Part shown: positions 1-64,000 of the stretch, piece after piece
Layout: every line of letters starts with the position of its first letter
How positions within the stretch are numbered: position 1 is the first letter of the stretch
Assembly: GCA_045577985.1 (NCBI GenBank)
Contig: JAZNJJ010000023.1
Location: 1,986-65,985, forward strand
Length of the DNA: 64,000 nucleotides
Direction of reading: 5' to 3'
DNA from: Alphaproteobacteria bacterium
GTDB taxonomy: Bacteria; Pseudomonadota; Alphaproteobacteria; RF32; CAG-239
The notes under the pieces: generated by a model
Databases searched by the model: none
Told to the model about the DNA's origin: nothing
Seen by the model: only the letters and a program-made list of their open reading frames with translations
Program-made: the position numbers and the translations under genes

Positions 1-366
1 TATTAAGTGTCCATGATGTTTTATTGGTAACCATACACGAATATCTGAAAAAATATCTATTTGACGTAAAAAATTTGCTCCTTCAACACTATGATCAAAA
101 TCACGTCTTCCATTAAAATTTTCTATGATATTTGCGAATCGATAAACATCATGTAATAGAATCGTGGATTTAACCATTTCTATATACTCTTTTGGTTTAT
201 TTTTTAACCACTCAATACGCCTAACCAGATAATTCCCCGCACCCATTACCTGCATAGAATGACGATACTTTTCTTGAGCATAGTGAGTGAAATGTTTATT
301 ACCTTTTACATGTTGTAAACATCTTTTGTATTCAGTTTCTAAAAGTCTATATGACGTTGTTAACAT
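1..366 (-). CDS. HD-domain phosphohydrolase. Only the N-terminal 122 codons are present because the gene runs off the left edge.
   Basis: Manual minus-strand translation from the ATG at 366 gives MLTTSYRLLETEYK..RHSMQVMGAG..STILLHDVYRF..DFDHSVEGANFL..IKHHGHLI, which shows the H..HD..D pattern. GGAG lies a few nt upstream of the ATG. The ORF is missing from the supplied track because it is open at the window edge. Confidence 0.6.
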   Translation of the reverse strand, partial: MLTTSYRLLETEYKRCLQHVKGNKHFTHYAQEKYRHSMQVMGAGNYLVRRIEWLKNKPKEYIEMVKSTILLHDVYRFANIIENFNGRRDFDHSVEGANFLRQIDIFSDIRVWLPIKHHGHLI

Positions 367-460
367 GGAAATCTCCTCGATTTGAAGTATTATCATATAT
401 GTTAATATATTTAATATTTTTATATTTTTTATTCACAATTAAAAATAACTCTTGCAAAAA

Positions 461-475
461 GAACAAAAATAGAAC
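461..475. promoter_or_regulatory. LexA (SOS) box of the alphaproteobacterial type, GAAC-N7-GAAC
   Basis: The sequence is gaacaaaaatagaac. It lies 96 nt upstream of the recA ATG (571) and 95 nt from the ATG of the divergent HD-domain gene (366). Confidence 0.6.
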
Positions 476-570
476 AATATACATTTCAGCGGATAATTTC
501 ATTGTTGTGTTGTGTTTTTAATTTAAATGCCCGATAAATGAATAGAATAACATTTTTTAAGGAATATATT

Positions 571-1599
571 ATGGAAAAAGATAAAGCATTAGATGCGGCT
601 CTGAGCCAAATAGAAAGAGCCTTTGGTAAAGGTTCTATTATGAGACTCGGTCAAAATACCAATATTGATATAGAGGCTGTATCAACAGGTTCATTGGGAA
701 TTGATATCGCTCTGGGTATTGGTGGTTTACCAAAAGGTAGAATTATTGAAATATACGGCCCAGAAAGTTCCGGTAAAACGACTTTGGCCTTGAGTGTTAT
801 TGCACAAGCACAAAAAACTGGCGGAACCTGTGCTTTTATTGATGCTGAACACGCTTTAGATCCATCTTATGCGAAAAAAATTGGAGTTGATGTTGAAAAC
901 TTGTTAGTATCACAGCCAGATTCAGGAGAGCAAGCTTTAGAAATTGCAGATACATTGGTTCGTTCCGGAGCTATTGATGTAATGGTTGTTGATTCTGTGG
1001 CCGCTCTTGTTCCTAAAGCTGAGTTAGAAGGTGAGATGGGTGATTCACACATGGGGTTGCAAGCTCGTTTAATGAGTCAAGCGTTACGTAAACTGACATC
1101 TACGGTTGCTCGTTCTAATACATTGATTATATTTATTAACCAAATTCGTATGAAAATTGGTGTGATGTTTGGAAACCCTGAAACGACAACCGGTGGTAAT
1201 GCATTAAAATTTTATGCTTCCGTACGTATTGATATCAGACGCATCGGTGCTATTAAAGATAAAGAAGACGTTATTGGCTCACAAACACGTGTTAAAATTG
1301 TTAAAAATAAAGTAGCTCCTCCGTTCAAGACTGTTGATTTTGATATAATGTACGGTGAAGGTATTTCAAAAGTCGGTGAACTTATCGATTTAGGTGTTAA
1401 ATCCGGTATTATTGAAAAAGCAGGTGCTTGGTTCTCTTATAATGGAGATAAAATCGGACAAGGACGTGAAAATGCCAAAAATTTCTTGAGAGAAAATCAA
1501 GCTGTTGCAGATGAAATTGAAAATAAAATTAGGGCAGAAGCCGGACATTTAACAACAGAAATGATTGGTGATGATGAAACTGATTCTATTGATGATTAA
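571..1599 (+). CDS. recA: Recombinase RecA
   Basis: [24 protein letters not shown].., Walker [10 protein letters not shown], and full-length RecA similarity. I moved the start from 538 to the ATG at 571, which has AAGGA upstream and gives a typical RecA N-terminus. Confidence 0.97.
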
Positions 1600-1621
1600 T
1601 TAAAGTTTTTATATCTCCTTT

Positions 1622-1650
1622 AAATCCCTGTCAAATGGCGGGGATTTTTA
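1622..1650 (+). terminator. Rho-independent terminator after recA
   Basis: aaatccc..gggattt stem followed by a T run. Confidence 0.55.
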
Positions 1651-1663
1651 TTAAACAAAAATA

Positions 1664-1692
1664 TTGACAAATTTTATATTTTATACTATAAA
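1664..1692 (+). promoter_or_regulatory. Sigma70-like promoter, TTGACA-N17-TATAAA
   Basis: ttgaca at 1664-1669, a 17-nt spacer, and tataaa at 1687-1692. It precedes the small ORF at 1747. Confidence 0.45.
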
Positions 1693-1746
1693 CGAGTTCC
1701 TATAGTGATTTTTATTATATTATGTTGAACTTAAAATGCATTTCTT

Positions 1747-1896
1747 ATGGCAAGAAAAGAACAAAGAGGTGTTAAAAACCAGAAAAAACAGAAAGGCGAC
1801 TTTGTCAAACACAAGCCTATGACCCCGTATCAGCTCGAACGTGCAGAAGCCAAAAAACGCAAAAAAGGTGCCGGTACTAATAGTATTTTAGCATAA
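1747..1896 (+). CDS. Small, highly basic hypothetical protein of 49 aa. The unit could alternatively be a small RNA.
   Basis: MARKEQRGVKNQKKQKGDFVKHKPMTPYQLERAEAKKRKKGAGTNSILA. The ORF is bracketed by a near-consensus promoter and a strong terminator. There is no obvious SD. It falls below the size cutoff of the ORF track. Confidence 0.35.
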   Translation: MARKEQRGVKNQKKQKGDFVKHKPMTPYQLERAEAKKRKKGAGTNSILA

Positions 1897-1906
1897 CGAG
1901 GTTACC

Positions 1907-1943
1907 AAACAGCTCAAACTTTGAAGTTTTGAGCTGTTTTTTT
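1907..1943 (+). terminator. Rho-independent terminator
   Basis: acagctcaaa (1909-1918) pairs with tttgagctgt (1928-1937) and is followed by T7. Confidence 0.7.
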
Positions 1944-1996
1944 ATAATAGTTAAGATTATGTTCTAGCATAAGGATATACTTTGACCTTTTTTTAT

Positions 1997-2025
1997 TTGA
2001 CAAATTTTTCATTTAATGATATGTT
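1997..2025 (+). promoter_or_regulatory. Sigma70-like promoter, TTGACA-N17-TATGTT
   Basis: ttgaca at 1997-2002 and tatgtt at 2020-2025, upstream of the first ACP-like gene. It shares ttgacaaatttt with the promoter at 1664. Confidence 0.4.
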
Positions 2026-2058
2026 TTTTCTCGTATAACTTATAATTTATTTATATTT

Positions 2059-2325
2059 ATGGACAGAAACGATATTAGAAATGAGGTCATCGGTGTGATG
2101 AGATCATTGCGCTCAGAAAACAGTTTCAACTTTGAAAGTGAAAATGTTAAGGGCGTTAAAGGTGAAAAATTTTCACTAACTAGGGACTTTGGACTAGACT
2201 CCATCGACATGTGTCATCTTTGCATTGAGTGCGAAAAAAAGTTTCAAATAAATCTGCCTATTGATATTGAGCGTAACATCACTTTAGGCGAATTTGTTGA
2301 TTTGGTTGAAAAAGAGTTGTCTTGA
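2059..2325 (+). CDS. Acyl/peptidyl carrier protein-like protein (phosphopantetheine attachment site)
   Basis: 88 aa. FGLDSIDMCHLCIECEKKFQINLP matches the ACP motif (D)LGxDSLD plus helix II and a following hydrophobic I/P. Confidence 0.75.
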   Translation: MDRNDIRNEVIGVMRSLRSENSFNFESENVKGVKGEKFSLTRDFGLDSIDMCHLCIECEKKFQINLPIDIERNITLGEFVDLVEKELS

Positions 2326-2365
2326 TACAACGTCGACTATCAATATTATTTAATTTTATCTACTT

Positions 2366-2629
2366 ATGCAAAGAACTGAAATTAAAAGCACTGTATTGGA
2401 CATTATCGTGTCGCTACGCATGAACATCACTGTTTCTGATTTAATTAACACAAGTTCAGAGACAGAAAAACTCAATTTACGTGATGACTTGGGGTTAGAT
2501 TCATTTGACGCTATGGAGTTGATCATTAAATGCGAGGAGAATTTCGACATTGAATGGCCCAATGATCAGTTAGACGTTAAAACCGTTGGAGATGTCATAG
2601 ATGTTGTAGAAAACTCTGTTGGTAATTGA
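2366..2629 (+). CDS. Acyl/peptidyl carrier protein-like protein, a paralogue of the preceding gene
   Basis: 87 aa. DLGLDSFDAMELIIKCEENFDIEWP carries the ACP Ser motif. It lies 40 nt after the first ACP-like gene. Confidence 0.75.
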   Translation: MQRTEIKSTVLDIIVSLRMNITVSDLINTSSETEKLNLRDDLGLDSFDAMELIIKCEENFDIEWPNDQLDVKTVGDVIDVVENSVGN

Positions 2630-2656
2630 GTAATTCTTGATATCTTTATCCTTCTC

Positions 2657-2687
2657 AAAAGAGGCACATTATTGTGCCTCTTTTTTT
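2657..2687. terminator. Bidirectional terminator between ACP2 and the PPIase gene
   Basis: aaaagaggcac / gtgcctctttt stem with A and T runs on either side. Confidence 0.7.
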
Positions 2688-3231
2688 ATTTTACGTCAGA
2701 TAATACTTTCATTTCAATAATGGTATCAGGATTGTCAACCATACCATTGTTTGGACCACCTCTTTTTATTTTATCAACAAACTCCATTCCTGAAATTACT
2801 TGCCCCCAAACGGTGTATTGACCATCTAAGAATCCGGCATCCTTAAAGCAAATAAAAAATTGGCTATCAGCAGAATCTGGATTTGATGCTCTTGCCATTG
2901 ATACAGCACCTCTTCCATGATGTTTGTTATTAAATTCAGCTTTTAATTTTTTGCCACTACCGCCAGTTCCGTTTCCTCTTGGATCACCTGTTTGAGCCAT
3001 AAAGCCATCTATTACACGATGAAATTTTAATCCGTCATAAAATCCTGAGCGAACCAATTCTTTTATACGAGCAACGTGATTAGGTGCTACATCCGGATAC
3101 ATTTGAATAATTACATCTCCATCCTTTAATTTTAGCAACAATGAATTTTCAGCATCTTGAACTTCTGTAGCTTGTGTATTGAATGAAAATAATAATGCAC
3201 TTATAAATGATAATATAAATTTTTTCATCAA
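2686..3231 (-). CDS. Cyclophilin-type peptidyl-prolyl cis-trans isomerase, exported
   Basis: FHRVIDGFMAQTGDPRGNGTGG and FFICF..LDGQYTVWGQV are cyclophilin signatures. The N-terminal signal peptide is MMKKFILSFISALLFSFNTQA. Confidence 0.9.
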   Translation of the reverse strand: MMKKFILSFISALLFSFNTQATEVQDAENSLLLKLKDGDVIIQMYPDVAPNHVARIKELVRSGFYDGLKFHRVIDGFMAQTGDPRGNGTGGSGKKLKAEFNNKHHGRGAVSMARASNPDSADSQFFICFKDAGFLDGQYTVWGQVISGMEFVDKIKRGGPNNGMVDNPDTIIEMKVLSDVK

Positions 3232-3915
3232 TTCTCTCCTTTTAATATATTAATAGTATTTTTGATTGAGCGTATCGATATGAAGTTGAGTGCATCATCT
3301 TGTTCATAATTTCTTCTCTAACTTTATACATATCGTTATTACAACCAAACATCCTGTTTTTAGGGGCATTTCCCTGCTTGTGTCATATTAGTCTTATTGT
3401 TTATAAAGTATAATAGCTTTAGGAATCTGAAAATTCTAGTTAAATTTAATATGATTAACACCATAAAATCTGCCTGATTTTTATATAGAGGCTGAAATTA
3501 ATATAACTTATACCATGAAATTTATTAATAATTCGCTATTTCATATTTCTCGAATCATTTGTCCTACTATTCCATCTGTCAGTAGTGTCCAGATATATCA
3601 GATAAAGAATAGATATTAGTAAAGTCACTAAATTCTGATTAGCATTATTTAATCTCTTTTTAGTCAGTAAGTAGATTACCTTATAGATAACCAATAAATT
3701 GAGAGGAAAACAAGTCAATAGCAGCCCCAACCAATCTTTGAGAACAAAAGCACAAAAAACATAAAAGAAGATGCTGCTAATGATTTGGTACCAATGTATT
3801 CACCATTATCATCATACTCTTTGTATTCTTCCTCCGTCATTGGCTGTCTCATATGCTGCAAATTATTTTCACGTTGTTGTTTTAAGACGTCAATTTGTGC
3901 TTTGGCTTTAATATC

Positions 3916-3941
3916 AAAAAAAAGCTCCCTTAAAGGGAGCT
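3916..3941 (-). terminator. Terminator downstream of tRNA-Phe
   Basis: agctccct-taa-agggagct hairpin, followed on the minus strand by a T run (A7 on the plus strand at 3916-3922). Confidence 0.65.
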
Positions 3942-3951
3942 TGCTTTGAGA

Positions 3952-4027
<76 letters not shown>

Positions 4028-4042
4028 ATGGTTACGGAAAGC

Positions 4043-4071
4043 TTTATAATACAGTTTTTTTTAATTGTCTA
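4043..4071 (-). promoter_or_regulatory. Sigma70-like promoter for tRNA-Phe, TAGACA-N17-TATAAA on the minus strand
   Basis: Read on the minus strand: tagaca (4071-4066), a 17-nt spacer, and tataaa (4048-4043). The predicted transcription start is about 10 nt before the mature 5' end. Confidence 0.4.
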
Positions 4072-4129
4072 TATATTTTTTTATAAATTGTGTATTTTTT
4101 TATAAAAGCTTTTCGTAACGTGAATTCTA

Positions 4130-4318
4130 CTAGTTAAAAGGTATCTTATCTAAGGCCATCAACTTGGCGGAAATACCGCATCTGAAACTCTCTTGAATTT
4201 CCAATACCATTCTATATTCATTCGTAAAACCATTGGCATGGAAATATTTTTTCATTTTTTCTATATTATCTTCAATATTATAAATATCGTTTATATAATC
4301 GAATTGTTTTTGATTCAT
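4130..4318 (-). CDS. Hypothetical small protein of 62 aa
   Basis: MNQKQFDYINDIYNIEDN.. A strong SD (GGAGGAGG) lies 5 nt upstream of the ATG. This is the second gene of a two-gene cassette. Confidence 0.5.
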   Translation of the reverse strand: MNQKQFDYINDIYNIEDNIEKMKKYFHANGFTNEYRMVLEIQESFRCGISAKLMALDKIPFN

Positions 4319-4337
4319 GACAGCCTCCTCCTATTTT

Positions 4338-4500
4338 TTAATTTATTCTTTGAGCAGCATCTCTTGCTAACTCGTGTTGTAATATTTGTAATTTTATTAA
4401 TTCTTTATGATGATTATTCTTTAAGAAATTTTCTTCTAATACACCAAAAGCGAAATAAATTCTATCTGGTATACGACTTTTTTTAACTGAAAGATTCATC
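4338..4500 (-). CDS. Hypothetical small protein of 54 aa
   Basis: I moved the start to the internal ATG at 4500 (MNLSVKKSRIPDRIYFAFGV..), which is preceded by AGGAGAtcacg. The track ORF extends to 4556 without an SD. Confidence 0.45.
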
Positions 4501-4741
4501 GTGATCTCCTTTCTAAAATTGTTGATCCGATTGTGATAATAATTATATTTTTTCAAGATTAAAATGTGAAAAAAATATATTTTTCTGTTATAAAATAAGA
4601 ATAAGATAAATTTTCAATTATGAGTTATAATTATAGATTAGGATAAAAATATAATTGTGAGTTATAAAAATAAGTATTTGACTATTAAATATGTTTTATT
4701 AATAATGTTTACAACTAAATATAATAGAAGGAACCGTTTTT

Positions 4742-5686
4742 ATGCCTGTAAGACAAAATATACTTATTTTCAAGTTATTATCTCATTTCGTTACTGTTGT
4801 AGATTATAAACAATTAAAAGGTGCTGCCGAATTTTTGGGATTAAAGCAATCTAACTTATCCAAAGAGATGAGAGATTTAGAAGAATTGGTTGGTAAAAAA
4901 TTAATGTTTAGAACTAGTCATGGAACAGAAATTACTGCCGATGGACAAAGACTATACGGAATGGCAACAGATTGTATTGAGCGTGTTGCACTTCTTATAG
5001 ATGACTATAAATGCGGTGAAACTCAAAATAGTATTACTTTACGAGCTCCTTCCGCTACTTTACGTTCTTTTTATTATTATTTAGATGATTTTCAACAAAA
5101 GCATCCAAACATTACATGCAATTTTATTTCTGATGAAATACTTAATAACAGTATGATGAAAGATGTTGATGTGTGTATTACTTATTGTAGAGACAATTGG
5201 GTGGATACAGAAGTAATTTGTTCTGGAGACATGAAATTTGCATTAGCTACGACACAGAAATATATTGATAAATATGGACTTCCAAAAAATACAAATGATC
5301 TATATGAAAATCATCACCTACTTGTTTGTAATGAATATTATAGATTCAATCCTGATACAGCAAAGAGATATAGCAAGATGAAGCATTTGGATTGCAAGGC
5401 TTCGAATTTTGATCAACTTTTAACTTTGCTTAATGAAAAATATTTGATTACATGTATACCTAGCTATATGTTGAGATTTTCTCCTAATTTAGTACAAATA
5501 GAACTTCCTGATTGGCAATTTTCTCAACCAATAAAAATTGTCAGTCTAAAGGAAAAAATTAGGCTACCTCACGTTTTCGGAATGTGTGAGTTAGTTGCTA
5601 ATGGTTATAAAAAAGTTGCTTTATCTGGTGGATTAGATAATTTCTATATGAATCCCAAATTTGAGGTTGTAGAAATGAAGGAATAG
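4742..5686 (+). CDS. LysR-family transcriptional regulator
   Basis: N-terminal HTH LKGAAEFLGLKQSNLSKEMRDLEELVGKKLMFRTSHGTEITADGQRLY, followed by an about 200-aa substrate-binding-like domain. AAGGA RBS. Confidence 0.85.
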   Translation: MPVRQNILIFKLLSHFVTVVDYKQLKGAAEFLGLKQSNLSKEMRDLEELVGKKLMFRTSHGTEITADGQRLYGMATDCIERVALLIDDYKCGETQNSITLRAPSATLRSFYYYLDDFQQKHPNITCNFISDEILNNSMMKDVDVCITYCRDNWVDTEVICSGDMKFALATTQKYIDKYGLPKNTNDLYENHHLLVCNEYYRFNPDTAKRYSKMKHLDCKASNFDQLLTLLNEKYLITCIPSYMLRFSPNLVQIELPDWQFSQPIKIVSLKEKIRLPHVFGMCELVANGYKKVALSGGLDNFYMNPKFEVVEMKE

Positions 5687-5782
5687 TTAATTTTATCCAA
5701 AAGGATTGAACATTTTTATTGTATTTTAGCTAAAAAAATAATATAGCTAACGTTAGTGTAAAATTTTAGAAAAGGAAAAAAT

Positions 5783-6256
5783 ATGTCAAACCCTATTGAT
5801 ACAAAGATTATCAGCAGACTGGCAGAAATATTAGATAAAAATCAATTAACAGGCCTCAAATATGAAGATGAAAGCTGTAAAATTTCATTGGTTAGGGAAA
5901 TTACAGGAGGCGTTGTACCTAATTATGCTCCAGTAGCTCCAGTTCCTGCTCCTGTGTCAGTACCAGCTACAACAACTGTGGCTGATGAAGAGGTTAAAGA
6001 ACAAACAGATTATACAAATAATCCTAATGCTGTGAAATCTCCAATGGTAGGTGTTGTATACCTTTCAAGTAATCCTAATTCACCTAATTATGTTAAAGTT
6101 GGTGATATTATTACTGAAGGCGATACAGTTTGTTTGATTGAAGCTATGAAAACATTTAATCCTGTAAAAGCTCATAAAGGCGGAAAAGTTGTGAAAATTT
6201 TGGTTGAAACCGGTGATCCTATTGAATATGGCGCACCATTGGTAGTAATTGAATAA
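5783..6256 (+). CDS. accB: Acetyl-CoA carboxylase biotin carboxyl carrier protein
   Basis: P/A-rich linker and C-terminal biotinyl domain with CLIEAMKTFNPV (the AMK biotinylation motif). It is adjacent to accC. Confidence 0.93.
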   Translation: MSNPIDTKIISRLAEILDKNQLTGLKYEDESCKISLVREITGGVVPNYAPVAPVPAPVSVPATTTVADEEVKEQTDYTNNPNAVKSPMVGVVYLSSNPNSPNYVKVGDIITEGDTVCLIEAMKTFNPVKAHKGGKVVKILVETGDPIEYGAPLVVIE

Positions 6257-6270
6257 CCTTAGGATATAAT

Positions 6271-7611
6271 ATGTTTGAAAAAGTTTTGATTGCGAACCGT
6301 GGTGAAGTAGCCTTAAGAATACATCGTGCTTGTAGAGAAATGGGTATTCGTACTGTGGCTGTACACTCCGAAGCAGATGCTAATGCTATGCATGTAAGAT
6401 TAGCAGATGAAGCTGTTTGTATTGGTCCTGCTCGTTCTACTGATTCGTATTTAAATAAACCGGCAATAATCTCTGCCGCTATTATCACTGGCGCTGATGC
6501 AATTCATCCAGGTTTTGGTTTTCTATCTGAAAATGCTGATTTTGCGGAAATGGTAGAAAAACATGGAATTACTTTTATTGGTCCTACCGTTGCTCAAATG
6601 CGTTTGATGGGCGATAAAATTACAGCAAGAAAAGCAGCAAAAGAGGCTGGATTGCCAATAACAGAAGGTTCTCCTGCTTTAAATTCTATTGAAGATGCTA
6701 AACATTGGGCTAATCAGATTGGTTATCCGGTGATTATTAAAGCTAAAGATGGTGGTGGCGGAAAAGGTATGAAAATTGCCTTTAATGATTCAGAAATTGG
6801 TGAAGCATTTACTATGGCTAAAGCAGAAGCTAAAGCTTCATTTTCTAGTGATGTTGTATATATGGAAAAATATTTACAACACCCTCGTCATATCGAAATG
6901 CAAATTTTGGCCGATAAATATGGCAATGTTGTTCACTTGGGAGAACGTGATTGTTCTATTCAACGCAATAACCAAAAAGTTATTGAAGAATGCCCTTCTC
7001 CTGCATTGAATCAAAGTCAACGTCAAGAAATTGGCGAAATAGTTAGAAAAGCTATCGAGAAAATTGGCTATTGCAGTGCTGGAACTTTGGAATTTTTGTA
7101 TGAAAATGGAAAATTCTATTTCATGGAAATGAATACTCGCTTACAGGTGGAACATCCTATTACTGAAGCAATTACTGGAATTGATATTGTTAAAGAGCAA
7201 ATTCGTATAGCTAGTGGTGCTCAATTAGGATATACTCAAGAAGATATTAAATTTGAAGGACACGCTATTGAATGCAGAATTAATGCCGAAGATCCGAAAA
7301 CATTTATTCCTTGTCCGGGAAAAATAGAAGAATGGCATGCTCCAGGTGGGCTCGGCATCAGAGTTGATTCTGAGATCTATTCTGGATACTCTATTCCACC
7401 GTTTTATGATAGCATGATTGCGAAGTTAATTGTTCATGCTGGAACTAGAAATGCGTGTTTAATGCGTTTACGTAGAGCATTAGAAGAATTTGTTATTATG
7501 GGAGTTAATACAACAATTCCTTTACACCAAAATATTATTTCACAACCAGAATATTTAGACGGGCAATATGATATTCATTGGTTAGAAAATTTTATGAAAA
7601 ATGAAAAATAA
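6271..7611 (+). CDS. accC: Acetyl-CoA carboxylase biotin carboxylase subunit
   Basis: MFEKVLIANRGEVALRIHRACREMGI.., GGGGKGM, and EMNTRLQVEHPITE, with full-length similarity. Confidence 0.97.
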   Translation: MFEKVLIANRGEVALRIHRACREMGIRTVAVHSEADANAMHVRLADEAVCIGPARSTDSYLNKPAIISAAIITGADAIHPGFGFLSENADFAEMVEKHGITFIGPTVAQMRLMGDKITARKAAKEAGLPITEGSPALNSIEDAKHWANQIGYPVIIKAKDGGGGKGMKIAFNDSEIGEAFTMAKAEAKASFSSDVVYMEKYLQHPRHIEMQILADKYGNVVHLGERDCSIQRNNQKVIEECPSPALNQSQRQEIGEIVRKAIEKIGYCSAGTLEFLYENGKFYFMEMNTRLQVEHPITEAITGIDIVKEQIRIASGAQLGYTQEDIKFEGHAIECRINAEDPKTFIPCPGKIEEWHAPGGLGIRVDSEIYSGYSIPPFYDSMIAKLIVHAGTRNACLMRLRRALEEFVIMGVNTTIPLHQNIISQPEYLDGQYDIHWLENFMKNEK

Positions 7612-7622
7612 TAAATTTTAAC

Positions 7623-7653
7623 AAAAAAACTTCACGATTTGTGAAGTTTTTTT
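7623..7653. terminator. Terminator after accC, potentially bidirectional
   Basis: cttcac-gattt-gtgaag hairpin flanked by A7 and T7 runs. Confidence 0.7.
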
Positions 7654-7706
7654 GTTATCTTAAAATAATATATTTGATAATAAATTATAATATTTTACTT
7701 AAATAA

Positions 7707-10700
7707 TTACCATACATACTTAATATTTCCACCAACACCCCAAGCATTATACTCAGATCCGAAGGTGTAATTTCCGAAGGCTCCTACAGAGAAGTTCTCG
7801 ATTAACTCTGCATCAGCTCCTATTTCTATACGACCTAATGTGTCATCTTCTATCGTTTCTTCAAATTCTTTTGAAGCAACAGTAACTTTTCCACCACTAG
7901 AAAGGGTTTGAATAATTGATGGTTTGATATAACCTGTTGTAGGTAGTTGACGTTCATTATTAAATTGATACTCAAATTTAATACCTGCTTCCAGTTCTAT
8001 GTCATGAATATCATCAAAACCAACTTCTTTTTCAGTACTATCAGTTAAATCATCAAACTTAATATAATCATATGTTGCTTTAATTGATGGTGTTAATACC
8101 GAACGTCGAGTTGTACGTATATCATAACCAATTTCTGCTTGAGCTCCGATATTTAAGCCTTTTGTTGAAGCAGTTACACTGTTGTCAGCTTTTACATCGA
8201 CATCTTGTTGCCCACCATAAACAACACCATTCATATATAAGTTACCAAAATATTTTCGATAATAAATTCCTGCTATAGCACTGGAAATATCCAGTTCACT
8301 ACCTTGGTTTGAAAAGTATTTTTCGCCTTTTCCCTCGTTTTCATACTTTCCTTTACGATATGAACCGAAGATACCAAACATATCACTATGAGTTGGTTGA
8401 TAATCAAAACCAAAATCTATACCATATACAGTTACGTCTGTTTCAATAGGTTTATCAAATGAACCAATACGGAATACTGGCTTTGCCCAAATTCTTGCTT
8501 TGTTATCATCACTGGTATATCGGCAGTAGCGATTATAACACATATCACTATAACAATCGCATCGTCCTTTATTTGTTCTTGAAATATCCAACATTATTGA
8601 ACGAGTTTGTTCTATTGCTGAACGTGGTAAATCAATATATGCAATCACTTCCGGACTTAATGCTGTTATATCTCTATATAAAAACCAATCATAAACAAGG
8701 CCATTTTGTTCATATCCAACATTGATTTCATATAAATTATTTACAACAAAAGTATTAAACTTATATTCAGATAAACTTTGCTCTGCCTGTGTTTGAGCAA
8801 AATATATTTTCTGTTCGTCCATGGTTAATGTATTTTGATTATCAAATACAACATTTGTTGTTCCATAAATACGATTATTAATTGTTATAACATCTGCTGT
8901 ATATGAAGGGTTATCGACATCAATGCGTATTGTTCCATCATTACTGGTTAAAGTATTTATTTCTATTTTTGATGTTACACCATCTCCCAAGTCAATTAAT
9001 CCTGTATTTATTACATTATTTGCCAAAACGATATTAGAGCTTGAAGTTGTTGCTCTATATGTGAGCTTGGCTCCGCGAGATATATCAAAATCATTGTTAA
9101 GAAGTGTATCTGTTGTATCTAAATTTATATATGAACCTCCAGCCATATTAATTGTATTATTACTAAAATTCATCGTTGGTTCATAATCTATATAACCACT
9201 ACTACCTAAATTTAACTGAGTATTACTTATATTGTATTTACCATTTCCACCAAATGTTGAATTTAGTACAACTTGAGTTAATGATGGAGAAATTGATTTT
9301 GGATGTATATTGCTTATTACAGCCCCTTTCATTGTATTTACAACCGAATTTGGCGAATCTCCAGAAATTGTAACTTCTCCTAAATTATAAACATCATCAG
9401 TGCTTGTATTAAATATTAACTTTGCTTTATCTTTTAGTTCAATATTAACGCCGGCATTTGCTTCATTATATATTGCACCGCCCTGATTAGATAAAGCTTC
9501 ATTATTATTAAACATTAAACTATTATTATCTTCTAATGTTACTGAAATATTTGCATCACTCGTATTATAAATAGCTGCTCCTTTTTGAGCCTTATTTGAA
9601 GCAAATAATAACTCTGATGTTTGTGCGGTGGTAAGATTTTCTATTTGAATATTGGCTTTTTCATTATAAATTGCTCCACCATTGTTACTTACATTATTTG
9701 ATGAAAAACTAATTGCAGAGTTATTACCTAATTGCAGTAAAACTGTACTTTCATCAGTATTATATATTGCACCGCCGTTTTTGGCACTATTTGAAGCAAA
9801 TTTTAATGAAGAAGAATTATTTGCCGTTAATGTAAGAGTTCCTGTTGAAGTGCTACTATTATATATGGCTCCACCATTTTCAGCAGCTTTATTTGAATTA
9901 AATTCAATATCTCCACCGGCTGACTTTAATGTCAAATATGAAGTAATTGATGAAGTCCCTAAAGCTACGCTTTGACCATTTGCACTATTATATATTGCAC
10001 CTCCATTTAGAGCCTCATTATTATTGAATACGATACTCTTATTATCTACTATACTTTCAATATTTAGTTGTCCGGTGCTTCCGTTATATATAGCTCCACC
10101 AAAATAATTCTTTGTGGTTGTTGCATTATTTGAGGTTACTACTATTTTGTTATTTTCAAATATAACATCCGATGATTGATTGCTTATTTTTAATAATGAA
10201 ATTGATGAATTTGCTCCATTATTATAAATTGCTCCACCATATGCATTGTTTGAAGTACCATTTTCAGTTACTTGAATTTGATTATTTTTAAAGCTGGTAT
10301 CAATAATATTCGTTTGCACATTTACGTTTGCATTGTAAATTGCTCCACCATAACCAGCTATTTTCGTTTTAACAATATTTCCATCAAATAAACTAGATTT
10401 TATATTTGATGTTGCCGTATTTTCAATCATATTAGCTAAGCCACCACCTACAGCATTACTGCCGTCTGAAATATTGGATGTAAAGCTTGCTCCAGTTATA
10501 TCTAAAGTTCCCATATTTCCTATCGCACCACCCGCAGACATTAATGAACCGCCTAGTGCTTGGTTACCGCTAAACTTGATCTCTTGAGTTGTTCCATCTA
10601 TCGATAAATTTCCGCTTGAATGATTTAATATTGCTCCACCACTAGAAAATGCTGCATCAGCTTTGTTATTTATAAATTCAGCTCCGGCAAGAATATCTAA

Positions 10701-12269
10701 TTGTGCAATTTGTGAAGTTGTTTCAGAAACATTACCATTATAAATAGCTCCACCAAATGCCTTATTTGTTTCTGAAGACGTTGAAGATGATTTAGTAGTG
10801 TTATTTGAATATGTATCTCCGCTAGATGTATAGTCTTTTGAGTTCATTATAGCACCACCTAAAGCAGAACCTACATTACTTTCAGCTTTGTTTGTTGAAA
10901 AACTTTTTGAATCAGATGATAATGTTCCAAAATTTGCAATAGCTCCTCCGGCAGAAATACTTTGTGTTGTTCCCGTGCTATTTGTATAGTTTTGAGTATA
11001 CGTAGCTTTATTTACAGCAGAACCATAATTGGCAAAAGCTCCACCTAATGCACCACTGGTACTACTTCCGGCACTTACATCTGCATGATTGCCTGTAAAT
11101 GAGCCGTGAACATCCATTACACCTTCAGTATCATTATATAATGCTCCTCCTTGGGCATTATTTTGGGCTGAAACATAGTTATTTTCATAAGTGATAACTG
11201 CATCTGATGATGTGGTTACAAATTTATCATTATACAGAGCTCCTCCATATGCAGAACCTCCTGATGCAATATTTGATTGCGCGTAATTGTCTTTAAATTC
11301 AATTTTACCTTCTAATATTAGTTGACCACCATTTGTTTGATTAAAGCTTACTGTATCATTATGAATTGCACCACCATATGCATTATCACCAATGGCAAAA
11401 TTGCCAATATATTTATCATTGTTTGTGGTATATTTACCTGTATTATATACAGCTCCTCCAGAAGCAATGTTTGAAGCAGATGTTCCGCCCCAAGCATTTT
11501 TTACATTTGTATCTAATCCGGCGAAATCAATATTACCGGCATGATTATTTGTATATGTATTATTGCTTGAGCTTAATATACCTTGTCCTGTATTTGGAGA
11601 TCCGTTAAAAATAGCTCCGCCTCGAGCAGTTTCATCACTCATAACATAGTTATTAGAAAAGGTTGAATTGTCTATTGTTGCCTCTGTGGTACTATAATTG
11701 GCAATAACACCACCAACTGTTCCCCAAGAATCATCTTGATAATCACATACACCCCCAAAACATGAAGCACTATTATTAGAAAAATCGGTATTTACAACTT
11801 TTAATATGGCATCATCACCAGCTGTATTTCCATTGGAAACCACGCTTCCACCGTTGTATAATATGTAGGCGTCCATATTATGTCTATTTGAAATTTGAGC
11901 TCTACTGTTATCTTCGACAATAGCTCCCGTGCTACTGTCATATTTATAACCAATTTGAACAGTTCCCATATTCAACAACCAAGAATAATTACTCCCACCA
12001 TTCGAATATATTCCTGCTGTATAACTTCCATTGACGTATAATTTACTTACTGCACTTGTATCACCATTTATGGATGTACCCATAGCATCTAACGGATTAC
12101 CATAATTCGGAGTATTAAATACAGATGAATCCATTGCGACACCAGCTGCATTGGCATTAAGAGAAAATAAAACGCTTCCCATACAGATGTTTAATAAAAA
12201 GCACTTTTTTAGAATACTTCTATATTGTGAACTAAGAGACCTTATTGCTCTTCGACTCAATTTTAACAT
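7707..12269 (-). CDS. Autotransporter (type Va) with a Pmp-type GGAIYN/FxxN repeat passenger, 1520 aa
   Basis: Signal peptide ..SVLFSLNANA|AG. There are dozens of GGA[IL][YFM]N and F.(N)N repeats. The C-terminal about 280 aa is a beta-barrel ending in ..GGNIKYVW. I moved the start to the ATG at 12269, which is preceded by AAGGAGG overlapping the stop of the upstream paralogue. Confidence 0.85.
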   Translation of the reverse strand: MLKLSRRAIRSLSSQYRSILKKCFLLNICMGSVLFSLNANAAGVAMDSSVFNTPNYGNPLDAMGTSINGDTSAVSKLYVNGSYTAGIYSNGGSNYSWLLNMGTVQIGYKYDSSTGAIVEDNSRAQISNRHNMDAYILYNGGSVVSNGNTAGDDAILKVVNTDFSNNSASCFGGVCDYQDDSWGTVGGVIANYSTTEATIDNSTFSNNYVMSDETARGGAIFNGSPNTGQGILSSSNNTYTNNHAGNIDFAGLDTNVKNAWGGTSASNIASGGAVYNTGKYTTNNDKYIGNFAIGDNAYGGAIHNDTVSFNQTNGGQLILEGKIEFKDNYAQSNIASGGSAYGGALYNDKFVTTSSDAVITYENNYVSAQNNAQGGALYNDTEGVMDVHGSFTGNHADVSAGSSTSGALGGAFANYGSAVNKATYTQNYTNSTGTTQSISAGGAIANFGTLSSDSKSFSTNKAESNVGSALGGAIMNSKDYTSSGDTYSNNTTKSSSTSSETNKAFGGAIYNGNVSETTSQIAQLDILAGAEFINNKADAAFSSGGAILNHSSGNLSIDGTTQEIKFSGNQALGGSLMSAGGAIGNMGTLDITGASFTSNISDGSNAVGGGLANMIENTATSNIKSSLFDGNIVKTKIAGYGGAIYNANVNVQTNIIDTSFKNNQIQVTENGTSNNAYGGAIYNNGANSSISLLKISNQSSDVIFENNKIVVTSNNATTTKNYFGGAIYNGSTGQLNIESIVDNKSIVFNNNEALNGGAIYNSANGQSVALGTSSITSYLTLKSAGGDIEFNSNKAAENGGAIYNSSTSTGTLTLTANNSSSLKFASNSAKNGGAIYNTDESTVLLQLGNNSAISFSSNNVSNNGGAIYNEKANIQIENLTTAQTSELLFASNKAQKGAAIYNTSDANISVTLEDNNSLMFNNNEALSNQGGAIYNEANAGVNIELKDKAKLIFNTSTDDVYNLGEVTISGDSPNSVVNTMKGAVISNIHPKSISPSLTQVVLNSTFGGNGKYNISNTQLNLGSSGYIDYEPTMNFSNNTINMAGGSYINLDTTDTLLNNDFDISRGAKLTYRATTSSSNIVLANNVINTGLIDLGDGVTSKIEINTLTSNDGTIRIDVDNPSYTADVITINNRIYGTTNVVFDNQNTLTMDEQKIYFAQTQAEQSLSEYKFNTFVVNNLYEINVGYEQNGLVYDWFLYRDITALSPEVIAYIDLPRSAIEQTRSIMLDISRTNKGRCDCYSDMCYNRYCRYTSDDNKARIWAKPVFRIGSFDKPIETDVTVYGIDFGFDYQPTHSDMFGIFGSYRKGKYENEGKGEKYFSNQGSELDISSAIAGIYYRKYFGNLYMNGVVYGGQQDVDVKADNSVTASTKGLNIGAQAEIGYDIRTTRRSVLTPSIKATYDYIKFDDLTDSTEKEVGFDDIHDIELEAGIKFEYQFNNERQLPTTGYIKPSIIQTLSSGGKVTVASKEFEETIEDDTLGRIEIGADAELIENFSVGAFGNYTFGSEYNAWGVGGNIKYVW

Positions 12270-12279
12270 ATTCCCCTCC

Positions 12280-15200
12280 TTACCATGTATAACGCATATG
12301 TCCACCAAATTCAAAACCGTTATAATCTGATCCGATTGTATAATTACCGAAACCACCAACGGTAAAGTTTGGCATTAGTGTTGCTTCTCCACCCATTTCT
12401 AAACGCACTGCTGTTTCATTTTGCAATGTGTCATCAATAGCAATATCTTTTATGGTAACCTCACCACCATTTTCTATTAATTGAATAATTGATGGTTTGA
12501 TATAACCTGTTGTTGGGTATTGTCTTTCATTATTAAACTGATATTCATATTTAACACCCAACTCTAATTCAATATCATGAATATCTTCTATGGTTACTTT
12601 TTTATCTAATGTATCAGTGAAATCATCAAAATTCACATAATCATACGAAACTCTCAAACTTGGAGTTATTGTTTCTCTTTTATTTAGACGAGATGTATAA
12701 CCTGTTTCAAATTGTAAACCTGTTGCTATACCAGATGTTGATGAACGGACATTCTCATCAGTATCCATACGGGCTTTTTGCTGTCCGCCATAAATAGATC
12801 CATTGAAATACATATTTCCAAAATATTTGCTATAATACAGACCTACAAGCACACTTTCCATATCCATTGTACGTGAACCATATGCAAAATAATCTCCATC
12901 TGATCCACCATCAGCATAATCGCCTTTTCGATATGAAACTACAAAACCTGTTTTTCCATTTGATGAGGTGTTTACATTTAATCCAAAATCTACACCCCAT
13001 ATCTTTGCATCAATTTCACTTGGAGCCTTAAATGTACTAATACGTGATATAGGATTTGCCCATAAACTTACTTTTGCATTTTCATCTACGACTTTTCGCA
13101 AAGTTCCTTTATAACCATATTCATAGCGAACTCGCGGAGTGTTATTATTTTTTGCCACATCATACATTACAGATCGAGTTTGTTCAACAGCTGCTCGTGG
13201 TAAAATGATATAGTTCAAAGCTTCTGTTCTTACAGCGCCACTTCGATATAAATACCAATCCATAACTCCATCGTGAACAGATGTTCCTTGTTCAATTATG
13301 AATACATAATTTTCTGAATCAAACACAAATGAAAAGTCTTCAGGATTTACATTTTCATTTGTCTGAGCAAAAGTAATTTTATGTCCTTTTTCTAATTGAT
13401 CTATTCCATCAAACGTAAAATTAGTTACTCCGGATACATTACCACTTATTACAATTTTATCTGATGTATTTTTATTTACATCAATATATACCCAACCACC
13501 ATTTGCCTCTAAATTAGTAACATTTATAGTTGATGATATACCATCTTTCAAATTCAGCACTCCGGAATGCGATAGTGTTTCCGCTAAAACAATATCCGGA
13601 GATGCCTCTGAACCAACATAATTAACAATTGCATCTGTGGTAATATTTAAGTTTGTTGCCGAAAATACATCTAAAGAATCTACATTTAAAACAGATGTTC
13701 CATTTAATGTTATCGAGCTATTAGCAAAATTTAATTTCTGAGCTCCATCAATTAAACCATTGTTTATCGTAAAATTCACCTCTTTGGCATATAATGAACC
13801 AGTTCCTTCAATATTAGAATTATAAAGGAATTCATTTTTATTCGTACCAAAAACATTTATTTCACCCAAATTATAAATATTATCAGTTGCTGTTTCAAAA
13901 TTTAATATTGATGTTCCGGATAATGTTAAATTAATTATCGAATCGGTATCATTATATATAGCTCCACCTTTTTCTGAAGCACTATTCCCTCTAAAAATTA
14001 TAGAATTTCCGCCATCAACATATAAATCTATTTTACTATTGTCAGTATTATATATTGCACCACCATTATCAGCAATATTATTTCCAAAACCTATTCCCGT
14101 ATTTGTAAATAATATAAATTCTCCGCCTGTGTTATATATTCCACCACCCAAAGAAGCTTTATTTTCTTTAATAACAACCTGAGAGGAGTTTGTATATTCC
14201 ATATTTACAACTCCGCTATTATAAATAGCTCCACCTCTTCCGGTTTTTGCATCATTCCAATTGAAAGCTACTGTTTTTACTTCATTTCCACTTATTTCTA
14301 TGTTTCCATCATTATAAATTGCACCACCATCAATGGCACTACCATCTGTTGCAACATTATAATTCATCATAATTTCTGCATTGTTATTCAAATCTATATG
14401 AAACGTTGCATTCTCTTTATTATAAATTGCACCACCTGCTTGAGAAACACTATTTTCTTTAAACTCCAAAGTTCCGTTTTCTACTGCAATATTTGTAACA
14501 GCTTTATTACTATTATATATCGCACCACCCATCTCTGCACTATTTTTAGAGAATGATAAAAATCCATCTTGCGCAACATTCATTTGCAAAAATGATGTTA
14601 CAGAATCAGTACCAACAGTTTTGCTACTATTATCTGCCAAATTATATATTGCGCCACCTTTTTGTGCGTAGTTCTCAGAAAAAACTATTTGATCTGTAGA
14701 AGCATCTATTTCAAGCTGTCCATATTGACCATTATAAATTGCGCCTCCCTTTGTTTCCGCCTCACCTGAAAAACCCGCATCTAAAACAGCTTTATTTCCA
14801 CTAAATACGATAGACCCTCTATCTCCTACGCCTATGTACATTTTAGAAATCTCATCAGTTATGGCATTATGGTATATTGCTCCACCATAAGCTTTTCCCT
14901 CTGTTGAATCCCCATATACTGTTATTACGTTATCTCTAAAAGATACTCCCGCAAGATTAACAGCGGTAGTATTTGTTGTTAGTGCATAAACAGCTAAACC
15001 ACCGCCTCGACCTTCTTTACTTACACCAATTTGATTACCCGTAATTGTTGAATTAGTTAAAGAAAAAGATGAAAAATCAGATGTGTGAGTATGATATATA
15101 CCTGCACCATTAGCATATTGAGAATTTATTCTATTAGAAGAAACTGTGATTCCACTAATATCCATAGAGCCTTTATTGTAAATAGCCCCACCATGCACAA

Positions 15201-15984
15201 GATAATAACCCGCCCCTGAAAGAGAATTATCTCGAGAAATAATTACATTGTTATTTGAGAAAGAGAGAGGATTTGCACCTCCATTAATAGCAACCTCGCC
15301 GGCAGAATATAAAACACCACCATTGATTTCCGTTGTACCATCGGTAGTTCCTGCTTCTCGTCTATCATAGATTGTTATAGTATTATCACTAAACGAAGTA
15401 CCGCCACCGATATCTAGGTCCTTAAATACATATTTCTGTGTTTGTTCTCCGGCAATACCTATAATACCACCGTTGATAATCATTTCACTATTAGGAACGT
15501 TAAGTTCTCCAGCTACAGTATTATTTGTGAAATTAGTAAAGTTTAATTTGATACGATTTGCATCCGTTGTATCTGTAACAAGACCTGTTGAGCTAATGAT
15601 ACCGCCGGAAATACCTTGATTTTCAAGAGATACCGTTTTATTAGAGATGTTATTATATGCTGAAACACTTCCTTCTATGGCTATTCTACCACCTTCATCA
15701 GCAACAAAAGATTTATTAGTCAGATTTATTTCTGATGTATAATTACCAACAAGTATCGCTGTATCGGAGACAGAAATTGTATAACTATCTCCAGAATCCC
15801 AATTATTCACACTTCCTTCTTCGACAGCCTTATCGTTTGGTATTATAATATTTTCAGCATTTGCACTTCCCGCAAATCCAAAGGCAAAAAACATTGCACC
15901 TAAGTTAATTAGAGCACATTTTTTTAACACATTACTGTACAGACGAATCAGCAAGCCACATGCGTGATTATGAGTTTTAGTCAT
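12280..15984 (-). CDS. Autotransporter (type Va) with a Pmp-type GGAIYN/FxxN repeat passenger, 1234 aa
   Basis: Signal peptide ..FGFAGSANA|EN, repeated GGAIYN motifs, and a beta-barrel ending in ..GGHMRYTW. AGGAGA RBS. It lies 10 nt upstream of its paralogue. Confidence 0.85.
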   Translation of the reverse strand: MTKTHNHACGLLIRLYSNVLKKCALINLGAMFFAFGFAGSANAENIIIPNDKAVEEGSVNNWDSGDSYTISVSDTAILVGNYTSEINLTNKSFVADEGGRIAIEGSVSAYNNISNKTVSLENQGISGGIISSTGLVTDTTDANRIKLNFTNFTNNTVAGELNVPNSEMIINGGIIGIAGEQTQKYVFKDLDIGGGTSFSDNTITIYDRREAGTTDGTTEINGGVLYSAGEVAINGGANPLSFSNNNVIISRDNSLSGAGYYLVHGGAIYNKGSMDISGITVSSNRINSQYANGAGIYHTHTSDFSSFSLTNSTITGNQIGVSKEGRGGGLAVYALTTNTTAVNLAGVSFRDNVITVYGDSTEGKAYGGAIYHNAITDEISKMYIGVGDRGSIVFSGNKAVLDAGFSGEAETKGGAIYNGQYGQLEIDASTDQIVFSENYAQKGGAIYNLADNSSKTVGTDSVTSFLQMNVAQDGFLSFSKNSAEMGGAIYNSNKAVTNIAVENGTLEFKENSVSQAGGAIYNKENATFHIDLNNNAEIMMNYNVATDGSAIDGGAIYNDGNIEISGNEVKTVAFNWNDAKTGRGGAIYNSGVVNMEYTNSSQVVIKENKASLGGGIYNTGGEFILFTNTGIGFGNNIADNGGAIYNTDNSKIDLYVDGGNSIIFRGNSASEKGGAIYNDTDSIINLTLSGTSILNFETATDNIYNLGEINVFGTNKNEFLYNSNIEGTGSLYAKEVNFTINNGLIDGAQKLNFANSSITLNGTSVLNVDSLDVFSATNLNITTDAIVNYVGSEASPDIVLAETLSHSGVLNLKDGISSTINVTNLEANGGWVYIDVNKNTSDKIVISGNVSGVTNFTFDGIDQLEKGHKITFAQTNENVNPEDFSFVFDSENYVFIIEQGTSVHDGVMDWYLYRSGAVRTEALNYIILPRAAVEQTRSVMYDVAKNNNTPRVRYEYGYKGTLRKVVDENAKVSLWANPISRISTFKAPSEIDAKIWGVDFGLNVNTSSNGKTGFVVSYRKGDYADGGSDGDYFAYGSRTMDMESVLVGLYYSKYFGNMYFNGSIYGGQQKARMDTDENVRSSTSGIATGLQFETGYTSRLNKRETITPSLRVSYDYVNFDDFTDTLDKKVTIEDIHDIELELGVKYEYQFNNERQYPTTGYIKPSIIQLIENGGEVTIKDIAIDDTLQNETAVRLEMGGEATLMPNFTVGGFGNYTIGSDYNGFEFGGHMRYTW

Positions 15985-16063
15985 TACACATCTCCTAATA
16001 AATATGCTTAATACTAATGCACATTTATTAAAAAATGTATAAAATCAGTTAACAAACTTAAGT

Positions 16064-17122
16064 TTAATTTGTTGCGTATACCGTCATATTGAAAACATTT
16101 TCCAAGAAAAATAGACTGATAAAGCATATTAATAGCGCCATTAATGGGGCAACAACCCAACCGGTAACTATTTTTCCGACAATACTCCAGTTAATTCCGC
16201 GACCACCTTTTGCTAAACCAATACCGACAATAGCACCGATAACAGCCTGCGTACTGGATACAGGCACCAACGGAAGAGCAGGTAAAGACATAGAGATTAA
16301 CCAATCATGTAAATTTTTTGAAGAAAATAACAGAAGAACTAAGGATTGCGACAAAACAACTATCCAAGCAACAACCGGAGACATTTTCATCAAACTATTA
16401 CCAACAGTCATTATAACTTTTTTAGAATATGTTAAAATACCAACACTTATAGCTATAGAACCCAATAAAAATAAAACTTGCACTGAGCTTAAAGTATAAA
16501 AATCAGCAATATTAACGGGCTTGAAAGGGCATGAAGCAACAAAAACACCAACCACATTCGCAATATTATTTGCACCCAACGCATAAGCACCAAAAGCCGC
16601 TGTCACAACTAAACCAATGCGAGTTATCTGATCTTGCATCAATAAATGTATACACGAACATTTTATAATTTTCTTAAATATGTAGTACAACATTATTGCA
16701 ATTATAGCAGATATAAGCGGACAAGTTGTCCATGTTCCAAAAATTTCAGCTAAAACTTCATAGTCTGTTTCTTTTTTAGCATACAAGTTCCAGCCGATAA
16801 TAGCTCCAACAATTGCCTGTGATGTAGAAACCGTTAATCCGACTCTTGACATCCAATAAACCGATAAAGCCGCAGACAAGGCCACCATGAAAGAGCCCCC
16901 CAATGCATTAACCGCACCTAACTCACCTAATGTTTCACTAGTACCTTCTCCCCCAAAAACAGCACCTAAAACAACAAAAATTGAGGCAATGACTGCAATT
17001 GTCGAAAAACGAACCATTTTGGAACCAACAGCTGTGCCAAAAATATTTGATGCGTCATTTGCTCCTAAAGACCACCCGAGAAACAAACCACTGCTTAAAA
17101 AGAATAAATAGCCAACATCCAT
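16064..17122 (-). CDS. Inorganic phosphate transporter of the PiT family
   Basis: GANDASNIFGTAVGS at the N-terminus and a second GANNIANVVG repeat. The protein is polytopic. Confidence 0.9.
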   Translation of the reverse strand: MDVGYLFFLSSGLFLGWSLGANDASNIFGTAVGSKMVRFSTIAVIASIFVVLGAVFGGEGTSETLGELGAVNALGGSFMVALSAALSVYWMSRVGLTVSTSQAIVGAIIGWNLYAKKETDYEVLAEIFGTWTTCPLISAIIAIMLYYIFKKIIKCSCIHLLMQDQITRIGLVVTAAFGAYALGANNIANVVGVFVASCPFKPVNIADFYTLSSVQVLFLLGSIAISVGILTYSKKVIMTVGNSLMKMSPVVAWIVVLSQSLVLLLFSSKNLHDWLISMSLPALPLVPVSSTQAVIGAIVGIGLAKGGRGINWSIVGKIVTGWVVAPLMALLICFISLFFLENVFNMTVYATN

Positions 17123-17781
17123 TATATATCTCTTTTAATTGTGAAAATTAAAACAGCATCAATGCAATCTTCCGCTTTATCAGCAACATCCGCAACTTCG
17201 CCTATTAAATTACTAAGCTGAATTTTATGTGCTAATTCCATATCAGAATCGAATACATTTTGTTTTAACTTACCCCATGTCTTATCACTTTCGTGTTCCA
17301 AAAAATAAACTTTACGAGAATAATCTCTAACAGTTGCAAAATCACGGAAAAATGCTCGAGAGGCAATAGCCATATTTTCTGCACACTCAGAAACTTGTTT
17401 TACCAATATTCTAAAACTATCTTGATATTGAATTGGTATATCTGGTTGTTCAATATAGAATTTATGGGCAACCTCATCAAACTCATTGATAACTTTATCA
17501 ATATTCTCAATCATTTGCAAAACATCTGCTCGCAAATCAGGTATTAAATTTTGCGCATATAAACTACTTTCTATTTCTCGACGCAAATCATCGGCTTTAG
17601 CTTCAATATCTTTGATCTTTTTACTTGCACGACGATAGTTTGCACTACGTTTTTCTTTAATATATATTTCAAAAGCCTCCTTGAAATATAAGGCACTCTC
17701 AATCACTTTATCGTGCATTTCATCAATCTTATTTTCTAGCTCACGAGTACTTGAAAATAACGATATCTTCATATTAAACAT
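17122..17781 (-). CDS. DUF47 / PhoU-like Pit accessory protein
   Basis: About 215-aa all-helical protein immediately upstream of the PiT gene and overlapping it by 1 nt. This is the conserved DUF47-PiT pair. Confidence 0.8.
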   Translation of the reverse strand: MFNMKISLFSSTRELENKIDEMHDKVIESALYFKEAFEIYIKEKRSANYRRASKKIKDIEAKADDLRREIESSLYAQNLIPDLRADVLQMIENIDKVINEFDEVAHKFYIEQPDIPIQYQDSFRILVKQVSECAENMAIASRAFFRDFATVRDYSRKVYFLEHESDKTWGKLKQNVFDSDMELAHKIQLSNLIGEVADVADKAEDCIDAVLIFTIKRDI

Positions 17782-17932
17782 TATACAATCTCCTCTATAA
17801 TGTTAATTTGTAACGGCAAAAATACCAATTGTCTATATTTATTTTGTAAAACTTTTTTTTATTCTTGCCTATATTATAAAAACATTTTAAATTGACAGTG
17901 TTTGAATATTAATTTTTTCGAGGAAATAAAAA

Positions 17933-18655
17933 ATGAAAAATTTTTCAATAATTCTTTCTACTGTTGCTGTTATTTTGGCTGCAACAGCTATGGTTAAAGT
18001 ATCAAAAATATCTACAACAGAAGTTCCAACTGAAGCGGTTGCAAACGCTTTGTTAGAGAATCCAAAAATGGTTGTAGAGGCTTTACAAGCTCATCAACAA
18101 CAACAAGTTGCTGAACAAGAAAAAGCTGCAAAAGAAGCTTTGGCTAAATATGCTGATGAAATTAATAGCTCTGCAAATGCTCCTTTCGTTGGACCTGAAG
18201 ATGCTAAAGTTACTGTTGTAGAGTTCTTTGACTTTTCTTGCGGATACTGCAAAAGATTAGCCCCTGCTATGGAAAAAGTTATGGCTGACAACAAAGATGT
18301 TAAATTTGTATTTAAGCCATTATCTTTTGTTGCTGCTGTTTCAAACTATCAAGCAAAAGGTGCTTTGGCTGCTTATAAACAAGGTAAATTTATTGAATTT
18401 TATAAAGCAGTATTAGAATACAAAGATAGAATGACAGAAACTGCTGTTGATGAAATCGCTAAAAAACTTGGATTAGATATGGAAAAATTCAAGACAGATT
18501 TAGTATCTGAAGAAGTAAATAAAAACTTAGAAGATTTAAGTAGTTTAGCTCAAAAAGTTAGAATCAATGGTGTGCCTGCTGTTTTAATTAATGGCGAACA
18601 CATTCAAACTTTGAGTTCTGATGATTTGCAAGAAGCAATCAACAACGCTAAATAG
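17933..18655 (+). CDS. DsbA-family thiol:disulfide oxidoreductase, exported
   Basis: Signal or anchor peptide, VVEFFDFSCGYCKRLAP (CxxC), and C-terminal INGVPAVLING typical of the DsbA/Com1-like fold. Confidence 0.8.
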   Translation: MKNFSIILSTVAVILAATAMVKVSKISTTEVPTEAVANALLENPKMVVEALQAHQQQQVAEQEKAAKEALAKYADEINSSANAPFVGPEDAKVTVVEFFDFSCGYCKRLAPAMEKVMADNKDVKFVFKPLSFVAAVSNYQAKGALAAYKQGKFIEFYKAVLEYKDRMTETAVDEIAKKLGLDMEKFKTDLVSEEVNKNLEDLSSLAQKVRINGVPAVLINGEHIQTLSSDDLQEAINNAK

Positions 18656-18672
18656 TTAAAGTTTTTTGTTTT

Positions 18673-18706
18673 AAGCCACTTTCACCTTGAAGGTGGCTTT
18701 TTTTTA
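18673..18706 (+). terminator. Rho-independent terminator after the DsbA-like gene
   Basis: aagccac..gtggctt stem followed by T8. Confidence 0.6.
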
Positions 18707-18783
18707 TAAAAATATTTTTATGTTTCATATATACTAATTGTATTTGACAATAATTCATTATTATAATAACTGTAAAATAAATT

Positions 18784-19764
18784 ATGCATTTTAGGAAAAA
18801 AATGATGCTCGACAATAATTGTGCAATTTCAGTAATTATACCTATTTACAACGTAGAAAAATATTTATTACGTTGTTTGAGTAGCGTGTCTGAGCAAAGT
18901 TTGAAAAATATTGAAATTATTTGCATTAATGACGGTTCTAAAGATAATAGCCAAGACATTATACAGCAAATGGCAGACAAAGACCCTCGCTTTAAGATTA
19001 TAACTCAAAAGAATCGGGGATTATCTGCAACAAGAAATAAAGGTATGGATATTGCCAAAGGAGAGTATATTTTCTTTTTAGATGCAGATGATTATTTACA
19101 TAAACAAGCACTTGAGATATTTTATAATACTGCAAAAAAAGCAAATACAGATATTGTCATCGCAAAAAGTTTTTGTCGACTAGGTAAGGAAAAAGAAAAT
19201 AAAGTATCTTATGATACAAATAAAATTAATTACACTATATGCAAAAATCCATTAAATGATTTATATAAACATCGTTTTGTTTCCGCTGTCGCATGGAATA
19301 AATTATTTAAACGAGATACTCTTAAAGATTTTCGTTTTATTGAAGGAATATATTTTGAAGATTGGCCTTTTACATCTTGTGTATTTTCGAATATTGATAA
19401 GTTTGCGTTAATTCATGAAAAATTGTATATGTACAATACGTCTTCTCCTTCTATAGTCAGAAGTTCTTTTTCAATAAAAAAAATACATGATTATATTTTT
19501 GGTATTCGTTTTGTATATAATTATTTCATGCAACAAAATAAATTTGCTCAGTGGGAAATTGTTAGAAAAAAAAGAATTACTTCGTCATTGAAAATGATAC
19601 TTTCAAAAATAAGTAAAAGTAAAGAAAATAAACCTGAATTGGAACAATATTTCAAACGTGAATACATAAATTTACGTAATGAAAAAATTGTCTTTTTCAA
19701 AGATTTATCAATTAAAAGTAAAATTAGATTAATTTATTTATTATGGAAACAAAGACACAAATAA
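18784..19764 (+). CDS. Family 2 glycosyltransferase
   Basis: ISVIIPIYNVEKYLLRCLSSVSEQSLKNIEIICINDGSKDNS and FLDADD (DxD). The true start may be one of the ATGs 18-21 nt downstream. Confidence 0.85.
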   Translation: MHFRKKMMLDNNCAISVIIPIYNVEKYLLRCLSSVSEQSLKNIEIICINDGSKDNSQDIIQQMADKDPRFKIITQKNRGLSATRNKGMDIAKGEYIFFLDADDYLHKQALEIFYNTAKKANTDIVIAKSFCRLGKEKENKVSYDTNKINYTICKNPLNDLYKHRFVSAVAWNKLFKRDTLKDFRFIEGIYFEDWPFTSCVFSNIDKFALIHEKLYMYNTSSPSIVRSSFSIKKIHDYIFGIRFVYNYFMQQNKFAQWEIVRKKRITSSLKMILSKISKSKENKPELEQYFKREYINLRNEKIVFFKDLSIKSKIRLIYLLWKQRHK

Positions 19765-19765
19765 T

Positions 19766-20533
19766 CTAGTGTTTCAGATAAAATAAATTATACATCTTAG
19801 CAAAAACTATATTAGTATACACGAATATAATTGTGCTTGCAGTATAACTTAACCAATCATCTAAACCGAATATTTTATCTAATTTTGTAGCTACCGCTTC
19901 CGGATACAGCAGTAGCGCTGAAATTATTACGAAACCAAAATAATTCCCCTTTGTTTTGTTTCCAGCTTTTCGAAAAGAGGCGTTTTGGCCTCGTAAAGAT
20001 GAAATCCATGCCAAATAAGGCTTACAAATTAAATTAGGTGCCAATAATGCTAAAACACTGTAAACGATGAAAATATCTAAAAATGAAGCTCCAACTTCTC
20101 CGGCATCTGACATCTTTTCAACTGATTGCATATAACGTTCATAGAAATTGAGATAGATATCATTAAAACCTAAAAACAACGGTATCATAGGCAATAAAAC
20201 TATAGACATACTAACAATAAATAACAAAACCAATGCTTTTGTAGAGGGGGTTAAACTCCCAAAAATTGCTTTAGAAAAGATATATGGTTTTAAATGATAA
20301 TAATAACGATAAAATGAACACCAAAACATATAATATGTTATTATCCATAAAATACTGTATGGATTAGAAATTCCACCAGGCATAGCTTTAAATAATAACA
20401 TATAAACTAAATTTACAATAAATATACACATTGAAAAAAGAGGATTTTCATAAATATATCTATTGGCTTGTCGAAATATATTTCGTACTCGCATATGAAT
20501 TATTGGATTTTTCTTTTTAGATAACTTAGGCAT
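19766..20533 (-). CDS. Hypothetical polytopic membrane protein
   Basis: Several hydrophobic segments. It lies 2 nt downstream of the OmpR-like gene, in the same operon. Confidence 0.55.
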   Translation of the reverse strand: MPKLSKKKNPIIHMRVRNIFRQANRYIYENPLFSMCIFIVNLVYMLLFKAMPGGISNPYSILWIITYYMFWCSFYRYYYHLKPYIFSKAIFGSLTPSTKALVLLFIVSMSIVLLPMIPLFLGFNDIYLNFYERYMQSVEKMSDAGEVGASFLDIFIVYSVLALLAPNLICKPYLAWISSLRGQNASFRKAGNKTKGNYFGFVIISALLLYPEAVATKLDKIFGLDDWLSYTASTIIFVYTNIVFAKMYNLFYLKH

Positions 20534-20535
20534 AA

Positions 20536-21144
20536 TCAGTCCACATTTAATTTATATCCGCCGTTATCTGTAATTATTAAACGACGACCATTATCTTTTT
20601 CAACTTTTTGACGTAAACGATAAATATGAGTTTCTATGGTGTGCGTAGTTACATCTTCGTTATATTTCCAGACATCTTTTTGAAGATCATTTTTCACAAC
20701 ATATCTATCTGATGACTTATATAAATATTTAAGGATATAAACTTCTTTTTCCGTAAGTTTTGTAACTTCACCAGTAAGTAAATCTTTTATCTCTCTGGCA
20801 TTAGGTCGCAATTCATAATTGTTAAAAACTAAAAAACCTTCTTTAGAATTATCCAGTTTATTATTCGCAGCACGAATTGTATCTAATAACAACATTAAAG
20901 AAAAAGGCTTTTTGATTAATATGTTTAATTTGTCTCCCATAATATCTGAAATTTGGGAAAGAAAAATCATAGGTACAGTCGGATATTCATGACGTTTTTG
21001 TTTAAAAACATTTACATCTTCATCAATGATTATAATATCCGGAGACTTTTCAACAAATTTACTCTCAGAAATAAATCGAGATATTTGTCGTTCTAAATCT
21101 TCTTTAAAATCAGCGTTTGCAGAAAACACTAAAATATTACTCAT
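20536..21144 (-). CDS. OmpR/PhoB-type winged-helix DNA-binding protein with a short, atypical receiver-like N-domain
   Basis: The C-terminus (YELRPNAREI..LTEKEVYILKYL..THTIETHIYRLRQKV..GGYKL) matches Trans_reg_C. The N-domain keeps a candidate Asp (IIIDED), Ser (FLSQ) and Lys (KKPF), but lacks the N-terminal acidic pair (LVFSANAD). Confidence 0.7.
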   Translation of the reverse strand: MSNILVFSANADFKEDLERQISRFISESKFVEKSPDIIIIDEDVNVFKQKRHEYPTVPMIFLSQISDIMGDKLNILIKKPFSLMLLLDTIRAANNKLDNSKEGFLVFNNYELRPNAREIKDLLTGEVTKLTEKEVYILKYLYKSSDRYVVKNDLQKDVWKYNEDVTTHTIETHIYRLRQKVEKDNGRRLIITDNGGYKLNVD

Positions 21145-21152
21145 ACCTACTC

Positions 21153-22277
21153 CTAAAAACTCAACTCCAATCCAGTAATAAAAGCAACACCTTTATTATT
21201 GTCCGAATACTCATCGCTTCCCTCATATCGGGCATATGCTGCGGTTAAATATACAGCAATATTTTTATGAAAAGCAAGTCTATTTGCTAAACTTATTATT
21301 TCATCCTTATTATCTGCTCCATCGGCATAAGATGCAAAATAGGAAATTCCTGTTGTAAGAGGCCCAAATTCATAACTCAAACCAACGTTAAAAGCCTGAC
21401 TTTTACGGTATCCGTCAAAGTAATATGGTAGATTATTTTCTCTAATATTTAAATCATAATCATTTGAGGTTGTAAAATTTTTTCGATAAGATCCGCCCAA
21501 AGTCCATCCTTTGTAATAAATACTTAAACCTGCGGATATTTCCTGATTATTTTTGTGATTATATGCATAACCTAATGAACTTTCAAACTCCACATTTTTA
21601 AATTGTGTGTAATTATATAACCCCATGGCTAATGAATATTTATTATTATATCTACTTTCTTTATTTATTAAGCCTGCTTGAGAATAACTATCCGGAGCGA
21701 ATGATATTGCAAATTTTGAATTATAAAAATCTGGTGTAGTATAACTAAATTTAAACGAATCTGCATCGGTATTTAAATACGTAGAATTAGCTGTTCGAAA
21801 AGAAGAAAAGCGATTATTTCTTTGCCAGTTGGGGTTGGCGATAAAATCTGTTATAAGAGAGTTATTTACTCGAAATATTCCAACAGACGGAGCTCCTACT
21901 GCAAGCTGATAAGCCGCATTATATATTTGCCCCACACTCAATTCACCTAAAAAAGAATTATAGCTAATATAAATATTTTCACCCCATTTTCCCTGATTAT
22001 AATCTTCAAGTTCTCTTCCTCCTGATATCTGAAAATCTGCTCCCAATCTTATATTACCCTCTCCTATATCATGCGAAATACCGGAACTTATCTCTAAAAC
22101 AGATGGCGTATGATGATGTTTATATTTATGAGATGAATTATCGGAATAATCACTATAACCATAAAGACTATGAGCTAATACCGAAAAGTCGTAATTAAAT
22201 TGTTTTGCATTTGCCGTATAAGGCATAAGAACCGTAAGACATATAAAGAAAAATTTTCTCATTTCCATTCCTAACAT
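21153..22277 (-). CDS. Outer-membrane beta-barrel porin-like protein
   Basis: Signal peptide ..LMPYTANA|KQ, alternating aromatic/Gly-rich beta-strand pattern, and C-terminal ..GLELSF. The likely start is the internal ATG at 22262 (MRKFFF..). Confidence 0.6.
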   Translation of the reverse strand: MLGMEMRKFFFICLTVLMPYTANAKQFNYDFSVLAHSLYGYSDYSDNSSHKYKHHHTPSVLEISSGISHDIGEGNIRLGADFQISGGRELEDYNQGKWGENIYISYNSFLGELSVGQIYNAAYQLAVGAPSVGIFRVNNSLITDFIANPNWQRNNRFSSFRTANSTYLNTDADSFKFSYTTPDFYNSKFAISFAPDSYSQAGLINKESRYNNKYSLAMGLYNYTQFKNVEFESSLGYAYNHKNNQEISAGLSIYYKGWTLGGSYRKNFTTSNDYDLNIRENNLPYYFDGYRKSQAFNVGLSYEFGPLTTGISYFASYADGADNKDEIISLANRLAFHKNIAVYLTAAYARYEGSDEYSDNNKGVAFITGLELSF

Positions 22278-22450
22278 TTTGATTTAATTTATGAATATAG
22301 ATGCTTTATGTCAATAAAAATTGCATTTTTTTACTTTTTTATAAAAAAATAAGCCTGTTTATAAAAATATAAATAGTGCTTTTAAAATTTGTTTTATTAT
22401 ATATAATAATGTCAGTTTAAAATGTTTATTTAAGATAGAAAGGAAAAATC

Positions 22451-23980
22451 ATGCAAAAACCGGTGATGTTACTTATTTTGGACGGCTGGGGATATAGAAA
22501 AGATAAAACTAATGATAATGCTATTGAAATGGGAAATACTCCTAATTGGCATCATCTTTTAGAAACTTGTCCACATTCTTTAATAGAAACATCCGGTCTT
22601 GATGTTGGTTTACCTAATGGTCAAATGGGTAACTCTGAAGTAGGACACATGAATCTTGGTGCCGGAAGAGTTGTTATGCAAGATTTACCTAAAATTGATT
22701 TGGCTATTAAAGAACATACTTTAGAAAAAAATCCTGTTGTGATTGATTTAATAAACACATTAAAAGAAAATGGCAAAACTTGTCATTTAATGGGGTTAAT
22801 GTCTCCTGGTGGAGTACATTCTCATCAAGATCACATTATCGCTTTGTGTGATATATTAAATAAAAACGATGTAGATGTTTGTGTTCATGCATTTTTAGAT
22901 GGACGTGATACTCCTCCAACATCTGCTAAGGACTTTTTGGCTTCTTTTTGCGATGCGACAAAAGATATGAAAAATGTTAAGTTAGCTACAATTTCTGGTC
23001 GTTTCTATGCAATGGATAGAGATAAACGTTGGGATAGAATTGAGTTAGCATATAACAATATTATACTCGCTGAAGGTAAACGTTATACATCTGCAAGTGA
23101 GGCTATTGAAACATCTTATAAAGCAAATGTTAATGATGAGTTTGTGGTACCTTGCGTTATTGGAGATTATCAAGGTGCTAAAGATGGTGATGCTGTTTTA
23201 ATGGCTAATTTTAGAGCTGATAGAGCAAGAGAAATTTTGTATGCATTATCTGATGAAACTTTTAATGGTTTCGTTCGCAAAAAGACTATAAAATTCTCAA
23301 TCTCAGTCGGCATGGCAGAATATTCTGTTGATCATAATAGATTTATGAAAACTATTTTTGCTCCTGAGGCATTGCATAATATTTATGGTGAAATTGTTTC
23401 AAAACATGGCTTATCTCAACTTCGTATTGCAGAAACCGAAAAATATGCCCATGTAACATTTTTCTTCAACGGAGGGGAAGAAAGATTATTTGATAAAGAA
23501 GAACGAATATTAATAAATAGCCCTAAGGTTGCTACATATGATTTGAAACCTGAAATGAGTGTTTATGAAGTTACAGATGCTTTGGTGGAGGCAATTGAGT
23601 CTAAAAAATTTGATACAATAATCTGTAATTTTGCTAATGGGGATATGGTTGGTCATACGGGAATTATGGAGGCTGCATTAAAAGCAGTTGAAGCTGTTGA
23701 TACATCTTTGGGACGTGTGATGAAAGCCATAAAAGATGTTGATGGTATATTATTGGTTACAGCTGACCATGGTAATGTTGAAAAAATGGTGGATGAAACT
23801 ACAGGGCAACCATATACTGCTCACACAGTAGGAAAAGTTCCGGCAGTTTTATTTAATGCTCCGGCTTCTATTAAGGGGCTTAAAGATGGAAAATTGGCAG
23901 ATATTTCTCCAACTTTGTTAGAATTATTAAATATTGAAAAACCTGCTGATATGACAGGCGAATCTTTATTGAAAAAATAA
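22451..23980 (+). CDS. gpmI: 2,3-bisphosphoglycerate-independent phosphoglycerate mutase
   Basis: LLILDGWG, GQMGNSEVGHMNLGAGR and ADHGN motifs, with full-length similarity. Confidence 0.96.
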   Translation: MQKPVMLLILDGWGYRKDKTNDNAIEMGNTPNWHHLLETCPHSLIETSGLDVGLPNGQMGNSEVGHMNLGAGRVVMQDLPKIDLAIKEHTLEKNPVVIDLINTLKENGKTCHLMGLMSPGGVHSHQDHIIALCDILNKNDVDVCVHAFLDGRDTPPTSAKDFLASFCDATKDMKNVKLATISGRFYAMDRDKRWDRIELAYNNIILAEGKRYTSASEAIETSYKANVNDEFVVPCVIGDYQGAKDGDAVLMANFRADRAREILYALSDETFNGFVRKKTIKFSISVGMAEYSVDHNRFMKTIFAPEALHNIYGEIVSKHGLSQLRIAETEKYAHVTFFFNGGEERLFDKEERILINSPKVATYDLKPEMSVYEVTDALVEAIESKKFDTIICNFANGDMVGHTGIMEAALKAVEAVDTSLGRVMKAIKDVDGILLVTADHGNVEKMVDETTGQPYTAHTVGKVPAVLFNAPASIKGLKDGKLADISPTLLELLNIEKPADMTGESLLKK

Positions 23981-23989
23981 ATAAGGATA

Positions 23990-25243
23990 TTGAAAGTGAA
24001 TAAAACCGGCTTATTGTTTTACATTTTATTGATGATATTTACGACTTTTGAAGTAAATGCAGCTTCGGCGAACAAAAATGTTTCTGCGTCGCAATTGGCT
24101 AAAGTAGAGGCAGAAGCAAAAAAACTTTCTCAAGAACATAAAAAAATTGAGAAAGAAGCAAATAAAATTAAAAGCGAGCTGAATATCGTTAATAAAAAAA
24201 TGATTGATGCGGCAAAAAAAATCCAAAACGGAGAAGATGAACTTAGAAAAAAACAAGATGAATTAGATTTATTACAAAAAAATCTCACAGCTTCTGTAGA
24301 AAAATTTAATTCTGAAAATGATATGCTGATTGAAACTTTAGCTGCCTTGCAGAATTTAGCCTTAAGACCATCTGAAGCCGTTTTGGTTCAACCTCTTTCT
24401 CCTGTTGAAGTTATGCGAAGCAGTATCTTGTTAAGAGGTAGTGCTCATGCATTAGAACGAAGAGCCAGTTTTATTAGAAAAAGCATTGAAGATATCAGCA
24501 ACCAAAAATCTGTTATCGCATTGAGATTGAAGGATTTGGAAGTTGAAAACAAACAGCTTGAAAAACAACAAAAAGATATGAAAGAATTATCTAAACAGAA
24601 AAGTGCTATGTATAGCAAACTCTCTAATAAAAGCATGGAGGCTAAAAAGCGTGCCGAAAATTTAGCTAGTCAAGCTCATAATATTAGAGATCTGTTAGAA
24701 AAACTTGAAAAACAAAAAGAAATTCAACGTCGGAAATTAGCTGAAAAAGAACGTTTAGCAAAAGAACAAGCTTTGGCTAAACTTCGCACCGAAAATCATG
24801 GGTTAATTGAAGAATTTGAAGTAGAAAGTACATCTAAAGCTATTGAAACAGCTGTTACTGGCTTTGGAAAAGCAAAAGGAAAATTATCTCGTCCAGCCAG
24901 AGGACCGATTACGACATATTTTCATGATGAGCTGTCTAAAGGAGTTATATCTAATGGTATTGATATTAAAACTGTTTCAAATGCTCAGGTTATTGCTCCG
25001 TATGATGGAACAGTTATTTTTGCCGGACCATTTAAGAGTTTCGATAATTTGATTATTATTGATCATGGCGAGGGATATACTTCTTTATTAAGCGGACTTG
25101 GAGAAACTTATACAGAAGTGGGGCAAATGTTATTAGCCGGTGAACCTGTCGGAACTATGCCTAATGCAAAAAGTGCAAAATTACACATGGAAATAAGAAA
25201 AAATAATCACCCAATAAATCCTAGTGAATGGATTGTTCAATAA
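23990..25243 (+). CDS. EnvC-like murein hydrolase activator (coiled coil plus degenerate LytM/M23 domain)
   Basis: Signal peptide, long K/E/Q-rich coiled coil, and a C-terminal M23 fold (GIDIK..APYDGTVIFAG..IIIDHGEGYTSLL..LHMEIRKNNHPINP). The first metal-binding His is replaced (SNGIDI) and the YxHL His is missing. The start is TTG at 23990 or GTG at 23996. Confidence 0.8.
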   Translation: MKVNKTGLLFYILLMIFTTFEVNAASANKNVSASQLAKVEAEAKKLSQEHKKIEKEANKIKSELNIVNKKMIDAAKKIQNGEDELRKKQDELDLLQKNLTASVEKFNSENDMLIETLAALQNLALRPSEAVLVQPLSPVEVMRSSILLRGSAHALERRASFIRKSIEDISNQKSVIALRLKDLEVENKQLEKQQKDMKELSKQKSAMYSKLSNKSMEAKKRAENLASQAHNIRDLLEKLEKQKEIQRRKLAEKERLAKEQALAKLRTENHGLIEEFEVESTSKAIETAVTGFGKAKGKLSRPARGPITTYFHDELSKGVISNGIDIKTVSNAQVIAPYDGTVIFAGPFKSFDNLIIIDHGEGYTSLLSGLGETYTEVGQMLLAGEPVGTMPNAKSAKLHMEIRKNNHPINPSEWIVQ

Positions 25244-25259
25244 ATAGAGGAATAAATTT

Positions 25260-26639
25260 ATGTTGAAAAAATCATTAGTTATTTATGCTTTAATATTTAG
25301 TTTGCTTGGTAGCGTTGCTGAGGCAAAGAAAACAACAGAAACTCAAGAAGAACAGATTAATACTTATGAATTATTAAATCTTTTGGGCGAAGTAATGGAA
25401 CGAACAAAGATGTCATATGTTGAAGAATTAACTGATAAAAAATTGATTGAATCAGCTATCAACGGTATGCTTATTTCATTGGATCCTCATTCCAGCTACT
25501 TAAATTCTGATGATTTTAAATATATGAATGAACAAACTAAAGGTAAATTTGGTGGTTTGGGTATTGAAATTACTATGGAGAATGGTGTTGTGAAAATAAT
25601 TTCTCCAATAGATGATACTCCGGCGGCAAAAGCAGGAATAAAAGCCGGTGATTATATTACAGACATTGAAGGCGAAACAGTGATTGGCTTAACATTAAAT
25701 GATGTGGTCAATAAATTACGTGGAAAAATTGGAACAAAAGTAACAATAACTATACGTAGAGCAAATGAAAAGCCTTTTGAAGTTACACTAAAACGTGATG
25801 AAATAAAAATTCAATCGGTTAAAAGCGAATTGAAAAATGAAGATATTTTGTATGTACGAATCTCCTCGTTTAGTGAAGATATTGATGATATAATCGAAAA
25901 AGCAGTAAAAGATGCTCAAAAGAAATTAAAAAATAAATTAGCCGGTTTAGTTATTGACGTAAGAAATAATCCGGGAGGGTTATTAGACCAAGCTGTAGGT
26001 GTTTCTGATTTATTTTTAGAAAAAGGAGAAATTGTTTCTACTCGCTCAAGAAATGAAGAAGATACTGTTAAGTATTCAGCAAATGCTGGTGATATTGCAA
26101 AGGGCTTGCCTATTGTAGTAATGATTAATGAGGGGTCTGCTTCGGCATCTGAAATTTTAGCGGGGGCATTACAAGATCATCATAGAGCGATTATATTAGG
26201 AGAAAAATCTTTTGGTAAAGGATCTGTACAAACAGTCATACCTTTGAGAAATAATGCAGCAATGCGAATCACAACAGCAAGATACTACACTCCATCAGGC
26301 AATTCTATTCAAGCAAAAGGTATTGAGCCTGATGTGGTTGTAAAGCCTGCAAAAATAGAAGAAATTGAATCTTATGGGTTAAATTTAAGTGAAGCAGATT
26401 TGCAAGGTGCGTTAAAAAATGAACAAACCGATAAGGATAAAAAGAAGAATAAGAAGAATAAAAATACAAACAAAAAATCAGATAAAAGTAGTGCTGATGA
26501 TGAATATGATGATAGCAAAGATTATCAGTTAGTTCGAGCATTAGATTTAGTTAAAGCACTATATTTATATGGGCAAAATGATAATGCAGTTGTAAAATCT
26601 GAAGATAAAAAAGAAGAAAAAACAGAGGCAAAAAAATAA
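25260..26639 (+). CDS. ctpA: Carboxy-terminal processing protease (S41) with a Lys-rich C-terminal tail
   Basis: PDZ (GGLGIEI..GVVKIISPIDDTPAAKAGIKAGDYI), DVRNNPGGLL, INEGSASASEI and GEKSFGKGSVQ. Confidence 0.92.
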   Translation: MLKKSLVIYALIFSLLGSVAEAKKTTETQEEQINTYELLNLLGEVMERTKMSYVEELTDKKLIESAINGMLISLDPHSSYLNSDDFKYMNEQTKGKFGGLGIEITMENGVVKIISPIDDTPAAKAGIKAGDYITDIEGETVIGLTLNDVVNKLRGKIGTKVTITIRRANEKPFEVTLKRDEIKIQSVKSELKNEDILYVRISSFSEDIDDIIEKAVKDAQKKLKNKLAGLVIDVRNNPGGLLDQAVGVSDLFLEKGEIVSTRSRNEEDTVKYSANAGDIAKGLPIVVMINEGSASASEILAGALQDHHRAIILGEKSFGKGSVQTVIPLRNNAAMRITTARYYTPSGNSIQAKGIEPDVVVKPAKIEEIESYGLNLSEADLQGALKNEQTDKDKKKNKKNKNTNKKSDKSSADDEYDDSKDYQLVRALDLVKALYLYGQNDNAVVKSEDKKEEKTEAKK

Positions 26640-27118
26640 TGTCTGAATGGTTCAGAAAAAATGCCGGAGTTGTTGTTTTTAATAAGCACAAAAAAGTTTT
26701 ATTGTGCAAACGTGTAGATGTTGCAAATTCATGGCAATTTCCGCAAGGGGGAATTGAAGAAAATGAATCCCCTTCTGAGGCCGGAAAACGTGAGTTATTT
26801 GAAGAAACATCTATAAAAAGTGTTGAACTAATAAAAACTTTAGCAAATCCTGTACGATATTATTTTACACCGGAAATTATAGCTTCGATGAAAAAAAGAG
26901 GATTTACAAATTCAGGACAAGATATTTATTGGTCTTTGTTTTATTTTTATGGAGATGAAACAGAAATTAATTTACAAACTGAACATCCTGAATTTGTAGA
27001 GTTTAAATGGGGTACTTTGGCGGAAGCAGAAAAATTAATTGTTGAGTTTAAAAAACAAGCTTATGTTGTAGCTAAAGAAGAATTTGAAGAAATTATTGCA
27101 AGACATGAAATAAGATGA
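26639..27118 (+). CDS. rppH: RNA pyrophosphohydrolase (Nudix)
   Basis: WQFPQGGIEENESPSEAGKRELFEETSI Nudix box and an RppH-like length. The ATG overlaps the ctpA stop (TAATG). Confidence 0.88.
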   Translation: MSEWFRKNAGVVVFNKHKKVLLCKRVDVANSWQFPQGGIEENESPSEAGKRELFEETSIKSVELIKTLANPVRYYFTPEIIASMKKRGFTNSGQDIYWSLFYFYGDETEINLQTEHPEFVEFKWGTLAEAEKLIVEFKKQAYVVAKEEFEEIIARHEIR

Positions 27119-27137
27119 TTAATTTTATTTATTTAAA

Positions 27138-27171
27138 ATGTCCGAAAAAAGGGTTCCTTTTTTTCGGACAT
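27138..27171. repeat. 34-nt palindrome A1, atgtccgaaaaaagggttcctttttttcggacat, followed by a T run
   Basis: Read directly from the sequence. It can form a hairpin of about 13 bp, and with the trailing T8 it also looks like the rppH terminator. Confidence 0.9.
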
Positions 27172-27242
27172 TTTTTTTATTAAAAATTCTTTCTTTCACA
27201 ACGTAACATCAATAAGTTAAATTTTTCTAAATTTGAAATTTT

Positions 27243-27275
27243 ATGTCCGAAAAAAAGGAACCCTTTTTTCGGACA
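27243..27275. repeat. Palindrome B1, the exact reverse complement of A1 (33 of 34 positions; only the terminal base differs)
   Basis: atgtccgaaaaaaaggaacccttttttcggaca. The asymmetric centre (A7-GGAACCC-T6 versus A6-GGGTTCC-T7) shows it is the inverted copy of A1. Confidence 0.9.
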
Positions 27276-27382
27276 ATCGCTGAGGGATAATATATATTAT
27301 AGTATATATTTTATCATTTTTTTAAGTTTTTACGGTATATTACTACTTATGTAGTGAGAGCCGTTTTGTGTAGAAGGAGATT

Positions 27383-28006
27383 ATGATGAATCATACTAAT
27401 CAATCCGGCAGATCTATGATTGAAATGCTCGGAGTTTTAGCGATTATCGGCGTATTGTCCGTTGGTGGAATCGCCGGTTATTCAAAAGCAATGATGAAGT
27501 TTAAAATTAATAAATCTATTGATCAAATTTCACAAATTGTGGCAAATACTCGTACACTTTATGCCAGACAGAAGAACTATGCTAACATTAGTAATAAAAT
27601 TATGTATAAAGCTAATTTAGCACCAAGAGAAATGTTTGAAGATGGTTCAGGTAGCTATTATGCAACCAATGCTTTTGGTGGTGGAGTAGAAATTTTCCCA
27701 ATTGGTTCAAAATTTTATGCTGAAAATGAAACAAATAAAGGATTTACCGTTGGATATTACGGACTTCCCGATGAAGCGTGTATTGAACTTGCAACACAAG
27801 ATTGGGGAAGTGATACATCTTCTGGTCTGTTAAGCGTTGGTATTAATACCGGTTCTGCTTGGGTAGGATGTCAAGGAGAGAATTATGGCAATCCACTAGC
27901 TTGCCCTGGTGGTTCAAATATATCTATTCCAATGCCTGTTGATATAGCGGTTGATGCATGTGATTGTGGGTATTCCGGATGTGATTTATATTTTTCTTAC
28001 AGGTAA
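27383..28006 (+). CDS. Type IV pilin-like protein (prepilin-type N-terminus), paralogue 1
   Basis: MMNHTNQSG|RSMIEMLGVLAIIGVLSVGGIAGYSKAM.. has a short polar leader ending in Gly, Glu at +5, and a hydrophobic helix of about 20 aa. The C-terminal part is Cys-rich (6 Cys). AGGAGA RBS. Confidence 0.7.
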   Translation: MMNHTNQSGRSMIEMLGVLAIIGVLSVGGIAGYSKAMMKFKINKSIDQISQIVANTRTLYARQKNYANISNKIMYKANLAPREMFEDGSGSYYATNAFGGGVEIFPIGSKFYAENETNKGFTVGYYGLPDEACIELATQDWGSDTSSGLLSVGINTGSAWVGCQGENYGNPLACPGGSNISIPMPVDIAVDACDCGYSGCDLYFSYR

Positions 28007-28013
28007 TATTTTC

Positions 28014-28041
28014 AAGCCCCTCATTAAGGGGCTTAATTTTT
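28014..28041. terminator. Terminator between the pilin-like gene and the convergent ruvC
   Basis: aagcccct-catta-aggggctt followed by a T run. Confidence 0.7.
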
Positions 28042-28516
28042 AGCGGATTGATGAGCGATAATGACTATGGGTTACTGCAATTGCCAAGGCATCAGAGGAA
28101 TCATTATTTTTGGGCCTACAACCGGGAAGCAATATCTTAACCATTGTTTCAACTTGTGTTTTTTCAGCTCTTCCTACCCCTACAAGCGCTTTTTTTACTT
28201 TTGTCGGTTCATATTCAAATAACGGAATATTGTTGTACCCAGAAGCTAAAACAACCACTCCCCTAGCCATGCTAAGTTTTAATGATGTTTCAGGATTAGA
28301 GTTCAAAAATGTTTTTTCAATAGAGGCTTCTTGCGGTTTATATGTTTCAATAACTTCGCATAAAGTCCTAAAAATTATGTTTAACCTCTCCTCTATTGGA
28401 AGCTTGGGATTAGTTGGAATAAAACCGTCCGCAATATATTGCAGACGGTTTGCATTTATTTCGATTATTCCCCAGCCGGTTGAAGATAAGCTTGGATCTA
28501 AGCCTAAAATACGCAT
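28040..28516 (-). CDS. ruvC: Holliday junction resolvase RuvC
   Basis: MRILGLDPSLSSTGWGIIE.., full-length RuvC similarity, and a C-terminal SSDALAIAVTH. Confidence 0.95.
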   Translation of the reverse strand: MRILGLDPSLSSTGWGIIEINANRLQYIADGFIPTNPKLPIEERLNIIFRTLCEVIETYKPQEASIEKTFLNSNPETSLKLSMARGVVVLASGYNNIPLFEYEPTKVKKALVGVGRAEKTQVETMVKILLPGCRPKNNDSSDALAIAVTHSHYRSSIR

Positions 28517-28519
28517 ATC

Positions 28520-29278
28520 TTATTCTTCACCTGCCAACTGAGCCATTACATCATCTGATATTTCGGCATTATGATATACATGTTGAACATCTTCATCATC
28601 TTCAAGAGCATCAATAAACTCTAAGAACTTTTTCGCTGTTTCAACATCTGTAATATCAACCTTTACTGTTGGTTTCCAATCTAGACGAGATGCAGATGGT
28701 GTACCATATTTGCTTTCTAATGCAGAAGTTACAGCTGATAAATCATCAGGTAATGTCTCAATTTCGTGATTTTCATCATCAGAAATAACATCATTTGCAC
28801 CAGCTTCTAGTGCAGATTCAAACATCTCATCTGTTCCTGCTACAGATAATGGATATTGAATGAAACCAATACGCTCAAAATTGAACACTACAGAACCACT
28901 CTCACCCATTGCTCCACCACGTTTTCCAAATATTGTACGAACATTTCCGGCTGTGCGATTTTTGTTATCTGTCAATGCTTCAACAATTACGGCAACTTTG
29001 TTTGATGAAAAACCTTCATATCGCATACTAACAAAATCAGAACCGCCGGCAACAGTTGTTGCCTTAGCAATAGCTCGTTCTATATTATCTTTTGGCATAC
29101 TTTCAGCACGAGCAGCTTGGATTGCTAAACGTAGACGAGGATTTTTGTCTGGCTCAGGCAAACCACTTTTAGCTGCAACCGTAATTTCACGAGCAAGCTT
29201 TGCAAACACGCGTGCCTTTTTAGCGTCTTGCGCACCTTTTCTATACATAATATTTTTAAACTGCGAATGTCCTGCCAT
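28520..29278 (-). CDS. yebC: YebC/PmpR-family transcriptional regulator
   Basis: MAGHSQFKNIMYRKGAQDAKKARVFAKLAREI.. is the canonical YebC N-terminus. The gene is upstream of ruvC, as in many bacteria. Confidence 0.93.
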   Translation of the reverse strand: MAGHSQFKNIMYRKGAQDAKKARVFAKLAREITVAAKSGLPEPDKNPRLRLAIQAARAESMPKDNIERAIAKATTVAGGSDFVSMRYEGFSSNKVAVIVEALTDNKNRTAGNVRTIFGKRGGAMGESGSVVFNFERIGFIQYPLSVAGTDEMFESALEAGANDVISDDENHEIETLPDDLSAVTSALESKYGTPSASRLDWKPTVKVDITDVETAKKFLEFIDALEDDEDVQHVYHNAEISDDVMAQLAGEE

Positions 29279-29364
29279 TTTAATCTCCTAAAAACAGTAT
29301 ATTTATGGGCTTTTTATAGCCTAATATCATAAATTTGCAAGTTTTTTTTAGAAAAAATCACAAA

Positions 29365-30234
29365 TTATTGGTTGTCATCAGCTAACTCAACCTTTGTGAG
29401 CATAAACTCAGGAGTACGACGGCCAAAAGTTCTGTATTTTTTCATTAAGCTCAATGCTTCTGAATCCTTATTATTTTCACGAGTTTTTTGATTCTTTCGT
29501 GTTTGGCGTTCCGATTTTTTATCAGACTTCTTATCCTCAACAACGGGGGCTCTATCTTTAAGTTCTTCAATTATTGTTTTTAGCTCAACCTCTTCTGATA
29601 ATTTTTCTTCTGAGTGAATTGCCTCTTCTTCTTTATTCTTATCAACTTTTATCTCTTCAGGTGTTTGCAAAATTTTATTTAATATATCTTGCGTTTCTTT
29701 TGAACGACGATTTGTAAAAATGATGTTTTGTTTTTCTGAAGGGAGATATTCTAATATTGTTTCAAGAGACTTTAACTGATGATATTTTTTGATTAAATTA
29801 ATATCATCTATTACTAAAATATTTATTTTAGATAAATCAACCTTTTCTTCTTTTATTAAATCTAATAACAAATTCGGTGATGCTATTATTACGTTAGCTT
29901 CTTGATCTATTTCCTCTTCCGAATCGGTTAAAGTTGTTTCGGTAATTTCGTGATACTTATTGAAAACAGCAAAGCTATCGGATACAACTACAGAATGCTT
30001 TGATCCTGATGTTACAATCAATATGTTTTGAGCTTCTTTTCGAGAAATTATATCTATTAGCGGAAAAACATATGAACAGGTTTTGCCACAACGAGATGGA
30101 GCTATTGTAAATACATCTTTGCCTGCCAATATTGAGGGAATAACATCTGCCTGAACAGTAGTTGGTGAGGTTATTCCTGCCTCATTTATTGCTTTGATTG
30201 TTTTTTCACTTAATCCTAATTGAGAAAAATCCAT
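29365..30234 (-). CDS. DEAD-box helicase-like protein with domain 1 only and degenerate motifs
   Basis: The Q-motif region (FSQLGLSEKTIKAINEAGITSPTTVQ) and motif I (APSRCGKT) are present. DEAD is replaced by VIDDIN and SAT by FTN. There is no RecA-like domain 2, and the C-terminal tail is K/E-rich. Confidence 0.65.
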   Translation of the reverse strand: MDFSQLGLSEKTIKAINEAGITSPTTVQADVIPSILAGKDVFTIAPSRCGKTCSYVFPLIDIISRKEAQNILIVTSGSKHSVVVSDSFAVFNKYHEITETTLTDSEEEIDQEANVIIASPNLLLDLIKEEKVDLSKINILVIDDINLIKKYHQLKSLETILEYLPSEKQNIIFTNRRSKETQDILNKILQTPEEIKVDKNKEEEAIHSEEKLSEEVELKTIIEELKDRAPVVEDKKSDKKSERQTRKNQKTRENNKDSEALSLMKKYRTFGRRTPEFMLTKVELADDNQ

Positions 30235-30248
30235 TTTAACCTCTTTAA

Positions 30249-32114
30249 TTAAACTTCTGGTACAGAAACTTTTGTTTGCTTTTCAGGAGCTACGGGAGAT
30301 TGTTCTGCCCTACTGATTGTTTTTCCGGCTAAAACATCCTTAATTTCATCTCCACTGAGTGTTTCATACTCCATTAAAGCTTGTGCCAATGTTTCTAAAT
30401 CTTTATCATTATCCTTTAAGATACGTTCAGCTTCATCGTGTGCTTCTATTACAAGTCGCTTGATTTCAGCATCAACTAAACGAGCGGTATCTTCACTCAT
30501 ATTTTTATTTTGCGTAACAGCTCGTCCTAAAAATACTTCATTCGAATTTTCAGCATATAGAACAGGACCCAACAAATCACTCATTCCCCACTCTGTTACC
30601 ATTGAACGAGCTAAATTTGTGGCTGCAGCAATATCAGAAGATGCACCAGATGTAACTTTATCATAACCGAATTTAAGTTCTTCACTAACTCGTCCACCCA
30701 TGCATATTACTAAACGAGAAAGCATTTTTGCTCGTGTATATGAATATTGATCTTTTTCTGGCAACTGTTGAACCATTCCCAATGCACGACCACGTGGAAT
30801 AATAGTCGCTTTATGGATAGGGTCTGTTTCTTTTACATGTAATGAACAAATTGCGTGTCCTGCTTCATGATAAGCAGTGAGTTTTTTCTCTTGTTCATCC
30901 ATCGCCATTGACTTACGCTCATTACCCATAAGGACTTTATCTTTAGCATTATCAAAATCTTCAGCAGTTACTTTACGCTTGTTACGACGTGCAGCTAATA
31001 ATGCGGCTTCGTTAACTAAGTTTGCCAAATCTGCCCCAGAAAATCCCGGAGTACCTCTTGCAACAACCGATAAATTAACATCTTTAGCTAAAGGAACTTT
31101 GCGTACATGAACTTTTAATATTTCTTCACGACCTTTAACATCCGGGTTTGTTACAGTAACTTGCCTATCAAATCTACCAGGACGAAGTAATGCCGGATCT
31201 AAAACATCAGGACGATTGGTTGCTGCAATTAATATTACATTTTCGTTTGCTTCAAAACCATCCATTTCAACGAGTAATTGATTGAGTGTCTGCTCACGTT
31301 CATCATTTCCACCGCCTAATCCTGCTCCACGATGGCGACCTACAGCATCTATTTCATCAATAAATAACAAGCATGGTGCATTCTTTTTGGCTTGAGCAAA
31401 CATATCTCTTACACGAGATGCGCCAACACCAACAAACATTTCAACAAAATCAGATCCGGATATTGAGAAAAACGGAACATTTGCTTCTCCGGCAACAGCT
31501 TTTGCCAATAAAGTTTTTCCAGTTCCTGGAGGTCCTACTAATAAAACGCCTTTAGGAATTTTGCCACCTAAACGCTGAAACTTTATAGGATCTTTTAAAA
31601 AGTCTATAATTTCTTCCAATTCTTGCTTTGATTCATCTGCTCCGGCAACATCCTTAAATGTTACTTTTTTAGTATTTTCAATTAGTCTAGCTCTTGATTT
31701 TCCAAAGCTTAGAGCCTTATTATTTCCTGAACTGGCTTGTCGCATAAAGAAAATCCATACACCAACCAACAATATCATAGGGAACCAAGAAATTACTATA
31801 CCCCAAAATGTATCTCCGGAAGTATCTTGTGGACGAGCCTCCACTTTTACACCGTTTTCAAGCAAGGTATCCACGGTAGACGGACTATATGGAGCGTACG
31901 TTACAAATTTTCGACCATCGTTAGATTGACCGTAAATTTCTGCACCGGTAATCATTACACTAGCTATACGTTTTTCTTTTGCTTCATTCATAAAGTCAGA
32001 GAAAGCTACTTTTTCATAACCACCTGCAAAATTTTTGCCTTCAATCCCACTCATAACCAAAGAAAGAACAACAAAAATTACTAACCATATAATCGCACTT
32101 TTACCGAATTTCAT
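30249..32114 (-). CDS. ftsH: ATP-dependent zinc metalloprotease FtsH
   Basis: [18 protein letters not shown], the SRH region, and HEAGHA, with full-length similarity. Confidence 0.97.
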
Positions 32115-32188
32115 TTATATTCCTCATACTTTGTTACATTGTTTTATATATAGGTGTTTAAATGTTAAAACACAAGTGTTTTTGCAAA

Positions 32189-33121
32189 TTAATCACTAAG
32201 AGAATTTCGACTTTTAAAGATACCGTTTTCATAACCTTGAATAGAACGATTTGTTTCCGCCATTTCTAAGCGTTTCATTGTTAGAGCGACATATTTACGT
32301 TCACGCTCAATTCCTAAATATTTACGGGATAATTTTTTAGCAACAACTGCCGTTGTTCCGGAACCAACGAACGGATCAAAAACAACATCACCTTCATTAC
32401 TTGAAGCTAATATTAATTTAGCAATTAATTTCTCAGGCTTTTGTGTCGGATGCTCAGTATTTTCTTCCATTGACCAAAATGGTATTGTGATATCAGTCCA
32501 TATATTTGAAGGTGCGGTAAGACGAATTTTTTGACCGTTTTCTTCTATCCAATCTTTGGGTTGACCTTTATTATCACGATATGGGGCCAATACGTTACGT
32601 TGAACTTTAACAGCATCTAAATTAAATGTATATTCAGATGATTTTGTAAAATACCATATATCCTCTAAGCAATTTTTCCAATTATTGCTGGCGGCACGGC
32701 CTTTTTCTCGTTCCCAAGAAATACGATTTTGCAAAACGAAGTATTTGCTTGCAACCAAAGGTATTATTATCGAACTTTTCCAGTCTGAACAAATATATAT
32801 ACCGGCGTTAGGTTTTAAAATTCGTACAACTTTTGACAGCCATTTATCTAACCACTTTTTATATTCTGAAAAATCCATTTGTTTAAATGTCGTTTTGCCG
32901 AAATTCTTAGTTAAATTATATGGCGGATCAACAACCATTAAGTCAACAAAATTATCCGGAATATAACGAAGAGCATTAAATGTATCTTGCCATATAATAC
33001 AGTTATTAAAATCAACATCATGTTTTTGAGGAGATAATTTTATTGCCTTTTTGGCATACGAAACCTCTTCTCTTAATGAAAGAACAATTGTTTTATTGCG
33101 AGGGGCTTTCTTTTTATTCAC
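32189..33121 (-). CDS. Orphan beta-class DNA methyltransferase (N6-adenine or N4-cytosine)
   Basis: Motif IV (VVDPPYNL) lies N-terminal to HPTQKPEKL and motif I (FDPFVGSGTTAVVAKKLSRKYLGIE). No restriction endonuclease gene is adjacent. The start overlaps the stop of the HPr-like gene by 4 nt. Confidence 0.85.
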   Translation of the reverse strand: MNKKKAPRNKTIVLSLREEVSYAKKAIKLSPQKHDVDFNNCIIWQDTFNALRYIPDNFVDLMVVDPPYNLTKNFGKTTFKQMDFSEYKKWLDKWLSKVVRILKPNAGIYICSDWKSSIIIPLVASKYFVLQNRISWEREKGRAASNNWKNCLEDIWYFTKSSEYTFNLDAVKVQRNVLAPYRDNKGQPKDWIEENGQKIRLTAPSNIWTDITIPFWSMEENTEHPTQKPEKLIAKLILASSNEGDVVFDPFVGSGTTAVVAKKLSRKYLGIERERKYVALTMKRLEMAETNRSIQGYENGIFKSRNSLSD

Positions 33122-33396
33122 TGTTCTTCACCAAAGCGATTGATTATTAAATTTGTTAACTCATCTATTGCCTTTTGTGCTTGGTTTCCACTGGCTTTTA
33201 CTCTTATTTTTGTGCCTTTTGATGCAGATAACATCATTAAGCTTAAAATAGAACAACCATCAACTTCTTGTCCGTCCTTTTCAACACAAACATCGGCATC
33301 AACTTCAGATATACATTTTACAAAAGCTGCAGCAGCACGCGCGTGTAAACCCTTTTGATTTTGAATTTCAAGTTCAACAACTATAGTCTCGCTCAT
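33118..33396 (-). CDS. ptsH: HPr-family phosphocarrier protein (NPr-like)
   Basis: 92 aa. It has KGLHARAAAAFV (active-site His) and GCSILSLMML (the regulatory Ser region). Confidence 0.85.
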   Translation of the reverse strand: MSETIVVELEIQNQKGLHARAAAAFVKCISEVDADVCVEKDGQEVDGCSILSLMMLSASKGTKIRVKASGNQAQKAIDELTNLIINRFGEEQ

Positions 33397-33800
33397 TTAG
33401 ATGTCCCATTTAATAATTGAGATGCAATATTAATATGTTTCTTCCCCGCCTCTTGTGCACATAAAACACACTCAGCCAAAGGCATATCTTTACGAGCGCT
33501 GGAAAGCTTAATTATCATTGGTAAATTAACGCCAGCTATTACATCAAAATTTCCATGTCCAATAACTGACATAGCCAAATTTGAAGGAGTTCCGCCAAAC
33601 ATATCCGTAAGCAAAAGAACACCCTTGCCAGAATCTACTGATTTTGCCTTATTGAGTATTTCTAAACGGCGTTCATCCATATCATCATTAGGACCGATAC
33701 AAACACACTCTACTTGCTCTTGTTTACCAACAACGTGCTCCATTGCTGAAATAAACTCTGATGCTAAATTACCATGGGTTACAAAAACCAAACCAATCAT
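33393..33800 (-). CDS. PTS EIIA component of the mannose/fructose family (regulatory PTS)
   Basis: MIGLVFVTHGNLASEF has the active-site His near the N-terminus. I moved the start to the ATG at 33800, which forms an ATGA overlap with the upstream ORF stop. Confidence 0.8.
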   Translation of the reverse strand: MIGLVFVTHGNLASEFISAMEHVVGKQEQVECVCIGPNDDMDERRLEILNKAKSVDSGKGVLLLTDMFGGTPSNLAMSVIGHGNFDVIAGVNLPMIIKLSSARKDMPLAECVLCAQEAGKKHINIASQLLNGTSK

Positions 33801-34216
33801 TTTACTATACCACCTGTCCAAACTTTTATCGCACCGAATGACTTAAGAACATCTTCCTTGCTTTTAGCTTTCAATAATTCATCTGCACGTGTACGTCGTC
33901 CAACAAATTCGATATCTTCAACGTTTTCAACAGGCACACCGTATACACGTTCAACAACGTCAGCTTTCAACTCAACGATCATAACGAACTCGGCTTCAGC
34001 TAAAACACCCTTTGTTTCAGAATCTATATTATCTAAAATAATAGCCCGACGTTCATCTCGTTTTAATAAAGCTGTTTTTTTACCGTCAAATTCAAGTACA
34101 GGTTCAACAGGTGTACCATCACGAGAATCGATAAAAATAGCTAATTCACCATATTTATTTTCAATAATTTCAAAAAAATCTTGTTTTTCCATCAATGTGT
34201 AGTATTGGTTTTCCAT
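33797..34216 (-). CDS. Hypothetical protein of 139 aa, translationally coupled to the EIIA gene
   Basis: It is an intact ORF with an ATGA stop/start overlap onto the EIIA gene. I recognise no motif, and there is no P-loop, so it is not HprK. Confidence 0.6.
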   Translation of the reverse strand: MENQYYTLMEKQDFFEIIENKYGELAIFIDSRDGTPVEPVLEFDGKKTALLKRDERRAIILDNIDSETKGVLAEAEFVMIVELKADVVERVYGVPVENVEDIEFVGRRTRADELLKAKSKEDVLKSFGAIKVWTGGIVK

Positions 34217-34293
34217 TATTTTTCCCCAATAAGTTATAATTTTTTTTATGATATTATACTTTTTATTAAATGTAAATCGTAACTTTAATATTG

Positions 34294-35157
34294 TTAGCGT
34301 ACTTTATCATTTTTGCGTAAAGATTCTTTTAACAACTCTTTCATTTCTTGTGAATATGAGCGTTTTGTTTTAGATGCAGTATTGCTATCATAACTATTTT
34401 TCATTTTTATTTCTGATAAACGTGCTGTTTGTCCGGATTTGCGAAGTATCAATTCGGCTGTTTCATTTTGCGACATCTTCTTTTTACCGACAATCTTTAC
34501 ATCATCAAGATTTAATTGTTTAACTTTGCGGTTTCCTGTTGTTTCTTTGACTCTTTTTACACCTTCAACAACCTTACCAACGCTATGTTTTTTTATATCT
34601 CCTCGTATTCCCATTTTTTTTGCAATATTTTTTTCTAAAGATAATAACTTTGTGCGACGAGGATTATATATGGCATCTTGCATTTGATTTGCAAATTCTC
34701 CTGCGCTCATTTTGCTTATTCCAGCTTTGCGAGATAATGTGTTGGCTTGTAATAATGCATTTAAACGACCTGCATTTTGTTCATGACGAGTTATTTCAAT
34801 ATTGGTATTTTGATCAATCAATCGTCTCTCATTTGGAGATAAAGCTGAAAGCAATGTATTATCTCCATTAGAAGCATCTGTTAAATTTATTTGCAGATCT
34901 CGAAGAGCTTGTAAAATGTCTTCATCAACACCATCCTCCTCTTCTTCATCATAAGAACTACGAACCTTTTTACGTAAATTCTTTAAATTTTGAGGAAGTG
35001 TTTTTTTGGTGGTCTTACTTTTTTGTGCTTGATATTTAAGTGCTTCATGAACATTTATTTTTAAAGTCAAACGTTCTGCGGTTTCAAAACTCTTTTTGTT
35101 CCAGTCCAGATTAGATTTCTTTTCGGTACTCTGATCTTCTTCGTCTTCTATTATCAT
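34294..35157 (-). CDS. Hypothetical K/E-rich protein of 287 aa
   Basis: Intact ORF on the same strand between the PAS protein and the PTS genes. The composition is highly charged and no family is recognised. Confidence 0.55.
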   Translation of the reverse strand: MIIEDEEDQSTEKKSNLDWNKKSFETAERLTLKINVHEALKYQAQKSKTTKKTLPQNLKNLRKKVRSSYDEEEEDGVDEDILQALRDLQINLTDASNGDNTLLSALSPNERRLIDQNTNIEITRHEQNAGRLNALLQANTLSRKAGISKMSAGEFANQMQDAIYNPRRTKLLSLEKNIAKKMGIRGDIKKHSVGKVVEGVKRVKETTGNRKVKQLNLDDVKIVGKKKMSQNETAELILRKSGQTARLSEIKMKNSYDSNTASKTKRSYSQEMKELLKESLRKNDKVR

Positions 35158-35209
35158 TCTAACCTACCTTGTATCTTTATTTTAATACATTTAAAGACAA
35201 ATTACAACC

Positions 35210-36859
35210 CTATTTTACAGTATAGGTAAGCATGATCGATCCGTCATAGAAAATAAGAGGGGATACAGATATACTAACATCATCATCTCGAATAAGATTA
35301 AACTTTCGACTATCCATAATATTTGAGAGCATACTCTTTTTGAAATTTTCCCAATCATCTATATTTGAAAAAAATAATTTTTGATATGATATTATCTTAT
35401 CTAATTTAGGCTCATCTTGGACTTTTTCAAAATCTAAACTCCATAGTTTGAGAAAAGATCGGTTATAAAATTTTAAACGCTGATTAGCTCCGAAAATCAC
35501 AACCGAATCACTTAAATTATCTAAAATATTTTGTTGCATAGATGTTAAATCGTTCAGACGTCGCATAGTTGCCAATCTATCAGATACGTCTTCAAAAGCA
35601 AATATAACCCCATTAGGATGAGGTGTACGTAAACGACGAATCGTCCTACCATCAGGCAAATGTAATAAATCCTCTTTAGTTTCCAACAAAACCTTAAAGA
35701 CATCTGTTTCGTCTTCTTTGTAAGCTTTGAAATCAGGAACAGGTGGAAGCATTTTATGCTCTCGAATGGTTTCGATAAATTGCAGATATGTAGGAGCCTT
35801 ATCTAGGAATTCACTATCTAATCCCCACAAATTACGAAATGAAGTATTATAAAAATATAATTTCATCTTATTATCAAAAATTGCAAAGGCAGTTCCTAGT
35901 ACACCAAGCACTTCAAGGTGATTATTTTGATTTATCTTAAATCCTCGTTTTGCCTTTTCCAATTCGGTATTATCAATCAAATAACCAACCGTTCCTATCT
36001 TATCTAACGAATCGCCTATAAAGTAAGGTTTTTCACGAAGTTCAAAATTAAATAGTTCTCCATTTCTGACAATATTCAGAGATTTCTTTTGCATTTTTTT
36101 ACTTTTTTGAGCTTGCATGGCTAAATTCTTTGCCACGGGATCTCCCTTGTTATTGCTAATTTCTATAGATTTTTCAATTACGTCCGTTTTATTAGATTGG
36201 CCAGTATATTCCAAATATTTTTTATTTATAGCCAAAAGCTCCAAATTTTCATCTCGTAGCCATACAGGATAATTAAGGCTGTCCAGCATATTTTCTAAGC
36301 GAAGCGATGCATTATGAATATTTATCTTTTCTTTTTCTAAATCGGCAATATGCTGAGCTTGTGCGGTTATTTCTCTAAACCATATAATATCGCAATACAA
36401 ATTATTATCTATACCATGAACTCGATTACCATAAACACAAATAAAACGAGTTCCGCCTTTTAAGCGCAACATATCTTCAAATGCAATACCCTCTTGTTGC
36501 AACAAGGTAGCGTATTTTTTTAATAATTTAGCATCGTCTTTCATAAAAGAATCGGCTATAGAGGCAAATGATGAGGCAGTTCCATCTTTTAAATTTAATA
36601 GAACAGACAATCTGCGAGAACATTTTTCCATTATATTTTTTTGAGGATCCTTAACCTTTTGATCAGGATATACAAAACAGAAAAAACCGTCTTTAGCTGA
36701 AAATAAAAGCTCATTACAACGTTCTCTATCACGTTTAATAAAGTATATTTTGCGACGATATTTGTATATTTTGAGTTGCATCACAACAATAACGCAAATA
36801 AGCACGACTTCTAGCAACATGCTAAATATTATAATCTCTTTTAATAATTCATTATTCAT
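35210..36859 (-). CDS. Membrane-anchored multi-PAS domain protein with no recognisable kinase core
   Basis: It has an N-terminal TM helix and repeated PAS-like modules (..YFYNTSFRNLWGLDSEFL.., ..KFYNRSFLKLWSLDFEKV.., FAFEDVSDRL). No H-box or N/G1/G2 boxes occur before the stop. Confidence 0.7.
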   Translation of the reverse strand: MNNELLKEIIIFSMLLEVVLICVIVVMQLKIYKYRRKIYFIKRDRERCNELLFSAKDGFFCFVYPDQKVKDPQKNIMEKCSRRLSVLLNLKDGTASSFASIADSFMKDDAKLLKKYATLLQQEGIAFEDMLRLKGGTRFICVYGNRVHGIDNNLYCDIIWFREITAQAQHIADLEKEKINIHNASLRLENMLDSLNYPVWLRDENLELLAINKKYLEYTGQSNKTDVIEKSIEISNNKGDPVAKNLAMQAQKSKKMQKKSLNIVRNGELFNFELREKPYFIGDSLDKIGTVGYLIDNTELEKAKRGFKINQNNHLEVLGVLGTAFAIFDNKMKLYFYNTSFRNLWGLDSEFLDKAPTYLQFIETIREHKMLPPVPDFKAYKEDETDVFKVLLETKEDLLHLPDGRTIRRLRTPHPNGVIFAFEDVSDRLATMRRLNDLTSMQQNILDNLSDSVVIFGANQRLKFYNRSFLKLWSLDFEKVQDEPKLDKIISYQKLFFSNIDDWENFKKSMLSNIMDSRKFNLIRDDDVSISVSPLIFYDGSIMLTYTVK

Positions 36860-36956
36860 TGATTTTTTTGCTTCATAAAAAAATGTTTGCCCTATTAATG
36901 ATTTTATATTATATAAGTAAAAATTAGCAACGGATTTTTTTTAAAGGTTGATAAAT

Positions 36957-37616
36957 ATGTATACTCTTGCTTTTGATACGACAGCAAACAGTTGTTCCAT
37001 TGCATTATTGAACGATACTTATGTTATTAGCAAATATGATGAAGAAATGGACTTCGGACAAGCTGAAGTTTTATTACCGCAAATTGAAAAAATGCTAAAA
37101 GATAAAAATTTGATATTTGCAAATATCGGACTTTTAGCAGTATGTGTAGGTCCCGGTTCTTTTACCGGTGTCCGCTCTTCAATTGCTTGTGCTAGAGCGT
37201 TGTCTTTGGCTCAGCCACAAATGGCAATTACCGGCGTTTCGGCTTTTGAAGCTTATGTTCATTCACTGGATATATCGGAATTAACTGATTATAATGCAGT
37301 TATTATCGAGACCAAACGTGAAGACTTCTATTTCCAGTTGTTTAATGGCAAAATGGAAAAACTGTGCGATGCTCAAGCATTGAAATATGAAGATATCATT
37401 GATATATTGAAGGGAAAAAATATTACCTTGATTGGTAATGGTGTGGAAAGATTTTTGGATAAACCGAGTGGATTGAACTTACACACAATACGAATGGACA
37501 GATCAGCTTCAATTTCTGATTTAGCCGCTTGTGCAATCCAAAAATATAAATCAAAAAAACTTAATTTTCCGAAGCCTTTGTATTTAAGAGCTCCGGATGT
37601 TTGTGTAAAATCTTAA
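36957..37616 (+). CDS. tsaB: tRNA threonylcarbamoyladenosine biosynthesis protein TsaB
   Basis: MYTLAFDTTANSCSIALL.. and VCVGPGSFTGVRSSIACARALSLA. I moved the start from the TTG at 36948 to the ATG at 36957. Confidence 0.85.
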   Translation: MYTLAFDTTANSCSIALLNDTYVISKYDEEMDFGQAEVLLPQIEKMLKDKNLIFANIGLLAVCVGPGSFTGVRSSIACARALSLAQPQMAITGVSAFEAYVHSLDISELTDYNAVIIETKREDFYFQLFNGKMEKLCDAQALKYEDIIDILKGKNITLIGNGVERFLDKPSGLNLHTIRMDRSASISDLAACAIQKYKSKKLNFPKPLYLRAPDVCVKS

Positions 37617-37696
37617 AAATTGTATGGATATATTTGAAATAAGAGTGTATCAAAAAGAAAGAATTTTATTTTAACTTGTTTTTATGTGAGGAAAAA

Positions 37697-37978
37697 GTGA
37701 CTAGATCTGAATTAACAGAAAGAATTGCAGCAAAAATGCCTAATTTAACTATTAAAGATATTGAAAATATCGTAAATGTTATTTTTGATAAACTTACATC
37801 TGCTTTGGTAGCTGGTGATAGAGTTGAGCTTCGTGGCTTTGGGGCATTTTCTATTAGAACAAGAAAACCAAGAATTGCTATCAATCCAAAAAATAAAAAA
37901 AGAGTAGAAGTACCTACAAAAAATATTGTTCACTTCAAAACCGGTAAAGAATTACACGATAGATTGAATGCAAAATAG
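37697..37978 (+). CDS. ihfB: Integration host factor subunit beta
   Basis: (M)TRSELTERIAAKMPNL..GDRVELRGFGAFSIRTRKPRIAINPKN..VHFKTGKELHDRLN. GTG start at 37697 after GAGGAAAAA. Confidence 0.85.
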   Translation: MTRSELTERIAAKMPNLTIKDIENIVNVIFDKLTSALVAGDRVELRGFGAFSIRTRKPRIAINPKNKKRVEVPTKNIVHFKTGKELHDRLNAK

Positions 37979-38005
37979 TATGATTTTTTAATAAGGAGAT
38001 ATATT

Positions 38006-38434
38006 ATGAAGCTTCTTAGATACATCTTTGAATTGCCTCTGATTTGCATAGTTGTTTGGGCTATATACAATGTAAGCACTTCAAATGAAGGTATTATCTT
38101 TTTGCTTTGGCCTAAAGATACAGAAGTTCATGCTAATACTAAATTAGTACTGTTTGTTTGTATCTTTATAGGATATTTATGGGGCAAAATAAACGCATGG
38201 TTTAAATATTCTCCTTTGCGTCGAGATTTAAGACAACAGAAAAAAGCAAATAAAGTTCTTAATAAGGAACATGAAAAGCTTAATGAGACTGTTAGTGGCT
38301 TAAAACAAAATATTATTGGTTTGCAAGAGAAAGCTAAAACATTAGTTGCTGAAAATAATGAAGCAAAAAAAGGAAAAATCAGTTTATGGATTGAAAACCT
38401 AAAAAATAAATTTACGACAAAGAAAGGAATATAA
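38006..38434 (+). CDS. LapA-like (DUF1049) inner-membrane protein
   Basis: Two N-terminal TM helices followed by a coiled coil. It lies immediately downstream of ihfB, as lapA homologues do in many proteobacteria. Confidence 0.5.
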   Translation: MKLLRYIFELPLICIVVWAIYNVSTSNEGIIFLLWPKDTEVHANTKLVLFVCIFIGYLWGKINAWFKYSPLRRDLRQQKKANKVLNKEHEKLNETVSGLKQNIIGLQEKAKTLVAENNEAKKGKISLWIENLKNKFTTKKGI

Positions 38435-38439
38435 TTAGA

Positions 38440-39294
38440 ATGAACTGGTTAACAGATATTGTTCGTCCGAAAATTCAAAAAACAACTCCAAAAGAAATTG
38501 CCGATAATTTATGGGTTAGATGTCCAAATTGTAATCAGATGCTTTTTTCTAAGGAGTTAAAAGAATCTCGTTATGTTTGTACCTCTTGCGGTCATCATTT
38601 AAGATTATATGTAGAAAAGCGTTTTAAAATGCTTTTTGATGGTGGTATGTATACTTTAGTAAAGCTACCTGTTGTTCAAGATGATCCGCTCAGATTTAAG
38701 GATGTACAAAAGTATAGTGATAGATTAAAAAACAATCGTAAAAAAACAGGTTGTCAAGATGCTATACAAGTAGCTAGAGGAAAAATCGGCGGTGTAGACA
38801 GTGTTGTAGCAGCAATGGACTTCTCTTTTATGGGTGGTTCAATGGGAATTGCTGTGGGTGAAGGAATTGTTAAAGCAGCCAAGTTAGCTCTTGAAAGTAG
38901 AGAACCTTTGATTACTGTAGCGGCGTCCGGAGGAGCCAGAATGCAGGAAGGTATGTTATCTTTAATGCAAATGGCTAGAACAACGGCTGCTATTAATGAG
39001 TTAAAAGAATCAGGACTTCCGTATATTTCTATTTTAACAGATCCCACAACAGGGGGTGTTTCGGCCTCATTTGCAATGCTTGGAGATGTTAATATTGCGG
39101 AAAAAGGATGTTTGATTGGTTTTGCAGGTCAGAGAGTGATTGAGCAAACTATCAGAGAAAAACTTCCTGAAGGATTTCAACGAGCTGAATATTTGTTAGA
39201 ACATGGAATGGTTGATATTGTTGTTGAACGCTCAAAAATGAAAGAAGAGTTGGTTAAAGTTTTGAATATTCTGACAGCAAATATCAAAAAATAA
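38440..39294 (+). CDS. accD: Acetyl-CoA carboxylase carboxyltransferase beta subunit
   Basis: Zinc ribbon CPNCNQ..CTSCGHH and GGSMG..GGARMQEG motifs. Confidence 0.95.
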   Translation: MNWLTDIVRPKIQKTTPKEIADNLWVRCPNCNQMLFSKELKESRYVCTSCGHHLRLYVEKRFKMLFDGGMYTLVKLPVVQDDPLRFKDVQKYSDRLKNNRKKTGCQDAIQVARGKIGGVDSVVAAMDFSFMGGSMGIAVGEGIVKAAKLALESREPLITVAASGGARMQEGMLSLMQMARTTAAINELKESGLPYISILTDPTTGGVSASFAMLGDVNIAEKGCLIGFAGQRVIEQTIREKLPEGFQRAEYLLEHGMVDIVVERSKMKEELVKVLNILTANIKK

Positions 39295-39332
39295 ATAAAA
39301 AAAGCTCCTCAAATGGGGAGTTTTTTTTATTA

Positions 39333-39361
39333 TTGACTCAGTATGTTTTATTAAATATCAT
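39333..39361 (+). promoter_or_regulatory. Sigma70-like promoter, TTGACT-N17-TATCAT
   Basis: ttgact at 39333-39338 and tatcat at 39356-39361, upstream of the 39398 gene. Confidence 0.4.
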
Positions 39362-39397
39362 GAAACCCATTTTTGTATAATTATAAATTTTTTGTGT

Positions 39398-40264
39398 ATG
39401 GATTATGAATTTTTTGAAAAAACAGGACTTGTCTTGCAGACACAAGGCACCCGAAAATCTTTATTTAGATATAAAGACTTGGGCATAAAATTATCTCCAG
39501 TTCCCTTTGCCCAAAATGCATATTCTATTGATGTATATGAAGATGCAAATTTGATAGTTTGTGATGCAAGATATAATACTCTTGATGGAACATTGATAGA
39601 TTTTCACACAGATACTCATCCAATTAGTATTATTAAGTTGAAAGAAAATTGGCTGATATTAACTGAAAATTCTCTTTTTACCAAAAATAACATTAACTGT
39701 TTCATTTGGAGTGGCGCAAATATCTTACTATCTATGGGTGATCTCAAATCTGTTGTTCATTCTGACAAATATGTTGCAATGCTACGTCAAAATGAATGCC
39801 ATGTATATGACTATAATGCAAATAGATTAAGTAGGTTTCCTATTTTAGAAAATGAGCAAGTATTTATATACGGAGATCTAATTTATTGTAAAGCGTTGGG
39901 CAATTCATCATTAAGAAGTATTTCTAAAGACGAATTGTTGAAATCTAATCAGTTTTTGCTTGTATGTAGCAAAAAAGCTAATGGTTTTGCAATGTGCTCA
40001 TCTCTCAACAAAAAAGATATTGAGATTTATTATGACAAAACCTGGAGAACTGTTGAAAATGTTGCTTCATTTGGCTTGGTAGATAGTATTTCTGACGAAT
40101 TGGAATTATACTATATTGAACGAAATGGAAAGTTTTTTATTTATCATTTTAATGGCAATAGAGTATACAGCCAATTTGAAAATGGTCTTGATTATTTTAA
40201 GTACAATCCTAAAAACGGAACACTTTTTATAATCGCTGATGGTTTACCATATGTCTTAATTTAG
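39398..40264 (+). CDS. Hypothetical protein, tandem paralogue 1 (288 aa)
   Basis: I moved the start to the ATG at 39398. It shares blocks with the next gene (PV.FAQNA..I.VYED..L and ..GKFFIYHFNG..) and has its own promoter and terminator. Confidence 0.6.
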   Translation: MDYEFFEKTGLVLQTQGTRKSLFRYKDLGIKLSPVPFAQNAYSIDVYEDANLIVCDARYNTLDGTLIDFHTDTHPISIIKLKENWLILTENSLFTKNNINCFIWSGANILLSMGDLKSVVHSDKYVAMLRQNECHVYDYNANRLSRFPILENEQVFIYGDLIYCKALGNSSLRSISKDELLKSNQFLLVCSKKANGFAMCSSLNKKDIEIYYDKTWRTVENVASFGLVDSISDELELYYIERNGKFFIYHFNGNRVYSQFENGLDYFKYNPKNGTLFIIADGLPYVLI

Positions 40265-40271
40265 TAACAGC

Positions 40272-40301
40272 AAAGCCCGTAGATTAATCTACGGGCTTTT
40301 T
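40272..40301 (+). terminator. Strong rho-independent terminator
   Basis: aaagcccgtagat-ta-atctacgggcttt (13-bp stem) followed by Ts. Confidence 0.8.
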
Positions 40302-40303
40302 AG

Positions 40304-40331
40304 TTGACAAAAAAAATAAAAATGATATGAT
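40304..40331 (+). promoter_or_regulatory. Sigma70-like promoter, TTGACA-N16-TATGAT
   Basis: ttgaca at 40304-40309 and tatgat at 40326-40331, upstream of the 40367 gene. Confidence 0.4.
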
Positions 40332-40366
40332 ACCCACGATATCTTAATTATTTAAAAACTATTAGT

Positions 40367-41290
40367 ATGGTAAACAAATTTTTCAAAAATCGCCACTTGC
40401 TTCTCATGGGAAAATTCAGTGGACAGTTTTCGTTGTTTAAGACAAATGTATACGGCAAGGTTTTAGAACCTGTTGAATATGCACAAAATGCCAAAAAGAT
40501 TACAGTGTTTGAAGATGTTCATCTGGTTGCTGTAGATGAATGTTTGTATATGATAGACACAGGGCACTGTATTTGTGTATGCGACGTTCCTCACAAGCAG
40601 ATACGATGTAGTATTGTTGGGAGCAATGCTCTGATTGAAATGCATCGCCCTGAGGGTTTTGGCGAACCCGCATGTTATCTGATGATTTGGGATGGCAAAA
40701 ATATCATATTCAATACTAGTGCTGAAAAAGTACTCTCGTACAATGGTTATTTTACTATCCAAAAAGACGGAGAGTGGATACTTTATTCCGGAAACGGACA
40801 AATTGTGGCAAAAATGCCGGTTACCAGTACAACTGAACTTCCGCGTGTATCAAATGATTCGCTGATCATTCCGAAAGATGGAGAGTATGTTATTGCTAGT
40901 ATGTTAGCGGTGAAAGACAATCGCTTTACTGGACGAACAGCCTCAAAAGTGTGCTCATCATCTGAGTTGCAGTTCTTCATCTACAGGAATCTATCTGGTA
41001 GTGTGGTAACTTCTTTCTTTGAAGAAGAAAGTTGTATCGGTGGCGAAGAAATTGAGGATTTCGGCATTGTGCATGAAAAGTTAACCTTTTATTTTACCAA
41101 AAAAGGAGGAAAGTATTTTCTTTATCACTTTGGAGGTGCTCCTTATGATGGAAAAACAGACGAGTTCGGCAATGCTTTTGCTTTTGATTCTCTCAATGCA
41201 AAAAGCGTTCTCGATGACCCCGATACTGTTATTCTTGCAACCTCAGTTGACGGGGAATTGTCTATCTTACAATTCGGCACAAATCCTTAA
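40367..41290 (+). CDS. Hypothetical protein, tandem paralogue 2 (307 aa)
   Basis: Its similarity to the 39398 gene is PVEYAQNAKKITVFEDVHLVAVDE versus PVPFAQNAYSIDVYEDANLIVCDA, and GGKYFLYHFGG versus NGKFFIYHFNG. Confidence 0.6.
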   Translation: MVNKFFKNRHLLLMGKFSGQFSLFKTNVYGKVLEPVEYAQNAKKITVFEDVHLVAVDECLYMIDTGHCICVCDVPHKQIRCSIVGSNALIEMHRPEGFGEPACYLMIWDGKNIIFNTSAEKVLSYNGYFTIQKDGEWILYSGNGQIVAKMPVTSTTELPRVSNDSLIIPKDGEYVIASMLAVKDNRFTGRTASKVCSSSELQFFIYRNLSGSVVTSFFEEESCIGGEEIEDFGIVHEKLTFYFTKKGGKYFLYHFGGAPYDGKTDEFGNAFAFDSLNAKSVLDDPDTVILATSVDGELSILQFGTNP

Positions 41291-41303
41291 TCATTCTAAA
41301 ATT

Positions 41304-41329
41304 AAAGCACCCTATTGGGTGCTTTTTTC
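41304..41329 (+). terminator. Rho-independent terminator
   Basis: aaagcaccc-tatt-gggtgcttt followed by Ts. Confidence 0.75.
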
Positions 41330-41460
41330 TTGATTATATGTAGAAAAACAAAACATTGCCACAATGCCTCTTGGCATTGAAATAAAGAAACAAGATGTGA
41401 GAGAAAATGAGACCTATTTTGATTTTTTATGAAATTTAACATCTAAAATGAATAAAAAAG

Positions 41461-41533
41461 TTCGAGCCCATTGATGAAACATCAAAAAAAACGCCCCTAC
41501 TTGGGGCGATTTTTTGGCTGCTTCACCTGGACT
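41461..41533. repeat. Direct repeat copy 1: the 54-56 nt flank downstream of tRNA-Gln (two hairpins) plus the last 19 nt of the tRNA
   Basis: ttcgagcccattgatgaaacatcaaaaaaaacgcccctacttggggcgattttttggctgcttcacctggact. It nearly matches 41614-41684, with 2 substitutions and a 2-nt A-run length difference. Confidence 0.85.
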
Positions 41534-41613
41534 TATTGAGCATTCTGCTCAATGATCTTACCACTTCGTTATCACGTCTTTGACGTGATACTTGTGATGC
41601 GATTCCGAATTGG

Positions 41614-41684
41614 TTCGAGCCCATTGATGAAACATCAAAAAACGCCCCTACTCGGGGCGGTTTTTTGGCTGCTTCACCTGGACT
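41614..41684. repeat. Direct repeat copy 2, which overlaps the 3' end of the intact tRNA-Gln
   Basis: ttcgagcccattgatgaaacatcaaaaaacgcccctactcggggcggttttttggctgcttcacctggact. Confidence 0.85.
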
Positions 41685-41739
41685 CGAACCAAGATTGACG
41701 GAGTCAGAATCCGCTGTCCTACCATTAGACGATGAAGCA
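41666..41739 (-). tRNA. tRNA-Gln (anticodon CUG)
   Basis: The reverse complement TGCTTCA-TC-GTCT-AATGGTA-GGAC-A-GCGGA-TTCTGAC-TCCGT-CAAT-CTTGG-TTCGAGT-CCAGG-TGAAGCA-G-CCA folds as a 74-nt cloverleaf. Confidence 0.88.
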
Positions 41740-41760
41740 ATTGTTGCAAAATACAAAATG

Positions 41761-41789
41761 TTAATAAGGCAAAAAATATTCATTGTCAA
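41761..41789 (-). promoter_or_regulatory. Sigma70-like promoter for tRNA-Gln, TTGACA-N17-TATTAA on the minus strand
   Basis: On the plus strand, tgtcaa at 41784-41789 and ttaata at 41761-41766. It lies about 20 nt upstream of the mature 5' end. Confidence 0.4.
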
Positions 41790-41858
41790 ATATTTTTATA
41801 TAAATTAGCACTTCACAAATCATTTTTTTATGATAAATTATTGCTAAGGAGAATTTTT

Positions 41859-42239
41859 ATGAAAAATAAATCTTTTTTACAAAATTTATGGAATTTTATT
41901 TCCGGTAATGATGATGGTTCATTGACTGAACAAATTTCAGCAAAAGAAGCTATTGAAATTCAAAAAAAATATATTGCTCATAAATGTGATGCAACATTGC
42001 CTCCTAATACACCTCCTTATATTGAAATTGCTAAGCAATTGTTTTCTGAAAAAAATGAAGTGTTTATTGCTTCTGTTTATTATCTGGAAAGAATTGCCGT
42101 AAATGAAACAAAATACGTTGAACCAATCGTGGAGTTATTAAAACATTATCTGAAAATTTCTACTCGCTCGGATGATGATAAAAGATTTTTAAAACAACGT
42201 ATTCATCAAATTGAAAAACATAATACCCCATTATCCTAA
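41859..42239 (+). CDS. Hypothetical protein of 126 aa
   Basis: I moved the start to the ATG at 41859, which follows AAGGAG. No family is recognised. Confidence 0.55.
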   Translation: MKNKSFLQNLWNFISGNDDGSLTEQISAKEAIEIQKKYIAHKCDATLPPNTPPYIEIAKQLFSEKNEVFIASVYYLERIAVNETKYVEPIVELLKHYLKISTRSDDDKRFLKQRIHQIEKHNTPLS

Positions 42240-42361
42240 TTCTACTAATGGTTGAATTTTTTTCTTGACTATTAAAAACATTATAATATAAAATACACCT
42301 AGTACGGGAAAAATTTTATATATATCACCCGCTGTTTTTTTGTTTTTTTATGGAGGTTGTT

Positions 42362-42565
42362 ATGTCTACAGGTACAGTTAAATGGTATAATACACAAAAA
42401 GGATATGGTTTTATAATGCCTTCAACAGGCGGAAAAGATATTTTTGTGCATGCTACTAAATTAGAAGAAAAAGGTATTCGCCGTCTTTATGAAGGACAAC
42501 GTGTAAGCTATGAAGCTTATGATGATAGAGGGCGAATTGCAGCCGGAAGTATTGTGTTGCTTTAA
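42362..42565 (+). CDS. cspA: Cold-shock protein of the CspA family
   Basis: MSTGTVKWYNTQKGYGFIMP..DIFVHAT carries the RNP1/RNP2 motifs. The ATG at 42362 follows GGAGG. Confidence 0.92.
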   Translation: MSTGTVKWYNTQKGYGFIMPSTGGKDIFVHATKLEEKGIRRLYEGQRVSYEAYDDRGRIAAGSIVLL

Positions 42566-42588
42566 TTTATTTCAGCTCATTGTTTTTC

Positions 42589-42619
42589 AGCCATCTTTAA
42601 ATAAAGGTGGCTTTTTTTA
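42589..42619 (+). terminator. Terminator after cspA
   Basis: agccatcttta..taaaggtggct stem followed by T7. Confidence 0.7.
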
Positions 42620-42626
42620 TAAAATA

Positions 42627-42660
42627 AAAGCATACAGAAAATCATATCTGTATGCTTTTT
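42627..42660 (-). terminator. Terminator after the 1244-aa gene (the hairpin is usable in both directions)
   Basis: aaaagcatacag..ctgtatgctttt 12-bp stem, 17 nt beyond the stop at 42678. Confidence 0.7.
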
Positions 42661-42677
42661 AGTATAATGCTTAAAGA

Positions 42678-45600
42678 TTACCAAATTTCGTCATACCTCA
42701 AACTTGGATCATTTAAACGCTCCAGATAACCGTCAGCATTTTCTTTGACATAAGAGGTTGAAACATTGTTCATATTATCATATTGATCAATATATTTTCT
42801 AGCAACATCATTATTATAACTTTCCGGATAAATACCCGTTCTATCAAAGTAGCAATAAGTTGAAGCAAATCCCTCGAGACTTTTACGTTTAACAGGGAAT
42901 ACATTCCAATACATTACATCAGTTGTACTCTTTTTATATTCAGGAGCTTTTAATTTATCATTATCCTTTCCATTTATGTTTTCTACTACATCTTTATATC
43001 TATCTGACGGATACAAGAAACCCATCAATACAGCCCAACCAGAAACATATCCACCAGAGATATTACCACTAAGAGTATCTTCAAGAGATGTAGGTTGTCC
43101 TACAATTACGGGAACTTGAGCTGTTTTTAACCATGTACTTTGTTGGAAAACAAACGGTCGTAATGTTTTATCGGTTGCTGTTGAGAATACATAAGCCGGA
43201 CCGCTTACGTTTACTGTATTTCCATCTTCATCCTTACTTTGATAATCTATTTGAGCACTCAAACCTTCTATATTAGAAACAGATAATTTAGTATTATTTA
43301 ATTTTGTTGTACTTGCAGTAGTCTCATCTGTTACTGTCATAGATACACTATTCTCTCCTGCAGGTTTTATATTAACTGTGCTGTATTCAGGCAATTTTGC
43401 ACTATCTTTTAATAATGTACCTAATGTACCATCAGCTGGAGCCATATATCCTTCATCTACATAATAACTATTTTGGTGATTAGATGATGGATTACTGGTA
43501 TTATTTTGTGATAGTGAACCGGCTTGAGCCATTTGGAAATTAGATGGAGTTACTGTCAGCACACGCATATATCCCGGTGGACATTGTGGTGCAGGCACTA
43601 TACCGGTATATGGAGATCCCCAAGAAGTGACTGTTGACAGCTCGTCATCTTTATAGACCAAATCTGCATCCGATTTACCACCTACATTTGCAGTTAGAAC
43701 ACCTTTATCAACTGTTGCATCTGTTATCTTGAATTCTGTAATTATATCTTTTTTAGAGTTATTGACAATGTATATACCCTTATTGATGAAATCCGGTAAA
43801 ATATCACTTAAACGGGCTCCACCGCGAGTAGTTAGCTTGATATCATGCATAACTGATGTATAAGCAGGGTTAACCATATATGTATCATATCGGTTAGTTT
43901 TATCGCTAGCATTGTACGTTGAATATTCGCCATTTTGGAGAAGGTCTGGAACTTTATAGGCTTCTGCTCCATCATAATTGTTATTAGCAACAAAACGGCT
44001 TGCTTTGATTATTCCGTCATTTGCGCTATTTTCGTCTGAATAATCCCCCATTACTTCAAGAGCACCTTTACGGACATATACTGTTCCTCCCTTCAATTCG
44101 TCATGAACTGTATTTATAGAAGCAGTGTCATCACCACTAGCGGTTACCGGTATTGTCTGATCTACGACAAAAACACTCCCTTCAGAATTTGCTCCGGAAT
44201 TTGTTACAATATTGACACCGGCACCCGGATCATACTTACCTACAGACATATGTTTTGTATAAACACGTGTATCACCAACAAGTTCACCTTCATTGGTAAA
44301 TATTATGTCTCCATGAAATGCAGCATCATATCCCTTAACAGTAATAGTTTCTCCTTCTTCTTCACCTTCTGTTGTTTTATCATAAAGTAAACTATCATTA
44401 TAATTCTCGGAATACTTTTCTTCCTTATAATCATTACCACGAATAGCAAATATGCTACGAACATTATTATCTTTATCTCTTCGCATTATTTTGAAATTTG
44501 AATCGAGCAAATCAACATTTCCTCCGTCAACAATAGTTCTATAGTTTACGGCAAAATCCTTATCTGCAAGCTTATTTAAGCCGGAAATTTTTAATTCATT
44601 ATTGACTATTTGGGTTTCGATTAAATCATTGCGGATTGAAATTTCTCCTGAATGAACACTTTCTGCCCCCGGTATACCATGGGCGTCTAACACAATGGAA
44701 CTGGCTCCGGCGAAAATTTCACCTTCGTATTGACTATTATCGCCAATACGATTTTCTCTATCACGTAATAATAACTGTGTTTGGTGATTCGTAGTTAAAC
44801 GATTATTAGCATCTGTTGGGGAAATACCAACATCTGTTGCCTTACCACGACGAAGAGCTATAACATTATTGTTTACTTTAACTTGATTACCTATTTCTTC
44901 TTCTGTATGATCGGTATCTTCAATATTTACACCATTGGCATCAACTTTAAGCCATTGATATTGATCATCAACATGTGTTGAACCAACACTTAAAGTAGAA
45001 GTGCGAAGTCTGTTGGTATCAATTTGTGATGCAGATAATAATGCCTCAACCTGCATATTGGAACCAACTTTAATAGGAAATTCTTGTTCAACATTATATT
45101 GAACCTCTTCAATTGCATTTGATGTAGGTATTTCGTTTCCTTCCTCATCAACTTCGCCACTCATCACTTTGACACCACTATATATCTCGCGTCCTAAAAT
45201 TAAACGAGATTTATCTGTATCGGTTCCCTTGGCGTATGCTACAAACATATTTGGATCTAATAAACTTAACTGAGCTCCTCTATCTGAATTAGTTTTTGCC
45301 CTAATCACGTAAGCATTGTCAAACTCTGAGGTCAATTCACTATCATAATAACCTATTTTAATATCGCCGGCATCAAAAAACTCTGTAGCAAGGTTAAGAT
45401 TACCGGTATTTTTAATATCTCCATCAGGGTTAACCTCAAATCTATAGCCTTCAGCTTCTTGTTGATACCCATATCCCATCAGGTTCATACCGGCAAAGAA
45501 ATTTGACCATCCGGCACGAAGAGCACCACCAATATAAGCACTGTGAGAACCTCCTTCTGTCATAGCTTCGTTACCATTTAAGTACAATCCATAATTTCTA

Positions 45601-46412
45601 TCTTGACCGTCAGGTATCTTTTCAACACCGACAATTAAACTTTTAATATTACGAATACTGTATACAGAGCCTTTACCTTCTTTAGCTTCTTTTGGATCAT
45701 AATCATCAAATCCGCCCATATAAATATCCGTACGCATGGTGTTTTCCCATTCTTGACCAGGGGCATATACACGACTTAAGTATTTATAGTTCTCTGTTTC
45801 ACTTGCTCCACCTCCTTCAGTTATGGTTTCAGAAGATGCCGTAACGATTGAATACTGATGAGCACCCGTTCCTTCTGCACCAAAAACCGTATTGTATTGG
45901 TTATTATCTAAAGACCAAATACCACCAATACCTCGAGCTGTATTTTCGCCATTTACATAACCACCATTTGCCCCAATTAATGATGCAATCTTAGCTGTTC
46001 TTTCTTGGCCAATACCCTGCTCTGCATCTGCTTCAGCAGGAAATAAGACAAATGTTGTTAAATTGTTTCCATTTTTATGAACTTTAATAACTGGAGTACC
46101 ATAATTATATAGTGCCTTATCAACATTAAAATTATATGGCAGAAAAAGTTTAAGTTGTGTAGCTTCAACAGTAGCTACAGGATTAGCGCTTTCAAGGAGA
46201 GTTTTATAGTTTGATGCAACATATGAATCCGCAGCATTCATAATGGTACGAACCGTTGTTGCGGTATTAATATCCTCAACTTCCATTGTTCGTTCTGCAG
46301 ATTTTTTATACATGGTAGGTGTTACTACCGCTATAAGACCAAGCATAGCAAGGGCTTCAATCATTAAGCCACCCTTTTCTGCTATAGATTTTCTTAAATT
46401 ATATTTTTTCAT
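42678..46412 (-). CDS. Giant protein of 1244 aa with a type IV prepilin-like N-terminus. It may be a pilus-associated adhesin or tip protein.
   Basis: MKKYNLRKSIAEKG|GLMIEALAMLGLIAVVTPTMY.. has a basic leader ending in Gly, Glu at +5, and a hydrophobic helix. The xxMIExL core is the same as in the two small pilin-like genes. AAGGAGA RBS. The remaining about 1200 aa is G/N/T/D/Y-rich and predicted extracellular, with two Cys near the C-terminus. Confidence 0.7.
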   Translation of the reverse strand: MKKYNLRKSIAEKGGLMIEALAMLGLIAVVTPTMYKKSAERTMEVEDINTATTVRTIMNAADSYVASNYKTLLESANPVATVEATQLKLFLPYNFNVDKALYNYGTPVIKVHKNGNNLTTFVLFPAEADAEQGIGQERTAKIASLIGANGGYVNGENTARGIGGIWSLDNNQYNTVFGAEGTGAHQYSIVTASSETITEGGGASETENYKYLSRVYAPGQEWENTMRTDIYMGGFDDYDPKEAKEGKGSVYSIRNIKSLIVGVEKIPDGQDRNYGLYLNGNEAMTEGGSHSAYIGGALRAGWSNFFAGMNLMGYGYQQEAEGYRFEVNPDGDIKNTGNLNLATEFFDAGDIKIGYYDSELTSEFDNAYVIRAKTNSDRGAQLSLLDPNMFVAYAKGTDTDKSRLILGREIYSGVKVMSGEVDEEGNEIPTSNAIEEVQYNVEQEFPIKVGSNMQVEALLSASQIDTNRLRTSTLSVGSTHVDDQYQWLKVDANGVNIEDTDHTEEEIGNQVKVNNNVIALRRGKATDVGISPTDANNRLTTNHQTQLLLRDRENRIGDNSQYEGEIFAGASSIVLDAHGIPGAESVHSGEISIRNDLIETQIVNNELKISGLNKLADKDFAVNYRTIVDGGNVDLLDSNFKIMRRDKDNNVRSIFAIRGNDYKEEKYSENYNDSLLYDKTTEGEEEGETITVKGYDAAFHGDIIFTNEGELVGDTRVYTKHMSVGKYDPGAGVNIVTNSGANSEGSVFVVDQTIPVTASGDDTASINTVHDELKGGTVYVRKGALEVMGDYSDENSANDGIIKASRFVANNNYDGAEAYKVPDLLQNGEYSTYNASDKTNRYDTYMVNPAYTSVMHDIKLTTRGGARLSDILPDFINKGIYIVNNSKKDIITEFKITDATVDKGVLTANVGGKSDADLVYKDDELSTVTSWGSPYTGIVPAPQCPPGYMRVLTVTPSNFQMAQAGSLSQNNTSNPSSNHQNSYYVDEGYMAPADGTLGTLLKDSAKLPEYSTVNIKPAGENSVSMTVTDETTASTTKLNNTKLSVSNIEGLSAQIDYQSKDEDGNTVNVSGPAYVFSTATDKTLRPFVFQQSTWLKTAQVPVIVGQPTSLEDTLSGNISGGYVSGWAVLMGFLYPSDRYKDVVENINGKDNDKLKAPEYKKSTTDVMYWNVFPVKRKSLEGFASTYCYFDRTGIYPESYNNDVARKYIDQYDNMNNVSTSYVKENADGYLERLNDPSLRYDEIW

Positions 46413-46441
46413 CTGCCATCTCCTTTTTAATAATCATAATA

Positions 46442-47176
46442 TTATAGATTATTTTCATACTCATCTCTTATTTCTTCACAATATCTACCAATATCTGATC
46501 TGCGTAATTCAGTATATGCAAAAAAGCAAGGTACGCCTGATAACTTGCACTCTTCATTAAATGTAGTATTTGCCCATATTACAGAATTTGGAATGATTAC
46601 ACCCTCTTTTCTCTTTGTTCCAATACCGACTAGCTTACATGTATCATCCTCGCAATCTGCCCAACCGTATATTGTTCCAAAATCAGAATTCTTTGATAAG
46701 AAATTATTTAGCATTGGAATTGGAGCTATCTCATCTTTCCTAACCCATCTTTCGGGAATTTTTGCAAATGATACACCATAATATCTTCCTGCGGTTGATC
46801 CAATTACAACTGCTTGATCGGTCTCATCAATTTTTTTGTTTAACGGATAAACAAAATGATTAACCTTTAAGACACTTTCATCTATACTGTAACCAATAGG
46901 AAGATTTTGTGCAAATGCAGTATATCCAAAGTCAACATCTGACTGAATAGGACAACCGTCTTCTGTGGTACATAAATCTCGCCAGTTGCCATTACTAGTA
47001 TTATTTACAATTTCACATCTCATGGTACCCGTAAAGGCGCTATGCTCCATCTTAAAACGATTTACGATTATTGAGGTCTTTGCTTCATTAATATAATTTT
47101 CTTTATCTGCACGCGGAGAGATGTTATAGAAGCTAAAAGCTACCATAATAGTTGCTAATAATATCCAAATATACAT
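46442..47176 (-). CDS. Cys-rich protein of 244 aa with an N-terminal hydrophobic anchor, co-transcribed with the giant pilin-like gene
   Basis: MYIWILLATIMVAFSFYNI.. anchor and 9 Cys in the predicted exported part. GGGAGA RBS. It ends 29 nt upstream of the 1244-aa gene. Confidence 0.6.
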   Translation of the reverse strand: MYIWILLATIMVAFSFYNISPRADKENYINEAKTSIIVNRFKMEHSAFTGTMRCEIVNNTSNGNWRDLCTTEDGCPIQSDVDFGYTAFAQNLPIGYSIDESVLKVNHFVYPLNKKIDETDQAVVIGSTAGRYYGVSFAKIPERWVRKDEIAPIPMLNNFLSKNSDFGTIYGWADCEDDTCKLVGIGTKRKEGVIIPNSVIWANTTFNEECKLSGVPCFFAYTELRRSDIGRYCEEIRDEYENNL

Positions 47177-47327
47177 AGCTCATCTCCCAATGAAACCACT
47201 CTAATATGTTTTAATCTATCACAAAAACGCAAAAAATGCCAGCATCAAATGTAGATGTAGCGTAATTTTCACATTTCTGTAACAATTTAGCATATAGGTT
47301 GTAAAAAAAAGATTAAAATTAAATTTT

Positions 47328-47351
47328 AAGCTCCCAAATAGGGAGCTTTTT
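47328..47351. terminator. Hairpin directly after the thioredoxin-like gene
   Basis: aagctccc-aaata-gggagctt. The T run is on the plus-strand side, so minus-strand termination efficiency is uncertain. Confidence 0.45.
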
Positions 47352-47352
47352 G

Positions 47353-47721
47353 TTATTTCTTTAGATAAGGTTTAACGTAGACTTCAAATTGATGTTCGTC
47401 TGCTTTACTCCACCCCATAATATATTTATCACCCATACAGATAAGAGGAGTACCTGCTCTACTGCCGTCTATTTTATATTTGCGTACAGCTTTTTCAAAC
47501 AAACGCATATTTCCTGGCAATTTAACGTCTAAGCTAACAACTTCTAAATCCGGATATTTAGCTTTTATATAACGTGCAGCATCATGACAATGCGGACATG
47601 TATTTTGATAGAAAAAATATATTTCATCAGCACTTAATTGTGTTACATTCTTACCTGAATCACCACAAGCCGACAATAGTGATAAAACACCACAAAATAA
47701 CGATATTAAAAATTTTTTCAT
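47353..47721 (-). CDS. Thioredoxin-fold lipoprotein (CPHC active site)
   Basis: Lipobox LLSAC, FYQNTCPHCHDA (CxxC), and a glutaredoxin/DsbA-like size. Confidence 0.7.
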   Translation of the reverse strand: MKKFLISLFCGVLSLLSACGDSGKNVTQLSADEIYFFYQNTCPHCHDAARYIKAKYPDLEVVSLDVKLPGNMRLFEKAVRKYKIDGSRAGTPLICMGDKYIMGWSKADEHQFEVYVKPYLKK

Positions 47722-47729
47722 ATTTTCAC

Positions 47730-48329
47730 CTACTCAATACAGCAATCAACAGCTTTACGAACAAATTTTTTCATTTTTGCGAGAGCACTTTCATCTCCAG
47801 AGTCAGCAACTTCAACCTTTTCACTCTTTATTTCAGTTTTGTTTAATGCCTCAGTCGCTTTAACGGTTATTTTTTTAACCTCTTCTAATTCAGGTTCAAC
47901 CCACTTGAGATTTTTAGTTTCAACCATGCCCATGTTTAGCCCCCAAAACAGGCAATACATATCATAAGCAGAGTTGAACATTTTGTAAGCTTCTTCATCT
48001 TTTCCTAATGACTGTTGTTTGGTACCAACTTCCATTAAACGCATAGATGTTGCTAATAAATGCTTAGACATACACCAAACTTCTCCCTCATAACTAGGAA
48101 TGATTTTTTGTAAAAGATTTTTACGAGTTTCCCTAATATCTTTAATTAAGTCATAATACGCTGTCTTCCCTGTTTTGGCTCCAGAGAAAACCAAATGTTC
48201 TTCAATAGATATGAGATTCATTATTGCTATACTTAAATCTTGATCTGATGACAAATCTTTAGGATTTACCTTTTTTGTAGCATCTATTCTTTCAACAAAT
48301 TCTTTTACATTTTCAGCTTTTTTCATCAT
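47730..48329 (-). CDS. Hypothetical protein of 200 aa ending in CCIE
   Basis: I moved the start to ATGATG at 48329, which follows GGAG. The gene ends 8 nt upstream of the thioredoxin-like gene. No family is recognised. Confidence 0.55.
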   Translation of the reverse strand: MMKKAENVKEFVERIDATKKVNPKDLSSDQDLSIAIMNLISIEEHLVFSGAKTGKTAYYDLIKDIRETRKNLLQKIIPSYEGEVWCMSKHLLATSMRLMEVGTKQQSLGKDEEAYKMFNSAYDMYCLFWGLNMGMVETKNLKWVEPELEEVKKITVKATEALNKTEIKSEKVEVADSGDESALAKMKKFVRKAVDCCIE

Positions 48330-48465
48330 AATACTCCATAAAAAAATCAGATATTTTAGAGATATTGAGTTTACCGACAATTGTCAAGAAATATATAAGT
48401 TTTATCCTTTCTTATTGATTTTTTCTACACACAAGTATATGCTTTCGAAAAAATGGAGGTCAAAG

Positions 48466-48849
48466 ATGTTTGCATTGTCATCAATATTAACTATCGGAAG
48501 CGGGGTTATGGGGGTAACAGTTTCTTTATTATTGGCTGTTATTCTACTGGCTTTGTGGGCAATGATATTAATGATTTTACATCCATTACACGCCATAATG
48601 TTCGTATTGGCATCACTTATGGAATATGCTTTAATCAGTATATGCGGATTTCATTTATGGATTGATATTTTCGCCTTTTTCGGTTTTTATATTTTTATCT
48701 TTGCTATATACACCCTGCTACTCAGAAAATGGCTACCTCTTCCGAAAAGTGAAATTGAACAGCTAATCAAATTAACTCAACTAAAAAAAGATGAACTCCT
48801 AAGTGATGAAGAATTTAAAGCTGCAAAAAAACGTTTGTTAAAACTCTAA
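48466..48849 (+). CDS. Membrane protein with a C-terminal SHOCT-like domain
   Basis: I moved the start to the ATG at 48466, which follows GGAGG. It has 3-4 TM helices followed by LIKLTQLKKDELLSDEEFKAAKKRLL, the SHOCT pattern. Confidence 0.6.
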   Translation: MFALSSILTIGSGVMGVTVSLLLAVILLALWAMILMILHPLHAIMFVLASLMEYALISICGFHLWIDIFAFFGFYIFIFAIYTLLLRKWLPLPKSEIEQLIKLTQLKKDELLSDEEFKAAKKRLLKL

Positions 48850-49497
48850 CTATTTAATAGAACTTTCTACCCATAATGAATTTATAAACATTTGTTGTTT
48901 ATCTGTTGCAGGTTGACACGATACACTTTCATCTTGCGATGTTAAACACTGAATACCCATATCTGCGGTTTTATATGTTGCAAACTTTGAATAAACATCC
49001 AAAACAAGAGGTATCATTTGTTGCGTTTCAGTGATTGTGTTTGCACAAAACATTGATGAATATGTTATATTTGAAGTATTTTTACGACCGATATTTAATG
49101 TAAAACAAGTCTTATCTTTATCAACTCGGACATTTCCATTGCCTGAAAAATTTAGTGCACGAGCATCTTCTTCAGTTGTAAACAAAGCAGAATCACTTAA
49201 GGTATTAGATAAGCTTATATTCTTATACTCTCCGCTCGGTTTATAAAATGTTTCAACATCAAAAATCGCAATAAAATCAGAATCTTCAGCATTAGTGGCT
49301 GTCATCATTCCTATTTCAGAAAACTTATTACTTAGAGATCTGCGAATCTGTCCGGCGTAATAACTGCGGAGACTACTTCTAAAATATATGCTTTGCCCAT
49401 GCTCATCTCCTAAATTATTATTAATCTTTAGTGTATAAATATCTTGCGTGCATGAACTTAAGATGAATGTAATTATCGCTAAATATACTTTTTTCAT
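48850..49497 (-). CDS. Hypothetical lipoprotein
   Basis: MKKVYLAIITFILSSC is a lipobox. No family is recognised. Confidence 0.6.
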   Translation of the reverse strand: MKKVYLAIITFILSSCTQDIYTLKINNNLGDEHGQSIYFRSSLRSYYAGQIRRSLSNKFSEIGMMTATNAEDSDFIAIFDVETFYKPSGEYKNISLSNTLSDSALFTTEEDARALNFSGNGNVRVDKDKTCFTLNIGRKNTSNITYSSMFCANTITETQQMIPLVLDVYSKFATYKTADMGIQCLTSQDESVSCQPATDKQQMFINSLWVESSIK

Positions 49498-49604
49498 TTT
49501 AATAATCTCCTTTTTTATAAGTTATTACATATATTTTTAATTTTTTATTGATAAAATATAAAATATAGGTATTTTGTAATCCGAAACTGAGAAAAAAAAT
49601 AAAA

Positions 49605-51074
49605 ATGGTTGAAAATAATATAAATATTTTTGCATTAACAGACTCTCATCAAGAAGCGAGAAAGCTTTGCTGTTTGTTCAGCGGAATTGTGGAAAGAGCT
49701 CCCCAAAATGGGAGAAATTCTCTTATTTGTGATTGTGGAGATATTTTTAAGGGAATTTATGAACGTCAGCTATGTGTGGATAGTTATGTTAAATTAAGAG
49801 GATTACTTCCAGAAGCTAAAATTGTTTTAGCAGTCGGAAATAATGATTTCGGATTTAATTTAGAAAATCTAAATTTTTACAAAAAGGCTGTTGATACTTT
49901 CAATAAAGCAAATATTCATGTTGTTTGTGCAAACTTATTTGATACAAATACCGGAAAATACCCTGATTGGGTAGATCCATACATTTTAATTGAAATTAAT
50001 CATAAAAAATTCTTGGTTACGGCATTTTGCATAAATCAGATCCGTCTAAATAAATATGGTCTGAACTTGATTGATATTCCTGAGGCTTTTTTGAAATTAA
50101 AAGAAACAATCAAACATATTGAACCTGATGCACTAGTTGTCTTAAATCATGCTTTGGAACCAAGTAGTAGAGAGCTGATTAAAACTGCTAATCAACATGG
50201 TATAAAAATTGATTTATTAATTGGCGGACATGAACATTCCCCTGTCAATTTTGATGCAAATAATAGAATTTATTATCCGCAAGCCTTTAGCAAAACGATG
50301 CTTTGTTTTAATATGAAATTTGAAAACAAACAGACAAATTTAGAATTTATTGAACAAGTAAATTGTAAAGAAGTGAAGTTAAATCCGGCTTTTGAAAAAG
50401 ATATAATAGAATATGAAGAAAAATCTGGATTGAATATTCCTGTTGCTAAAAGCACTTTGCACTTAGAAAAATTATATTCAGATCCCTGTTCATTAGGTAC
50501 TTTTATTGCAGATATAATGAGAAATGAAGCTAAAACAGATATTGCGCTGATTTCAACAGGTTATACAAGTCATGCTTTGAGGTATGAAAAAGGAAAAACT
50601 TTGACATATTATAATATTGAAAGAGCCTTTTCTGCAGATGTTCCAATACAAACTACAGCTATTCATCCAGAGGAATTAAAAGATATTTTTAATAACGCTC
50701 TAAAATTACGATATATTCATCATTCAGGAAATGTCCGCTTTTTACAGTGTTCACAAAATATTACTATTGTCAGCCGAAAATCTGAAAATGATATGGGTTT
50801 TGTTAAACAAATTTTTATTAATGGAGAACCGCTGTTTGATGAAAATGTTAATGCTCTGCATCCGGATATTTTGATAACTTGCGCAATAGATCCTTTTATT
50901 GGAGCCGGTGAGCAGGGTTTTGATGTTTTCAAACCTCTCTCTAAAGAAACTTTGATGAAAAACAACCATTTGGTAAAGATAAAAGATTTATTTATTAAGA
51001 ATATAAAAGAAGCTGAACAAAAATATATTGAAGGAAGTGAGTATCCTCAATTTAAATTAATTGATGATGATTAA
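49605..51074 (+). CDS. Metallophosphoesterase / 5'-nucleotidase-family protein with no signal peptide
   Basis: TDSHQ, CGDIFKG, GNNDFG, LNHA and GGHEH metallophosphatase motifs, plus a C-terminal 5'-nucleotidase-like domain (LGTFIADIMR..DIALISTG). Confidence 0.8.
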   Translation: MVENNINIFALTDSHQEARKLCCLFSGIVERAPQNGRNSLICDCGDIFKGIYERQLCVDSYVKLRGLLPEAKIVLAVGNNDFGFNLENLNFYKKAVDTFNKANIHVVCANLFDTNTGKYPDWVDPYILIEINHKKFLVTAFCINQIRLNKYGLNLIDIPEAFLKLKETIKHIEPDALVVLNHALEPSSRELIKTANQHGIKIDLLIGGHEHSPVNFDANNRIYYPQAFSKTMLCFNMKFENKQTNLEFIEQVNCKEVKLNPAFEKDIIEYEEKSGLNIPVAKSTLHLEKLYSDPCSLGTFIADIMRNEAKTDIALISTGYTSHALRYEKGKTLTYYNIERAFSADVPIQTTAIHPEELKDIFNNALKLRYIHHSGNVRFLQCSQNITIVSRKSENDMGFVKQIFINGEPLFDENVNALHPDILITCAIDPFIGAGEQGFDVFKPLSKETLMKNNHLVKIKDLFIKNIKEAEQKYIEGSEYPQFKLIDDD

Positions 51075-51082
51075 AATAGGTT

Positions 51083-51916
51083 TTATTTAAATATCGTATT
51101 AAAAGCAATATGTAATCTTTTCCAAAAACCAACCTTCGGTTTTGGCGAGATAACTTCCCAACCACGCTCTTTCATCATATTAAATTGTATTTCTCCAACA
51201 TTTTTGATGAAATGCAGTGTCAACATATTATTTTTATTCATCTTACTTAAAATTCTATTAGCTCGAGAATATCCCTTTTCAGCCCTCTGAGCCAGCAGTT
51301 CACGTGCATTCGACAAATATTTGCTTTCAACAACAGTACGAGGTGTTTCACCCAAAATAACTCCAGACTGCTCAAGCATTTCTTTAGGAATATATAAGCG
51401 GTTATTTAAGGCATCATCCTTGATATCTCGCAATATGTAGGTTATAATTATGGCATTACCTAAACTTTTAGCCAATTCCTCCCTGATAGATGGGCGAGTA
51501 TCGCCAATTATCATTAATGAAAGATAAAAAGGAACAACTGCATATCCATAAATATATTTTTCAAAAACATCATTTTCAGGTGCTTGTATTGGAGATGTAG
51601 CGTTTAAAAGAGCACTATTTAAAATTTCGACCATTAATTCTTTAGGCAAATTAAAACGCATACAATTTTTATATATCTTGCGTCCGATATTGGTTGCAGG
51701 AACTTTTTTATCGTAAATATTATCTAATTCTTCTTGCCATGCAGAAAATAATTCTATCTTCTCTTCATCACTCATCGGAGATTGAATAATATTATCCAAA
51801 TGACGACAAAAAGCAAACAATGTGAAAATAGCTTCTCGTTTAGCTTTCGAGAGACTCCTCATACACCAAAATAATGAAGGTTGAGACTTTCTTACTATTT
51901 TACCAACAGATAACAT
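51083..51916 (-). CDS. Squalene/phytoene synthase-family protein with a degenerate first Asp-rich motif
   Basis: FAFCRHLDNII replaces the usual xFCRxxDDxxD. The second motif is retained as YILRDIKDDALNNRLYIP. Confidence 0.75.
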   Translation of the reverse strand: MLSVGKIVRKSQPSLFWCMRSLSKAKREAIFTLFAFCRHLDNIIQSPMSDEEKIELFSAWQEELDNIYDKKVPATNIGRKIYKNCMRFNLPKELMVEILNSALLNATSPIQAPENDVFEKYIYGYAVVPFYLSLMIIGDTRPSIREELAKSLGNAIIITYILRDIKDDALNNRLYIPKEMLEQSGVILGETPRTVVESKYLSNARELLAQRAEKGYSRANRILSKMNKNNMLTLHFIKNVGEIQFNMMKERGWEVISPKPKVGFWKRLHIAFNTIFK

Positions 51917-52642
51917 TTATATACCTTTTTTCGTTATAGTTTTTCTTCTAACTACTACAAACTGGATTGTACTATATAAAAATATCCGAATGTAGTCAAG
52001 AAATCCTATTTTCAGTTGTTCATTATTTTTAAATCTATTGAACAAAATTCGTCCCTTATTTATTGCAATCGCTAAATTGAATTTTAATTTCTTTGAATGA
52101 ACTATAGATAGAATAACATATGCACTTTTTAGCAATCCGCTCAATTTACTCTCCTTTTGGCGACGCGATATTTTTACTTTTCTCAAAAAAGGAGACTTTT
52201 GTTCAAATAGTTGTAAATATGAAAAAAACATCAATAAAGAACTCATTGGCAGATATGTACTTGGATTTTCGTCATTCAACACCATCAACATTCGAGCTAA
52301 TGGAGAAATAGAATAACTAATAACATCAGATACTTGATTTTCAGTTGTAGGAATTTTGTTTGATGCTAAATAGCGCCAAGCTAACAATACATCCGATAAT
52401 AAACAAAGAGAAATATTTTCTTTAATAAACATTTTTTGCAATTTATGAATTATACTTTGGGAATGAGGATAATCCTTATAAATTGCTTTTTCTAACAGAT
52501 TTATTTTTTCTGCTTTTATTAATGGGGAATATTTTTCAGATGAATAGTGTTTCCAGCCTAAATCCAGATATTGGCAATATAAACGGAGAAAATCTGCATC
52601 TTTTGAAGCGACCAATGGTAAAATATCAGATATTTCTATCAT
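51917..52642 (-). CDS. Divergent squalene/phytoene synthase-like protein (tentative)
   Basis: It abuts the previous gene. There is weak family resemblance (..LLAWRYL.., ..VISYSISPLARMLMVL..) and no Asp-rich motifs. Confidence 0.45.
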   Translation of the reverse strand: MIEISDILPLVASKDADFLRLYCQYLDLGWKHYSSEKYSPLIKAEKINLLEKAIYKDYPHSQSIIHKLQKMFIKENISLCLLSDVLLAWRYLASNKIPTTENQVSDVISYSISPLARMLMVLNDENPSTYLPMSSLLMFFSYLQLFEQKSPFLRKVKISRRQKESKLSGLLKSAYVILSIVHSKKLKFNLAIAINKGRILFNRFKNNEQLKIGFLDYIRIFLYSTIQFVVVRRKTITKKGI

Positions 52643-53981
52643 TTACATTCTCCAACCATGCATCAAAATCTATCAATGCTCTATGGCAATAAGCCTCTTT
52701 TCGGTCTGCTCCTTTTATTTTCTTAAATTTACCATTGGCGGTTATTTCTCCTTGAATTGTCGGAAAAATACCAAAATTTATATTCATAGGTTTATAATCA
52801 CCTGTGGTATCTTGCAGATGCGATAACATTGCTCCGGTAGCTGTTGTCTGTGGCGGGATTATTGGTTGTTTATTGTTAATAAAGCAAGAAGCATAATATC
52901 CAGCAAGCATTCCAACATTAGCACTTTCAACATACCCTTCACAACCACTAATCTGCCCTGCAAACATTATATTCGGTTGAATCTTTAAGCGTAAAAATTC
53001 ATCCAACAAAATAGGACTCTGAATAAACGTATTTTTATGTATTCCTCCTAAACGGGCAAATTCTGCTTTTTCTAATCCAGGAATAAGGCGAAAAATACGT
53101 TCTTGCTCGCCATATTTCAATTTTGTTTGAAAACCGACAATATTACGTAAAGTATCTTCTTTATTATCTTGTCTTAATTGTACAACTGCGTATGGTTTTT
53201 CCGAACTATTCGGATTGGTTAAACCGACTGGTTTCATGGGACCAAACAAGAGAGTATCCCGACCTCTTTCTGCCATAACTTCTATTGGCAGACATCCGTC
53301 AAAATAATTAAACTCTTCAAAATCATGAAAAGGCATTTTTTCAGCGTTGAGAAGCTCTTCCACAAAATGATAATATTGTTCCTTAGTCAAAGGGCAATTA
53401 ATATAATCAAATTTATCTCCCTTATCATATCTTGATTGATACCAAGCCTTAGTAAAATCTATACTTTCTTTATATACAACCGGAGCTATTGCATCATAAA
53501 AAGATAGAGATTTATTATCTACTTTATTTAAAATTGCTTCAATAAAAGCAGGGCTTGTTAATGGTCCTGTTGCAATAATGGTCAATGGTGCATCTTTTGA
53601 CGGAAAATCAGTAACTTCTTGCTCGATAATTTCGACCATTTTTGTTTGTAACAGTTTAGATGTTACCATTTCCGAAAAACCATCTCTATCTACCGCCAAA
53701 GCTCCACCGGCAGGAACTTTTGTTTTATCAGCACATTGCATGATTAAAGAATTAAACCGACGCATTTCTTCGTGCATCAAACCAACTGCATTATGTTCAA
53801 AATCATCTGAACGAAAAGAATTGGAACAAACAAGTTCCGCAAAATTTTTATTTTTATGGGCAGGAGAATATTTAGATGGTTTCATTTCAAAAAGTTTTAC
53901 TTTTATACCTCTTCTTGCTAATTGCCATGCTGCCTCGCATCCAGCAAGACCTGCTCCTATAATGTGAACTGTATTATTCAT
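52626..53981 (-). CDS. trmFO: Methylenetetrahydrofolate--tRNA-(uracil-5)-methyltransferase TrmFO
   Basis: MNNTVHIIGAGLAGCEAAWQLARRGIKVKLFEMKP.. with full-length similarity. I moved the start to the ATG at 53981, which follows GGAGGA. Confidence 0.93.
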   Translation of the reverse strand: MNNTVHIIGAGLAGCEAAWQLARRGIKVKLFEMKPSKYSPAHKNKNFAELVCSNSFRSDDFEHNAVGLMHEEMRRFNSLIMQCADKTKVPAGGALAVDRDGFSEMVTSKLLQTKMVEIIEQEVTDFPSKDAPLTIIATGPLTSPAFIEAILNKVDNKSLSFYDAIAPVVYKESIDFTKAWYQSRYDKGDKFDYINCPLTKEQYYHFVEELLNAEKMPFHDFEEFNYFDGCLPIEVMAERGRDTLLFGPMKPVGLTNPNSSEKPYAVVQLRQDNKEDTLRNIVGFQTKLKYGEQERIFRLIPGLEKAEFARLGGIHKNTFIQSPILLDEFLRLKIQPNIMFAGQISGCEGYVESANVGMLAGYYASCFINNKQPIIPPQTTATGAMLSHLQDTTGDYKPMNINFGIFPTIQGEITANGKFKKIKGADRKEAYCHRALIDFDAWLENVNDRNI

Positions 53982-54099
53982 CTTTTCCTCCATTTGATGC
54001 ATAATCTAGCTTTTTTTTAATTTATTGTAAACAATAAAACTTTTACTTATTAAATCTTTTTTAAAGAGAATCTATTATTATTGTCATAATTGGTATTTT

Positions 54100-55029
54100 A
54101 TGGATAAGAAAATGAAATTAAACTTTAAAAATGTGCTTTTTAATCTGACAATTGCGATATGTATTTTGGGGCAAGCTAGTTTAGTAAAAGCTGAAGAAGG
54201 ATTTGATTTGAATAGTTTAACTGATGAATCAAAACCCGCAAAAGAGAACATTTCCAAAAAAGAGATTCCTATTAATTTAGATACACAAAATACCTCTTTT
54301 ACCGAATTTGCACAACAAAATGAGCAAAATGTTGAGGGAAATGAAAAAATGAGTTCATGGCTAGGAGGACTAACGGAAAATGTATCTCAAGCAATCACAA
54401 CTCAAAACAAACCGGAAGTACTTAAGCGTTCAAATGCTTCTGTTTTTGATATTTCCGGAATCATGCTGAGAATGACCTCAAAACAAGCCGAAGAAGCCAT
54501 GAAAAGAAGAGGTTATCAGAAAACATCTGAAAAATTAGATATCCCTAATTTCATTAGATGGAGATTTGAGGAAAGCTGTAGAAATCAAGGTGTTATAGGA
54601 TTTGAACGAATTGGCAGTTGTGTTGTACAAATGGCGAAAAAGAATAATTATCAGTATGTACAGCAAATGAGTTTCAATAATTTCAGAACAAAAGAAACTG
54701 TAGACGTTTTTCTAACCAGCAATTTTACAGGTAATAAAGTTTATAGAATTATGTATCAAACAGAGGCCGCAAACATTAAAGGTAGTGGTGCTAAAGCTGA
54801 TTATTTGCGAAATATTAAAATTTATGATTTTTGGAAAAAAATTAATCAAAAATATGGTGAGCCGGATAATAAAGAGCAGGTTACATGGGGGTTGGGTGAA
54901 AATAAGCCAATGATGCAGGCATCAACAGGAAAATTAACTTTAGCTGATCCGATGTTGTTAGAGCTTGATTATACAAGAATGTCTCGTGAAGACCAAAAAT
55001 TTATGAATACTGCCGTATATACATTTTAG
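54100..55029 (+). CDS. Hypothetical exported protein of 309 aa
   Basis: It has a signal peptide (..ICILGQASLVKA|EE). No family is recognised. Confidence 0.55.
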   Translation: MDKKMKLNFKNVLFNLTIAICILGQASLVKAEEGFDLNSLTDESKPAKENISKKEIPINLDTQNTSFTEFAQQNEQNVEGNEKMSSWLGGLTENVSQAITTQNKPEVLKRSNASVFDISGIMLRMTSKQAEEAMKRRGYQKTSEKLDIPNFIRWRFEESCRNQGVIGFERIGSCVVQMAKKNNYQYVQQMSFNNFRTKETVDVFLTSNFTGNKVYRIMYQTEAANIKGSGAKADYLRNIKIYDFWKKINQKYGEPDNKEQVTWGLGENKPMMQASTGKLTLADPMLLELDYTRMSREDQKFMNTAVYTF

Positions 55030-55038
55030 GAGTTTATA

Positions 55039-55647
55039 ATGAGTTATGGAACAACTGAACTAACCGAGTTAGTATGCACTAGAATAAGCCATGATTTAAT
55101 TGGAAATATAGGGGCTATTTCTAGCGCACTAGAACTAATTGAAGAAAATGATAATATTTTAGATGATGATACAAAAGCCATATTAAATACTGGAGCAAAC
55201 ACCTTAAGAGCAAGACAAAAATTTTTTAGATTGGCTTTCGGTATTGATTCAAAAAAATGTGACATGACGGAATTATTAAGCGTTTGTGAGGACTATTTAA
55301 CAACGATTGGAAATAGAAATAATCCTATAAAATTGAATTTATCTCAAGTATCTTCTGAAATTGCAAAATTTGTTTGTTTGGGAATAATGTGTGCTGCAGA
55401 AGTATTTATTAAAAGCGGAGAAATATCTGTAGCAATGAATAAAAATAATATGATTATTAAGGCTGTTTCTGACTATAAATTTTCAGCGAATAAAATAGCA
55501 ATTTATAATGATATTATTAATGGTGAAAAACCTAGCGAAAATGCCTCTCAATATGTGCAATTAATTTACTTAAAAGAATTACTTGGAGCAGATGTTCCAT
55601 TGTCATTGCAAACTACTGAAAATGAATTTTTACTAATAGTCGGATAA
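55039..55647 (+). CDS. chpT: Histidine phosphotransferase ChpT
   Basis: LVCTRISHDLIGNIGAISSALELIEE and FFRLAFG match the ChpT HPt/DHp-like region (compare Caulobacter LAARLCHDFISPASAI..FTRVAFG). The length is about 200 aa. Confidence 0.85.
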   Translation: MSYGTTELTELVCTRISHDLIGNIGAISSALELIEENDNILDDDTKAILNTGANTLRARQKFFRLAFGIDSKKCDMTELLSVCEDYLTTIGNRNNPIKLNLSQVSSEIAKFVCLGIMCAAEVFIKSGEISVAMNKNNMIIKAVSDYKFSANKIAIYNDIINGEKPSENASQYVQLIYLKELLGADVPLSLQTTENEFLLIVG

Positions 55648-55662
55648 ATCAACTACAAACTT

Positions 55663-55690
55663 AAAACTCTGTAAAATACAGAGTTTTTTT
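55663..55690 (+). terminator. Terminator after chpT
   Basis: aaaactctgta-aaa-tacagagtttt followed by a T run. Confidence 0.8.
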
Positions 55691-55704
55691 TATAGAAATT
55701 AAAA

Positions 55705-55738
55705 ATGTCCGAAAAAAGGGATCCTTTTTTTCGGACAT
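55705..55738. repeat. 34-nt palindrome A2, atgtccgaaaaaagggatcctttttttcggacat
   Basis: It is identical to A1 except for the central base (T to A) and is followed by a T run. Confidence 0.9.
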
Positions 55739-55810
55739 TTTTTATGTAAAAATCAAATTCAAATTCATAATAAAATCAACAATTTAAATTTCAAGTGAAA
55801 AATGAATTTT

Positions 55811-55843
55811 ATGTCCGAAAAAAAGGATCCCTTTTTTCGGACA
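55811..55843. repeat. Palindrome B2, the exact reverse complement of A2
   Basis: atgtccgaaaaaaaggatcccttttttcggaca. It is identical to B1 except for the complementary central base (A to T). Confidence 0.9.
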
Positions 55844-55861
55844 AAGATAGAGGAGTTTAAT

Positions 55862-56485
55862 ATGAATAAAATGTGTAGAACCACAAACCAAACTGGTCGT
55901 TCAATGATTGAAATGCTTGGAGTTTTGGCGATTATAGGCGTGTTATCTGTGGGTGGTATTGCTGGCTATTCCAAAGCAATGATGAAATTTAAAATAAATA
56001 AAACAATCGACCAAATTTCACAAATGGCTCAAAATACTCGGACGTTATACGCTAGACAAAGAAATTATGGTAATTTAAGTTCCAGAATTTTATATAAAGC
56101 TAATTTAGCTCCTCGAGAAATGTTTGAAGGAGGCTCTGGAGATTATAGCATGACTAATGCTTTTGGTGGATCCGTTGATATTGGAACGCGTGGCAAAAAT
56201 GTTGATGGCGATAATAAAGCATTTTTTATTCATTTCAATGGCTTGCCAGAAGAAGCGTGTATAGAATTAATGACACAAGACTGGGGAAGTGATACAGGTT
56301 CCGGATTAATTGCTGTTGGTACTTTTAATGTTTCATTTTATTATGTTGGATGCTCCGGAGATGCTGATAGGGGTATAGCTTGTCCAGGGGGAGCAGAAGT
56401 ATCGGTACCAATGCCTGTTGATGTGGCGGTTGATACTTGTAATTGCAGTGAAACAGGATGCACTTTTGAACTTAAGTATTATTAA
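55862..56485 (+). CDS. Type IV pilin-like protein, paralogue 2
   Basis: MNKMCRTTNQTG|RSMIEMLGVLAIIGVLSVGGIAGYSKAMMKFKINK.. I moved the start from 55802, because the track ORF reads through palindrome B2, to the ATG at 55862, which follows GAGGAG. The C-terminus is Cys-rich, as in paralogue 1. Confidence 0.7.
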   Translation: MNKMCRTTNQTGRSMIEMLGVLAIIGVLSVGGIAGYSKAMMKFKINKTIDQISQMAQNTRTLYARQRNYGNLSSRILYKANLAPREMFEGGSGDYSMTNAFGGSVDIGTRGKNVDGDNKAFFIHFNGLPEEACIELMTQDWGSDTGSGLIAVGTFNVSFYYVGCSGDADRGIACPGGAEVSVPMPVDVAVDTCNCSETGCTFELKYY

Positions 56486-56511
56486 AAAAAGAGGCTTTAT
56501 GCCTCTTTTTT
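56484..56511. terminator. Terminator shared by the pilin-like gene and the convergent antiporter gene
   Basis: aaaagaggc-tttat-gcctctttt with flanking A and T runs. Confidence 0.7.
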
Positions 56512-58452
56512 CGTTTCCGTACTTTTTCCTGCTTCTTCTTTTGTGATTTTATCTTCTTTTTCTTCCTTATGCTCTTTATTTTTATTAGCATTCAAATTTT
56601 CTAAAAACTGTTTTTCCATTTTCATATATTGTTCAAACAGCCAACGAGATTGTGATAGTAGCACAACAGAAATGATTACTAAGCTAAATATTACTCGAGG
56701 ATTTTCCGTTAAAAATTGATGTACCACCGTCATAATGAAAAAACAAACAATCAACATTCTGAAACTGGTTAAAAATAATAATGGTAAGCGATTGGATTTT
56801 TTGGCTTTCCATAATTTATGATAAACTGATGCAACAATATTATTCGAGATAAACAAATTACATAAATTCTCAGAGTTTTCTGATACATTAAGAGCCTCAT
56901 CAACTTTCTTTAAGGCTTTATTATTTTGCAAATATTTCTGAAAAGGACCTTTTATACAATTTATTAAAATAGCCCCCTTCTCTCTCATAGCTCCGGGAAT
57001 TATCGTCTCCCAACCTATTAATGCTTTTAAAAACGGAGCCATCAGAGCTAAAGTTATAATTGTTACGGTTAATCTTGCTAACTGATTTGGTAGATGCTCA
57101 TGAATAAATGGACGAATGAAATAATTTGATAAACCAATAACTGCATAATTTATCATTGCAAATAAGACTAATCGAGATAAATAATTTCGGAATAATAAAT
57201 TCCACAACTGCACCTCTTTTTTAGCCTCAGGTGTACCAGAAGAGTTCTCATCCAAATATTTTTGCCATTTTTCAGGCATTGCTTTTTTTATTCTTTTAAA
57301 TATAGGTAAGGCTGATTTTATCATCATTGGAGTTAAAAAAGTTGTTATGGCTGATACGGCTACAATAATCGGATAAACTCTATCGCTCAAAACACCTATA
57401 CTCATTCCCAAACTAGCAATAATAAATGCAAACTCTCCAACTTGTGCTAAAGAAAAACCACCCTGTACAGCACTTTTTACAGGTTCTCCGGAAACAATAA
57501 ATCCAAAGCAGGAAAATGATATTTTTCCGAGAATAACTATAATTGTTATTACAAAAATCGGCATAGCATATTCAACAAACATCAGCGGATTAACAAGCAT
57601 ACCAACAGATACGAAAAATACTGCCCCAAAGAAATCCTTTAGTGGTTTTATAATATGCTCTATTCTTTCAATAATAGGTGTTTCAGCCAAAATTGAGCCC
57701 ATCAAAAATGAACCTAAAGCTATTGAAAAACCAGAATAGGAGGCTAACCATACCATGCCGAAGCACATTCCTATGGTTACAAGCAAAAGCAATTCATCAT
57801 TCAAATAATTATTTATTTTGCGTAAAAATGTAGGAACTAAATAAATTCCCGTTATAAAACACATTACTAAAAATAAAATAAGTTTAAATGTACTGAAAAT
57901 GAGTTCACGACCATCAAAATTTGCTCCCAATGCAATGGTTGGAAGTAAGACAAGTAATAAAATACCAACTAAATCTTCAACAATTAAAACTCCAAAAACT
58001 AAATCTGTAAACTTTTGACGTCTTATGTTTAAGTCATCAAAAGCCTTTATTATAATAGTAGTTGAAGACATAGATATCATACTACCTAGAAAGAAGCTAT
58101 CCATAGTTGTCCAACCTAATAATAAACCGGTATTATATCCCAAAAATAACATGAATAAAATATTTGCGTTGGCTGTTATCATCGCAGCTTTACCAACATT
58201 AACCATTTTTTTGAAACTAAATTCCAATCCTAAGCCAAATAGCAAGAAGATTACACCGACATCAGCCCATAATGTTAAATTTGCTTTATCAGATATCGTA
58301 GGAAATAAATTAAAATACGGACCAGCAAATATTCCCGCAAGCAAATACCCTAAAATCGTCGGTTGTTTTAATTTTTTGCACAATAAAGTCGTCAATGCGG
58401 CATAAATTGAAATTAATGCCAAATCAATAATTATTGTATGTATAGAGTGCAT
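56497..58452 (-). CDS. Cation:proton antiporter (CPA2/Kef-type) with a C-terminal membrane extension
   Basis: LKQPTILGYLLAGIFAGP.. and 12 or more TM segments typical of Na_H_Exchanger. I moved the start to the ATG at 58452, which follows AAGGAGA. Confidence 0.85.
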   Translation of the reverse strand: MHSIHTIIIDLALISIYAALTTLLCKKLKQPTILGYLLAGIFAGPYFNLFPTISDKANLTLWADVGVIFLLFGLGLEFSFKKMVNVGKAAMITANANILFMLFLGYNTGLLLGWTTMDSFFLGSMISMSSTTIIIKAFDDLNIRRQKFTDLVFGVLIVEDLVGILLLVLLPTIALGANFDGRELIFSTFKLILFLVMCFITGIYLVPTFLRKINNYLNDELLLLVTIGMCFGMVWLASYSGFSIALGSFLMGSILAETPIIERIEHIIKPLKDFFGAVFFVSVGMLVNPLMFVEYAMPIFVITIIVILGKISFSCFGFIVSGEPVKSAVQGGFSLAQVGEFAFIIASLGMSIGVLSDRVYPIIVAVSAITTFLTPMMIKSALPIFKRIKKAMPEKWQKYLDENSSGTPEAKKEVQLWNLLFRNYLSRLVLFAMINYAVIGLSNYFIRPFIHEHLPNQLARLTVTIITLALMAPFLKALIGWETIIPGAMREKGAILINCIKGPFQKYLQNNKALKKVDEALNVSENSENLCNLFISNNIVASVYHKLWKAKKSNRLPLLFLTSFRMLIVCFFIMTVVHQFLTENPRVIFSLVIISVVLLSQSRWLFEQYMKMEKQFLENLNANKNKEHKEEKEDKITKEEAGKSTETKKEA

Positions 58453-58588
58453 AACATCTCCTTTGCTTAGAAAATAATCCATTTTGAATATTAATGTGAA
58501 AGTATTAATTTATTGATAAAAATATTTGAATTTTTATTTTTTATATCGTTATATATAATTTATTGAAGACATAATAAAAGGTAGTAAT

Positions 58589-59113
58589 ATGAGTATACAA
58601 GATATTAAAAATTCTATTAGAGATGTACCTGATTTTCCCAAAAAAGGAATATTATTTAAGGATATTACAACAGCATTAAAGAAACCGATTATTTTACGAG
58701 AAATTATAAATAGTTTAGCAGAAAAGTTAAAAGATAAAAAAATAGATTATATTGTAGGAATTGAATCTAGAGGGTTTATCTTTGGCTCACCTTTGGCTTA
58801 TTTATTAAACTGCGGATTTGTGCCCATTAGAAAATCAGGAAAACTTCCGTCTCAGGTTATTACTCAAGAATATGGTTTAGAGTATGGTACTGACATAATT
58901 GAAATACATCAAGATGCTTTTGAAAAAGATGCAAATGTCCTAATTATTGATGATTTATTAGCAACAGGAGGTACTGCTGTCGCAAGTGCAGAATTAGTGA
59001 AAAAAGCTGGCGCAAATCTGCTTGGTTTTGCTTTTGTTATAGAATTAACAGACTTAAATGGACGAGAAAAACTGGAACAATTTGGAGACACTTTCTCTTT
59101 GATTAAATATTAA
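58589..59113 (+). CDS. apt: Adenine phosphoribosyltransferase
   Basis: DFPKKGILFKDIT.. and VLIIDDLLATGGTA (the PRPP motif). Confidence 0.95.
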   Translation: MSIQDIKNSIRDVPDFPKKGILFKDITTALKKPIILREIINSLAEKLKDKKIDYIVGIESRGFIFGSPLAYLLNCGFVPIRKSGKLPSQVITQEYGLEYGTDIIEIHQDAFEKDANVLIIDDLLATGGTAVASAELVKKAGANLLGFAFVIELTDLNGREKLEQFGDTFSLIKY

Positions 59114-60484
59114 TTATTTGATAGATGTCCGTTCTTTCATATCTATTTTAATTCGTTCTTCCAAATCAGATATTTTTAAATATAATGACTGATTATTTAT
59201 GCTCTTTTTTGCATTTTCGAGATGCTTCAAAGCCCCTTGTAAATTACCTATTGCGTAATTAAACTCTGCCGCTGCATACAATGAAGCATTATGATTTCCT
59301 ATTTTATTATATGCTTGAGATAATAATTGCCATCCCATAGGGGTTTTAAAATTTATTAAAGATTGTTGTAATAAATTGATAGCCTCTTGCAATTCTTTGT
59401 TTTTAGATGAACTCTCAATAATTGCTTGTGATAAACTTATCTGTATGAGTGGATTTTTAGGAAGAATCTCTAGAGCCTTTTTATAAGCTAAAATACTTTC
59501 CTTAAACCGTCCACTCTCAAACAAAAACTGACCTTTCAATTCTCTAAAATAAGGATTAGTGGGTTGTTGTTCAATTAACCCATCTAAAATATTAAAAGAT
59601 TTAGAAAGATCTCCCTCTAAAAAGTATAATATACTATGTGCATATTGGCTTGACGGACTTATTTCGCTTTTGGGATATTCACGCCACACCTTATCTTTGT
59701 TATTTAAAAATGCAGATAACTTTGCCTTAACTAAACTATGTTTTGTATCTAAAATACTTTTTGAGCTATAATTATTTGTTTTACTCGCCTCAATGAAATG
59801 ATTTAAACGTTCACTCGTCATAGGATGAGTTCTAAAATAAATATTTTCTTCAATTCCACTCAACGCATTTCTTTTTCGTATTTTATTCATAAAACGACGC
59901 AAACCGTTTGTAGATTGCTTTGTTTTGCTTAATAATTTTATTGCACTTTCATCTGCACTACGCTCTTCTTGTATTTGATAATTTAACATACTATTTAACG
60001 CTGAACTATGTGAACCTAAAATAACAGCCATTGCTGCATCACCTCGTCCTGTTGATGCGGCAGCAACTCCGGCTGCAATTAATGAACCGAGCATAACATA
60101 GTGCATATTTTCCATTTTTAATTTTTGACGAACGATATGGCCACCCAAGATGTGTCCTGTTTCGTGAGCTAAAATCCCGGCTAACTCATTAGTATCATCA
60201 GAATTTATAATTGTTCCCGTGTTAACAAATAAATAATTTCCATCACTAACAAAAGCATTTAATGAATTATCATTAACAATGAATATTTTATTTTTATCAA
60301 AATTTATATTTGCAGCCTTAAATAACGGTTTTACGATTTCAGCTATATAATTTTGCGTTTCAGCATCAGAGATGAGAGAAATTCCATTACTTCTTGCCGT
60401 AGATATAGGATATACGGCAAGAGTAATGCTATAAATAACAGTTAGAAAATACGCTCGGATTAACCGATTAATTTTTTCCACCAT
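59114..60484 (-). CDS. M48-family metalloprotease with C-terminal TPR repeats (BepA-like)
   Basis: HETGHILGGH (HExxH), a signal or anchor at the N-terminus, and a TPR-like helical C-terminal half. Confidence 0.85.
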   Translation of the reverse strand: MVEKINRLIRAYFLTVIYSITLAVYPISTARSNGISLISDAETQNYIAEIVKPLFKAANINFDKNKIFIVNDNSLNAFVSDGNYLFVNTGTIINSDDTNELAGILAHETGHILGGHIVRQKLKMENMHYVMLGSLIAAGVAAASTGRGDAAMAVILGSHSSALNSMLNYQIQEERSADESAIKLLSKTKQSTNGLRRFMNKIRKRNALSGIEENIYFRTHPMTSERLNHFIEASKTNNYSSKSILDTKHSLVKAKLSAFLNNKDKVWREYPKSEISPSSQYAHSILYFLEGDLSKSFNILDGLIEQQPTNPYFRELKGQFLFESGRFKESILAYKKALEILPKNPLIQISLSQAIIESSSKNKELQEAINLLQQSLINFKTPMGWQLLSQAYNKIGNHNASLYAAAEFNYAIGNLQGALKHLENAKKSINNQSLYLKISDLEERIKIDMKERTSIK

Positions 60485-62850
60485 GATTTTTTCTCCGGTT
60501 TTGCCTCTTCTATAGGTTTTGAAGCTTCAACCTTTTCTTGTCTACCGCCAAAATGTTTGTCTGAACGGCGGAAACGGCGACCATGATTCCCACGATGAAA
60601 ACGTGAGCGACGAGAACTATTCTCTTCTGTTTTTTGTTCCTCATCAAAATCTTCGTCATCTTCATCATATTCTACATTATCAGCTTCATAACATGTTGTT
60701 GCTGTATCCTTTGTAGATGTATTGACGATTTGTAATTTTTCGCGAGAAATCTTGAAATCAGAAACATCTTTCATTGAGCTATCACCAATAATAACAACAC
60801 AGATTCCATATTCATCTTCCAATGCAGTTATTTTCTTACGCTTTTGATTTAAGAGATATGTTGCTGTTTCCATTGGAACTGTAACAATAACTTTCATATC
60901 TTTATTGCGAGCTCCTTCTCCTTCAATTGCGCGTAATATCAATGTTGCTCCAGATTCAATTGTTCTGGTTACTCCATGTCCATGACAATAAGGGCATACC
61001 TCATAGTTACTTTCCATAAATGATGAATGCATTCTTTGACGAGATATTTCCAATAAGCCAAAGATACTCATTTTTGCTATTTGAATACGAGCTCTATCAT
61101 CCTTCATTGCTTCTTTCATACGTTTTTCAACAGCAACATTATTTTGCGGTTCATACATATCAATAAAATCAACAACTATCAAACCTGCTAAATCACGCAT
61201 TTTTAACTGCTTTGCAATTTCATCTGCTGCTTCCAAATTTGTTTTAAGAGCTGTTTCTTCAATATCTTTTTCTTTGGTTGCTCGTCCGGAATTCACATCA
61301 ATAGATACTAAAGCTTCTGTCGGATTAATAACTAAATAACCGCCGGATTCAAGCTGAACAACCGGATTATGAAGCTTATCTAATTGAGCTTCAACTTGAA
61401 AACGTTGAAAAACAGGAACATCTCCAGGTTTTCGACATTTAATATTTTTTAAGTTGTGCGGAGATAATATTTTTACAAAATTGCGAGCTGTCTGATAAGC
61501 TTCATTTCCATCAATTATAACTTCATCTATATCTTTTGTATACATATCTCGCAAAGCACGTTTTATTAAATTACCTTCTTCATAAATAATTGCCGGAGGT
61601 TGATTTTTCAATGCACTATAGCGAATTGCATTCCATGTGCGAATCAGATAATTATAATCTCTGACAATATCTGATTTAGATTTTTCTTCCCCAGCCGTTC
61701 TAACAATTAAAGACATATCCGTATTTAATGGTAATTCTTTAATTATACCTTTTAAACGTTTACGATCATTCACGTTTGTTATTTTACGAGAAACACCACC
61801 GCTTTTGATACGATTAGGCATTAAAACACAGTATCTGCCGGCAAGAGAAATATATGTTGTACAAGCAGCTCCTTTATTTCCTCTTTCCTCTTTAACTATT
61901 TGTACCAAGAGAGTTTGACCTTCTTTTATAACATCTTGGATTGTACTACGATGGAATAGTTTTCTGGCTCTTAATAACTTACGCTGTAAATCAAAATTAT
62001 ATTCTGTAATTTCTGCATCTTCATCATCTTCATCGTCATCACATTCTTCCTCGAGAGAATCGTTATCCGCATTGATTTCCGCAGCTAATGTTTTGAAAAC
62101 AGATTTTCTACCTCGAGAACGTCGTGTATATTTGCGACGTTTCTGAGTATCTTCTTCGTTTTCAGAAGTATTTTCATCATTCGTTTCAGTTGATGTAGTA
62201 TCTTGAATAATTTCAGAATTTTCTTCAACTTCAATTTCTGCATTTGCAGAAACATTCTCAACGACCTCCTCCTGAGAAGTTTCTGTATTTTCAACAATAT
62301 CTTGTTCGGCAACAACCTCAGTTTCAGAATCATCCTCTTGTTCTTCAATTGCATTTGAAGAATCGGAGATATCTTGATTATTTGGATTTAGATAATCATT
62401 ATTCTCTGGCATTGCGTTTTGAATAGGCTCTAACTGAGACTCTTCAACCTCATTTGCTTGTTCAGCCTCTAACCTACGCTGAGCTTCCTGAGCCTCTTTT
62501 TCAGCCTTATAGCGTGCTTTTTCTGCCTCACGCTCTTTTAAATACTGAATTTTTCCTTCAATAATTTCTTCTACTTCGGCATCAACTTCTTTTAATACCT
62601 CTTCAGAGACATTATAATAATCTGGATGAATTTCATTAAATGCTAAAAAGCCATGTTTGTTACCGCCATAATCAATGAAAGCAGCTTGCAAAGATGGTTC
62701 TATTCTGATAACTTTAGCGCTATAAATATTTCCTTTAATTTGTTTGCGTGATGTTGACTCAAATTCGACATCTTCAACTTTATTTCCGTCTACGATAACT
62801 ACCCGAGTTTCTTCAGGAAGTGTATCATCAATTAACATTCTTTTAGTCAT
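60460..62850 (-). CDS. rne: Ribonuclease E
   Basis: MTKRMLIDDT..NIYSAKVIRIEPSLQAAFIDYGGNKHGFL (S1 domain), VKEERGNKGAACTTYISLAGRYCVLMP, and CPYCHGHG (the Zn link). An acidic insertion of about 220 aa interrupts the S1 domain. Confidence 0.93.
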   Translation of the reverse strand: MTKRMLIDDTLPEETRVVIVDGNKVEDVEFESTSRKQIKGNIYSAKVIRIEPSLQAAFIDYGGNKHGFLAFNEIHPDYYNVSEEVLKEVDAEVEEIIEGKIQYLKEREAEKARYKAEKEAQEAQRRLEAEQANEVEESQLEPIQNAMPENNDYLNPNNQDISDSSNAIEEQEDDSETEVVAEQDIVENTETSQEEVVENVSANAEIEVEENSEIIQDTTSTETNDENTSENEEDTQKRRKYTRRSRGRKSVFKTLAAEINADNDSLEEECDDDEDDEDAEITEYNFDLQRKLLRARKLFHRSTIQDVIKEGQTLLVQIVKEERGNKGAACTTYISLAGRYCVLMPNRIKSGGVSRKITNVNDRKRLKGIIKELPLNTDMSLIVRTAGEEKSKSDIVRDYNYLIRTWNAIRYSALKNQPPAIIYEEGNLIKRALRDMYTKDIDEVIIDGNEAYQTARNFVKILSPHNLKNIKCRKPGDVPVFQRFQVEAQLDKLHNPVVQLESGGYLVINPTEALVSIDVNSGRATKEKDIEETALKTNLEAADEIAKQLKMRDLAGLIVVDFIDMYEPQNNVAVEKRMKEAMKDDRARIQIAKMSIFGLLEISRQRMHSSFMESNYEVCPYCHGHGVTRTIESGATLILRAIEGEGARNKDMKVIVTVPMETATYLLNQKRKKITALEDEYGICVVIIGDSSMKDVSDFKISREKLQIVNTSTKDTATTCYEADNVEYDEDDEDFDEEQKTEENSSRRSRFHRGNHGRRFRRSDKHFGGRQEKVEASKPIEEAKPEKKSWWKKLIG

Positions 62851-63272
62851 AATAACCCCTTACATAGCCCATATTTAAGGCCGTTTACCACGGGTCAGAT
62901 AAATAAAATGATATAATCTAAATAGTATATAAAAACATACACTACGGCATATGGCCGTTTATTAATTATCAGTATTTGTCATCCGGATATCTTCACGCTT
63001 TTTCTTCTTATTTTTTGGAAGATATCGGGAGCTTCTTATCTTAACCCAAACTTTATGTTATTTTTATGGTTAAAAATGTTCGCTGTCTACTGTCAAAAAA
63101 ACTCTCAAATGAAAACAATTTTAACCAATAACCTTCATTAGCATAAAGGATAAAAATAAAAAAACAATATATAATTTCAGAGAAAAGAAAAAAAATATCA
63201 AATCTTAATAGATTGGTAATAAGTAAAACGTATAATTAAACATAATTTGAACATATTTAGCGAGTTTTTTTA
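62851..63272 (-). promoter_or_regulatory. Long untranslated region upstream of rne, containing the promoter and a probably structured leader
   Basis: The gap of about 420 nt contains GC-rich hairpins in an AT-rich background, for example ccggatatcttc (62983-62994) with gaagatatcggg (63018-63029), and acggc-atatg-gccgt at 62944-62958. Confidence 0.35.
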
Positions 63273-64000
63273 ATGCAATGTAAATTTGTATATGAAGTGT
63301 TTTATGCTGTTTGTTTGTTTTTTTTCATGTTACTTAGTAGCATTAGCACAGCTCAGGCTTCTGCTAATATAAAAGAAATGAGAATTGGTAATCAGGCAAA
63401 CGGAACACGCATTGTTTTTGAAATTGATAAAAAAGTTAATTATCGTACATTTTTGTTAGATACTCCTAAAAGACTAGTTGTTGATTTTGATGATGTAAAT
63501 ATCGGAAAAATGTTTACCGGTGCCACGAATCACATTATTGCAAAAACAAGAGTTGGAAAACTTGAAAATAATAGTAAGCGTATTGTTTTTGAATTAGCAC
63601 AAACATCTATCATAAAAAAAGCATTCACTCTTCCTCCGCAAAGTGGAAAACCTTGGAGATTGGTTATTGATGTACAACCTGATTCTGAAAATAGTTTCAA
63701 AAAACATTTAGGTAATAAGCATGCATTTACAAATGACACAGCCTTTCAACCCAAAGACAGTAAAGAAAGTAACAGTTGGTGGGCTTCTTCGGACGTAACT
63801 TCAAACAAAAATACAAAAAGAAAAAAAATTATTGTTTTGGATCCCGGACATGGTGGAAAAGACCCCGGTGCAATTGGTGCTTATGGTAAGACATATGAAA
63901 AAAATATTACTTTAGCTATGGCGAGAGAACTCCGAGCAACATTAAAGAAAAAGGGATATATTGTATATTTAACACGAGATAAAGACGTATTTATTCCTTT
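63273..64000 (+). CDS. amiC: N-acetylmuramoyl-L-alanine amidase (AMIN domain plus Amidase_3). It is partial and continues past the right edge.
   Basis: Manual translation gives a signal peptide, then [43 protein letters not shown] (AMIN), then [29 protein letters not shown] (the start of Amidase_3). Confidence 0.85.

What the first reader, a model, noticed from the sequence alone, without database searches (positions are those of the whole stretch)
27135..27382. Locus 1 of the inverted palindrome pair sits at the rppH / pilin-like / ruvC junction
Seen directly:
- A1 (27138-27171) starts 20 nt after the rppH stop and is followed by T8, so it can act as the rppH terminator.
- B1 (27243-27275) has no T run and lies 107 nt upstream of the pilin-like ATG.
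- In locus 2 the equivalent B2 ends only 18 nt before the ATG, directly abutting the RBS. There, any promoter must lie in or upstream of the spacer, and B2 must be transcribed as a 5' hairpin.
- The locus 1 spacer contains a plausible forward promoter, TTCACA-N17-TAAATT.
- In locus 2, chpT has its own separate terminator (55663-55690) ahead of A2. This argues that A belongs to the pilin cassette and is not just the terminator of the upstream gene.

Inference: the unit made of A, spacer, B, the pilin gene and its terminator behaves as a self-contained cassette that has been duplicated or inserted at two unrelated chromosomal sites. Here it separates ruvC from where ruvAB would commonly follow.
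Basis: partly seen in the sequence, partly recalled or inferred. Interest (0 to 1): 0.65.

Follow-up and report, generated by a model that had tools for sequence, protein, structure and literature searches.

The report
Mini flip-switch before pilin genes
The two palindromes downstream of rppH are the recombination sites of a tiny invertible DNA switch, one of about 36 nearly identical switches in front of the pilus-subunit genes of an uncultured gut alphaproteobacterium; this is a known kind of on/off switch in an unusually compact and numerous form.

Summary
A1 (27139-27170) and B1 (27244-27275) are perfect inverted copies 73 nt apart, and locus 2 is built the same way. But this is not a two-copy cassette. 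The 1.54-Mb genome holds 36 such pairs and 4 single palindromes. 32 pairs sit in front of a variable type IVb-like pilin gene, usually 17-18 nt from the start codon.

The spacer is flipped relative to the gene at 4 of these 32 loci. Contigs from other samples show the same loci flipped: locus 1 in one contig, and the pilin/acetyltransferase locus in four. Others show the locus reduced to one hybrid palindrome made of the two outer half-sites: locus 2 in 7 of 7 contigs, and also the dnaJ and pheA loci. This places the crossover in the central 8 bp or less.

The genome encodes two recombinases that pass NCBI's model for the Mpi master DNA invertase.

Best reading: a multi-locus set of invertible promoter switches (invertons) for pilin phase or antigenic variation. 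In the orientation seen in the window, A1 also serves as the rppH terminator. Which orientation is ON is unresolved. The claims that the pilin gene belongs to the mobile unit and that the unit displaced ruvAB are not supported.

Novelty: a new variant of a known kind.

The parts
26639..27118 (+). rppH-like NUDIX hydrolase gene, the upstream neighbour of the switch
   Evidence: ORF; Pfam NUDIX on the identical protein in other contigs
27139..27170 (.). A1, the gene-distal 32-bp palindromic recombination site. It reads TGTCCGAAAAAA-GGGTTCCT-TTTTTTCGGACA: 12-bp arms around an 8-bp centre with an asymmetric TT core. With the following T run (27171-27178) it also forms an intrinsic terminator for rppH in this orientation.
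   Evidence: 136 of 144 arms in the genome are identical.
27171..27243 (.). 73-nt spacer. Together with the inner half of each palindrome it forms the invertible segment, 105 bp from site centre to site centre.
   Evidence: Flipped at this same locus in contig L009 from another sample. Spacer length is 73-75 nt in all 36 copies, while spacer sequence identity averages 62%.
27195..27223 (+). Candidate outward promoter TTCACA-N17-TAAATT. The -10 lies 20 nt before B1, the same geometry as the clear promoter in the related G022 switch.
   Evidence: Not above chance on its own. A minus-strand alternative exists, with -10 TACGTT at 27205-27200.
27208..27219 (+). Most conserved spacer block, ATCAATAAGTTA, at the spacer centre. 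It fits the IHF consensus WATCAANNNNTTR apart from the first base and overlaps the candidate -10.
   Evidence: columns at least 95% conserved: A..TAA..TCAA.A..TTAA. The IHF reading is inference.
27244..27275 (.). B1, the gene-proximal palindromic site. It is the exact reverse complement of A1 (centre AGGAACCC), has no U run, and would form a 5'-UTR hairpin in transcripts leaving the spacer.
27276..27382 (+). 107-nt leader unique to locus 1 (the other loci have 17-18 nt). It contains TATATTACTACTT, which resembles the motif upstream of pilin genes in congeners.
27383..28006 (+). Type IVb-like pilin gene (207 aa), one of at least 40 paralogues. The N-terminus GRSMIEMLGVLAIIGVLSVGGIAGYSKAM is invariant and the rest is variable.
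   Evidence: Pfam Bundlin 51.5 bits and PilS 50.4 bits, above the cut-offs; paralogue analysis
28014..28034 (+). Terminator of the pilin gene
55706..55737 (.). A2, the gene-distal site of locus 2 (centre GGGATCCT, symmetric AT core)
55738..55811 (.). 74-nt spacer of locus 2. It is absent (single hybrid palindrome) in 7 of 7 contigs from other samples that cross this locus.
   Evidence: The best promoter-like match here is on the minus strand: TTGAAA-16-TATTAT, 55794-55767.
55812..55843 (.). B2, the gene-proximal site of locus 2 (centre AGGATCCC)
55862..56485 (+). Pilin paralogue of locus 2
37697..37969 (+). Integration host factor beta-like gene, a possible accessory bending protein
   Evidence: tblastn 44% identity to E. 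coli IhfB. NCBIfam IHF-beta scores 111.3 bits on a partial sequence against a cut-off of 115.

Best explanation
A1-spacer-B1 is a miniature invertible DNA switch (inverton). It is one of 36 in this genome.

**Sites and recombinase**
- Each 32-bp palindrome is the binding and crossover site of a site-specific recombinase.
- The most likely enzyme is one or both of the two Mpi-family serine invertases encoded on contig C28.
- The two sites of a pair are in inverted orientation, 105-107 bp apart from centre to centre (about 10 helical turns).

**What recombination does**
- Recombination at the site centres flips the 73-nt spacer together with the two inner half-sites.
- Where the core dinucleotide is the symmetric AT, the same reaction can also delete the spacer. 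This leaves one hybrid palindrome in front of a gene that, on this model, then lacks its promoter.

**How expression is controlled (inferred)**
- The spacer carries an outward-reading promoter.
- In one orientation the promoter reads through the gene-proximal palindrome, which is a hairpin without a U run, into the RBS and pilin gene.
- In the other orientation it reads into the gene-distal palindrome, whose outer flank supplies a short U run.

**Locus 1 in the window**
- In the orientation seen here, A1 plus the spacer's T run also terminates rppH transcription.

**Expected outcome**
- Locus-by-locus phase variation of a family of at least 40 variable type IVb pilin genes.

**Shown:** the repeat family; the link to pilin genes; both orientations and the deleted form at the same loci; half-sites that travel with the spacer; presence of Mpi-family genes.

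**Inferred:** which enzyme acts; that switching occurs within one population; the promoter and its direction; any role for IHF.
For: **Census**
- 76 palindrome units make up 36 pairs plus 4 solo sites.
- Of 40 pilin genes, 28 have the pair in one orientation, 4 have it flipped, 2 have a solo site, 3 have none and 3 lie at contig edges.

**Same locus, different states in independent assemblies**
- Locus 1 is forward in 6 contigs and flipped in L009.
- The locus at C28:144302 points to the acetyltransferase gene in this genome and to the pilin gene in 4 long contigs made by two assemblers.
- Locus 2 is solo in 7 of 7 contigs.
- The dnaJ locus is forward in 5 contigs, solo in 2, and flipped in 1 where only 6 nt of spacer are visible. 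The pheA locus is solo in 5 and has one flipped-type contig.

**Crossover position**
- In the flipped copy at C12:31661 the inner half-sites (A6GGG against A7GG) moved with the spacer.
- At all three loci, nearly every solo site equals the outer-left plus the outer-right half-site; the exception is L064 at locus 2.

**Constraint**
- 136 of 144 arms are identical, while spacers are 62% identical on average.
- Spacer length is fixed at 73-75 nt.

**Recombinase**
- C28:47715-48416 and C28:69375-69959 score 291.6 and 291.1 bits against NF009949 'master DNA invertase Mpi family', cut-off 272.
- Their best PDB match is Gin invertase.
- NF009949 passes its cut-off in only 4 of 201 sampled Alphaproteobacteria and in 1 of 14 control genomes.
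- The family is present in 44 of 50 congeners.

**Related switch**
- A related switch in congener G022 has a clear promoter, TTGAAA-N17-TAAACT/TATACT, 19-20 nt before a palindrome. It reads into a gene.

**Terminator role**
- The scan calls A1 terminator-like and its hairpin folds stably.
Against: - No raw reads could be laid. Logan contigs break at the palindromes, and no RNA or PacBio runs were found. Switching within a single population is therefore not shown, only differences between assemblies and between paralogues.
- Promoter direction is unresolved. The best sigma-70-like scores are equal on the two strands (8.2 against 8.3 of 12). In locus 2 the better match points away from the gene.
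- 105 bp between sites is very short for a serine invertase synapse.
- No Fis homologue was found.
- The link between the Mpi-like enzymes and these sites rests only on their presence in the genome and loose proximity: they lie at C28 47.7 and 69.5 kb, and switches lie at 50.5, 54.5 and 62.9 kb.
- Some evidence sits at contig ends, where assemblies are least reliable: L122 shows 6 nt of spacer, L076 has 36 nt of flank, and L009 ends within the second palindrome.
Confidence: 0.8

Rival explanations
1. A static control region: A is a bidirectional terminator or insulator, the spacer holds a fixed promoter, and B is a stabilising 5'-UTR hairpin. There is no DNA rearrangement, and the copies arose by duplication together with the pilin genes.
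For: - A1 is a good terminator.
- B has no U run.
- A forward promoter-like site exists.
- 28 of 32 loci share one orientation.
Against: - The same loci occur flipped or without the spacer in other assemblies.
- Inner half-sites travel with the spacer.
- The arms show no compensatory variation, as an RNA hairpin would allow, and are sequence-invariant instead.
- Mpi-family invertases are present.
- The RNA roles are compatible with the switch model and do not replace it.
Confidence: 0.07
2. A miniature inverted-repeat transposable element (MITE): a 137-139-bp non-autonomous transposon with 33-bp terminal inverted repeats that has spread through the genome.
For: - It has perfect terminal inverted repeats, a small size and many dispersed copies.
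- It is species-specific: the exact palindrome was found in none of the other 49 congeners, in no other genome of the species-representative collection, and in no JGI metagenome.
Against: - No target-site duplication is seen at the flanks.
- 32 of 36 copies sit at a fixed 17-18 nt from a pilin start codon.
- The empty form is not a clean excision. It is one hybrid palindrome made of the two outer half-sites.
- The element flips in place with both flanks unchanged.
- No transposase is associated with it.
Confidence: 0.04
3. The flipped and solo forms are assembly artefacts caused by a 33-nt inverted repeat present in about 76 copies. The module never rearranges.
For: - Many contigs end at the palindromes.
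- C5:1-250 in this genome is an inverted-duplication artefact.
- Short-k graphs cannot orient a segment that lies between inverted repeats.
Against: - The flipped state at C28:144302 is identical in four 20-33-kb contigs from MEGAHIT (k141) and from another assembler (scaffold-named contigs), and the 33-nt repeat is shorter than that k.
- Solo forms recur in 6-7 independent assemblies per locus, and all but one (L064) have a hybrid centre found in neither parental site.
- The reference genome itself contains 4 flipped pairs and 2 solo sites in front of pilin genes.
Confidence: 0.04

Closest known systems
Mpi-controlled invertible promoters of Bacteroides fragilis (capsular polysaccharide and other surface loci)
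   Same: - A global serine invertase of the same NCBIfam family (NF009949) is present.
- Many short IR-flanked segments are dispersed around the chromosome upstream of surface-structure genes.
- In B. fragilis, Mpi is the recombinase responsible for the promoter inversions (PMC10403206).
   Different: - The host is an alphaproteobacterium. The Mpi family passes its cut-off in only 4 of 201 sampled genomes of the class.
- The targets are about 32 type IVb pilin genes, not polysaccharide operons.
- The sites are full 32-bp palindromes that double as RNA hairpins or terminators.
- The invertible segment is only 105-107 bp.
- Spacer-deleted solo forms are common.
- Action of the enzyme on these sites is untested.
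Mycoplasma penetrans mpl (P35) lipoprotein family
   Same: Each member of a large surface-protein multigene family (38 mpl genes) is thought to be switched ON and OFF independently by its own adjacent invertible promoter, at several chromosomal loci (PMC2268961, citing Horino et al. 2003).
   Different: - The candidate recombinases there are Xer-like tyrosine recombinases (PMC2268961); here they are Mpi-family serine recombinases.
- The gene family, phylum and site structure all differ.
hix/gix crossover sites of the Hin/Gin serine invertases
   Same: - The site is dyad-symmetric, with two half-sites ending in an A tract around a central 2-bp core (here 15-2-15).
- The asymmetric TT/AA cores occur in inverted orientation.
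- The best solved-structure match of the recombinase is Gin.
   Different: - Hin and Gin invert kilobase segments and need a Fis-bound enhancer (my own knowledge).
- Here the segment is about 105 bp and no Fis homologue was found.
- Most sites here have a symmetric AT core, which would also allow deletion.
E. coli fimS type 1 fimbrial switch
   Same: An invertible promoter controls a pilus or fimbrial subunit gene. IHF is an accessory bending factor inside that element (my own knowledge), and an IHF-like consensus sits at the spacer centre here.
   Different: - fimS is a single locus of 314 bp with 9-bp repeats, flipped by the tyrosine recombinases FimB and FimE.
- Here there are 36 loci, 32-bp palindromes and probably a serine recombinase.

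Membership tests
Mpi-type multi-locus invertible promoter system | Genome encodes an Mpi-family serine recombinase | tested here: met
   Two genes score 291.6 and 291.1 bits against NF009949, cut-off 272. The model is specific: it passes in 1 of 14 control genomes and 4 of 201 Alphaproteobacteria.
Mpi-type multi-locus invertible promoter system | Many dispersed short segments flanked by inverted repeats, upstream of surface-structure genes | tested here: met
   36 pairs. 32 are next to pilin genes; others are next to an acetyltransferase-like or a glycosyltransferase-like gene.
Mpi-type multi-locus invertible promoter system | The segment exists in both orientations at one locus | tested here: met
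   Seen between assemblies: L009 against the window, and L072-L075 against this genome. Not tested within one sample, because no raw reads were available.
Mpi-type multi-locus invertible promoter system | A promoter lies inside the invertible segment | tested here: inconclusive
   Weak candidates exist on both strands. The promoter is clear only in the related G022 switch. No RNA data.
Mpi-type multi-locus invertible promoter system | The recombinase acts on these sites | not testable with these tools
   Needs genetics or an in vitro assay.
Small serine invertase crossover site (hix/gix type) | Dyad-symmetric site with crossover at a central dinucleotide | tested here: met
   The architecture is 15-2-15. 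Inner half-sites move with the spacer, and solo sites equal the sum of the two outer half-sites with one exception (L064). Resolution is limited to the central 8 bp, so a tyrosine recombinase with a 6-8-bp overlap is not excluded.
Small serine invertase crossover site (hix/gix type) | Fis-bound enhancer | tested here: not met
   tblastn with E. coli Fis gives no hit. IHF alpha, IHF beta and HU homologues are present.
Intrinsic (rho-independent) terminator | Stable GC-containing hairpin followed directly by a U run | tested here: met
   Met for A1 on the + strand: -21.7 kcal/mol followed by U8. Not met for B1, which has no U run.
MITE | Target-site duplication and insertion unrelated to gene function | tested here: not met
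   The flanks show no duplication. 32 of 36 copies lie at a fixed distance from pilin start codons.
Type IVb pilin (Bundlin/PilS) | Pilin domain, class III signal peptide with Glu at +5, and processing and assembly machinery in the genome | tested here: met
   - Pfam Bundlin 51.5 bits and PilS 50.4 bits, above their cut-offs.
- The N-terminus reads G|RSMIE.
- One Peptidase_A24 gene and T2SSE-family ATPase genes are present.

The most novel reading that the evidence does not exclude
The switch has three states, and the promoter piece is mobile.

Because most sites have a symmetric AT core, the recombinase can flip the spacer, and it can also excise it (spacer plus one hybrid palindrome, about 105 bp). 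It could then re-insert the piece at any solo palindrome. A limited pool of promoter cassettes would thus be dealt out among more than 40 pilin genes, and recombination between sites of different loci would reshuffle the chromosome.
Probability: 0.12. Interest if true: 0.85.

Novelty: new variant of a known kind. Interest (0 to 1): 0.55.

Why it matters
Invertible promoters are a main source of surface variation in gut Bacteroidota. This case shows the same logic, with the same recombinase family, in a small-genome uncultured gut alphaproteobacterium. It applies to an expanded type IVb pilin family, with roughly one switch per gene.

The switches are about as small as a DNA inversion can plausibly be. 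They are built from perfect palindromes that also act as transcription terminators or hairpins, and they show a frequent 'deleted' state. That gives a clean natural system for three questions:
- How can a serine invertase synapse sites only 10 helical turns apart?
- How does core symmetry decide between inversion and deletion?
- How does a bacterium choose among dozens of pilins?

There is also a practical point. These elements break assemblies and can be misread as terminators or MITEs.

Tried and rejected
- **Reads on locus 1.** Only Logan contigs were available. They break at the palindromes and cannot give orientation.
- **RNA and PacBio runs.** None were listed, so ON/OFF and within-sample switching could not be tested.
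- **Exact palindrome elsewhere.** It is absent from all other species genomes, from JGI metagenomes and from the other 49 congeners. A first pattern with a plain run of N failed even on the own genome and was replaced by a script.
- **Upstream regions of the best pilin genes in 27 relatives.** No comparable inverted repeats were found, so the module is not ancestral to the gene family.
- **Look-ups that found nothing.** The locus 1 pilin, RpsL and the 357-aa neighbour of C12:31661.
- **Promoter direction by consensus scoring of all 36 spacers.** No difference between strands. T-run and A-run logic gives opposite answers for spacer family III and for families I, II and IV.
- **Rfam.** There was no real family, only sub-threshold miRNA-hairpin hits caused by the inverted repeat.
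- **Tyrosine recombinases.** The two complete chromosomal ones are XerC- and XerD-like, so I treat them as housekeeping. They are not excluded as the acting enzymes.
- **L076 as a possible 19-kb inversion between two switch loci.** Only 36 nt of flank at a contig start support it, so I do not rely on it.

Full report
**1.

A1/B1 (arms 27139-27171 and 27243-27275) and A2/B2 (55706-55738 and 55811-55843) are 33-nt arms, 100% complementary, 71 and 72 nt apart. The motif never occurs in shuffled sequence.

Each arm is itself a near-perfect palindrome: TGTCCGAAAAAA, an 8-nt centre, then TTTTTTCGGACA. The single difference between the two loci (GGGTTCCT against GGGATCCT) is mirrored in the partner site.

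A1 lies 19-20 nt after the rppH stop. It folds at -21.7 kcal/mol as RNA and is followed by a U run, so it is a credible rppH terminator. B1 has no U run and lies 107 nt before the pilin ATG. B2 ends 18 nt before its ATG. chpT has a separate terminator.

**2. It is a genome-wide family, not a pair**

The window is C23:1986-65985 of a 1.54-Mb, 31.6% GC assembly. A script finds 76 palindrome units: 36 pairs with 73-75-nt spacers and 4 single sites.

- 32 pairs abut a gene of about 200-227 aa whose product begins ...GRSMIEMLGVLAIIGVLSVGGIAGYSKAM. The gap is 17-18 nt in most. Locus 1, with 107 nt, is the exception.
- These proteins hit Pfam Bundlin and PilS above the cut-offs. They are invariant over the first 30 mature residues and only 31-82% identical overall.
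- The genome has a prepilin peptidase gene and T2SSE-type ATPase genes.
- All congeners carry 5-76 such pilin genes.
- Relatives are uncultured Alphaproteobacteria MAGs from ruminant and human guts.

**3. The spacer inverts and can be lost**

Relative to the pilin gene, 28 loci have one spacer orientation (F) and 4 the other: C12:31661, C14:17068, C23:74525 and C28:144302.

Independent assemblies from other samples that encode the identical neighbouring protein show the same loci in other states:

| Locus | States seen |
|---|---|
| Locus 1 | F in six contigs; flipped in L009 |
| C28:144302 (divergent) | Points to a hexapeptide acyltransferase-like gene in this genome; points to the pilin gene in four 20-33-kb contigs from two assemblers |
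| Locus 2 | A single palindrome and no spacer in 7 of 7 contigs |
| dnaJ locus | F in five contigs, solo in two, and flipped in one where only 6 nt of spacer are visible |
| pheA locus | Solo in five contigs; one flipped-type contig |

**4. The crossover is in the palindrome centre**

Half-sites come in two forms, A6GGG and A7GG.

- In spacer family III the inner halves are always 6 on one side of the spacer and 7 on the other, whichever way the spacer faces the gene. They therefore moved with it in the flipped copy at C12:31661.
- The solo sites equal the outer-left half plus the outer-right half of the paired form, with one exception. At locus 2, GGGATCCT...AGGATCCC gives GGGATCCC; one of the seven contigs, L064, reads GGGATCCT instead. 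At the dnaJ and pheA loci, GGGATCCC...GGGATCCT gives GGGATCCT.

This is the signature of site-specific recombination within the central 8 bp or less. It is not transposon excision or graph collapse.

Nine pairs have an asymmetric TT/AA core in inverted orientation. The remaining 27 pairs have a symmetric AT core (one, C25:65887, carries a point change in one site), which would chemically permit deletion as well as inversion.

**5. Constraint pattern**

136 of 144 12-nt arms are identical, although the spacers have diverged to 62% mean identity (minimum 35%). Spacer length nevertheless stays at 73-75 nt, so site centres are 105-107 bp apart, about ten helical turns.

Sequence-invariant arms without compensatory changes argue for protein recognition, not a mere RNA hairpin.

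The only spacer block conserved at 95% or more is central: A..TAA..TCAA.A..TTAA. In 24 of 36 copies it reads ATCAAN4TTR at position 38 of 73. That matches the core of the IHF consensus WATCAANNNNTTR (my own knowledge of the consensus). IHF alpha, IHF beta and HU homologues are encoded, and Fis is not. A sharp bend at the spacer centre would explain how sites this close can synapse. This is inference, and the block also overlaps a candidate -10.

**6. Recombinase**

- The genome has XerC- and XerD-like genes, two other tyrosine recombinases and three small serine recombinases.
- Two paralogues on C28 (234 and 226 aa) pass NCBIfam NF009949, 'master DNA invertase Mpi family', with 291 bits against a cut-off of 272. 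Their closest solved structure is Gin.
- NF009949 passes its cut-off in only 4 of 201 sampled Alphaproteobacteria, all with 1.2-2-Mb genomes, and in 1 of 14 control genomes. The family occurs in 44 of 50 congeners, in 1-9 copies.
- In B. fragilis, Mpi is the enzyme that flips the capsule promoters (PMC10403206).
- That the C28 enzymes act on these palindromes is inferred.

**7. Promoter and direction**

A forward candidate sits in a homologous position in all spacer families: (T/C)TCAnA-N17-TAAnnn, with the -10 exactly 20-21 nt before the gene-proximal palindrome.

The related switch of congener G022 has an unmistakable promoter with the same geometry, TTGAAA-N17-TAAACT/TATACT, 19-20 nt before the palindrome. 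It lies between divergent genes.

Against this, the best match in locus 2 is on the other strand (TTGAAA-16-TATTAT), and consensus scores do not separate the strands. I put about 0.6 on F being ON. This is not settled.

**8.

- yebC-ruvC is conserved in the genus, but the region beyond ruvC is variable. ruvA follows in none of 14 congeners.
- Three congeners (G012, G014, G002) have a pilin gene convergent on ruvC. The G012 and G014 upstream regions could be read and carry no palindromes; G002's upstream region runs off the contig.
- Locus 1 keeps a 107-nt leader with a motif like the one upstream of pilin genes in congeners.
- So here the switch was probably added in front of a resident pilin gene. 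A pilin cassette did not displace ruvAB.

**9. Comparison and verdict**

The system works like the Mpi invertons of Bacteroides and like the one-switch-per-gene mpl family of Mycoplasma penetrans (PMC2268961). It meets the testable membership features of an Mpi-type system, except for demonstration of the promoter and of enzyme action.

The differences are:
- the host class;
- the target, a pilin multigene family;
- perfect palindromic sites that double as terminators;
- the very small 105-bp invertible segment;
- the common deleted state.

It is a new variant of a known kind.

Earlier notes of this scan reached the same general reading for other copies. One note preferred a static terminator-promoter-hairpin model, which the cross-sample states found here contradict.

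Noticed in passing
L058-L061, L059:800-1110 (G022, same genus): A small related switch family. Palindromes of the form GTCC(R)AAAAAAACGG(Y)CGTTTTTTT(Y)GGAC lie about 150 nt apart, with a strong promoter TTGAAA-N17-TATACT/TAAACT reading through one palindrome. The switch sits between divergent genes for Cys-rich secreted proteins, and contigs break inside the spacer.
   Followed up: partly
L092, L027, L028 (G012, G014, G004), upstream of pilin genes: A conserved, structured leader of about 250 nt that ends in a hairpin plus T run just before the RBS. It looks like an attenuator or riboswitch-type leader. No Rfam family matches it.
   Followed up: partly
window 27330-27345; L019, L020, L047, L031: A motif like AGTACTATTACTTT recurs about 80-110 nt upstream of pilin genes across the genus. 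The locus 1 leader has a similar TATATTACTACTT. It may be a native promoter or a regulator site.
   Followed up: no
L001:3700-4400: In one sample the 5' part of the locus 1 pilin gene continues into the 3' part of the C13 pilin gene and then prfA/hisS, instead of ruvC. This is either recombination between paralogous pilin genes or a chimeric assembly.
   Followed up: partly
G000:C5:1-250: The contig start reads flank, then element, then the reverse complement of the same flank. This is an inverted-duplication assembly artefact at a switch. 8 of 80 contig ends lie within 400 nt of a palindrome.
   Followed up: yes
L076:1-90: A single palindrome joins the acetyltransferase side of C28:144302 to 36 nt that match the left flank of C28:163439. 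This is the junction expected from a roughly 19-kb inversion between two switch loci, but the flank is very short and lies at a contig end.
   Followed up: partly
window 9400-15000: Dozens of copies of a motif like ATTATATATTGCACCACC. On the minus strand this is a GGAIYN-type repeat, presumably a very large repetitive surface protein.
   Followed up: no
G000:C29:36963-40300: A 485-aa tyrosine integrase and a 184-aa resolvase-type serine recombinase lie 2.5 kb apart. This is probably an integrated mobile element unrelated to the switches.
   Followed up: no

Follow-up and report, generated by a model that had tools for sequence, protein, structure and literature searches.

A giant relative of PilV and its membrane-anchored partner, probably an oversized pilus adhesin, in an uncultured gut alphaproteobacterium

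The window, by which we mean the whole 64,000-nucleotide stretch analysed, comes from an uncultured gut alphaproteobacterium and carries a two-gene unit made up of a giant relative of PilV and a small membrane-anchored partner, probably an oversized pilus adhesin. The larger product, of 1244 residues, is likely to belong to the PilV class of type IVb minor pilins, as a giant modular member. Both open reading frames were found on the minus strand where the initial annotation had placed them, the large one at 42678..46412, starting MKKYNLRKSIAEKGGLMIEALAMLGLIAVVTPTMY, and the 244-residue partner at 46442..47176, starting MYIWILLATIMVAFSFYNI, with the same 29-nucleotide gap between them. The good Shine-Dalgarno sequences described for both genes can be read directly on that strand as GGGAG for the partner (47184..47188) and AAGGAG for the large gene (46420..46425), each 7 nucleotides ahead of the ATG. 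The partner cannot have a longer N-terminus because an in-frame TGA lies two codons ahead of its ATG. A terminator-like hairpin (42626..42659, minus strand), with a 13-bp stem and then a T-rich tail, is seen 19 nucleotides past the stop codon of the large gene. At the other end, between a thioredoxin-like upstream gene and the pair, lies a palindromic hairpin (47328..47348) with an 8-bp stem containing five GC pairs, where a separate transcription unit probably begins.

The N-terminus of the large protein is that of a prepilin. Residues 1-14 (46371..46412, minus strand) form a basic class III leader peptide (MKKYNLRKSIAEKG) ending at Gly14, after which prepilin peptidase would be expected to cleave. 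The following residues, 15-41 (46290..46370, minus strand), are assigned from conservation, hydrophobicity and hhalign as the hydrophobic helix with which the mature pilin begins, with Glu19 at position +5. The glycine ahead of the cleavage site, the glutamate at +5 and the helix had all been recognised from the sequence alone and are borne out by the alignment of 46 homologues, in which no variation is seen at Gly14 (-1), at Glu19 (+5) and altogether at 24 of the 28 positions between residues 14 and 41. As the overall identity of these proteins is only ~40%, the motif is conserved beyond what would be expected by chance. Distant family members retain the glycine at -1, a Gly, Ser or Thr at +1 and the glutamate at +5. 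The protein has a single hydrophobic segment, residues 13-35, and hhalign puts this helix in register with the N-terminus of the small pilins. The G-x-x-M-I-E-x-L core is, as had been claimed, common to the large protein and to the pilin genes at 27383..28006 and 55802..56485 (GRSMIEMLGVL); two motif scans of six-frame stop-to-stop segments of at least 40 residues found pilin-like G-x-x-M-I-E N-termini only in these three open reading frames of the window. In the AlphaFold2 model of a syntenic orthologue a long N-terminal helix precedes a beta sheet, in agreement with the pilin-like helix predicted. The proposed N_methyl check failed, with neither Pfam N_methyl nor TIGR02532 giving a score on the large protein.

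Residues 5-261 (45630..46400, minus strand) share homology with the constant region at the N-terminus of the PilV proteins of IncI plasmids. Pfam Shufflon_N (PF04917) matches residues 49-234 with 33.1 bits against a gathering score of 27.5 (E 5.6e-8) when the N-terminal 265 residues are scanned alone, a match missed by the full-length scan, and covers only positions 10-186 of the 324 in the model. Of 18 divergent N-terminal domains from the family, 7 matched the same model. With tblastn the N-terminal 265 residues matched 842 plasmids at 26-29% identity and, among the matches listed, 25 of 25 fall under a gene annotated pilV (PilV tip adhesin); BLASTP gave a match over residues 5-261 with an E of 5e-14. 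The resemblance of the first ~190 residues to shufflon-type PilV, initially offered as a possibility, is thereby upheld. AlphaFold2 modelled residues 41-200 of the orthologue at a pLDDT of 70-86, while the full-length model is poor (mean pLDDT 55). No significant match was obtained with Foldseek; among its weak matches, pilins were represented by TcpB and CofB alone, at E 1.6-1.7. PilV itself has been shown experimentally to be a minor pilin and an adhesin, the specificity of which is set by its C-terminus (PMC9045228).

The C-terminal extension of ~980 residues (42681..45629, minus strand) is predicted to be mostly beta and has detectable relatives only inside the family. No match was found when it was scanned in pieces against Pfam, nor was there any sequence match in the PDB or any in plasmids or phages; in the AlphaFold2 model of the orthologue it consists mainly of strands, at low confidence. 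Composition (8.8% Gly, 8.3% Asn, 7.7% Thr, 7.5% Ser, 7.2% Asp and 5.7% Tyr) and a search for internal repeats, which found none, support the description of the large protein as G/N/D/T/Y-rich and free of obvious repeats. Both of its only two cysteines, Cys944 and Cys1187, are invariant and may form a disulfide spanning 42852..43583 on the minus strand; the count given for them was right, though Cys944, 76% of the way along the chain, can be placed near the C-terminus in a loose sense only. The segment at residues 841-881 (RYDTYMVNPAYTSVMHDIKLTTRGGARLSDILPDFINKGIY; 43770..43892, minus strand) is ultra-conserved, with most positions invariant in 46 homologues and low AlphaFold2 confidence, and residues 841-870 show 98% column identity across 23 divergent homologues. 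The protein ends in the motif (R)LNDPxLxYxxxW (42681..42716, minus strand), in which Leu1233, Asn1234, Asp1235, Pro1236, Tyr1240 and Trp1244 are invariant and which distant members retain. Comparison with a strain of the same species revealed three hypervariable patches (residues 361-480, 601-720 and 761-837) in the zone 43902..45332 and a fourth at residues 1118-1157 (42942-43061), all on the minus strand. These patches are 65-85% identical between the strains, with flanking DNA at 98.7-99.2%, and such strain-level hypervariability suggests that the protein is exposed to the outside.

The partner begins with a leaderless, near-invariant hydrophobic helix, residues 1-22 (MYIWILLATIMVAFSFYNISPR; 47111..47176, minus strand), supported by alignment, the upstream stop and AlphaFold2, with 13 of its 22 positions invariant in 49 sequences; the N-terminal anchor originally noted is thus confirmed. 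In the AlphaFold2 model (pLDDT 90.2) a helix runs from residue 2 to 17, breaks at a proline and resumes from 23 to 57. Alignment and model together describe a bitopic membrane protein lacking a cleavage motif. It contains eight cysteines (54, 69, 75, 175, 180, 210, 217 and 233), not the nine first counted, and shows no similarity to pilins, to solved structures or to anything else known. It has 97 homologues, and its association with the large gene is strict: the partner lies directly 5' of it in all 76 loci with readable upstream sequence, in differing genomic neighbourhoods, and the adjacency also holds in a distant subfamily. No other neighbouring gene is conserved around the pair in the 76 loci.

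The giant PilV-like family is large and unannotated. Clustering at 50% identity gives no fewer than 589 groups, every one of them from metagenome-assembled genomes of gut or rumen Alphaproteobacteria, and there are more than 585 full-length homologues; collinear full-length copies with conserved termini and pairing are present in 74 or more species-level genomes. In one assembly of the same species codon 274 carries a TAT-to-TAA nonsense change, and one related protein resembles a chimeric scaffold. Pilins of modular build are widespread; the literature names, as its most extreme multi-domain example, a protein of 860 residues (PMC8179133), which the giant protein exceeds in length. A pilin of more than 1200 residues had been called exceptional, a description softened by how widespread modular pilins are and by the hundreds of members, of 900-1470 residues, in this family alone.

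Two type IVb pilin genes are encoded on the plus strand of the window. One, of 207 residues (27383..28006), is a candidate for the major fibre subunit and scores above cutoff with both Pfam Bundlin (51.5 bits) and PilS (50.4 bits); the other, of 227 residues as the ORF was called (55802..56485; PilS 49.9 and Bundlin 47.7 bits), is only 83.8% identical in nucleotides between strains, a divergence that, like the hypervariable patches, points to surface exposure. In five other genomes, too, pilin genes are found no further than 10 kb from the pair (L004/L005, of the same species as the window, and L029, L052, L070 and L077). In L029 a prepilin peptidase gene (Peptidase_A24, E 3.8e-16) is found 2.3 kb from the pair, and a 97% identical gene is present on the 10-kb flank in the closely related species L016 and L021. 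An association with type IV filament genes holds only in part: pilins and a peptidase lie on the same contigs, but the pair was inside a pil cluster in none of the 76 loci. Genes for an assembly ATPase, secretin or platform protein were not found within 10 kb in these loci, in the 64-kb window or elsewhere on the contigs that carry the pair. A chromosomal R64-type operon is present in other gut Alphaproteobacteria and encodes TcpQ, a PilN-type secretin, PilO, PilP, an ATPase, the platform protein, pilins and a second ATPase, in the gene order of a pilV-bearing plasmid operon; no pilV was seen either within it or in the flanking stretches read. The readable operon contigs have a GC content of 41-53% and belong to lineages rather distant from the carriers of the pair (Der ~73% and BamB ~38% identical), so that operon and pair need not occur together in one genome.

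The closest known system is PilV, a minor pilin under shufflon control that serves as tip adhesin in the thin type IVb pili of IncI1/IncI2 plasmids (R64, R721, TP114). The two share the prepilin-type N-terminus, a homologous stretch of ~260 residues with the motifs KIA..IGA.GG.V and NTM.T...MGG, a variable part C-terminal of the conserved part and a pairing with PilS/bundlin-type major pilins. The giant protein is, however, about three times longer (1244 residues against 431 in the plasmid copy compared), matches about half of the constant-region model and varies by allele, with neither shufflon repeats nor recombinase. Its gene is chromosomal, never adjoins a pil operon and is always preceded by the partner gene, which the plasmid operons lack. 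The tip adhesin of type IVa pili, PilY1/PilC, which has minor-pilin partners, is not itself a pilin but carries a Sec signal and, at its C-terminus, a beta-propeller. Size (~1000-1200 residues), presumed tip site and dependence on small partner proteins are similar (general knowledge; PMC8179133), but the carrier here is a pilin module and Pfam scans found no PilY1 domain. TcpB of Vibrio cholerae and CofB of enterotoxigenic E. coli are large type IVb minor pilins in which a pilin module is followed by beta-rich C-terminal domains, with a presumed tip location (PMC8179133 and general knowledge); these are of 400-520 residues, are encoded beside the major pilin and have no significant similarity to the giant protein in sequence or structure. 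The principle of a pilin module bearing a bulky module displayed on the fibre is also seen in PilB and PilC of Streptococcus sanguinis (PMC8179133), which differ in pilus type and phylum and in having recognisable modules (vWA, lectin), whereas no known domain was detected in the ~980 residues here.

One alternative, which seems unlikely, is a minor pilin that serves chiefly not in adhesion but in the initiation of pilus assembly and retraction, or in the docking of secreted cargo, as TcpB and CofB do. In that case the extension would have a structural role, such as that of a trimeric stalk, and the strand-rich monomer model of low confidence would suit an obligate oligomer. The N-terminus with Glu at +5 and the large C-terminal beta region do parallel those two proteins (general knowledge; PMC8179133), the sole pilins among the weak Foldseek matches, and the second, short ATPase of the related operons could power retraction. 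Those matches are not significant, however, the sequence homology is to PilV, for which adhesion is the role shown (PMC9045228), the partner is membrane-anchored and no secreted cargo, and hypervariable patches are better suited to a surface facing ligands or immunity than to a purely structural stalk.

Distinctly unlikely, in our estimation, is a PilV-derived envelope protein independent of any pilus, with an uncleaved signal anchor, a large periplasmic or cell-surface domain and the partner as a second membrane subunit. A plainly bitopic partner, the silence of the N_methyl models and the absence of assembly ATPase and secretin genes within 10 kb of the pair, and of assembly machinery from the window, would be consistent with this. 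Signal anchors drift, though, while in this family hundreds of clusters keep Gly(-1), Glu(+5) and the helix unchanged, in register with the pilins of the genome itself, and a charged glutamate is unusual within a plain anchor; pilin and prepilin peptidase genes on the pair's contigs and the hypervariability, with the outside exposure it suggests, also argue against it. That the pilin resemblance is an artefact of a chance-long reading frame or mis-assembled chimera, as the nonsense change and the chimeric-looking relative might hint, is vanishingly improbable and already refuted by the breadth of conservation of the full-length proteins, their termini and their pairing.

For the PilV-class minor pilin that we favour, we infer display on a pilus, a fibre-tip adhesin role and a role for the partner. 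Once cut after Gly14 by prepilin peptidase, the large protein would be placed by its N-terminal helix in a type IVb pilus of PilS/bundlin-type pilins encoded elsewhere in the genome, where it would probably occupy the tip, being either an initiating subunit or one of low copy number. The partner, a presumably disulfide-rich bitopic membrane protein, may be required for the folding, docking or co-assembly of so large a subunit. The beta-predicted, strain-variable extension would bind a gut surface, be it host, food particle or another microbe, taking the role of the short shufflon-swapped C-terminus of plasmid PilV, with allelic divergence in place of DNA inversion as the presumed source of variation.

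The 1244-aa protein (ORF 46412–42678, − strand) begins with a short basic leader, MKKYNLRKSIAEKG, with glycine at position −1. In an alignment of 46 homologues sharing approximately 40% identity, Gly14, Glu19, which is the glutamate at +5 of the mature protein, and nearly all of residues 20–41 are invariant; residues 20–35, both hydrophobic and invariant, make up the sole hydrophobic segment of the protein. Gly14 is retained in distant members, where the motif reads K/Q-G-S/T-M/L-M-V/I-E-A-L-A-M-L, with glycine at −1 and glutamate at +5 constant and G, S or T at +1. The motif of the two small pilins encoded in the window (27383–28006 and 55802–56485, both + strand), G-R-S-M-I-E-M-L-G-V-L, is in an identical register to that of the large protein. 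The Pfam N_methyl model (PF07963), which the initial annotation had suggested as a check, did not match the large protein and nor did TIGR02532, at E values up to 10 for the N-terminal segment and up to 1 for the full protein. As the N_methyl model also gave only 16.2 bits, below its cutoff, on a genuine type IVb pilin from the window itself, it is insensitive to the motif of this clade, in which +1 is G, S, T or R. The large protein would be cut by a prepilin peptidase after Gly14.

The suspected kinship of the N-terminal region with shufflon-type PilV proteins was borne out. With residues 1–265 alone as the query, Shufflon_N (PF04917) scored 33.1 bits against a gathering threshold of 27.5 (E 5.6e-8), residues 49–234 aligning with only positions 10–186 of the 324 in the model of the PilV constant region; the match was not reported in the Pfam scan of the full 1244 aa. 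The same model matched 7 of 18 divergent N-termini of the family. A tblastn search of 72,556 plasmids with the N-terminal segment matched 842 records, and all 25 of the matches listed fell under genes annotated as 'shufflon system plasmid conjugative transfer pilus tip adhesin PilV', with query coverage of 84–97% and identity of 27–29% among them. BLASTP against one plasmid PilV of 431 aa gave an E value of 5e-14 over residues 5–261. PilV is an experimentally studied minor pilin, the C-terminus of which is an adhesin (PMC9045228). An AlphaFold2 model, made on the syntenic orthologue P0015 as a stand-in for the 1244-aa protein, has a long helix from 31 to 78 followed by strands and a helix, with pLDDT values of 70–86 over residues 41–200; Foldseek on this model, which is poor overall, returned no significant pilin match. 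It is highly probable that the large protein is a homologue of the PilV class of type IVb minor pilins.

Beyond the PilV-like N-terminal ~260 residues lies an extension of approximately 980 residues. Pfam gave no match to residues 251–1244 scanned piecewise, full-length scans of both proteins of the pair with Pfam and NCBIfam gave nothing useful, and sequence-profile searches of the PDB with the full family, the N-terminal domain or the partner were empty or at chance level. The extension had no tblastn match in plasmids or phages, and no internal repeats were found in it. In the P0015 model it is mostly composed of beta strands, predicted at low confidence (mean pLDDT 55). Foldseek with this low-confidence model of the large protein found no match in the PDB at E ≤ 0.001; among the non-significant matches, at E values of 0.05–1.7, were a phage tail-fibre protein and TcpB/CofB. 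Conservation is uneven: residues 841–881 hardly vary, the sole cysteines of the protein, 944 and 1187, are both invariant, and LNDPxLxYxxxW stands at the C-terminal end. Between two strains, residues 361–480, 601–720, 761–837 and 1118–1157 are only 65–85% identical, with flanking DNA at 98.7–99.2%, a localised divergence such as would be expected of an exposed surface. The extension would mediate adhesion.

Shufflon or phase variation of the large gene was considered but is not supported: no repeats were present, and the broken copy in another assembly of the window's species, from human gut (L005:10765–14439), results from a simple nonsense substitution, TAT to TAA at codon 274, that splits it into 273 and 941 aa. 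Either a sequencing error or a natural knockout could account for this change; it was on the 273-aa fragment that a weak Shufflon_N match was first seen. In a separate case, a 966-aa protein (P0469, L185:538–3438), the C-terminal ~450 residues of the family, with the ultra-conserved segment included, are fused to a Sec signal and LRR_5 repeats; the upstream neighbour of this protein looks Gram-positive. This may be either a chimeric scaffold or a sign that the C-terminal module is transferable to another carrier.

The partner gene (47176–46442, − strand, 244 aa) is the upstream member of the pair, the large gene starting 29 nt after it. A Shine–Dalgarno sequence lies 7 nt ahead of each ATG, GGGAG for the partner and AAGGAG for the large gene. 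One hairpin (47348–47328) is situated between the upstream thioredoxin-like gene and the pair, and another (42659–42626), with a 13-bp stem and a T-rich tail, lies 3' of the large gene; the pair looks like a two-gene, co-transcribed unit. The sequence details given for the pair in the initial annotation are correct apart from the cysteines of the partner, which number eight and not nine. The window is low in GC (~33%) and its housekeeping genes are alphaproteobacterial (recA, accBC, accD, ftsH, tsaB, HU, ruvC, RNase E/G and squalene-synthase-like genes).

Immediately upstream of the pair, 47353–47721 (−) encodes a thioredoxin-fold lipoprotein with a CPHC motif, which has weak, sub-threshold matches to TrbB, the F-type pilin-assembly disulfide isomerase, and to YruB glutaredoxin-like proteins. 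It is syntenic with the pair in only 9 of 82 pair-carrying loci. It might help to oxidise the Cys-rich partner, but their association is not conserved. Beside tRNA-Gln (41666–41739, −), a direct repeat of 34 nt at 94% identity (41500–41533 and 41651–41684) copies the 3' end of the tRNA at a distance of 151 nt and could be an integration-site scar. Two ORFs in tandem, encoding 290 and 307 aa (39392–40264 and 40367–41290, both +) are without Pfam match, and a family of ~295 aa that resembles them adjoins the large gene in eight loci, sometimes in duplicate. Elsewhere in the window, the adjacent genes 7707–12359 (−) and 12280–15984 (−) encode giant autotransporters (called at 1550 and 1234 aa), both of which combine a polymorphic membrane protein repeat of the Chlamydia type with an autotransporter beta-domain. 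If the PilV-like protein is counted in, 64 kb of an apparently small genome encodes three predicted surface proteins of very large size.

A word-indexed search found more than 585 full-length relatives of the large protein, and an exhaustive profile search gave 589 clusters at 50% identity, of which 285 had E ≤ 1e-30. Scanning one genome per species yielded 74 loci, nearly all in metagenome-assembled genomes of uncultured Alphaproteobacteria, Proteobacteria, Rhodospirillaceae or Azospirillaceae from human, ruminant, horse and rabbit guts, with a few bins named otherwise. The partner is directly upstream of the large gene at every one of the 76 loci with readable upstream sequence, once across a gap of 536 nt, and it also precedes the large gene of a distant subfamily member. 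No neighbour is conserved beyond the pair, the commonest being a NUDIX gene (14 of 82 loci), and the family is absent from the viral contigs of IMG/VR.

The partner has 97 homologues, all unannotated. Its N-terminal 22 residues, MYIWILLATIMVAlSFfNxSPR, are near-invariant and carry no leader, Gly or Glu motif; the start at MYIW is fixed by an in-frame stop two codons upstream. AlphaFold2 predicts, with a pLDDT of 90.2, a helix at residues 2–17, a proline break, a helix at 23–57 and then a mixed sheet-and-helix domain containing the conserved cysteines. There was no Pfam match, even with the periplasmic part scanned separately, no profile match in the PDB, no tblastn match in plasmids and, despite the confident model, no Foldseek match in the PDB at E ≤ 0.001. 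Its sequence does not mark it as type IV pilin-like: the Gly(−1)/Glu(+5) leader is lacking, and profile comparison was negative, hhalign giving a probability below 1% against both the small pilins and the large protein. A Sec-cleaved secreted protein was rejected, since the N-terminal helix is the most conserved part. The order of secondary structure in the model would be compatible with either a subunit resembling pilins or a PilN/PilO-type assembly protein, and the partner may fold, dock or co-assemble the giant subunit.

Both small pilins exceed the thresholds of the Pfam Bundlin and PilS models and are thus type IVb pilins; they are orphans, far from any machinery. The second (55802–56485) has 83.8% DNA identity to its counterpart in L004, a locus of the same species, with flanks at ~99%, a pattern suggestive of antigenic or receptor variation in the major pilin. 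Five other genomes have type IVb pilin genes no more than 10 kb from the pair, and a Peptidase_A24 prepilin peptidase gene (E 3.8e-16) lies 2.3 kb from it in L029 and is also present on its 10-kb flank in L016 and L021. Motif and BLAST searches found no assembly ATPase, secretin or platform genes in the window or the 82 loci, and at none of the 76 loci is there an ATPase or secretin gene within 10 kb.

A metagenome search with the alignment of small pilins as query uncovered a complete pilus operon on about a dozen contigs. It comprises TcpQ, a PilN-family type IVb secretin, PAP_PilO, a PilP-family protein, a T2SSE ATPase (556–560 aa), T2SSF, an uncleaved pilin-like protein, one to three PilS/bundlin pilins and a second ATPase (320–332 aa), in the gene order of a pilV-bearing Citrobacter plasmid, where pilV, the shufflon and its recombinase come immediately after the second ATPase. 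No pilV homologue was found in the chromosomal operon or its flanks as read, a gap that an unlinked giant PilV-like gene would fill neatly. The operon-bearing contigs read have a GC content of 41–53% and belong to lineages fairly distant from those with the pair. The operon and the pair were not found in one genome, either by nucleotide overlap or high-identity shared proteins between the two sets of loci or via contigs of four ATPase homologues or of the window-edge genes. The two-ATPase chromosomal operon is of the R64/IncI type (L109, L129, L145 and L161–L170; for example, L161:4940–15310) and its carriers are gut Alphaproteobacteria, including a lineage named 'Proteobacteria bacterium CAG:495'. 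It also lacks a prepilin peptidase, and adjoins two TrbC/VirB2-like genes and a gene for a 1212-aa secreted protein. The latter, beside the L161 operon, was rejected as a family member on account of its Sec signal and its richness in coiled-coil-type sequence.

The reading that brings these results together is that of a giant PilV-class type IVb minor pilin that would enter a type IVb pilus, probably at its tip, and be displayed there, with the assembly machinery seen only in other gut Alphaproteobacteria; as a whole we consider this probable. It accommodates the observed prepilin-type motif, PilV homology, obligate pairing, breadth of the family and strain-level variability. That the large protein is instead anchored in the membrane independently of any pilus would suit the separation of the pair from assembly genes, and is quite unlikely: one would not expect a Sec signal or plain anchor to be more conserved than the rest of a protein, and the contigs that carry the pair also have pilin and peptidase genes. 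A mainly structural or initiator role, as in TcpB and CofB, is likewise improbable. Its structural trace is a set of matches to 7w63_B, 6mic and 4qs4 at E values of 1.6–1.7, which are not significant and come from a low-confidence model, and set against it is the PilV homology of the carrier module, which passes the gathering score and matches pilV-annotated genes. PilY1/PilC proteins combine a C-terminal beta-propeller with a Sec signal; the large protein has a prepilin-type N-terminus, and no PilY1 beta-propeller was matched by Pfam in the full protein or in pieces.

The giant PilV-like protein also departs from PilV itself. No strong inverted repeats of the sfx kind were present at or beyond the 3' end of the large gene, no Rci-type recombinase was identified in the ORFs flanking the pair that were scanned with Pfam, and, unlike plasmid pilV, which directly follows the second ATPase, the pair is outside a pil operon at all 76 loci. 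What is added here is a ~980-residue module without known relatives outside the family and an obligate partner gene. In modular pilins an effector module is grafted onto a carrier pilin module (PMC8179133); the large protein works likewise, with a carrier that belongs by homology with PilV. More speculatively, the pair could form a pilus tip of a new kind. In this reading the partner would mimic a pilin without having a leader: its invariant N-terminal helix would enter the fibre core unprocessed by prepilin peptidase and cap the filament, with proline 21 paralleling the kink proline of pilins. The extension would oligomerise into a fibre-like stalk, giving an adhesive tip far bigger than any described for a type IV pilus, and the two proteins, or the subunits, would meet at the ultra-conserved 41-residue segment. 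This reading is unlikely.

The family of giant PilV-like proteins is large, widespread and wholly unannotated, but involves no new principle. It extends the concept of modular pilins by a very large example, and raises the question of how so large a subunit passes through a type IVb machine and what the job of the obligate partner is. PilV-type adhesins are known from conjugative plasmids of enterobacteria, for which they select the mating partner in the gut. In the present family, a carrier derived from PilV and fused to a module of ~980 residues is a core chromosomal gene throughout a clade of gut and rumen Alphaproteobacteria that are abundant yet uncultured. Its clusters at 50% identity number at least 589, none of them annotated, which places it among the larger unnamed candidate surface-adhesin families of gut metagenomes. 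Its hypervariable patches could be used as strain markers, and the family provides a concrete handle on the attachment of these gut organisms.

Follow-up and report, generated by a model that had tools for sequence, protein, structure and literature searches.

Introduction

The type 1 fimbriae of Escherichia coli are switched by fimS, a 314-bp segment with 9-bp inverted repeats, which is acted upon by the locally encoded tyrosine recombinases FimB and FimE together with IHF and Lrp. IHF bending is needed to bring the two sites of fimS together. The hix and gix sites used by Hin and Gin are near-palindromes with A-tracts in their arms, and each is bound by a recombinase dimer. Partner sites must have complementary central dinucleotides, one strand reading AA at one of them and TT at its partner; hix sites measure 26 bp (12-2-12) and a Fis-bound enhancer is needed. 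E. coli also contains BIME-1/RIP elements, which carry an IHF site between two units. In the case of the capsular polysaccharide promoters of gut Bacteroides, a single trans-acting recombinase, the serine recombinase Mpi, serves all promoters, and deletion of this recombinase locks their orientations (10.1101/2022.10.31.514637). REPINs consist of inverted imperfect palindromes, most often 71 bp apart, whose orientation can be told from a TT/AA centre; they leave behind long palindromic singlets when their central part is excised, and hundreds of copies lie across extragenic space (PMC3337134). The Correia elements of Neisseria are inverted-repeat-bounded units of ~100–155 bp with an internal IHF site, end promoter activity, RNase III-sensitive hairpin transcripts and modulation of adjacent genes (PMC2649163).

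Here, we analysed two paralogous pilin loci in a 64-kb window (the whole stretch of DNA under analysis), each with two palindromes, A and B, on either side of an AT-rich core. The initial annotation held that no described element has this architecture. This was too strong, as two near-palindromic inverted sites around a short segment are the standard layout of a recombinase-driven inverton. We propose, with a probability of roughly 60%, that a miniature invertible promoter switch of this type stands before each pilin paralogue, the recombinase being encoded elsewhere. The pilin switch is most likely a variant of a known general kind, phase variation by inverton, that is new in form.

Results

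Inverted palindromes at two pilin loci

A repeat search detected inverted arms of 33 nt with 100% complementarity at both loci, at 55706–55738/55811–55843 with 72 nt between them (locus 1) and at 27139–27171/27243–27275 with 71 nt between them (locus 2). The start-to-start spacing of the arms is 106 at locus 1 and 105 at locus 2. These A/B pairs are by far the strongest short-range inverted repeats of the window, and both the coordinates given by the initial annotation and its description of B as an inverted copy of A were borne out. Every arm is itself a near-perfect palindrome, in the form A6-GGGWTCC-T7 for A and A7-GGWWCCC-T6 for B. When up to three mismatches were allowed, the 34-mer matched only four positions of the window (A1, B1, A2 and B2), with 0 expected from 100 shuffles; neither further copies nor half-sites were found in the window besides these four sites. 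The coordinates are collected in Table 1.

Table 1. Features of the two pilin loci and of the IHF/HU-family gene in the window
Feature	Position	Strand	Remarks
Site A1, outer-left putative crossover site	55705..55738	.	34-bp near-palindrome ATGTCCGAAAAAA - GGGATCCT - TTTTTTCGGACAT
Core of locus 1, AT-rich, 72 nt, presumed promoter-bearing	55739..55810	.	
IHF-consensus core AATCAACAATTTA (WATCAANNNNTTR), locus 1	55774..55786	+	Starts at A1–B1 centre midpoint 55774.5
Site B1, pilin-proximal putative crossover site	55811..55844	.	Reverse complement of A1; centre AGGATCCC
Pilin paralogue 1 (207 aa), resembling type IVb (PilS/Bundlin) pilins	55862..56485	+	Prepilin leader MNKMCRTTNQTG, followed by RSMIEML
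Site A2, centre GGGTTCCT	27138..27171	.	With T8 run after it: terminator-like hairpin, plus strand
Core of locus 2, 71 nt	27172..27242	.	Homologous to locus 1 core, same orientation
IHF-like core CATCAATAAGTTA, locus 2, 12/13 to consensus	27207..27219	+	Starts at A2–B2 centre midpoint 27207.0
Site B2, centre AGGAACCC (reverse complement of A2 centre)	27243..27276	.	107-nt leader, then start codon
Pilin paralogue 2, 207 aa, 64.7% identity with paralogue 1	27383..28006	+	
IHF/HU-family gene, best match IHF subunit beta	37676..37978	+	Bac_DNA_binding; NF001222 IHF-beta 112.5 bits, cut-off 115 just missed

Between the two loci, the palindromes differ by one base each, and this base forms a mirrored centre (AT/AT at locus 1 and TT/AA at locus 2), in agreement with the single mirrored difference first reported. 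The spacers of the two loci match in 42 of 73 aligned columns, compared with 65 of 67 in the palindromes (Fisher p = 1e-8), and a recount of the coding DNA next to the palindromes again gave synonymous differences between the paralogues at 14 of 33 codons. The spacers are thus loosely similar around a shared block, as had been noted; the block MATCAAYAAKTTA occurs only at 27207–27219 and 55774–55786 in the window (0.19 expected). The suggestion that the palindromes are selected, or homogenised within each locus, fits the mirrored centre, because two crossover sites need a mirrored centre to stay compatible.

The shared block coincides with a predicted IHF site with an AT-rich 5' flank, matching the consensus ATCAA-N4-TTA at 13/13 positions in locus 1 and 12/13 in locus 2, against a background of ~11 matches per 64 kb, both strands counted. 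In the spacer alignment, the columns that never vary (ATCAA, one A within N4, and TTA) are those of the IHF consensus. The IHF-beta-like gene of the window is a possible architectural partner outside the element itself.

We then considered the secondary structure and the transcription signals of the region. A1 together with the T-run after it was terminator-like on both strands in a terminator scan, its hairpin having a predicted stability of −20.4 kcal/mol (z −5.2); the two stable hairpins have predicted energies of −20.4 and −15.8 kcal/mol. At both window loci, stem A is GC-containing and is followed by a T-run, as in a predicted intrinsic terminator, and on the plus strand this T-run consists of the first bases of the core. 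B1 has no T-run after it and ends 17 nt ahead of the start codon and ~6 nt ahead of a GAGGAG Shine–Dalgarno sequence. In the minimum free energy structure predicted for the region as a whole (−57.5 kcal/mol, z −8.1), A forms a duplex with B; only A and B pair, the spacer contributing 12 weak A-U pairs. A comparison with Rfam gave nothing above threshold, the sub-threshold matches being to generic long-hairpin (plant miRNA precursor) models. Both downstream genes matched Pfam PilS and Bundlin in a profile search; gene callers mis-start these pilin genes at an ATG within site B.

The best sigma70-like match in the core of locus 1, TTGAAA-16-TATTAT, lies on the minus strand from 55794 to 55767 and in the window orientation faces away from the pilin gene. 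A further sigma70-like core match was TTGCAA-16-TATTAT. Such matches were no commoner than in shuffles, and the strand of the best match differs between spacer types. No recombinase gene is encoded in the 64-kb window. Three other kinds of regulatory or mobile site were compared with the loci and rejected: a sigma54 promoter with an upstream activator site and IHF, as there is no GG-N10-GC promoter in or after B; a pap-like Dam/CcrM methylation switch with two GATC ~102 bp apart, as locus 2 has GTTC/GAAC and neither centre is GANTC; and an integron attC-like site, as each end is self-complementary, not pairing only with the other end, and the genes are dispersed singly.

Pilin linkage and conservation in related strains

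The lineage comparison covered nine distinct loci in ~140 kb of non-redundant related-strain DNA. The palindromes lie upstream of pilin paralogues at 9/9 loci and nowhere else in this DNA, and all of its pilin genes with upstream sequence available have the palindrome. Scattered unpaired copies, for which the initial annotation had proposed a search of related DNA, were accordingly not encountered in these ~140 kb. The inverted repeats lie 17–107 nt upstream of the pilin start codons, with B ending 17–18 nt from the start codon in most loci and 107 nt from it at window locus 2. When GTDB representative genomes, JGI metagenomes and IMG/VR were scanned for the exact pattern, only six unrelated hairpins in high-GC organisms came up; together with the pilin linkage of all lineage copies, this ruled out a generic REP or terminator repeat. 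The distant pilin loci L026 and L027 (40% GC) have neither the palindrome nor inverted repeats, indicating that the element is lineage-specific.

In all copies compared, the site consists of invariant ~13-bp arms (ATGTCCGAAAAAA) flanking an 8-bp centre, giving the lineage pattern TGTCCGAAAAAA...TTTTTTCGGACA. All variation is central and falls on positions 14, 17/18 and 21. Two inverted arms with a matching centre between partners, as in a crossover site, are thus found in the sequence, with L024b as a mismatched case. Reverse complementarity between partner centres is exact in the window loci, L010/L011, L017–L023, L025 and L028/L029, and L025 provides a second locus with a mirrored TT/AA centre. 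This rule is broken in L024 (8283/8388, L024b), where both palindromes are B-type and their centres differ, and in L016, where the inner half of the first palindrome reads CCC-T6 and not CC-T7. The original statement that B is the exact reverse complement of A therefore holds for the window and most related loci, but not for L024 and L016. At stem pair 14/21, all four combinations occur (G-C, G-T, A-T and A-C), and the pilin-proximal copy nearly always has the A-C mismatch form on the mRNA strand.

The spacers at three paralogous loci are homologous and in the same orientation (alignment z 12.4, 5.8 and 6.1), and the core is 71–72 nt long at all loci, including those of spacer type S4. The S4 spacer no longer aligns overall, yet it keeps TTCAATATGTTA at the same spacer positions. 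It was rejected as an inverted form of S1–S3, since neither orientation gave a significant alignment and the conserved core block has kept its strand. At locus 3 (L017), the start of a divergent acetyltransferase gene lies 14 nt to the left of A, the Shine–Dalgarno sequence of that gene being 3 nt from the palindrome, and the pilin gene starts 17 nt to the right of B. With the palindromes and the 14–17-nt leaders set aside, hardly any space beyond the 71-nt core is left for promoters.

Natural inversion and single-site alleles

Two contigs from separate samples, L028 (ERZ28593733/SAMN18817780) and L029 (ERZ28594204/SAMN18817768), contain the same locus with the same pilin (P0127). Their flanks are identical over 200 nt on the left and 650 nt on the right, and A and B are unchanged. 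Their 72-nt cores are exact reverse complements of each other apart from 2 SNPs, L029 having the flipped form. The spacer concerned is that of window locus 1, here present at its sister locus. Both spacer orientations thus occur naturally with unchanged flanks, in one case at the level of assemblies, and this precise inversion backs the invertible, phase-variable promoter listed among the first candidate functions. Counted in assemblies, 1 of the ~17 contigs in which the spacer is visible was inverted and 16 were forward (14 with the full spacer). As the T-run consists of the first core bases, it is lost from A in the L029 orientation.

In near-identical strains, single-palindrome, spacer-less alleles exist at the same locus, and filled and empty alleles were both found. 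The single-site allele L003, A6-GGGATCCC-T6, is composed of the outer arm of A and the outer arm of B. Such alleles look like crossover products, with the exception of L002 (G...T), which is not a simple centre-crossover product. The L003 strain also carries a chromosomal inversion with its junction at the palindrome; the first ~215 nt of the L003 and L010 paralogues are nearly identical, so the exact crossover point cannot be fixed. The L003 pilin was ruled out as an L010 allele, with only 72% identity beyond residue 69.

A related contig with two palindrome-linked pilins, L024, encodes a Mpi-family master DNA invertase (292 bits; NCBIfam equivalog cut-off 272). This gene is adjoined by its own unrelated inverted repeats (AAACGTTCGT core) in the AA/TT arrangement; the Mpi-type ARACGTWCGT core is present beside it and absent from the window. 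To judge from these repeats, the Mpi-like enzyme of L024 may not act on the pilin sites.

Discussion

Proposed mechanism of the pilin switch

We propose that a ~34-bp recombinase crossover site is present twice, as A and as B, in inverted orientation. The invariant ~13-bp arms would bind a recombinase dimer, strand exchange would take place in the 8-bp centre, and the mirrored centre (AT/AT at locus 1, TT/AA at locus 2) would reflect the compatibility requirement of the two crossover regions. An IHF-type protein, presumably binding at ATCAA-N4-TTA, would bend the 72-bp core into a U-turn that lets sites 105–106 bp apart synapse, and a recombinase from outside the window would flip the core. 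The core would carry promoter signals as well as the T-run that makes A a terminator, so that its orientation would decide pilin transcription. The inversion seen between L028 and L029 would be programmed. The prevalent orientation, which is that of the window, may equally well be OFF or ON. The main argument for this mechanism is the L029 inversion, joined by the site anatomy, the mirrored centre, the constant core length, the IHF-like core, the pilin linkage, the single-site alleles, the geometry of locus 3 and the Mpi-family gene of the lineage. Against it speak the single inverted contig among ~17, the window's lack of a recombinase gene, the separate repeats of the Mpi-like gene, the sigma70-like matches at shuffle level, the two mismatched doublets, the L002 allele and a core that, to our knowledge, is shorter than any characterised invertible promoter.

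Alternative explanations

Instead, ordinary expression control might be what conserves the palindromes, as hairpins or as protein-binding sites, with A and its T-run acting as an insulating terminator, B as an mRNA-stabilising 5'-UTR stem, and the flip in L029 being an incidental RecA or template-switch event between neighbouring inverted repeats or an assembly error. This is unlikely, even though A is terminator-like at both window loci, both hairpins are stable, B ends close to the start codon in most loci, and the four combinations at stem pair 14/21 could represent steps of a compensatory path. With selection for an RNA stem, the A-C mismatch would be expected in the opposite copy and not in the pilin-proximal one, and B at window locus 2 lies far from the start codon (107 nt). 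Moreover, covariation would be tolerated in a stem, but the arms do not vary at all, in contrast to the diverging UTR, spacer and synonymous sites, and the fixed 71–72-nt spacing, the midpoint core and the mirrored loop bases are left without explanation. The combination of a terminator in A with a 5' hairpin in B, put forward in the initial annotation, thus describes real side-properties of the element but accounts for neither the inversion nor the fixed spacing nor the central conserved block. It is hardly credible that pairing of A with B in read-through transcripts, in the form of a 33-bp dsRNA stem, sets the fate of pilin mRNA through RNase III processing. The A:B duplex is indeed the minimum free energy fold of the region, and such processing is known for Correia elements (PMC2649163); however, A with its U-run should end transcription before B is made, the A:B complementarity is broken in L024b and L016, and the inversion would again go unexplained.

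Two further explanations take the paired arrangement as their starting point. A dimeric regulator could use A and B as operators bracketing the pilin promoter, with an IHF-type bend closing a repression loop similar to that of the gal operon and with no inversion function. The two identical dyad-symmetric sites, separated by 105–106 bp from centre to centre (~10 helical turns) at a spacing constant across loci, the IHF-like core that begins at the midpoint, and a strict conservation typical of protein recognition would all suit such a regulator. We nevertheless consider it improbable: it predicts neither the precise L029 inversion nor the single-site alleles, a symmetric dimer favours perfect palindromes whereas the asymmetry is systematic (outer arm A6GGG, inner arm A7GG), and no regulator candidate is linked to the loci. 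Paired operators are possible only as an add-on role. Very improbable, too, is a selfish REPIN- or MITE-like element (Correia- or BIME-1-like) that is mobilised by a RAYT or transposase and adjoins pilin genes by co-duplication. The architecture closely parallels that of REPINs (PMC3337134), near-identical strains have single-palindrome alleles at one and the same locus, and Correia elements likewise have an IHF site between terminal inverted repeats (PMC2649163). Against it stand the position of 9/9 loci immediately upstream of pilin genes with 0 elsewhere in ~140 kb, a spacer that, unlike REPIN spacers, is not self-complementary, the lack of a Y1 transposase or RAYT at any retrieved locus, and the absence of the element from GTDB representatives, JGI metagenomes and IMG/VR. 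There is also no target-site duplication, the junction bases of locus 2 being inverted (TT vs AA) and not directly duplicated; together with the pilin linkage of all copies, this speaks against the MITE-like cassette suggested earlier. Taken as the sole function, REPIN/MITE, operator and hairpin fit less well than an inverton.

Implications of a proposed inverton at each pilin gene

A broader form of the inverton proposal, which we offer only tentatively, is that invertons smaller than any known, with a 72-bp core and an IHF U-turn, form a family across the genome and stand before each of at least nine type IVb pilin paralogues. If this is true, the AT and TT/AA centre classes should not inter-recombine, restricting locus partners, and symmetric AT-centre sites would also mediate deletion of the core, which would explain the single-site alleles. 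AT-centre sites would further recombine between loci, swapping promoter and pilin units and inverting a chromosomal stretch estimated at 17–20 kb, as in the L003 strain. The switch of locus 3 may toggle between the pilin and the divergent sugar O-acetyltransferase-like gene.

Pili serve as adhesins and as receptors for phages. Strains with 99.5% identical flanks have strongly different pilin alleles, suggesting strong diversifying pressure. If the proposed switch is real, an uncultured low-GC alphaproteobacterial lineage of the animal gut phase-varies a large type IVb pilin family with one switch per gene. The combination of a 72-bp core, 34-bp palindromic sites and a midpoint IHF-type motif would set a lower size limit for site-specific inversion and would give a compact model in which an architectural bend replaces DNA length. 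Such elements could escape inverton finders that depend on longer cores.

Comparison with known systems

Correia elements share with the pilin loci their inverted-repeat bounds and an internal IHF site, which is predicted here, but they are MITEs that occur in high copy number, have TA duplications and are not tied to particular genes, and core flipping is not known for them. REPINs also have two inverted imperfect palindromes, ~71 bp apart as in this study; however, they are dispersed, have hairpin spacers and are served by RAYTs, whereas the pilin element occurs in few copies, beside one gene family, and has a spacer that is not self-complementary. With Hin and Gin, the loci have in common the AA/TT arrangement, seen at locus 2, in L025 and in the Mpi-type repeat pair of L024, but the sites are 34 bp long, leave no room for an enhancer and enclose an IHF-like motif in the core. 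A tyrosine recombinase with a lox/FRT-like 13-8-13 site fits the pilin sites equally well as a Hin/Gin-type enzyme. As in fimS, a (putative) invertible promoter precedes a fimbrial or pilus structural gene, although here with a 72-bp core, palindromic sites of 33–34 bp, at least nine copies and no adjacent recombinase. The Mpi system of Bacteroides differs from the present loci, which serve a type IVb pilin gene family in an alphaproteobacterium, have a core of just 72 bp and carry repeats (TGTCCGAAAAAAGGG...) unrelated to the Mpi-type core. In both cases, dispersed surface-structure loci each have their own short segment, a promoter in Bacteroides and a putative one here, flanked by inverted repeats, most copies are in one orientation, and a Mpi-family gene above the NCBIfam equivalog cut-off is present in this lineage as well.

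Inverted-repeat pairs upstream of two pilin-like genes

Based on direct reading and an inverted-repeat search of the window, we identified two pairs of 33-nt inverted repeats with 100% complementarity, one pair upstream of each pilin-like gene, as the initial annotation had reported. By a wide margin, these were the strongest short-range inverted repeats of the window. Every arm is in itself a near-perfect 34-bp palindrome, referred to here as site A or, on the pilin-proximal side, site B; the spacer between them is the core. At ≤3 mismatches, the 34-mer was found at the four arm positions only (0 expected), and the 15-nt half-site was likewise confined to the four palindromes. The comparison of the two loci in that annotation was confirmed: a single, mirrored base differs in each palindrome, and 14 of the 33 codons for an identical peptide differ synonymously. 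Its contrast between loosely similar spacers and conserved palindromes also held, with 42 of 73 columns matching in the spacers versus 65 of 67 in the palindromes (Fisher p = 1e-8).

Both downstream genes are type IVb pilin-like, as judged from their Pfam matches, and belong to a very large family (at least 7,947 relatives), of which the named relatives come from uncultured Alphaproteobacteria MAGs. The window (G+C content, 32.7%) carries ordinary housekeeping genes, including recA, accB/accC-like, ftsH, ruvC, RNase E and ChpT-like genes, while profile searches detected no pilus machinery, transposase or recombinase encoded within its 64 kb. The ChpT-like gene lies directly 5′ of locus 1 and resembles the alphaproteobacterial cell-cycle phosphotransferase, with NCBIfam scores that are weak and below threshold; the gene has a terminator of its own, so that site A is the second hairpin downstream of it. 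Elsewhere in the window, two adjacent, very large proteins with Chlamydia PMP repeats and autotransporter beta-domains represent further variable surface proteins, and several sizeable ORFs showed no Pfam match.

Coordinates of the repeat arms, associated genes and other features in the window and in contig L024
Feature	Sequence	Position	Strand	Details
Repeat arms, locus 1	window	55706-55738 and 55811-55843		72 nt between; start-to-start 106
Repeat arms, locus 2	window	27139-27171 and 27243-27275		71 nt between; start-to-start 105
IHF-type motif, locus 1	window	55774-55786		13/13 consensus positions
IHF-type motif, locus 2	window	27207-27219		12/13 consensus positions
Pilin-like gene, locus 1	window	55862-56485	plus	Pfam PilS and Bundlin matches
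Pilin-like gene, locus 2	window	27383-28006	plus	Pfam PilS and Bundlin matches
IHF-beta-like gene	window	37676-37978		IHF-beta profile match just under the cut-off
ChpT-like gene	window	55039-55647		
Terminator of ChpT-like gene	window	55663-55687		
PMP/autotransporter proteins	window	7707-12359 and 12280-15984	minus	1550 and 1234 aa; listed ORFs overlap by 80 nt
ORF lacking a Pfam match	window	42678-46412	minus	1244 aa
ORFs lacking a Pfam match	window	39392-41290 and 46442-47176		
Second repeat pair beside Mpi-like gene	L024	14596-14629 and 14683-14716		34-nt imperfect inverted repeats; 53 nt between

Distribution of the palindrome

An exact-pattern scan with TGTCCGAAAAAA-N6-10-TTTTTTCGGACA yielded only six unrelated hairpins of high-G+C organisms in the GTDB representative genomes and JGI metagenomes, and zero matches in IMG/VR. 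These hairpins (contigs L001 and L005-L009) have identical stems and different loops, with L005 equal to L007 and L009 similar, and are probably terminators unrelated to the pilin-linked element. The element itself was present in ENA metagenome contigs that carry genes for close relatives of these pilins. In approximately 140 kb (estimate) of non-redundant lineage contigs with nine distinct loci, all palindromes sit 5′ of a pilin-like gene, and every pilin-like gene with available upstream sequence has one or two of them. In a more distant species (contigs L026/L027, 40% G+C) with the same pilin N-terminus, both the palindrome and the inverted repeat were absent. Taken together, these results indicate that the element is pilin-linked and lineage-specific.

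In L026, a leader of about 900 nt 5′ of the pilin gene contains approximately three tandem repeats of ~101 nt (9367-9660) and G+C-rich, structured-looking stretches without the palindrome. Many metagenome contigs (L004, L012, L014, L015, L016, L022 and L024) start inside the palindrome or spacer (L012 about 50 nt upstream of the palindrome); such ends are expected for a multi-copy inverted repeat, and equally for samples in which the two orientations occur together.

Anatomy of the sites and the core

The arms ATGTCCGAAAAAA and TTTTTTCGGACAT are invariant in all copies except for the outermost base. All site variation lies within the central 8 bp, at positions 14 (G/A), 17/18 (AT, TT or AA) and 21 (T/C), giving a 13-8-13 layout or, described differently, two 16-nt arms with a central dinucleotide. 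In the usual doublet, A6GGG forms the outer arm and A7GG the inner arm of each site, which makes B the reverse complement of A. Exceptions to this mirror rule are L024b (both sites of B type, their centres being AT and AA), L016 (first site ending CCC-T6) and L012 (proximal site A7-GGATCC-T7). L025 carries a second TT/AA doublet with a spacer of type S2, from which it follows that the mirrored centre of locus 2 was inherited as a unit.

The spacer measures 71-72 nt at all loci. Spacer types S1, S2 and S3 are homologous in one orientation (z = 12.4, 5.8 and 6.1); type S4 (L016, L012) showed no overall alignment to them and retains TTCAATATGTTA at unchanged spacer positions. Site A resembles a terminator when read together with the spacer's first T-run, and B is without a T-run. 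B ends 17-18 nt 5′ of the start codon at most loci and 107 nt at window locus 2. Gene callers place pilin starts either on the in-frame ATG within palindrome B or on ATGAATTTT immediately upstream (window 55802/55811-55861; proteins P0001, P0008 and P0012), which adds spurious N-terminal residues (MSEKKDPFFRT..., MNFMSEKK...); the correct start at locus 1 is 55862, with GAGGAG 6 nt upstream.

Alignment of six doublets revealed invariant spacer columns including ATCAA, one A within N4, and TTA. This block matches the IHF consensus WATCAANNNNTTR at both window loci, beginning at the midpoint between the site centres (55774.5 at locus 1; 27207.0 at locus 2), against a background of ~11 matches in 64 kb (both strands counted), equivalent to roughly 1% for each spacer. 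The bend in the IHF-DNA structure is centred a few bp 5′ of WATCAA, which would place the predicted bend within ~3 bp of the element dyad.

Natural variants of the doublet

Contigs L028 and L029, from two samples, both carry a sister locus 1′ (glycosyltransferase gene, doublet and pilin P0127). This pilin is also encoded on a 75,924-nt contig, equal in length to the one that bears both window pilins; locus 1′ is therefore probably part of the contig from which the window was taken, past position 64000. The left flank (200 nt) and right flank (650 nt) are identical and A and B are unchanged, while reverse-complementing the 72-nt L028 core yields that of L029 exactly, apart from 2 SNPs. The forward orientation was found in sixteen other contigs, with the whole spacer in 14 of the 16; the evidence for inversion is one inverted example at the assembly level. 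Judged from the assemblies, an artefact seems unlikely, because with repeats of 33 nt an assembly k-mer above ~35 fixes the orientation from reads.

Two close strains have single-site alleles of locus 1, with one palindrome and no spacer. The site of L003 is a perfect A6-GGGATCCC-T6, made up exactly of the outer arms of A and B; that of L002 is A6-GGGATCC-T7. In L003 (1-20618), the left flank matches the window at 99.5% identity as far as 55737, with only 83% identity in the pilin region; farther on, the contig follows the window in reverse from 64000 back to 61888 (99%), indicating a chromosomal inversion of an estimated 17-20 kb with one junction at the locus 1 palindrome/pilin 5′ end. Its other end lies at an inverted sister pilin locus past the window end. 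The simplest single event would be recombination of site A at locus 1 with site B of the inverted locus 1′, which would give the observed hybrid site; we infer the crossover point, since near-identity of the two paralogues also extends over their first ~215 nt.

Among strains with ~99.5% identical flanks, the pilin coding sequence is hypervariable: amino-acid identity is 80.5% between locus 1 alleles (window versus L003 10001-10618) and 63.5% between locus 2 alleles (window versus L013 74-694), with the 5′ UTR and first ~70 codons nearly identical. This pattern suggests cassette-like replacement or diversifying selection.

Recombinase genes in the window and the lineage

No recombinase is encoded in the window. 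Contig L024, which has two palindrome-linked pilins and shares its sample with L002 at similar coverage, encodes a 220-aa protein assigned to the NCBIfam 'master DNA invertase Mpi family' (292 bits versus an equivalog cut-off of 272), whose structural relatives are resolvase and invertase structures. Outside its own cluster, the nearest relatives of this protein share only ~63% identity, and the contig is low-GC alphaproteobacterial. The second repeat pair beside this gene has a Bacteroides-type AAACGTTCGT core and AA/TT centres, lies 5′ of a glycosyltransferase gene and is probably a second, different mini-inverton; its 53 nt contain a promoter-like TTGCCT-16-TATATT (region 14596-15320). The Mpi-family gene and the adjoining mini-inverton-like pair suggest that this lineage plausibly uses DNA inversion. 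However, the pilin sites bear no relation to these Mpi-type repeats, and the Mpi-family protein may not act on them.

Proposed mechanism and alternatives

Most likely, A and B are crossover sites of a site-specific recombinase and the core flips. An IHF-type U-turn at the core centre would permit synapsis of sites just 105-106 bp apart, after which the core would invert. The mirrored centre would represent the compatibility condition of strand exchange. Serine invertases use a 2-bp overlap that reads AA at one site and TT at its partner; tyrosine recombinases use an overlap of 6-8 bp, to which the condition applies equally. A symmetric AT centre would let the sites align either way, in agreement with deletion-type single sites at the AT-centred locus only (two cases).

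At locus 3 (L017 7732-8669; also L018-L023), the gene to the left of A is divergent, encodes a hexapeptide-repeat, sugar O-acetyltransferase-like product and begins 14 nt from this site; its Shine-Dalgarno sequence is 3 nt from the palindrome, mirroring the pilin side, where the gene starts 17 nt right of B. Besides the palindromes and short leaders, the 71-nt core is the sole room for promoters, and this switch could toggle between the two genes. The data suggest that the core carries expression signals, including a putative promoter. For S1 and S3, the best sigma70-like match (TTGAAA or TTGCAA, 16 nt, TATTAT) is on the minus strand, directed away from the pilin gene in the prevalent orientation and toward it in L029; S2 has its best match on the opposite strand, and promoter-like matches in the core are not above chance frequency. 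The T-run of terminator A is part of the core, and A loses it upon flipping. From locus 3 geometry, the minus-strand match and the core-borne T-run, the chance that the prevalent (window) orientation is OFF appears about even.

Terminator and stem properties are real, as expected if A were simply a terminator and B a 5′ stem; such hairpins leave the invariant arms, fixed spacing, central motif and flip unexplained, and the mRNA-strand form of B contains an A-C mismatch. An A:B RNA duplex cleaved by RNase III agrees with the minimum-free-energy fold, but A should stop transcription first. No Rfam family matched the element. Paired regulator sites brought together by looping would account for the spacing and for the IHF motif, yet leave the inversion and systematic asymmetry unexplained.

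REPIN/MITE elements provide a strong architectural parallel (PMC3337134); however, this explanation fails on copy distribution, spacer folding and target duplication. A generic REP-type element, the refutation anticipated in the initial annotation, was ruled out by strict pilin linkage in the ~140 kb and restriction to the lineage: the related contigs searched contained pilin-linked copies only.

Comparison with known systems

As crossover sites flanking an invertible core, the pilin doublets would be most like the Bacteroides multi-locus invertible promoters served by Mpi, and fimS, in function. In site design they resemble hix/lox-type crossover sites, and in shape REPIN/BIME-1 elements. New are the host lineage, the association with a family of type IVb pilins and, as read from sequence, the proposed use of 34-bp palindromes as sites and a 72-bp core with a putative central IHF-type motif.
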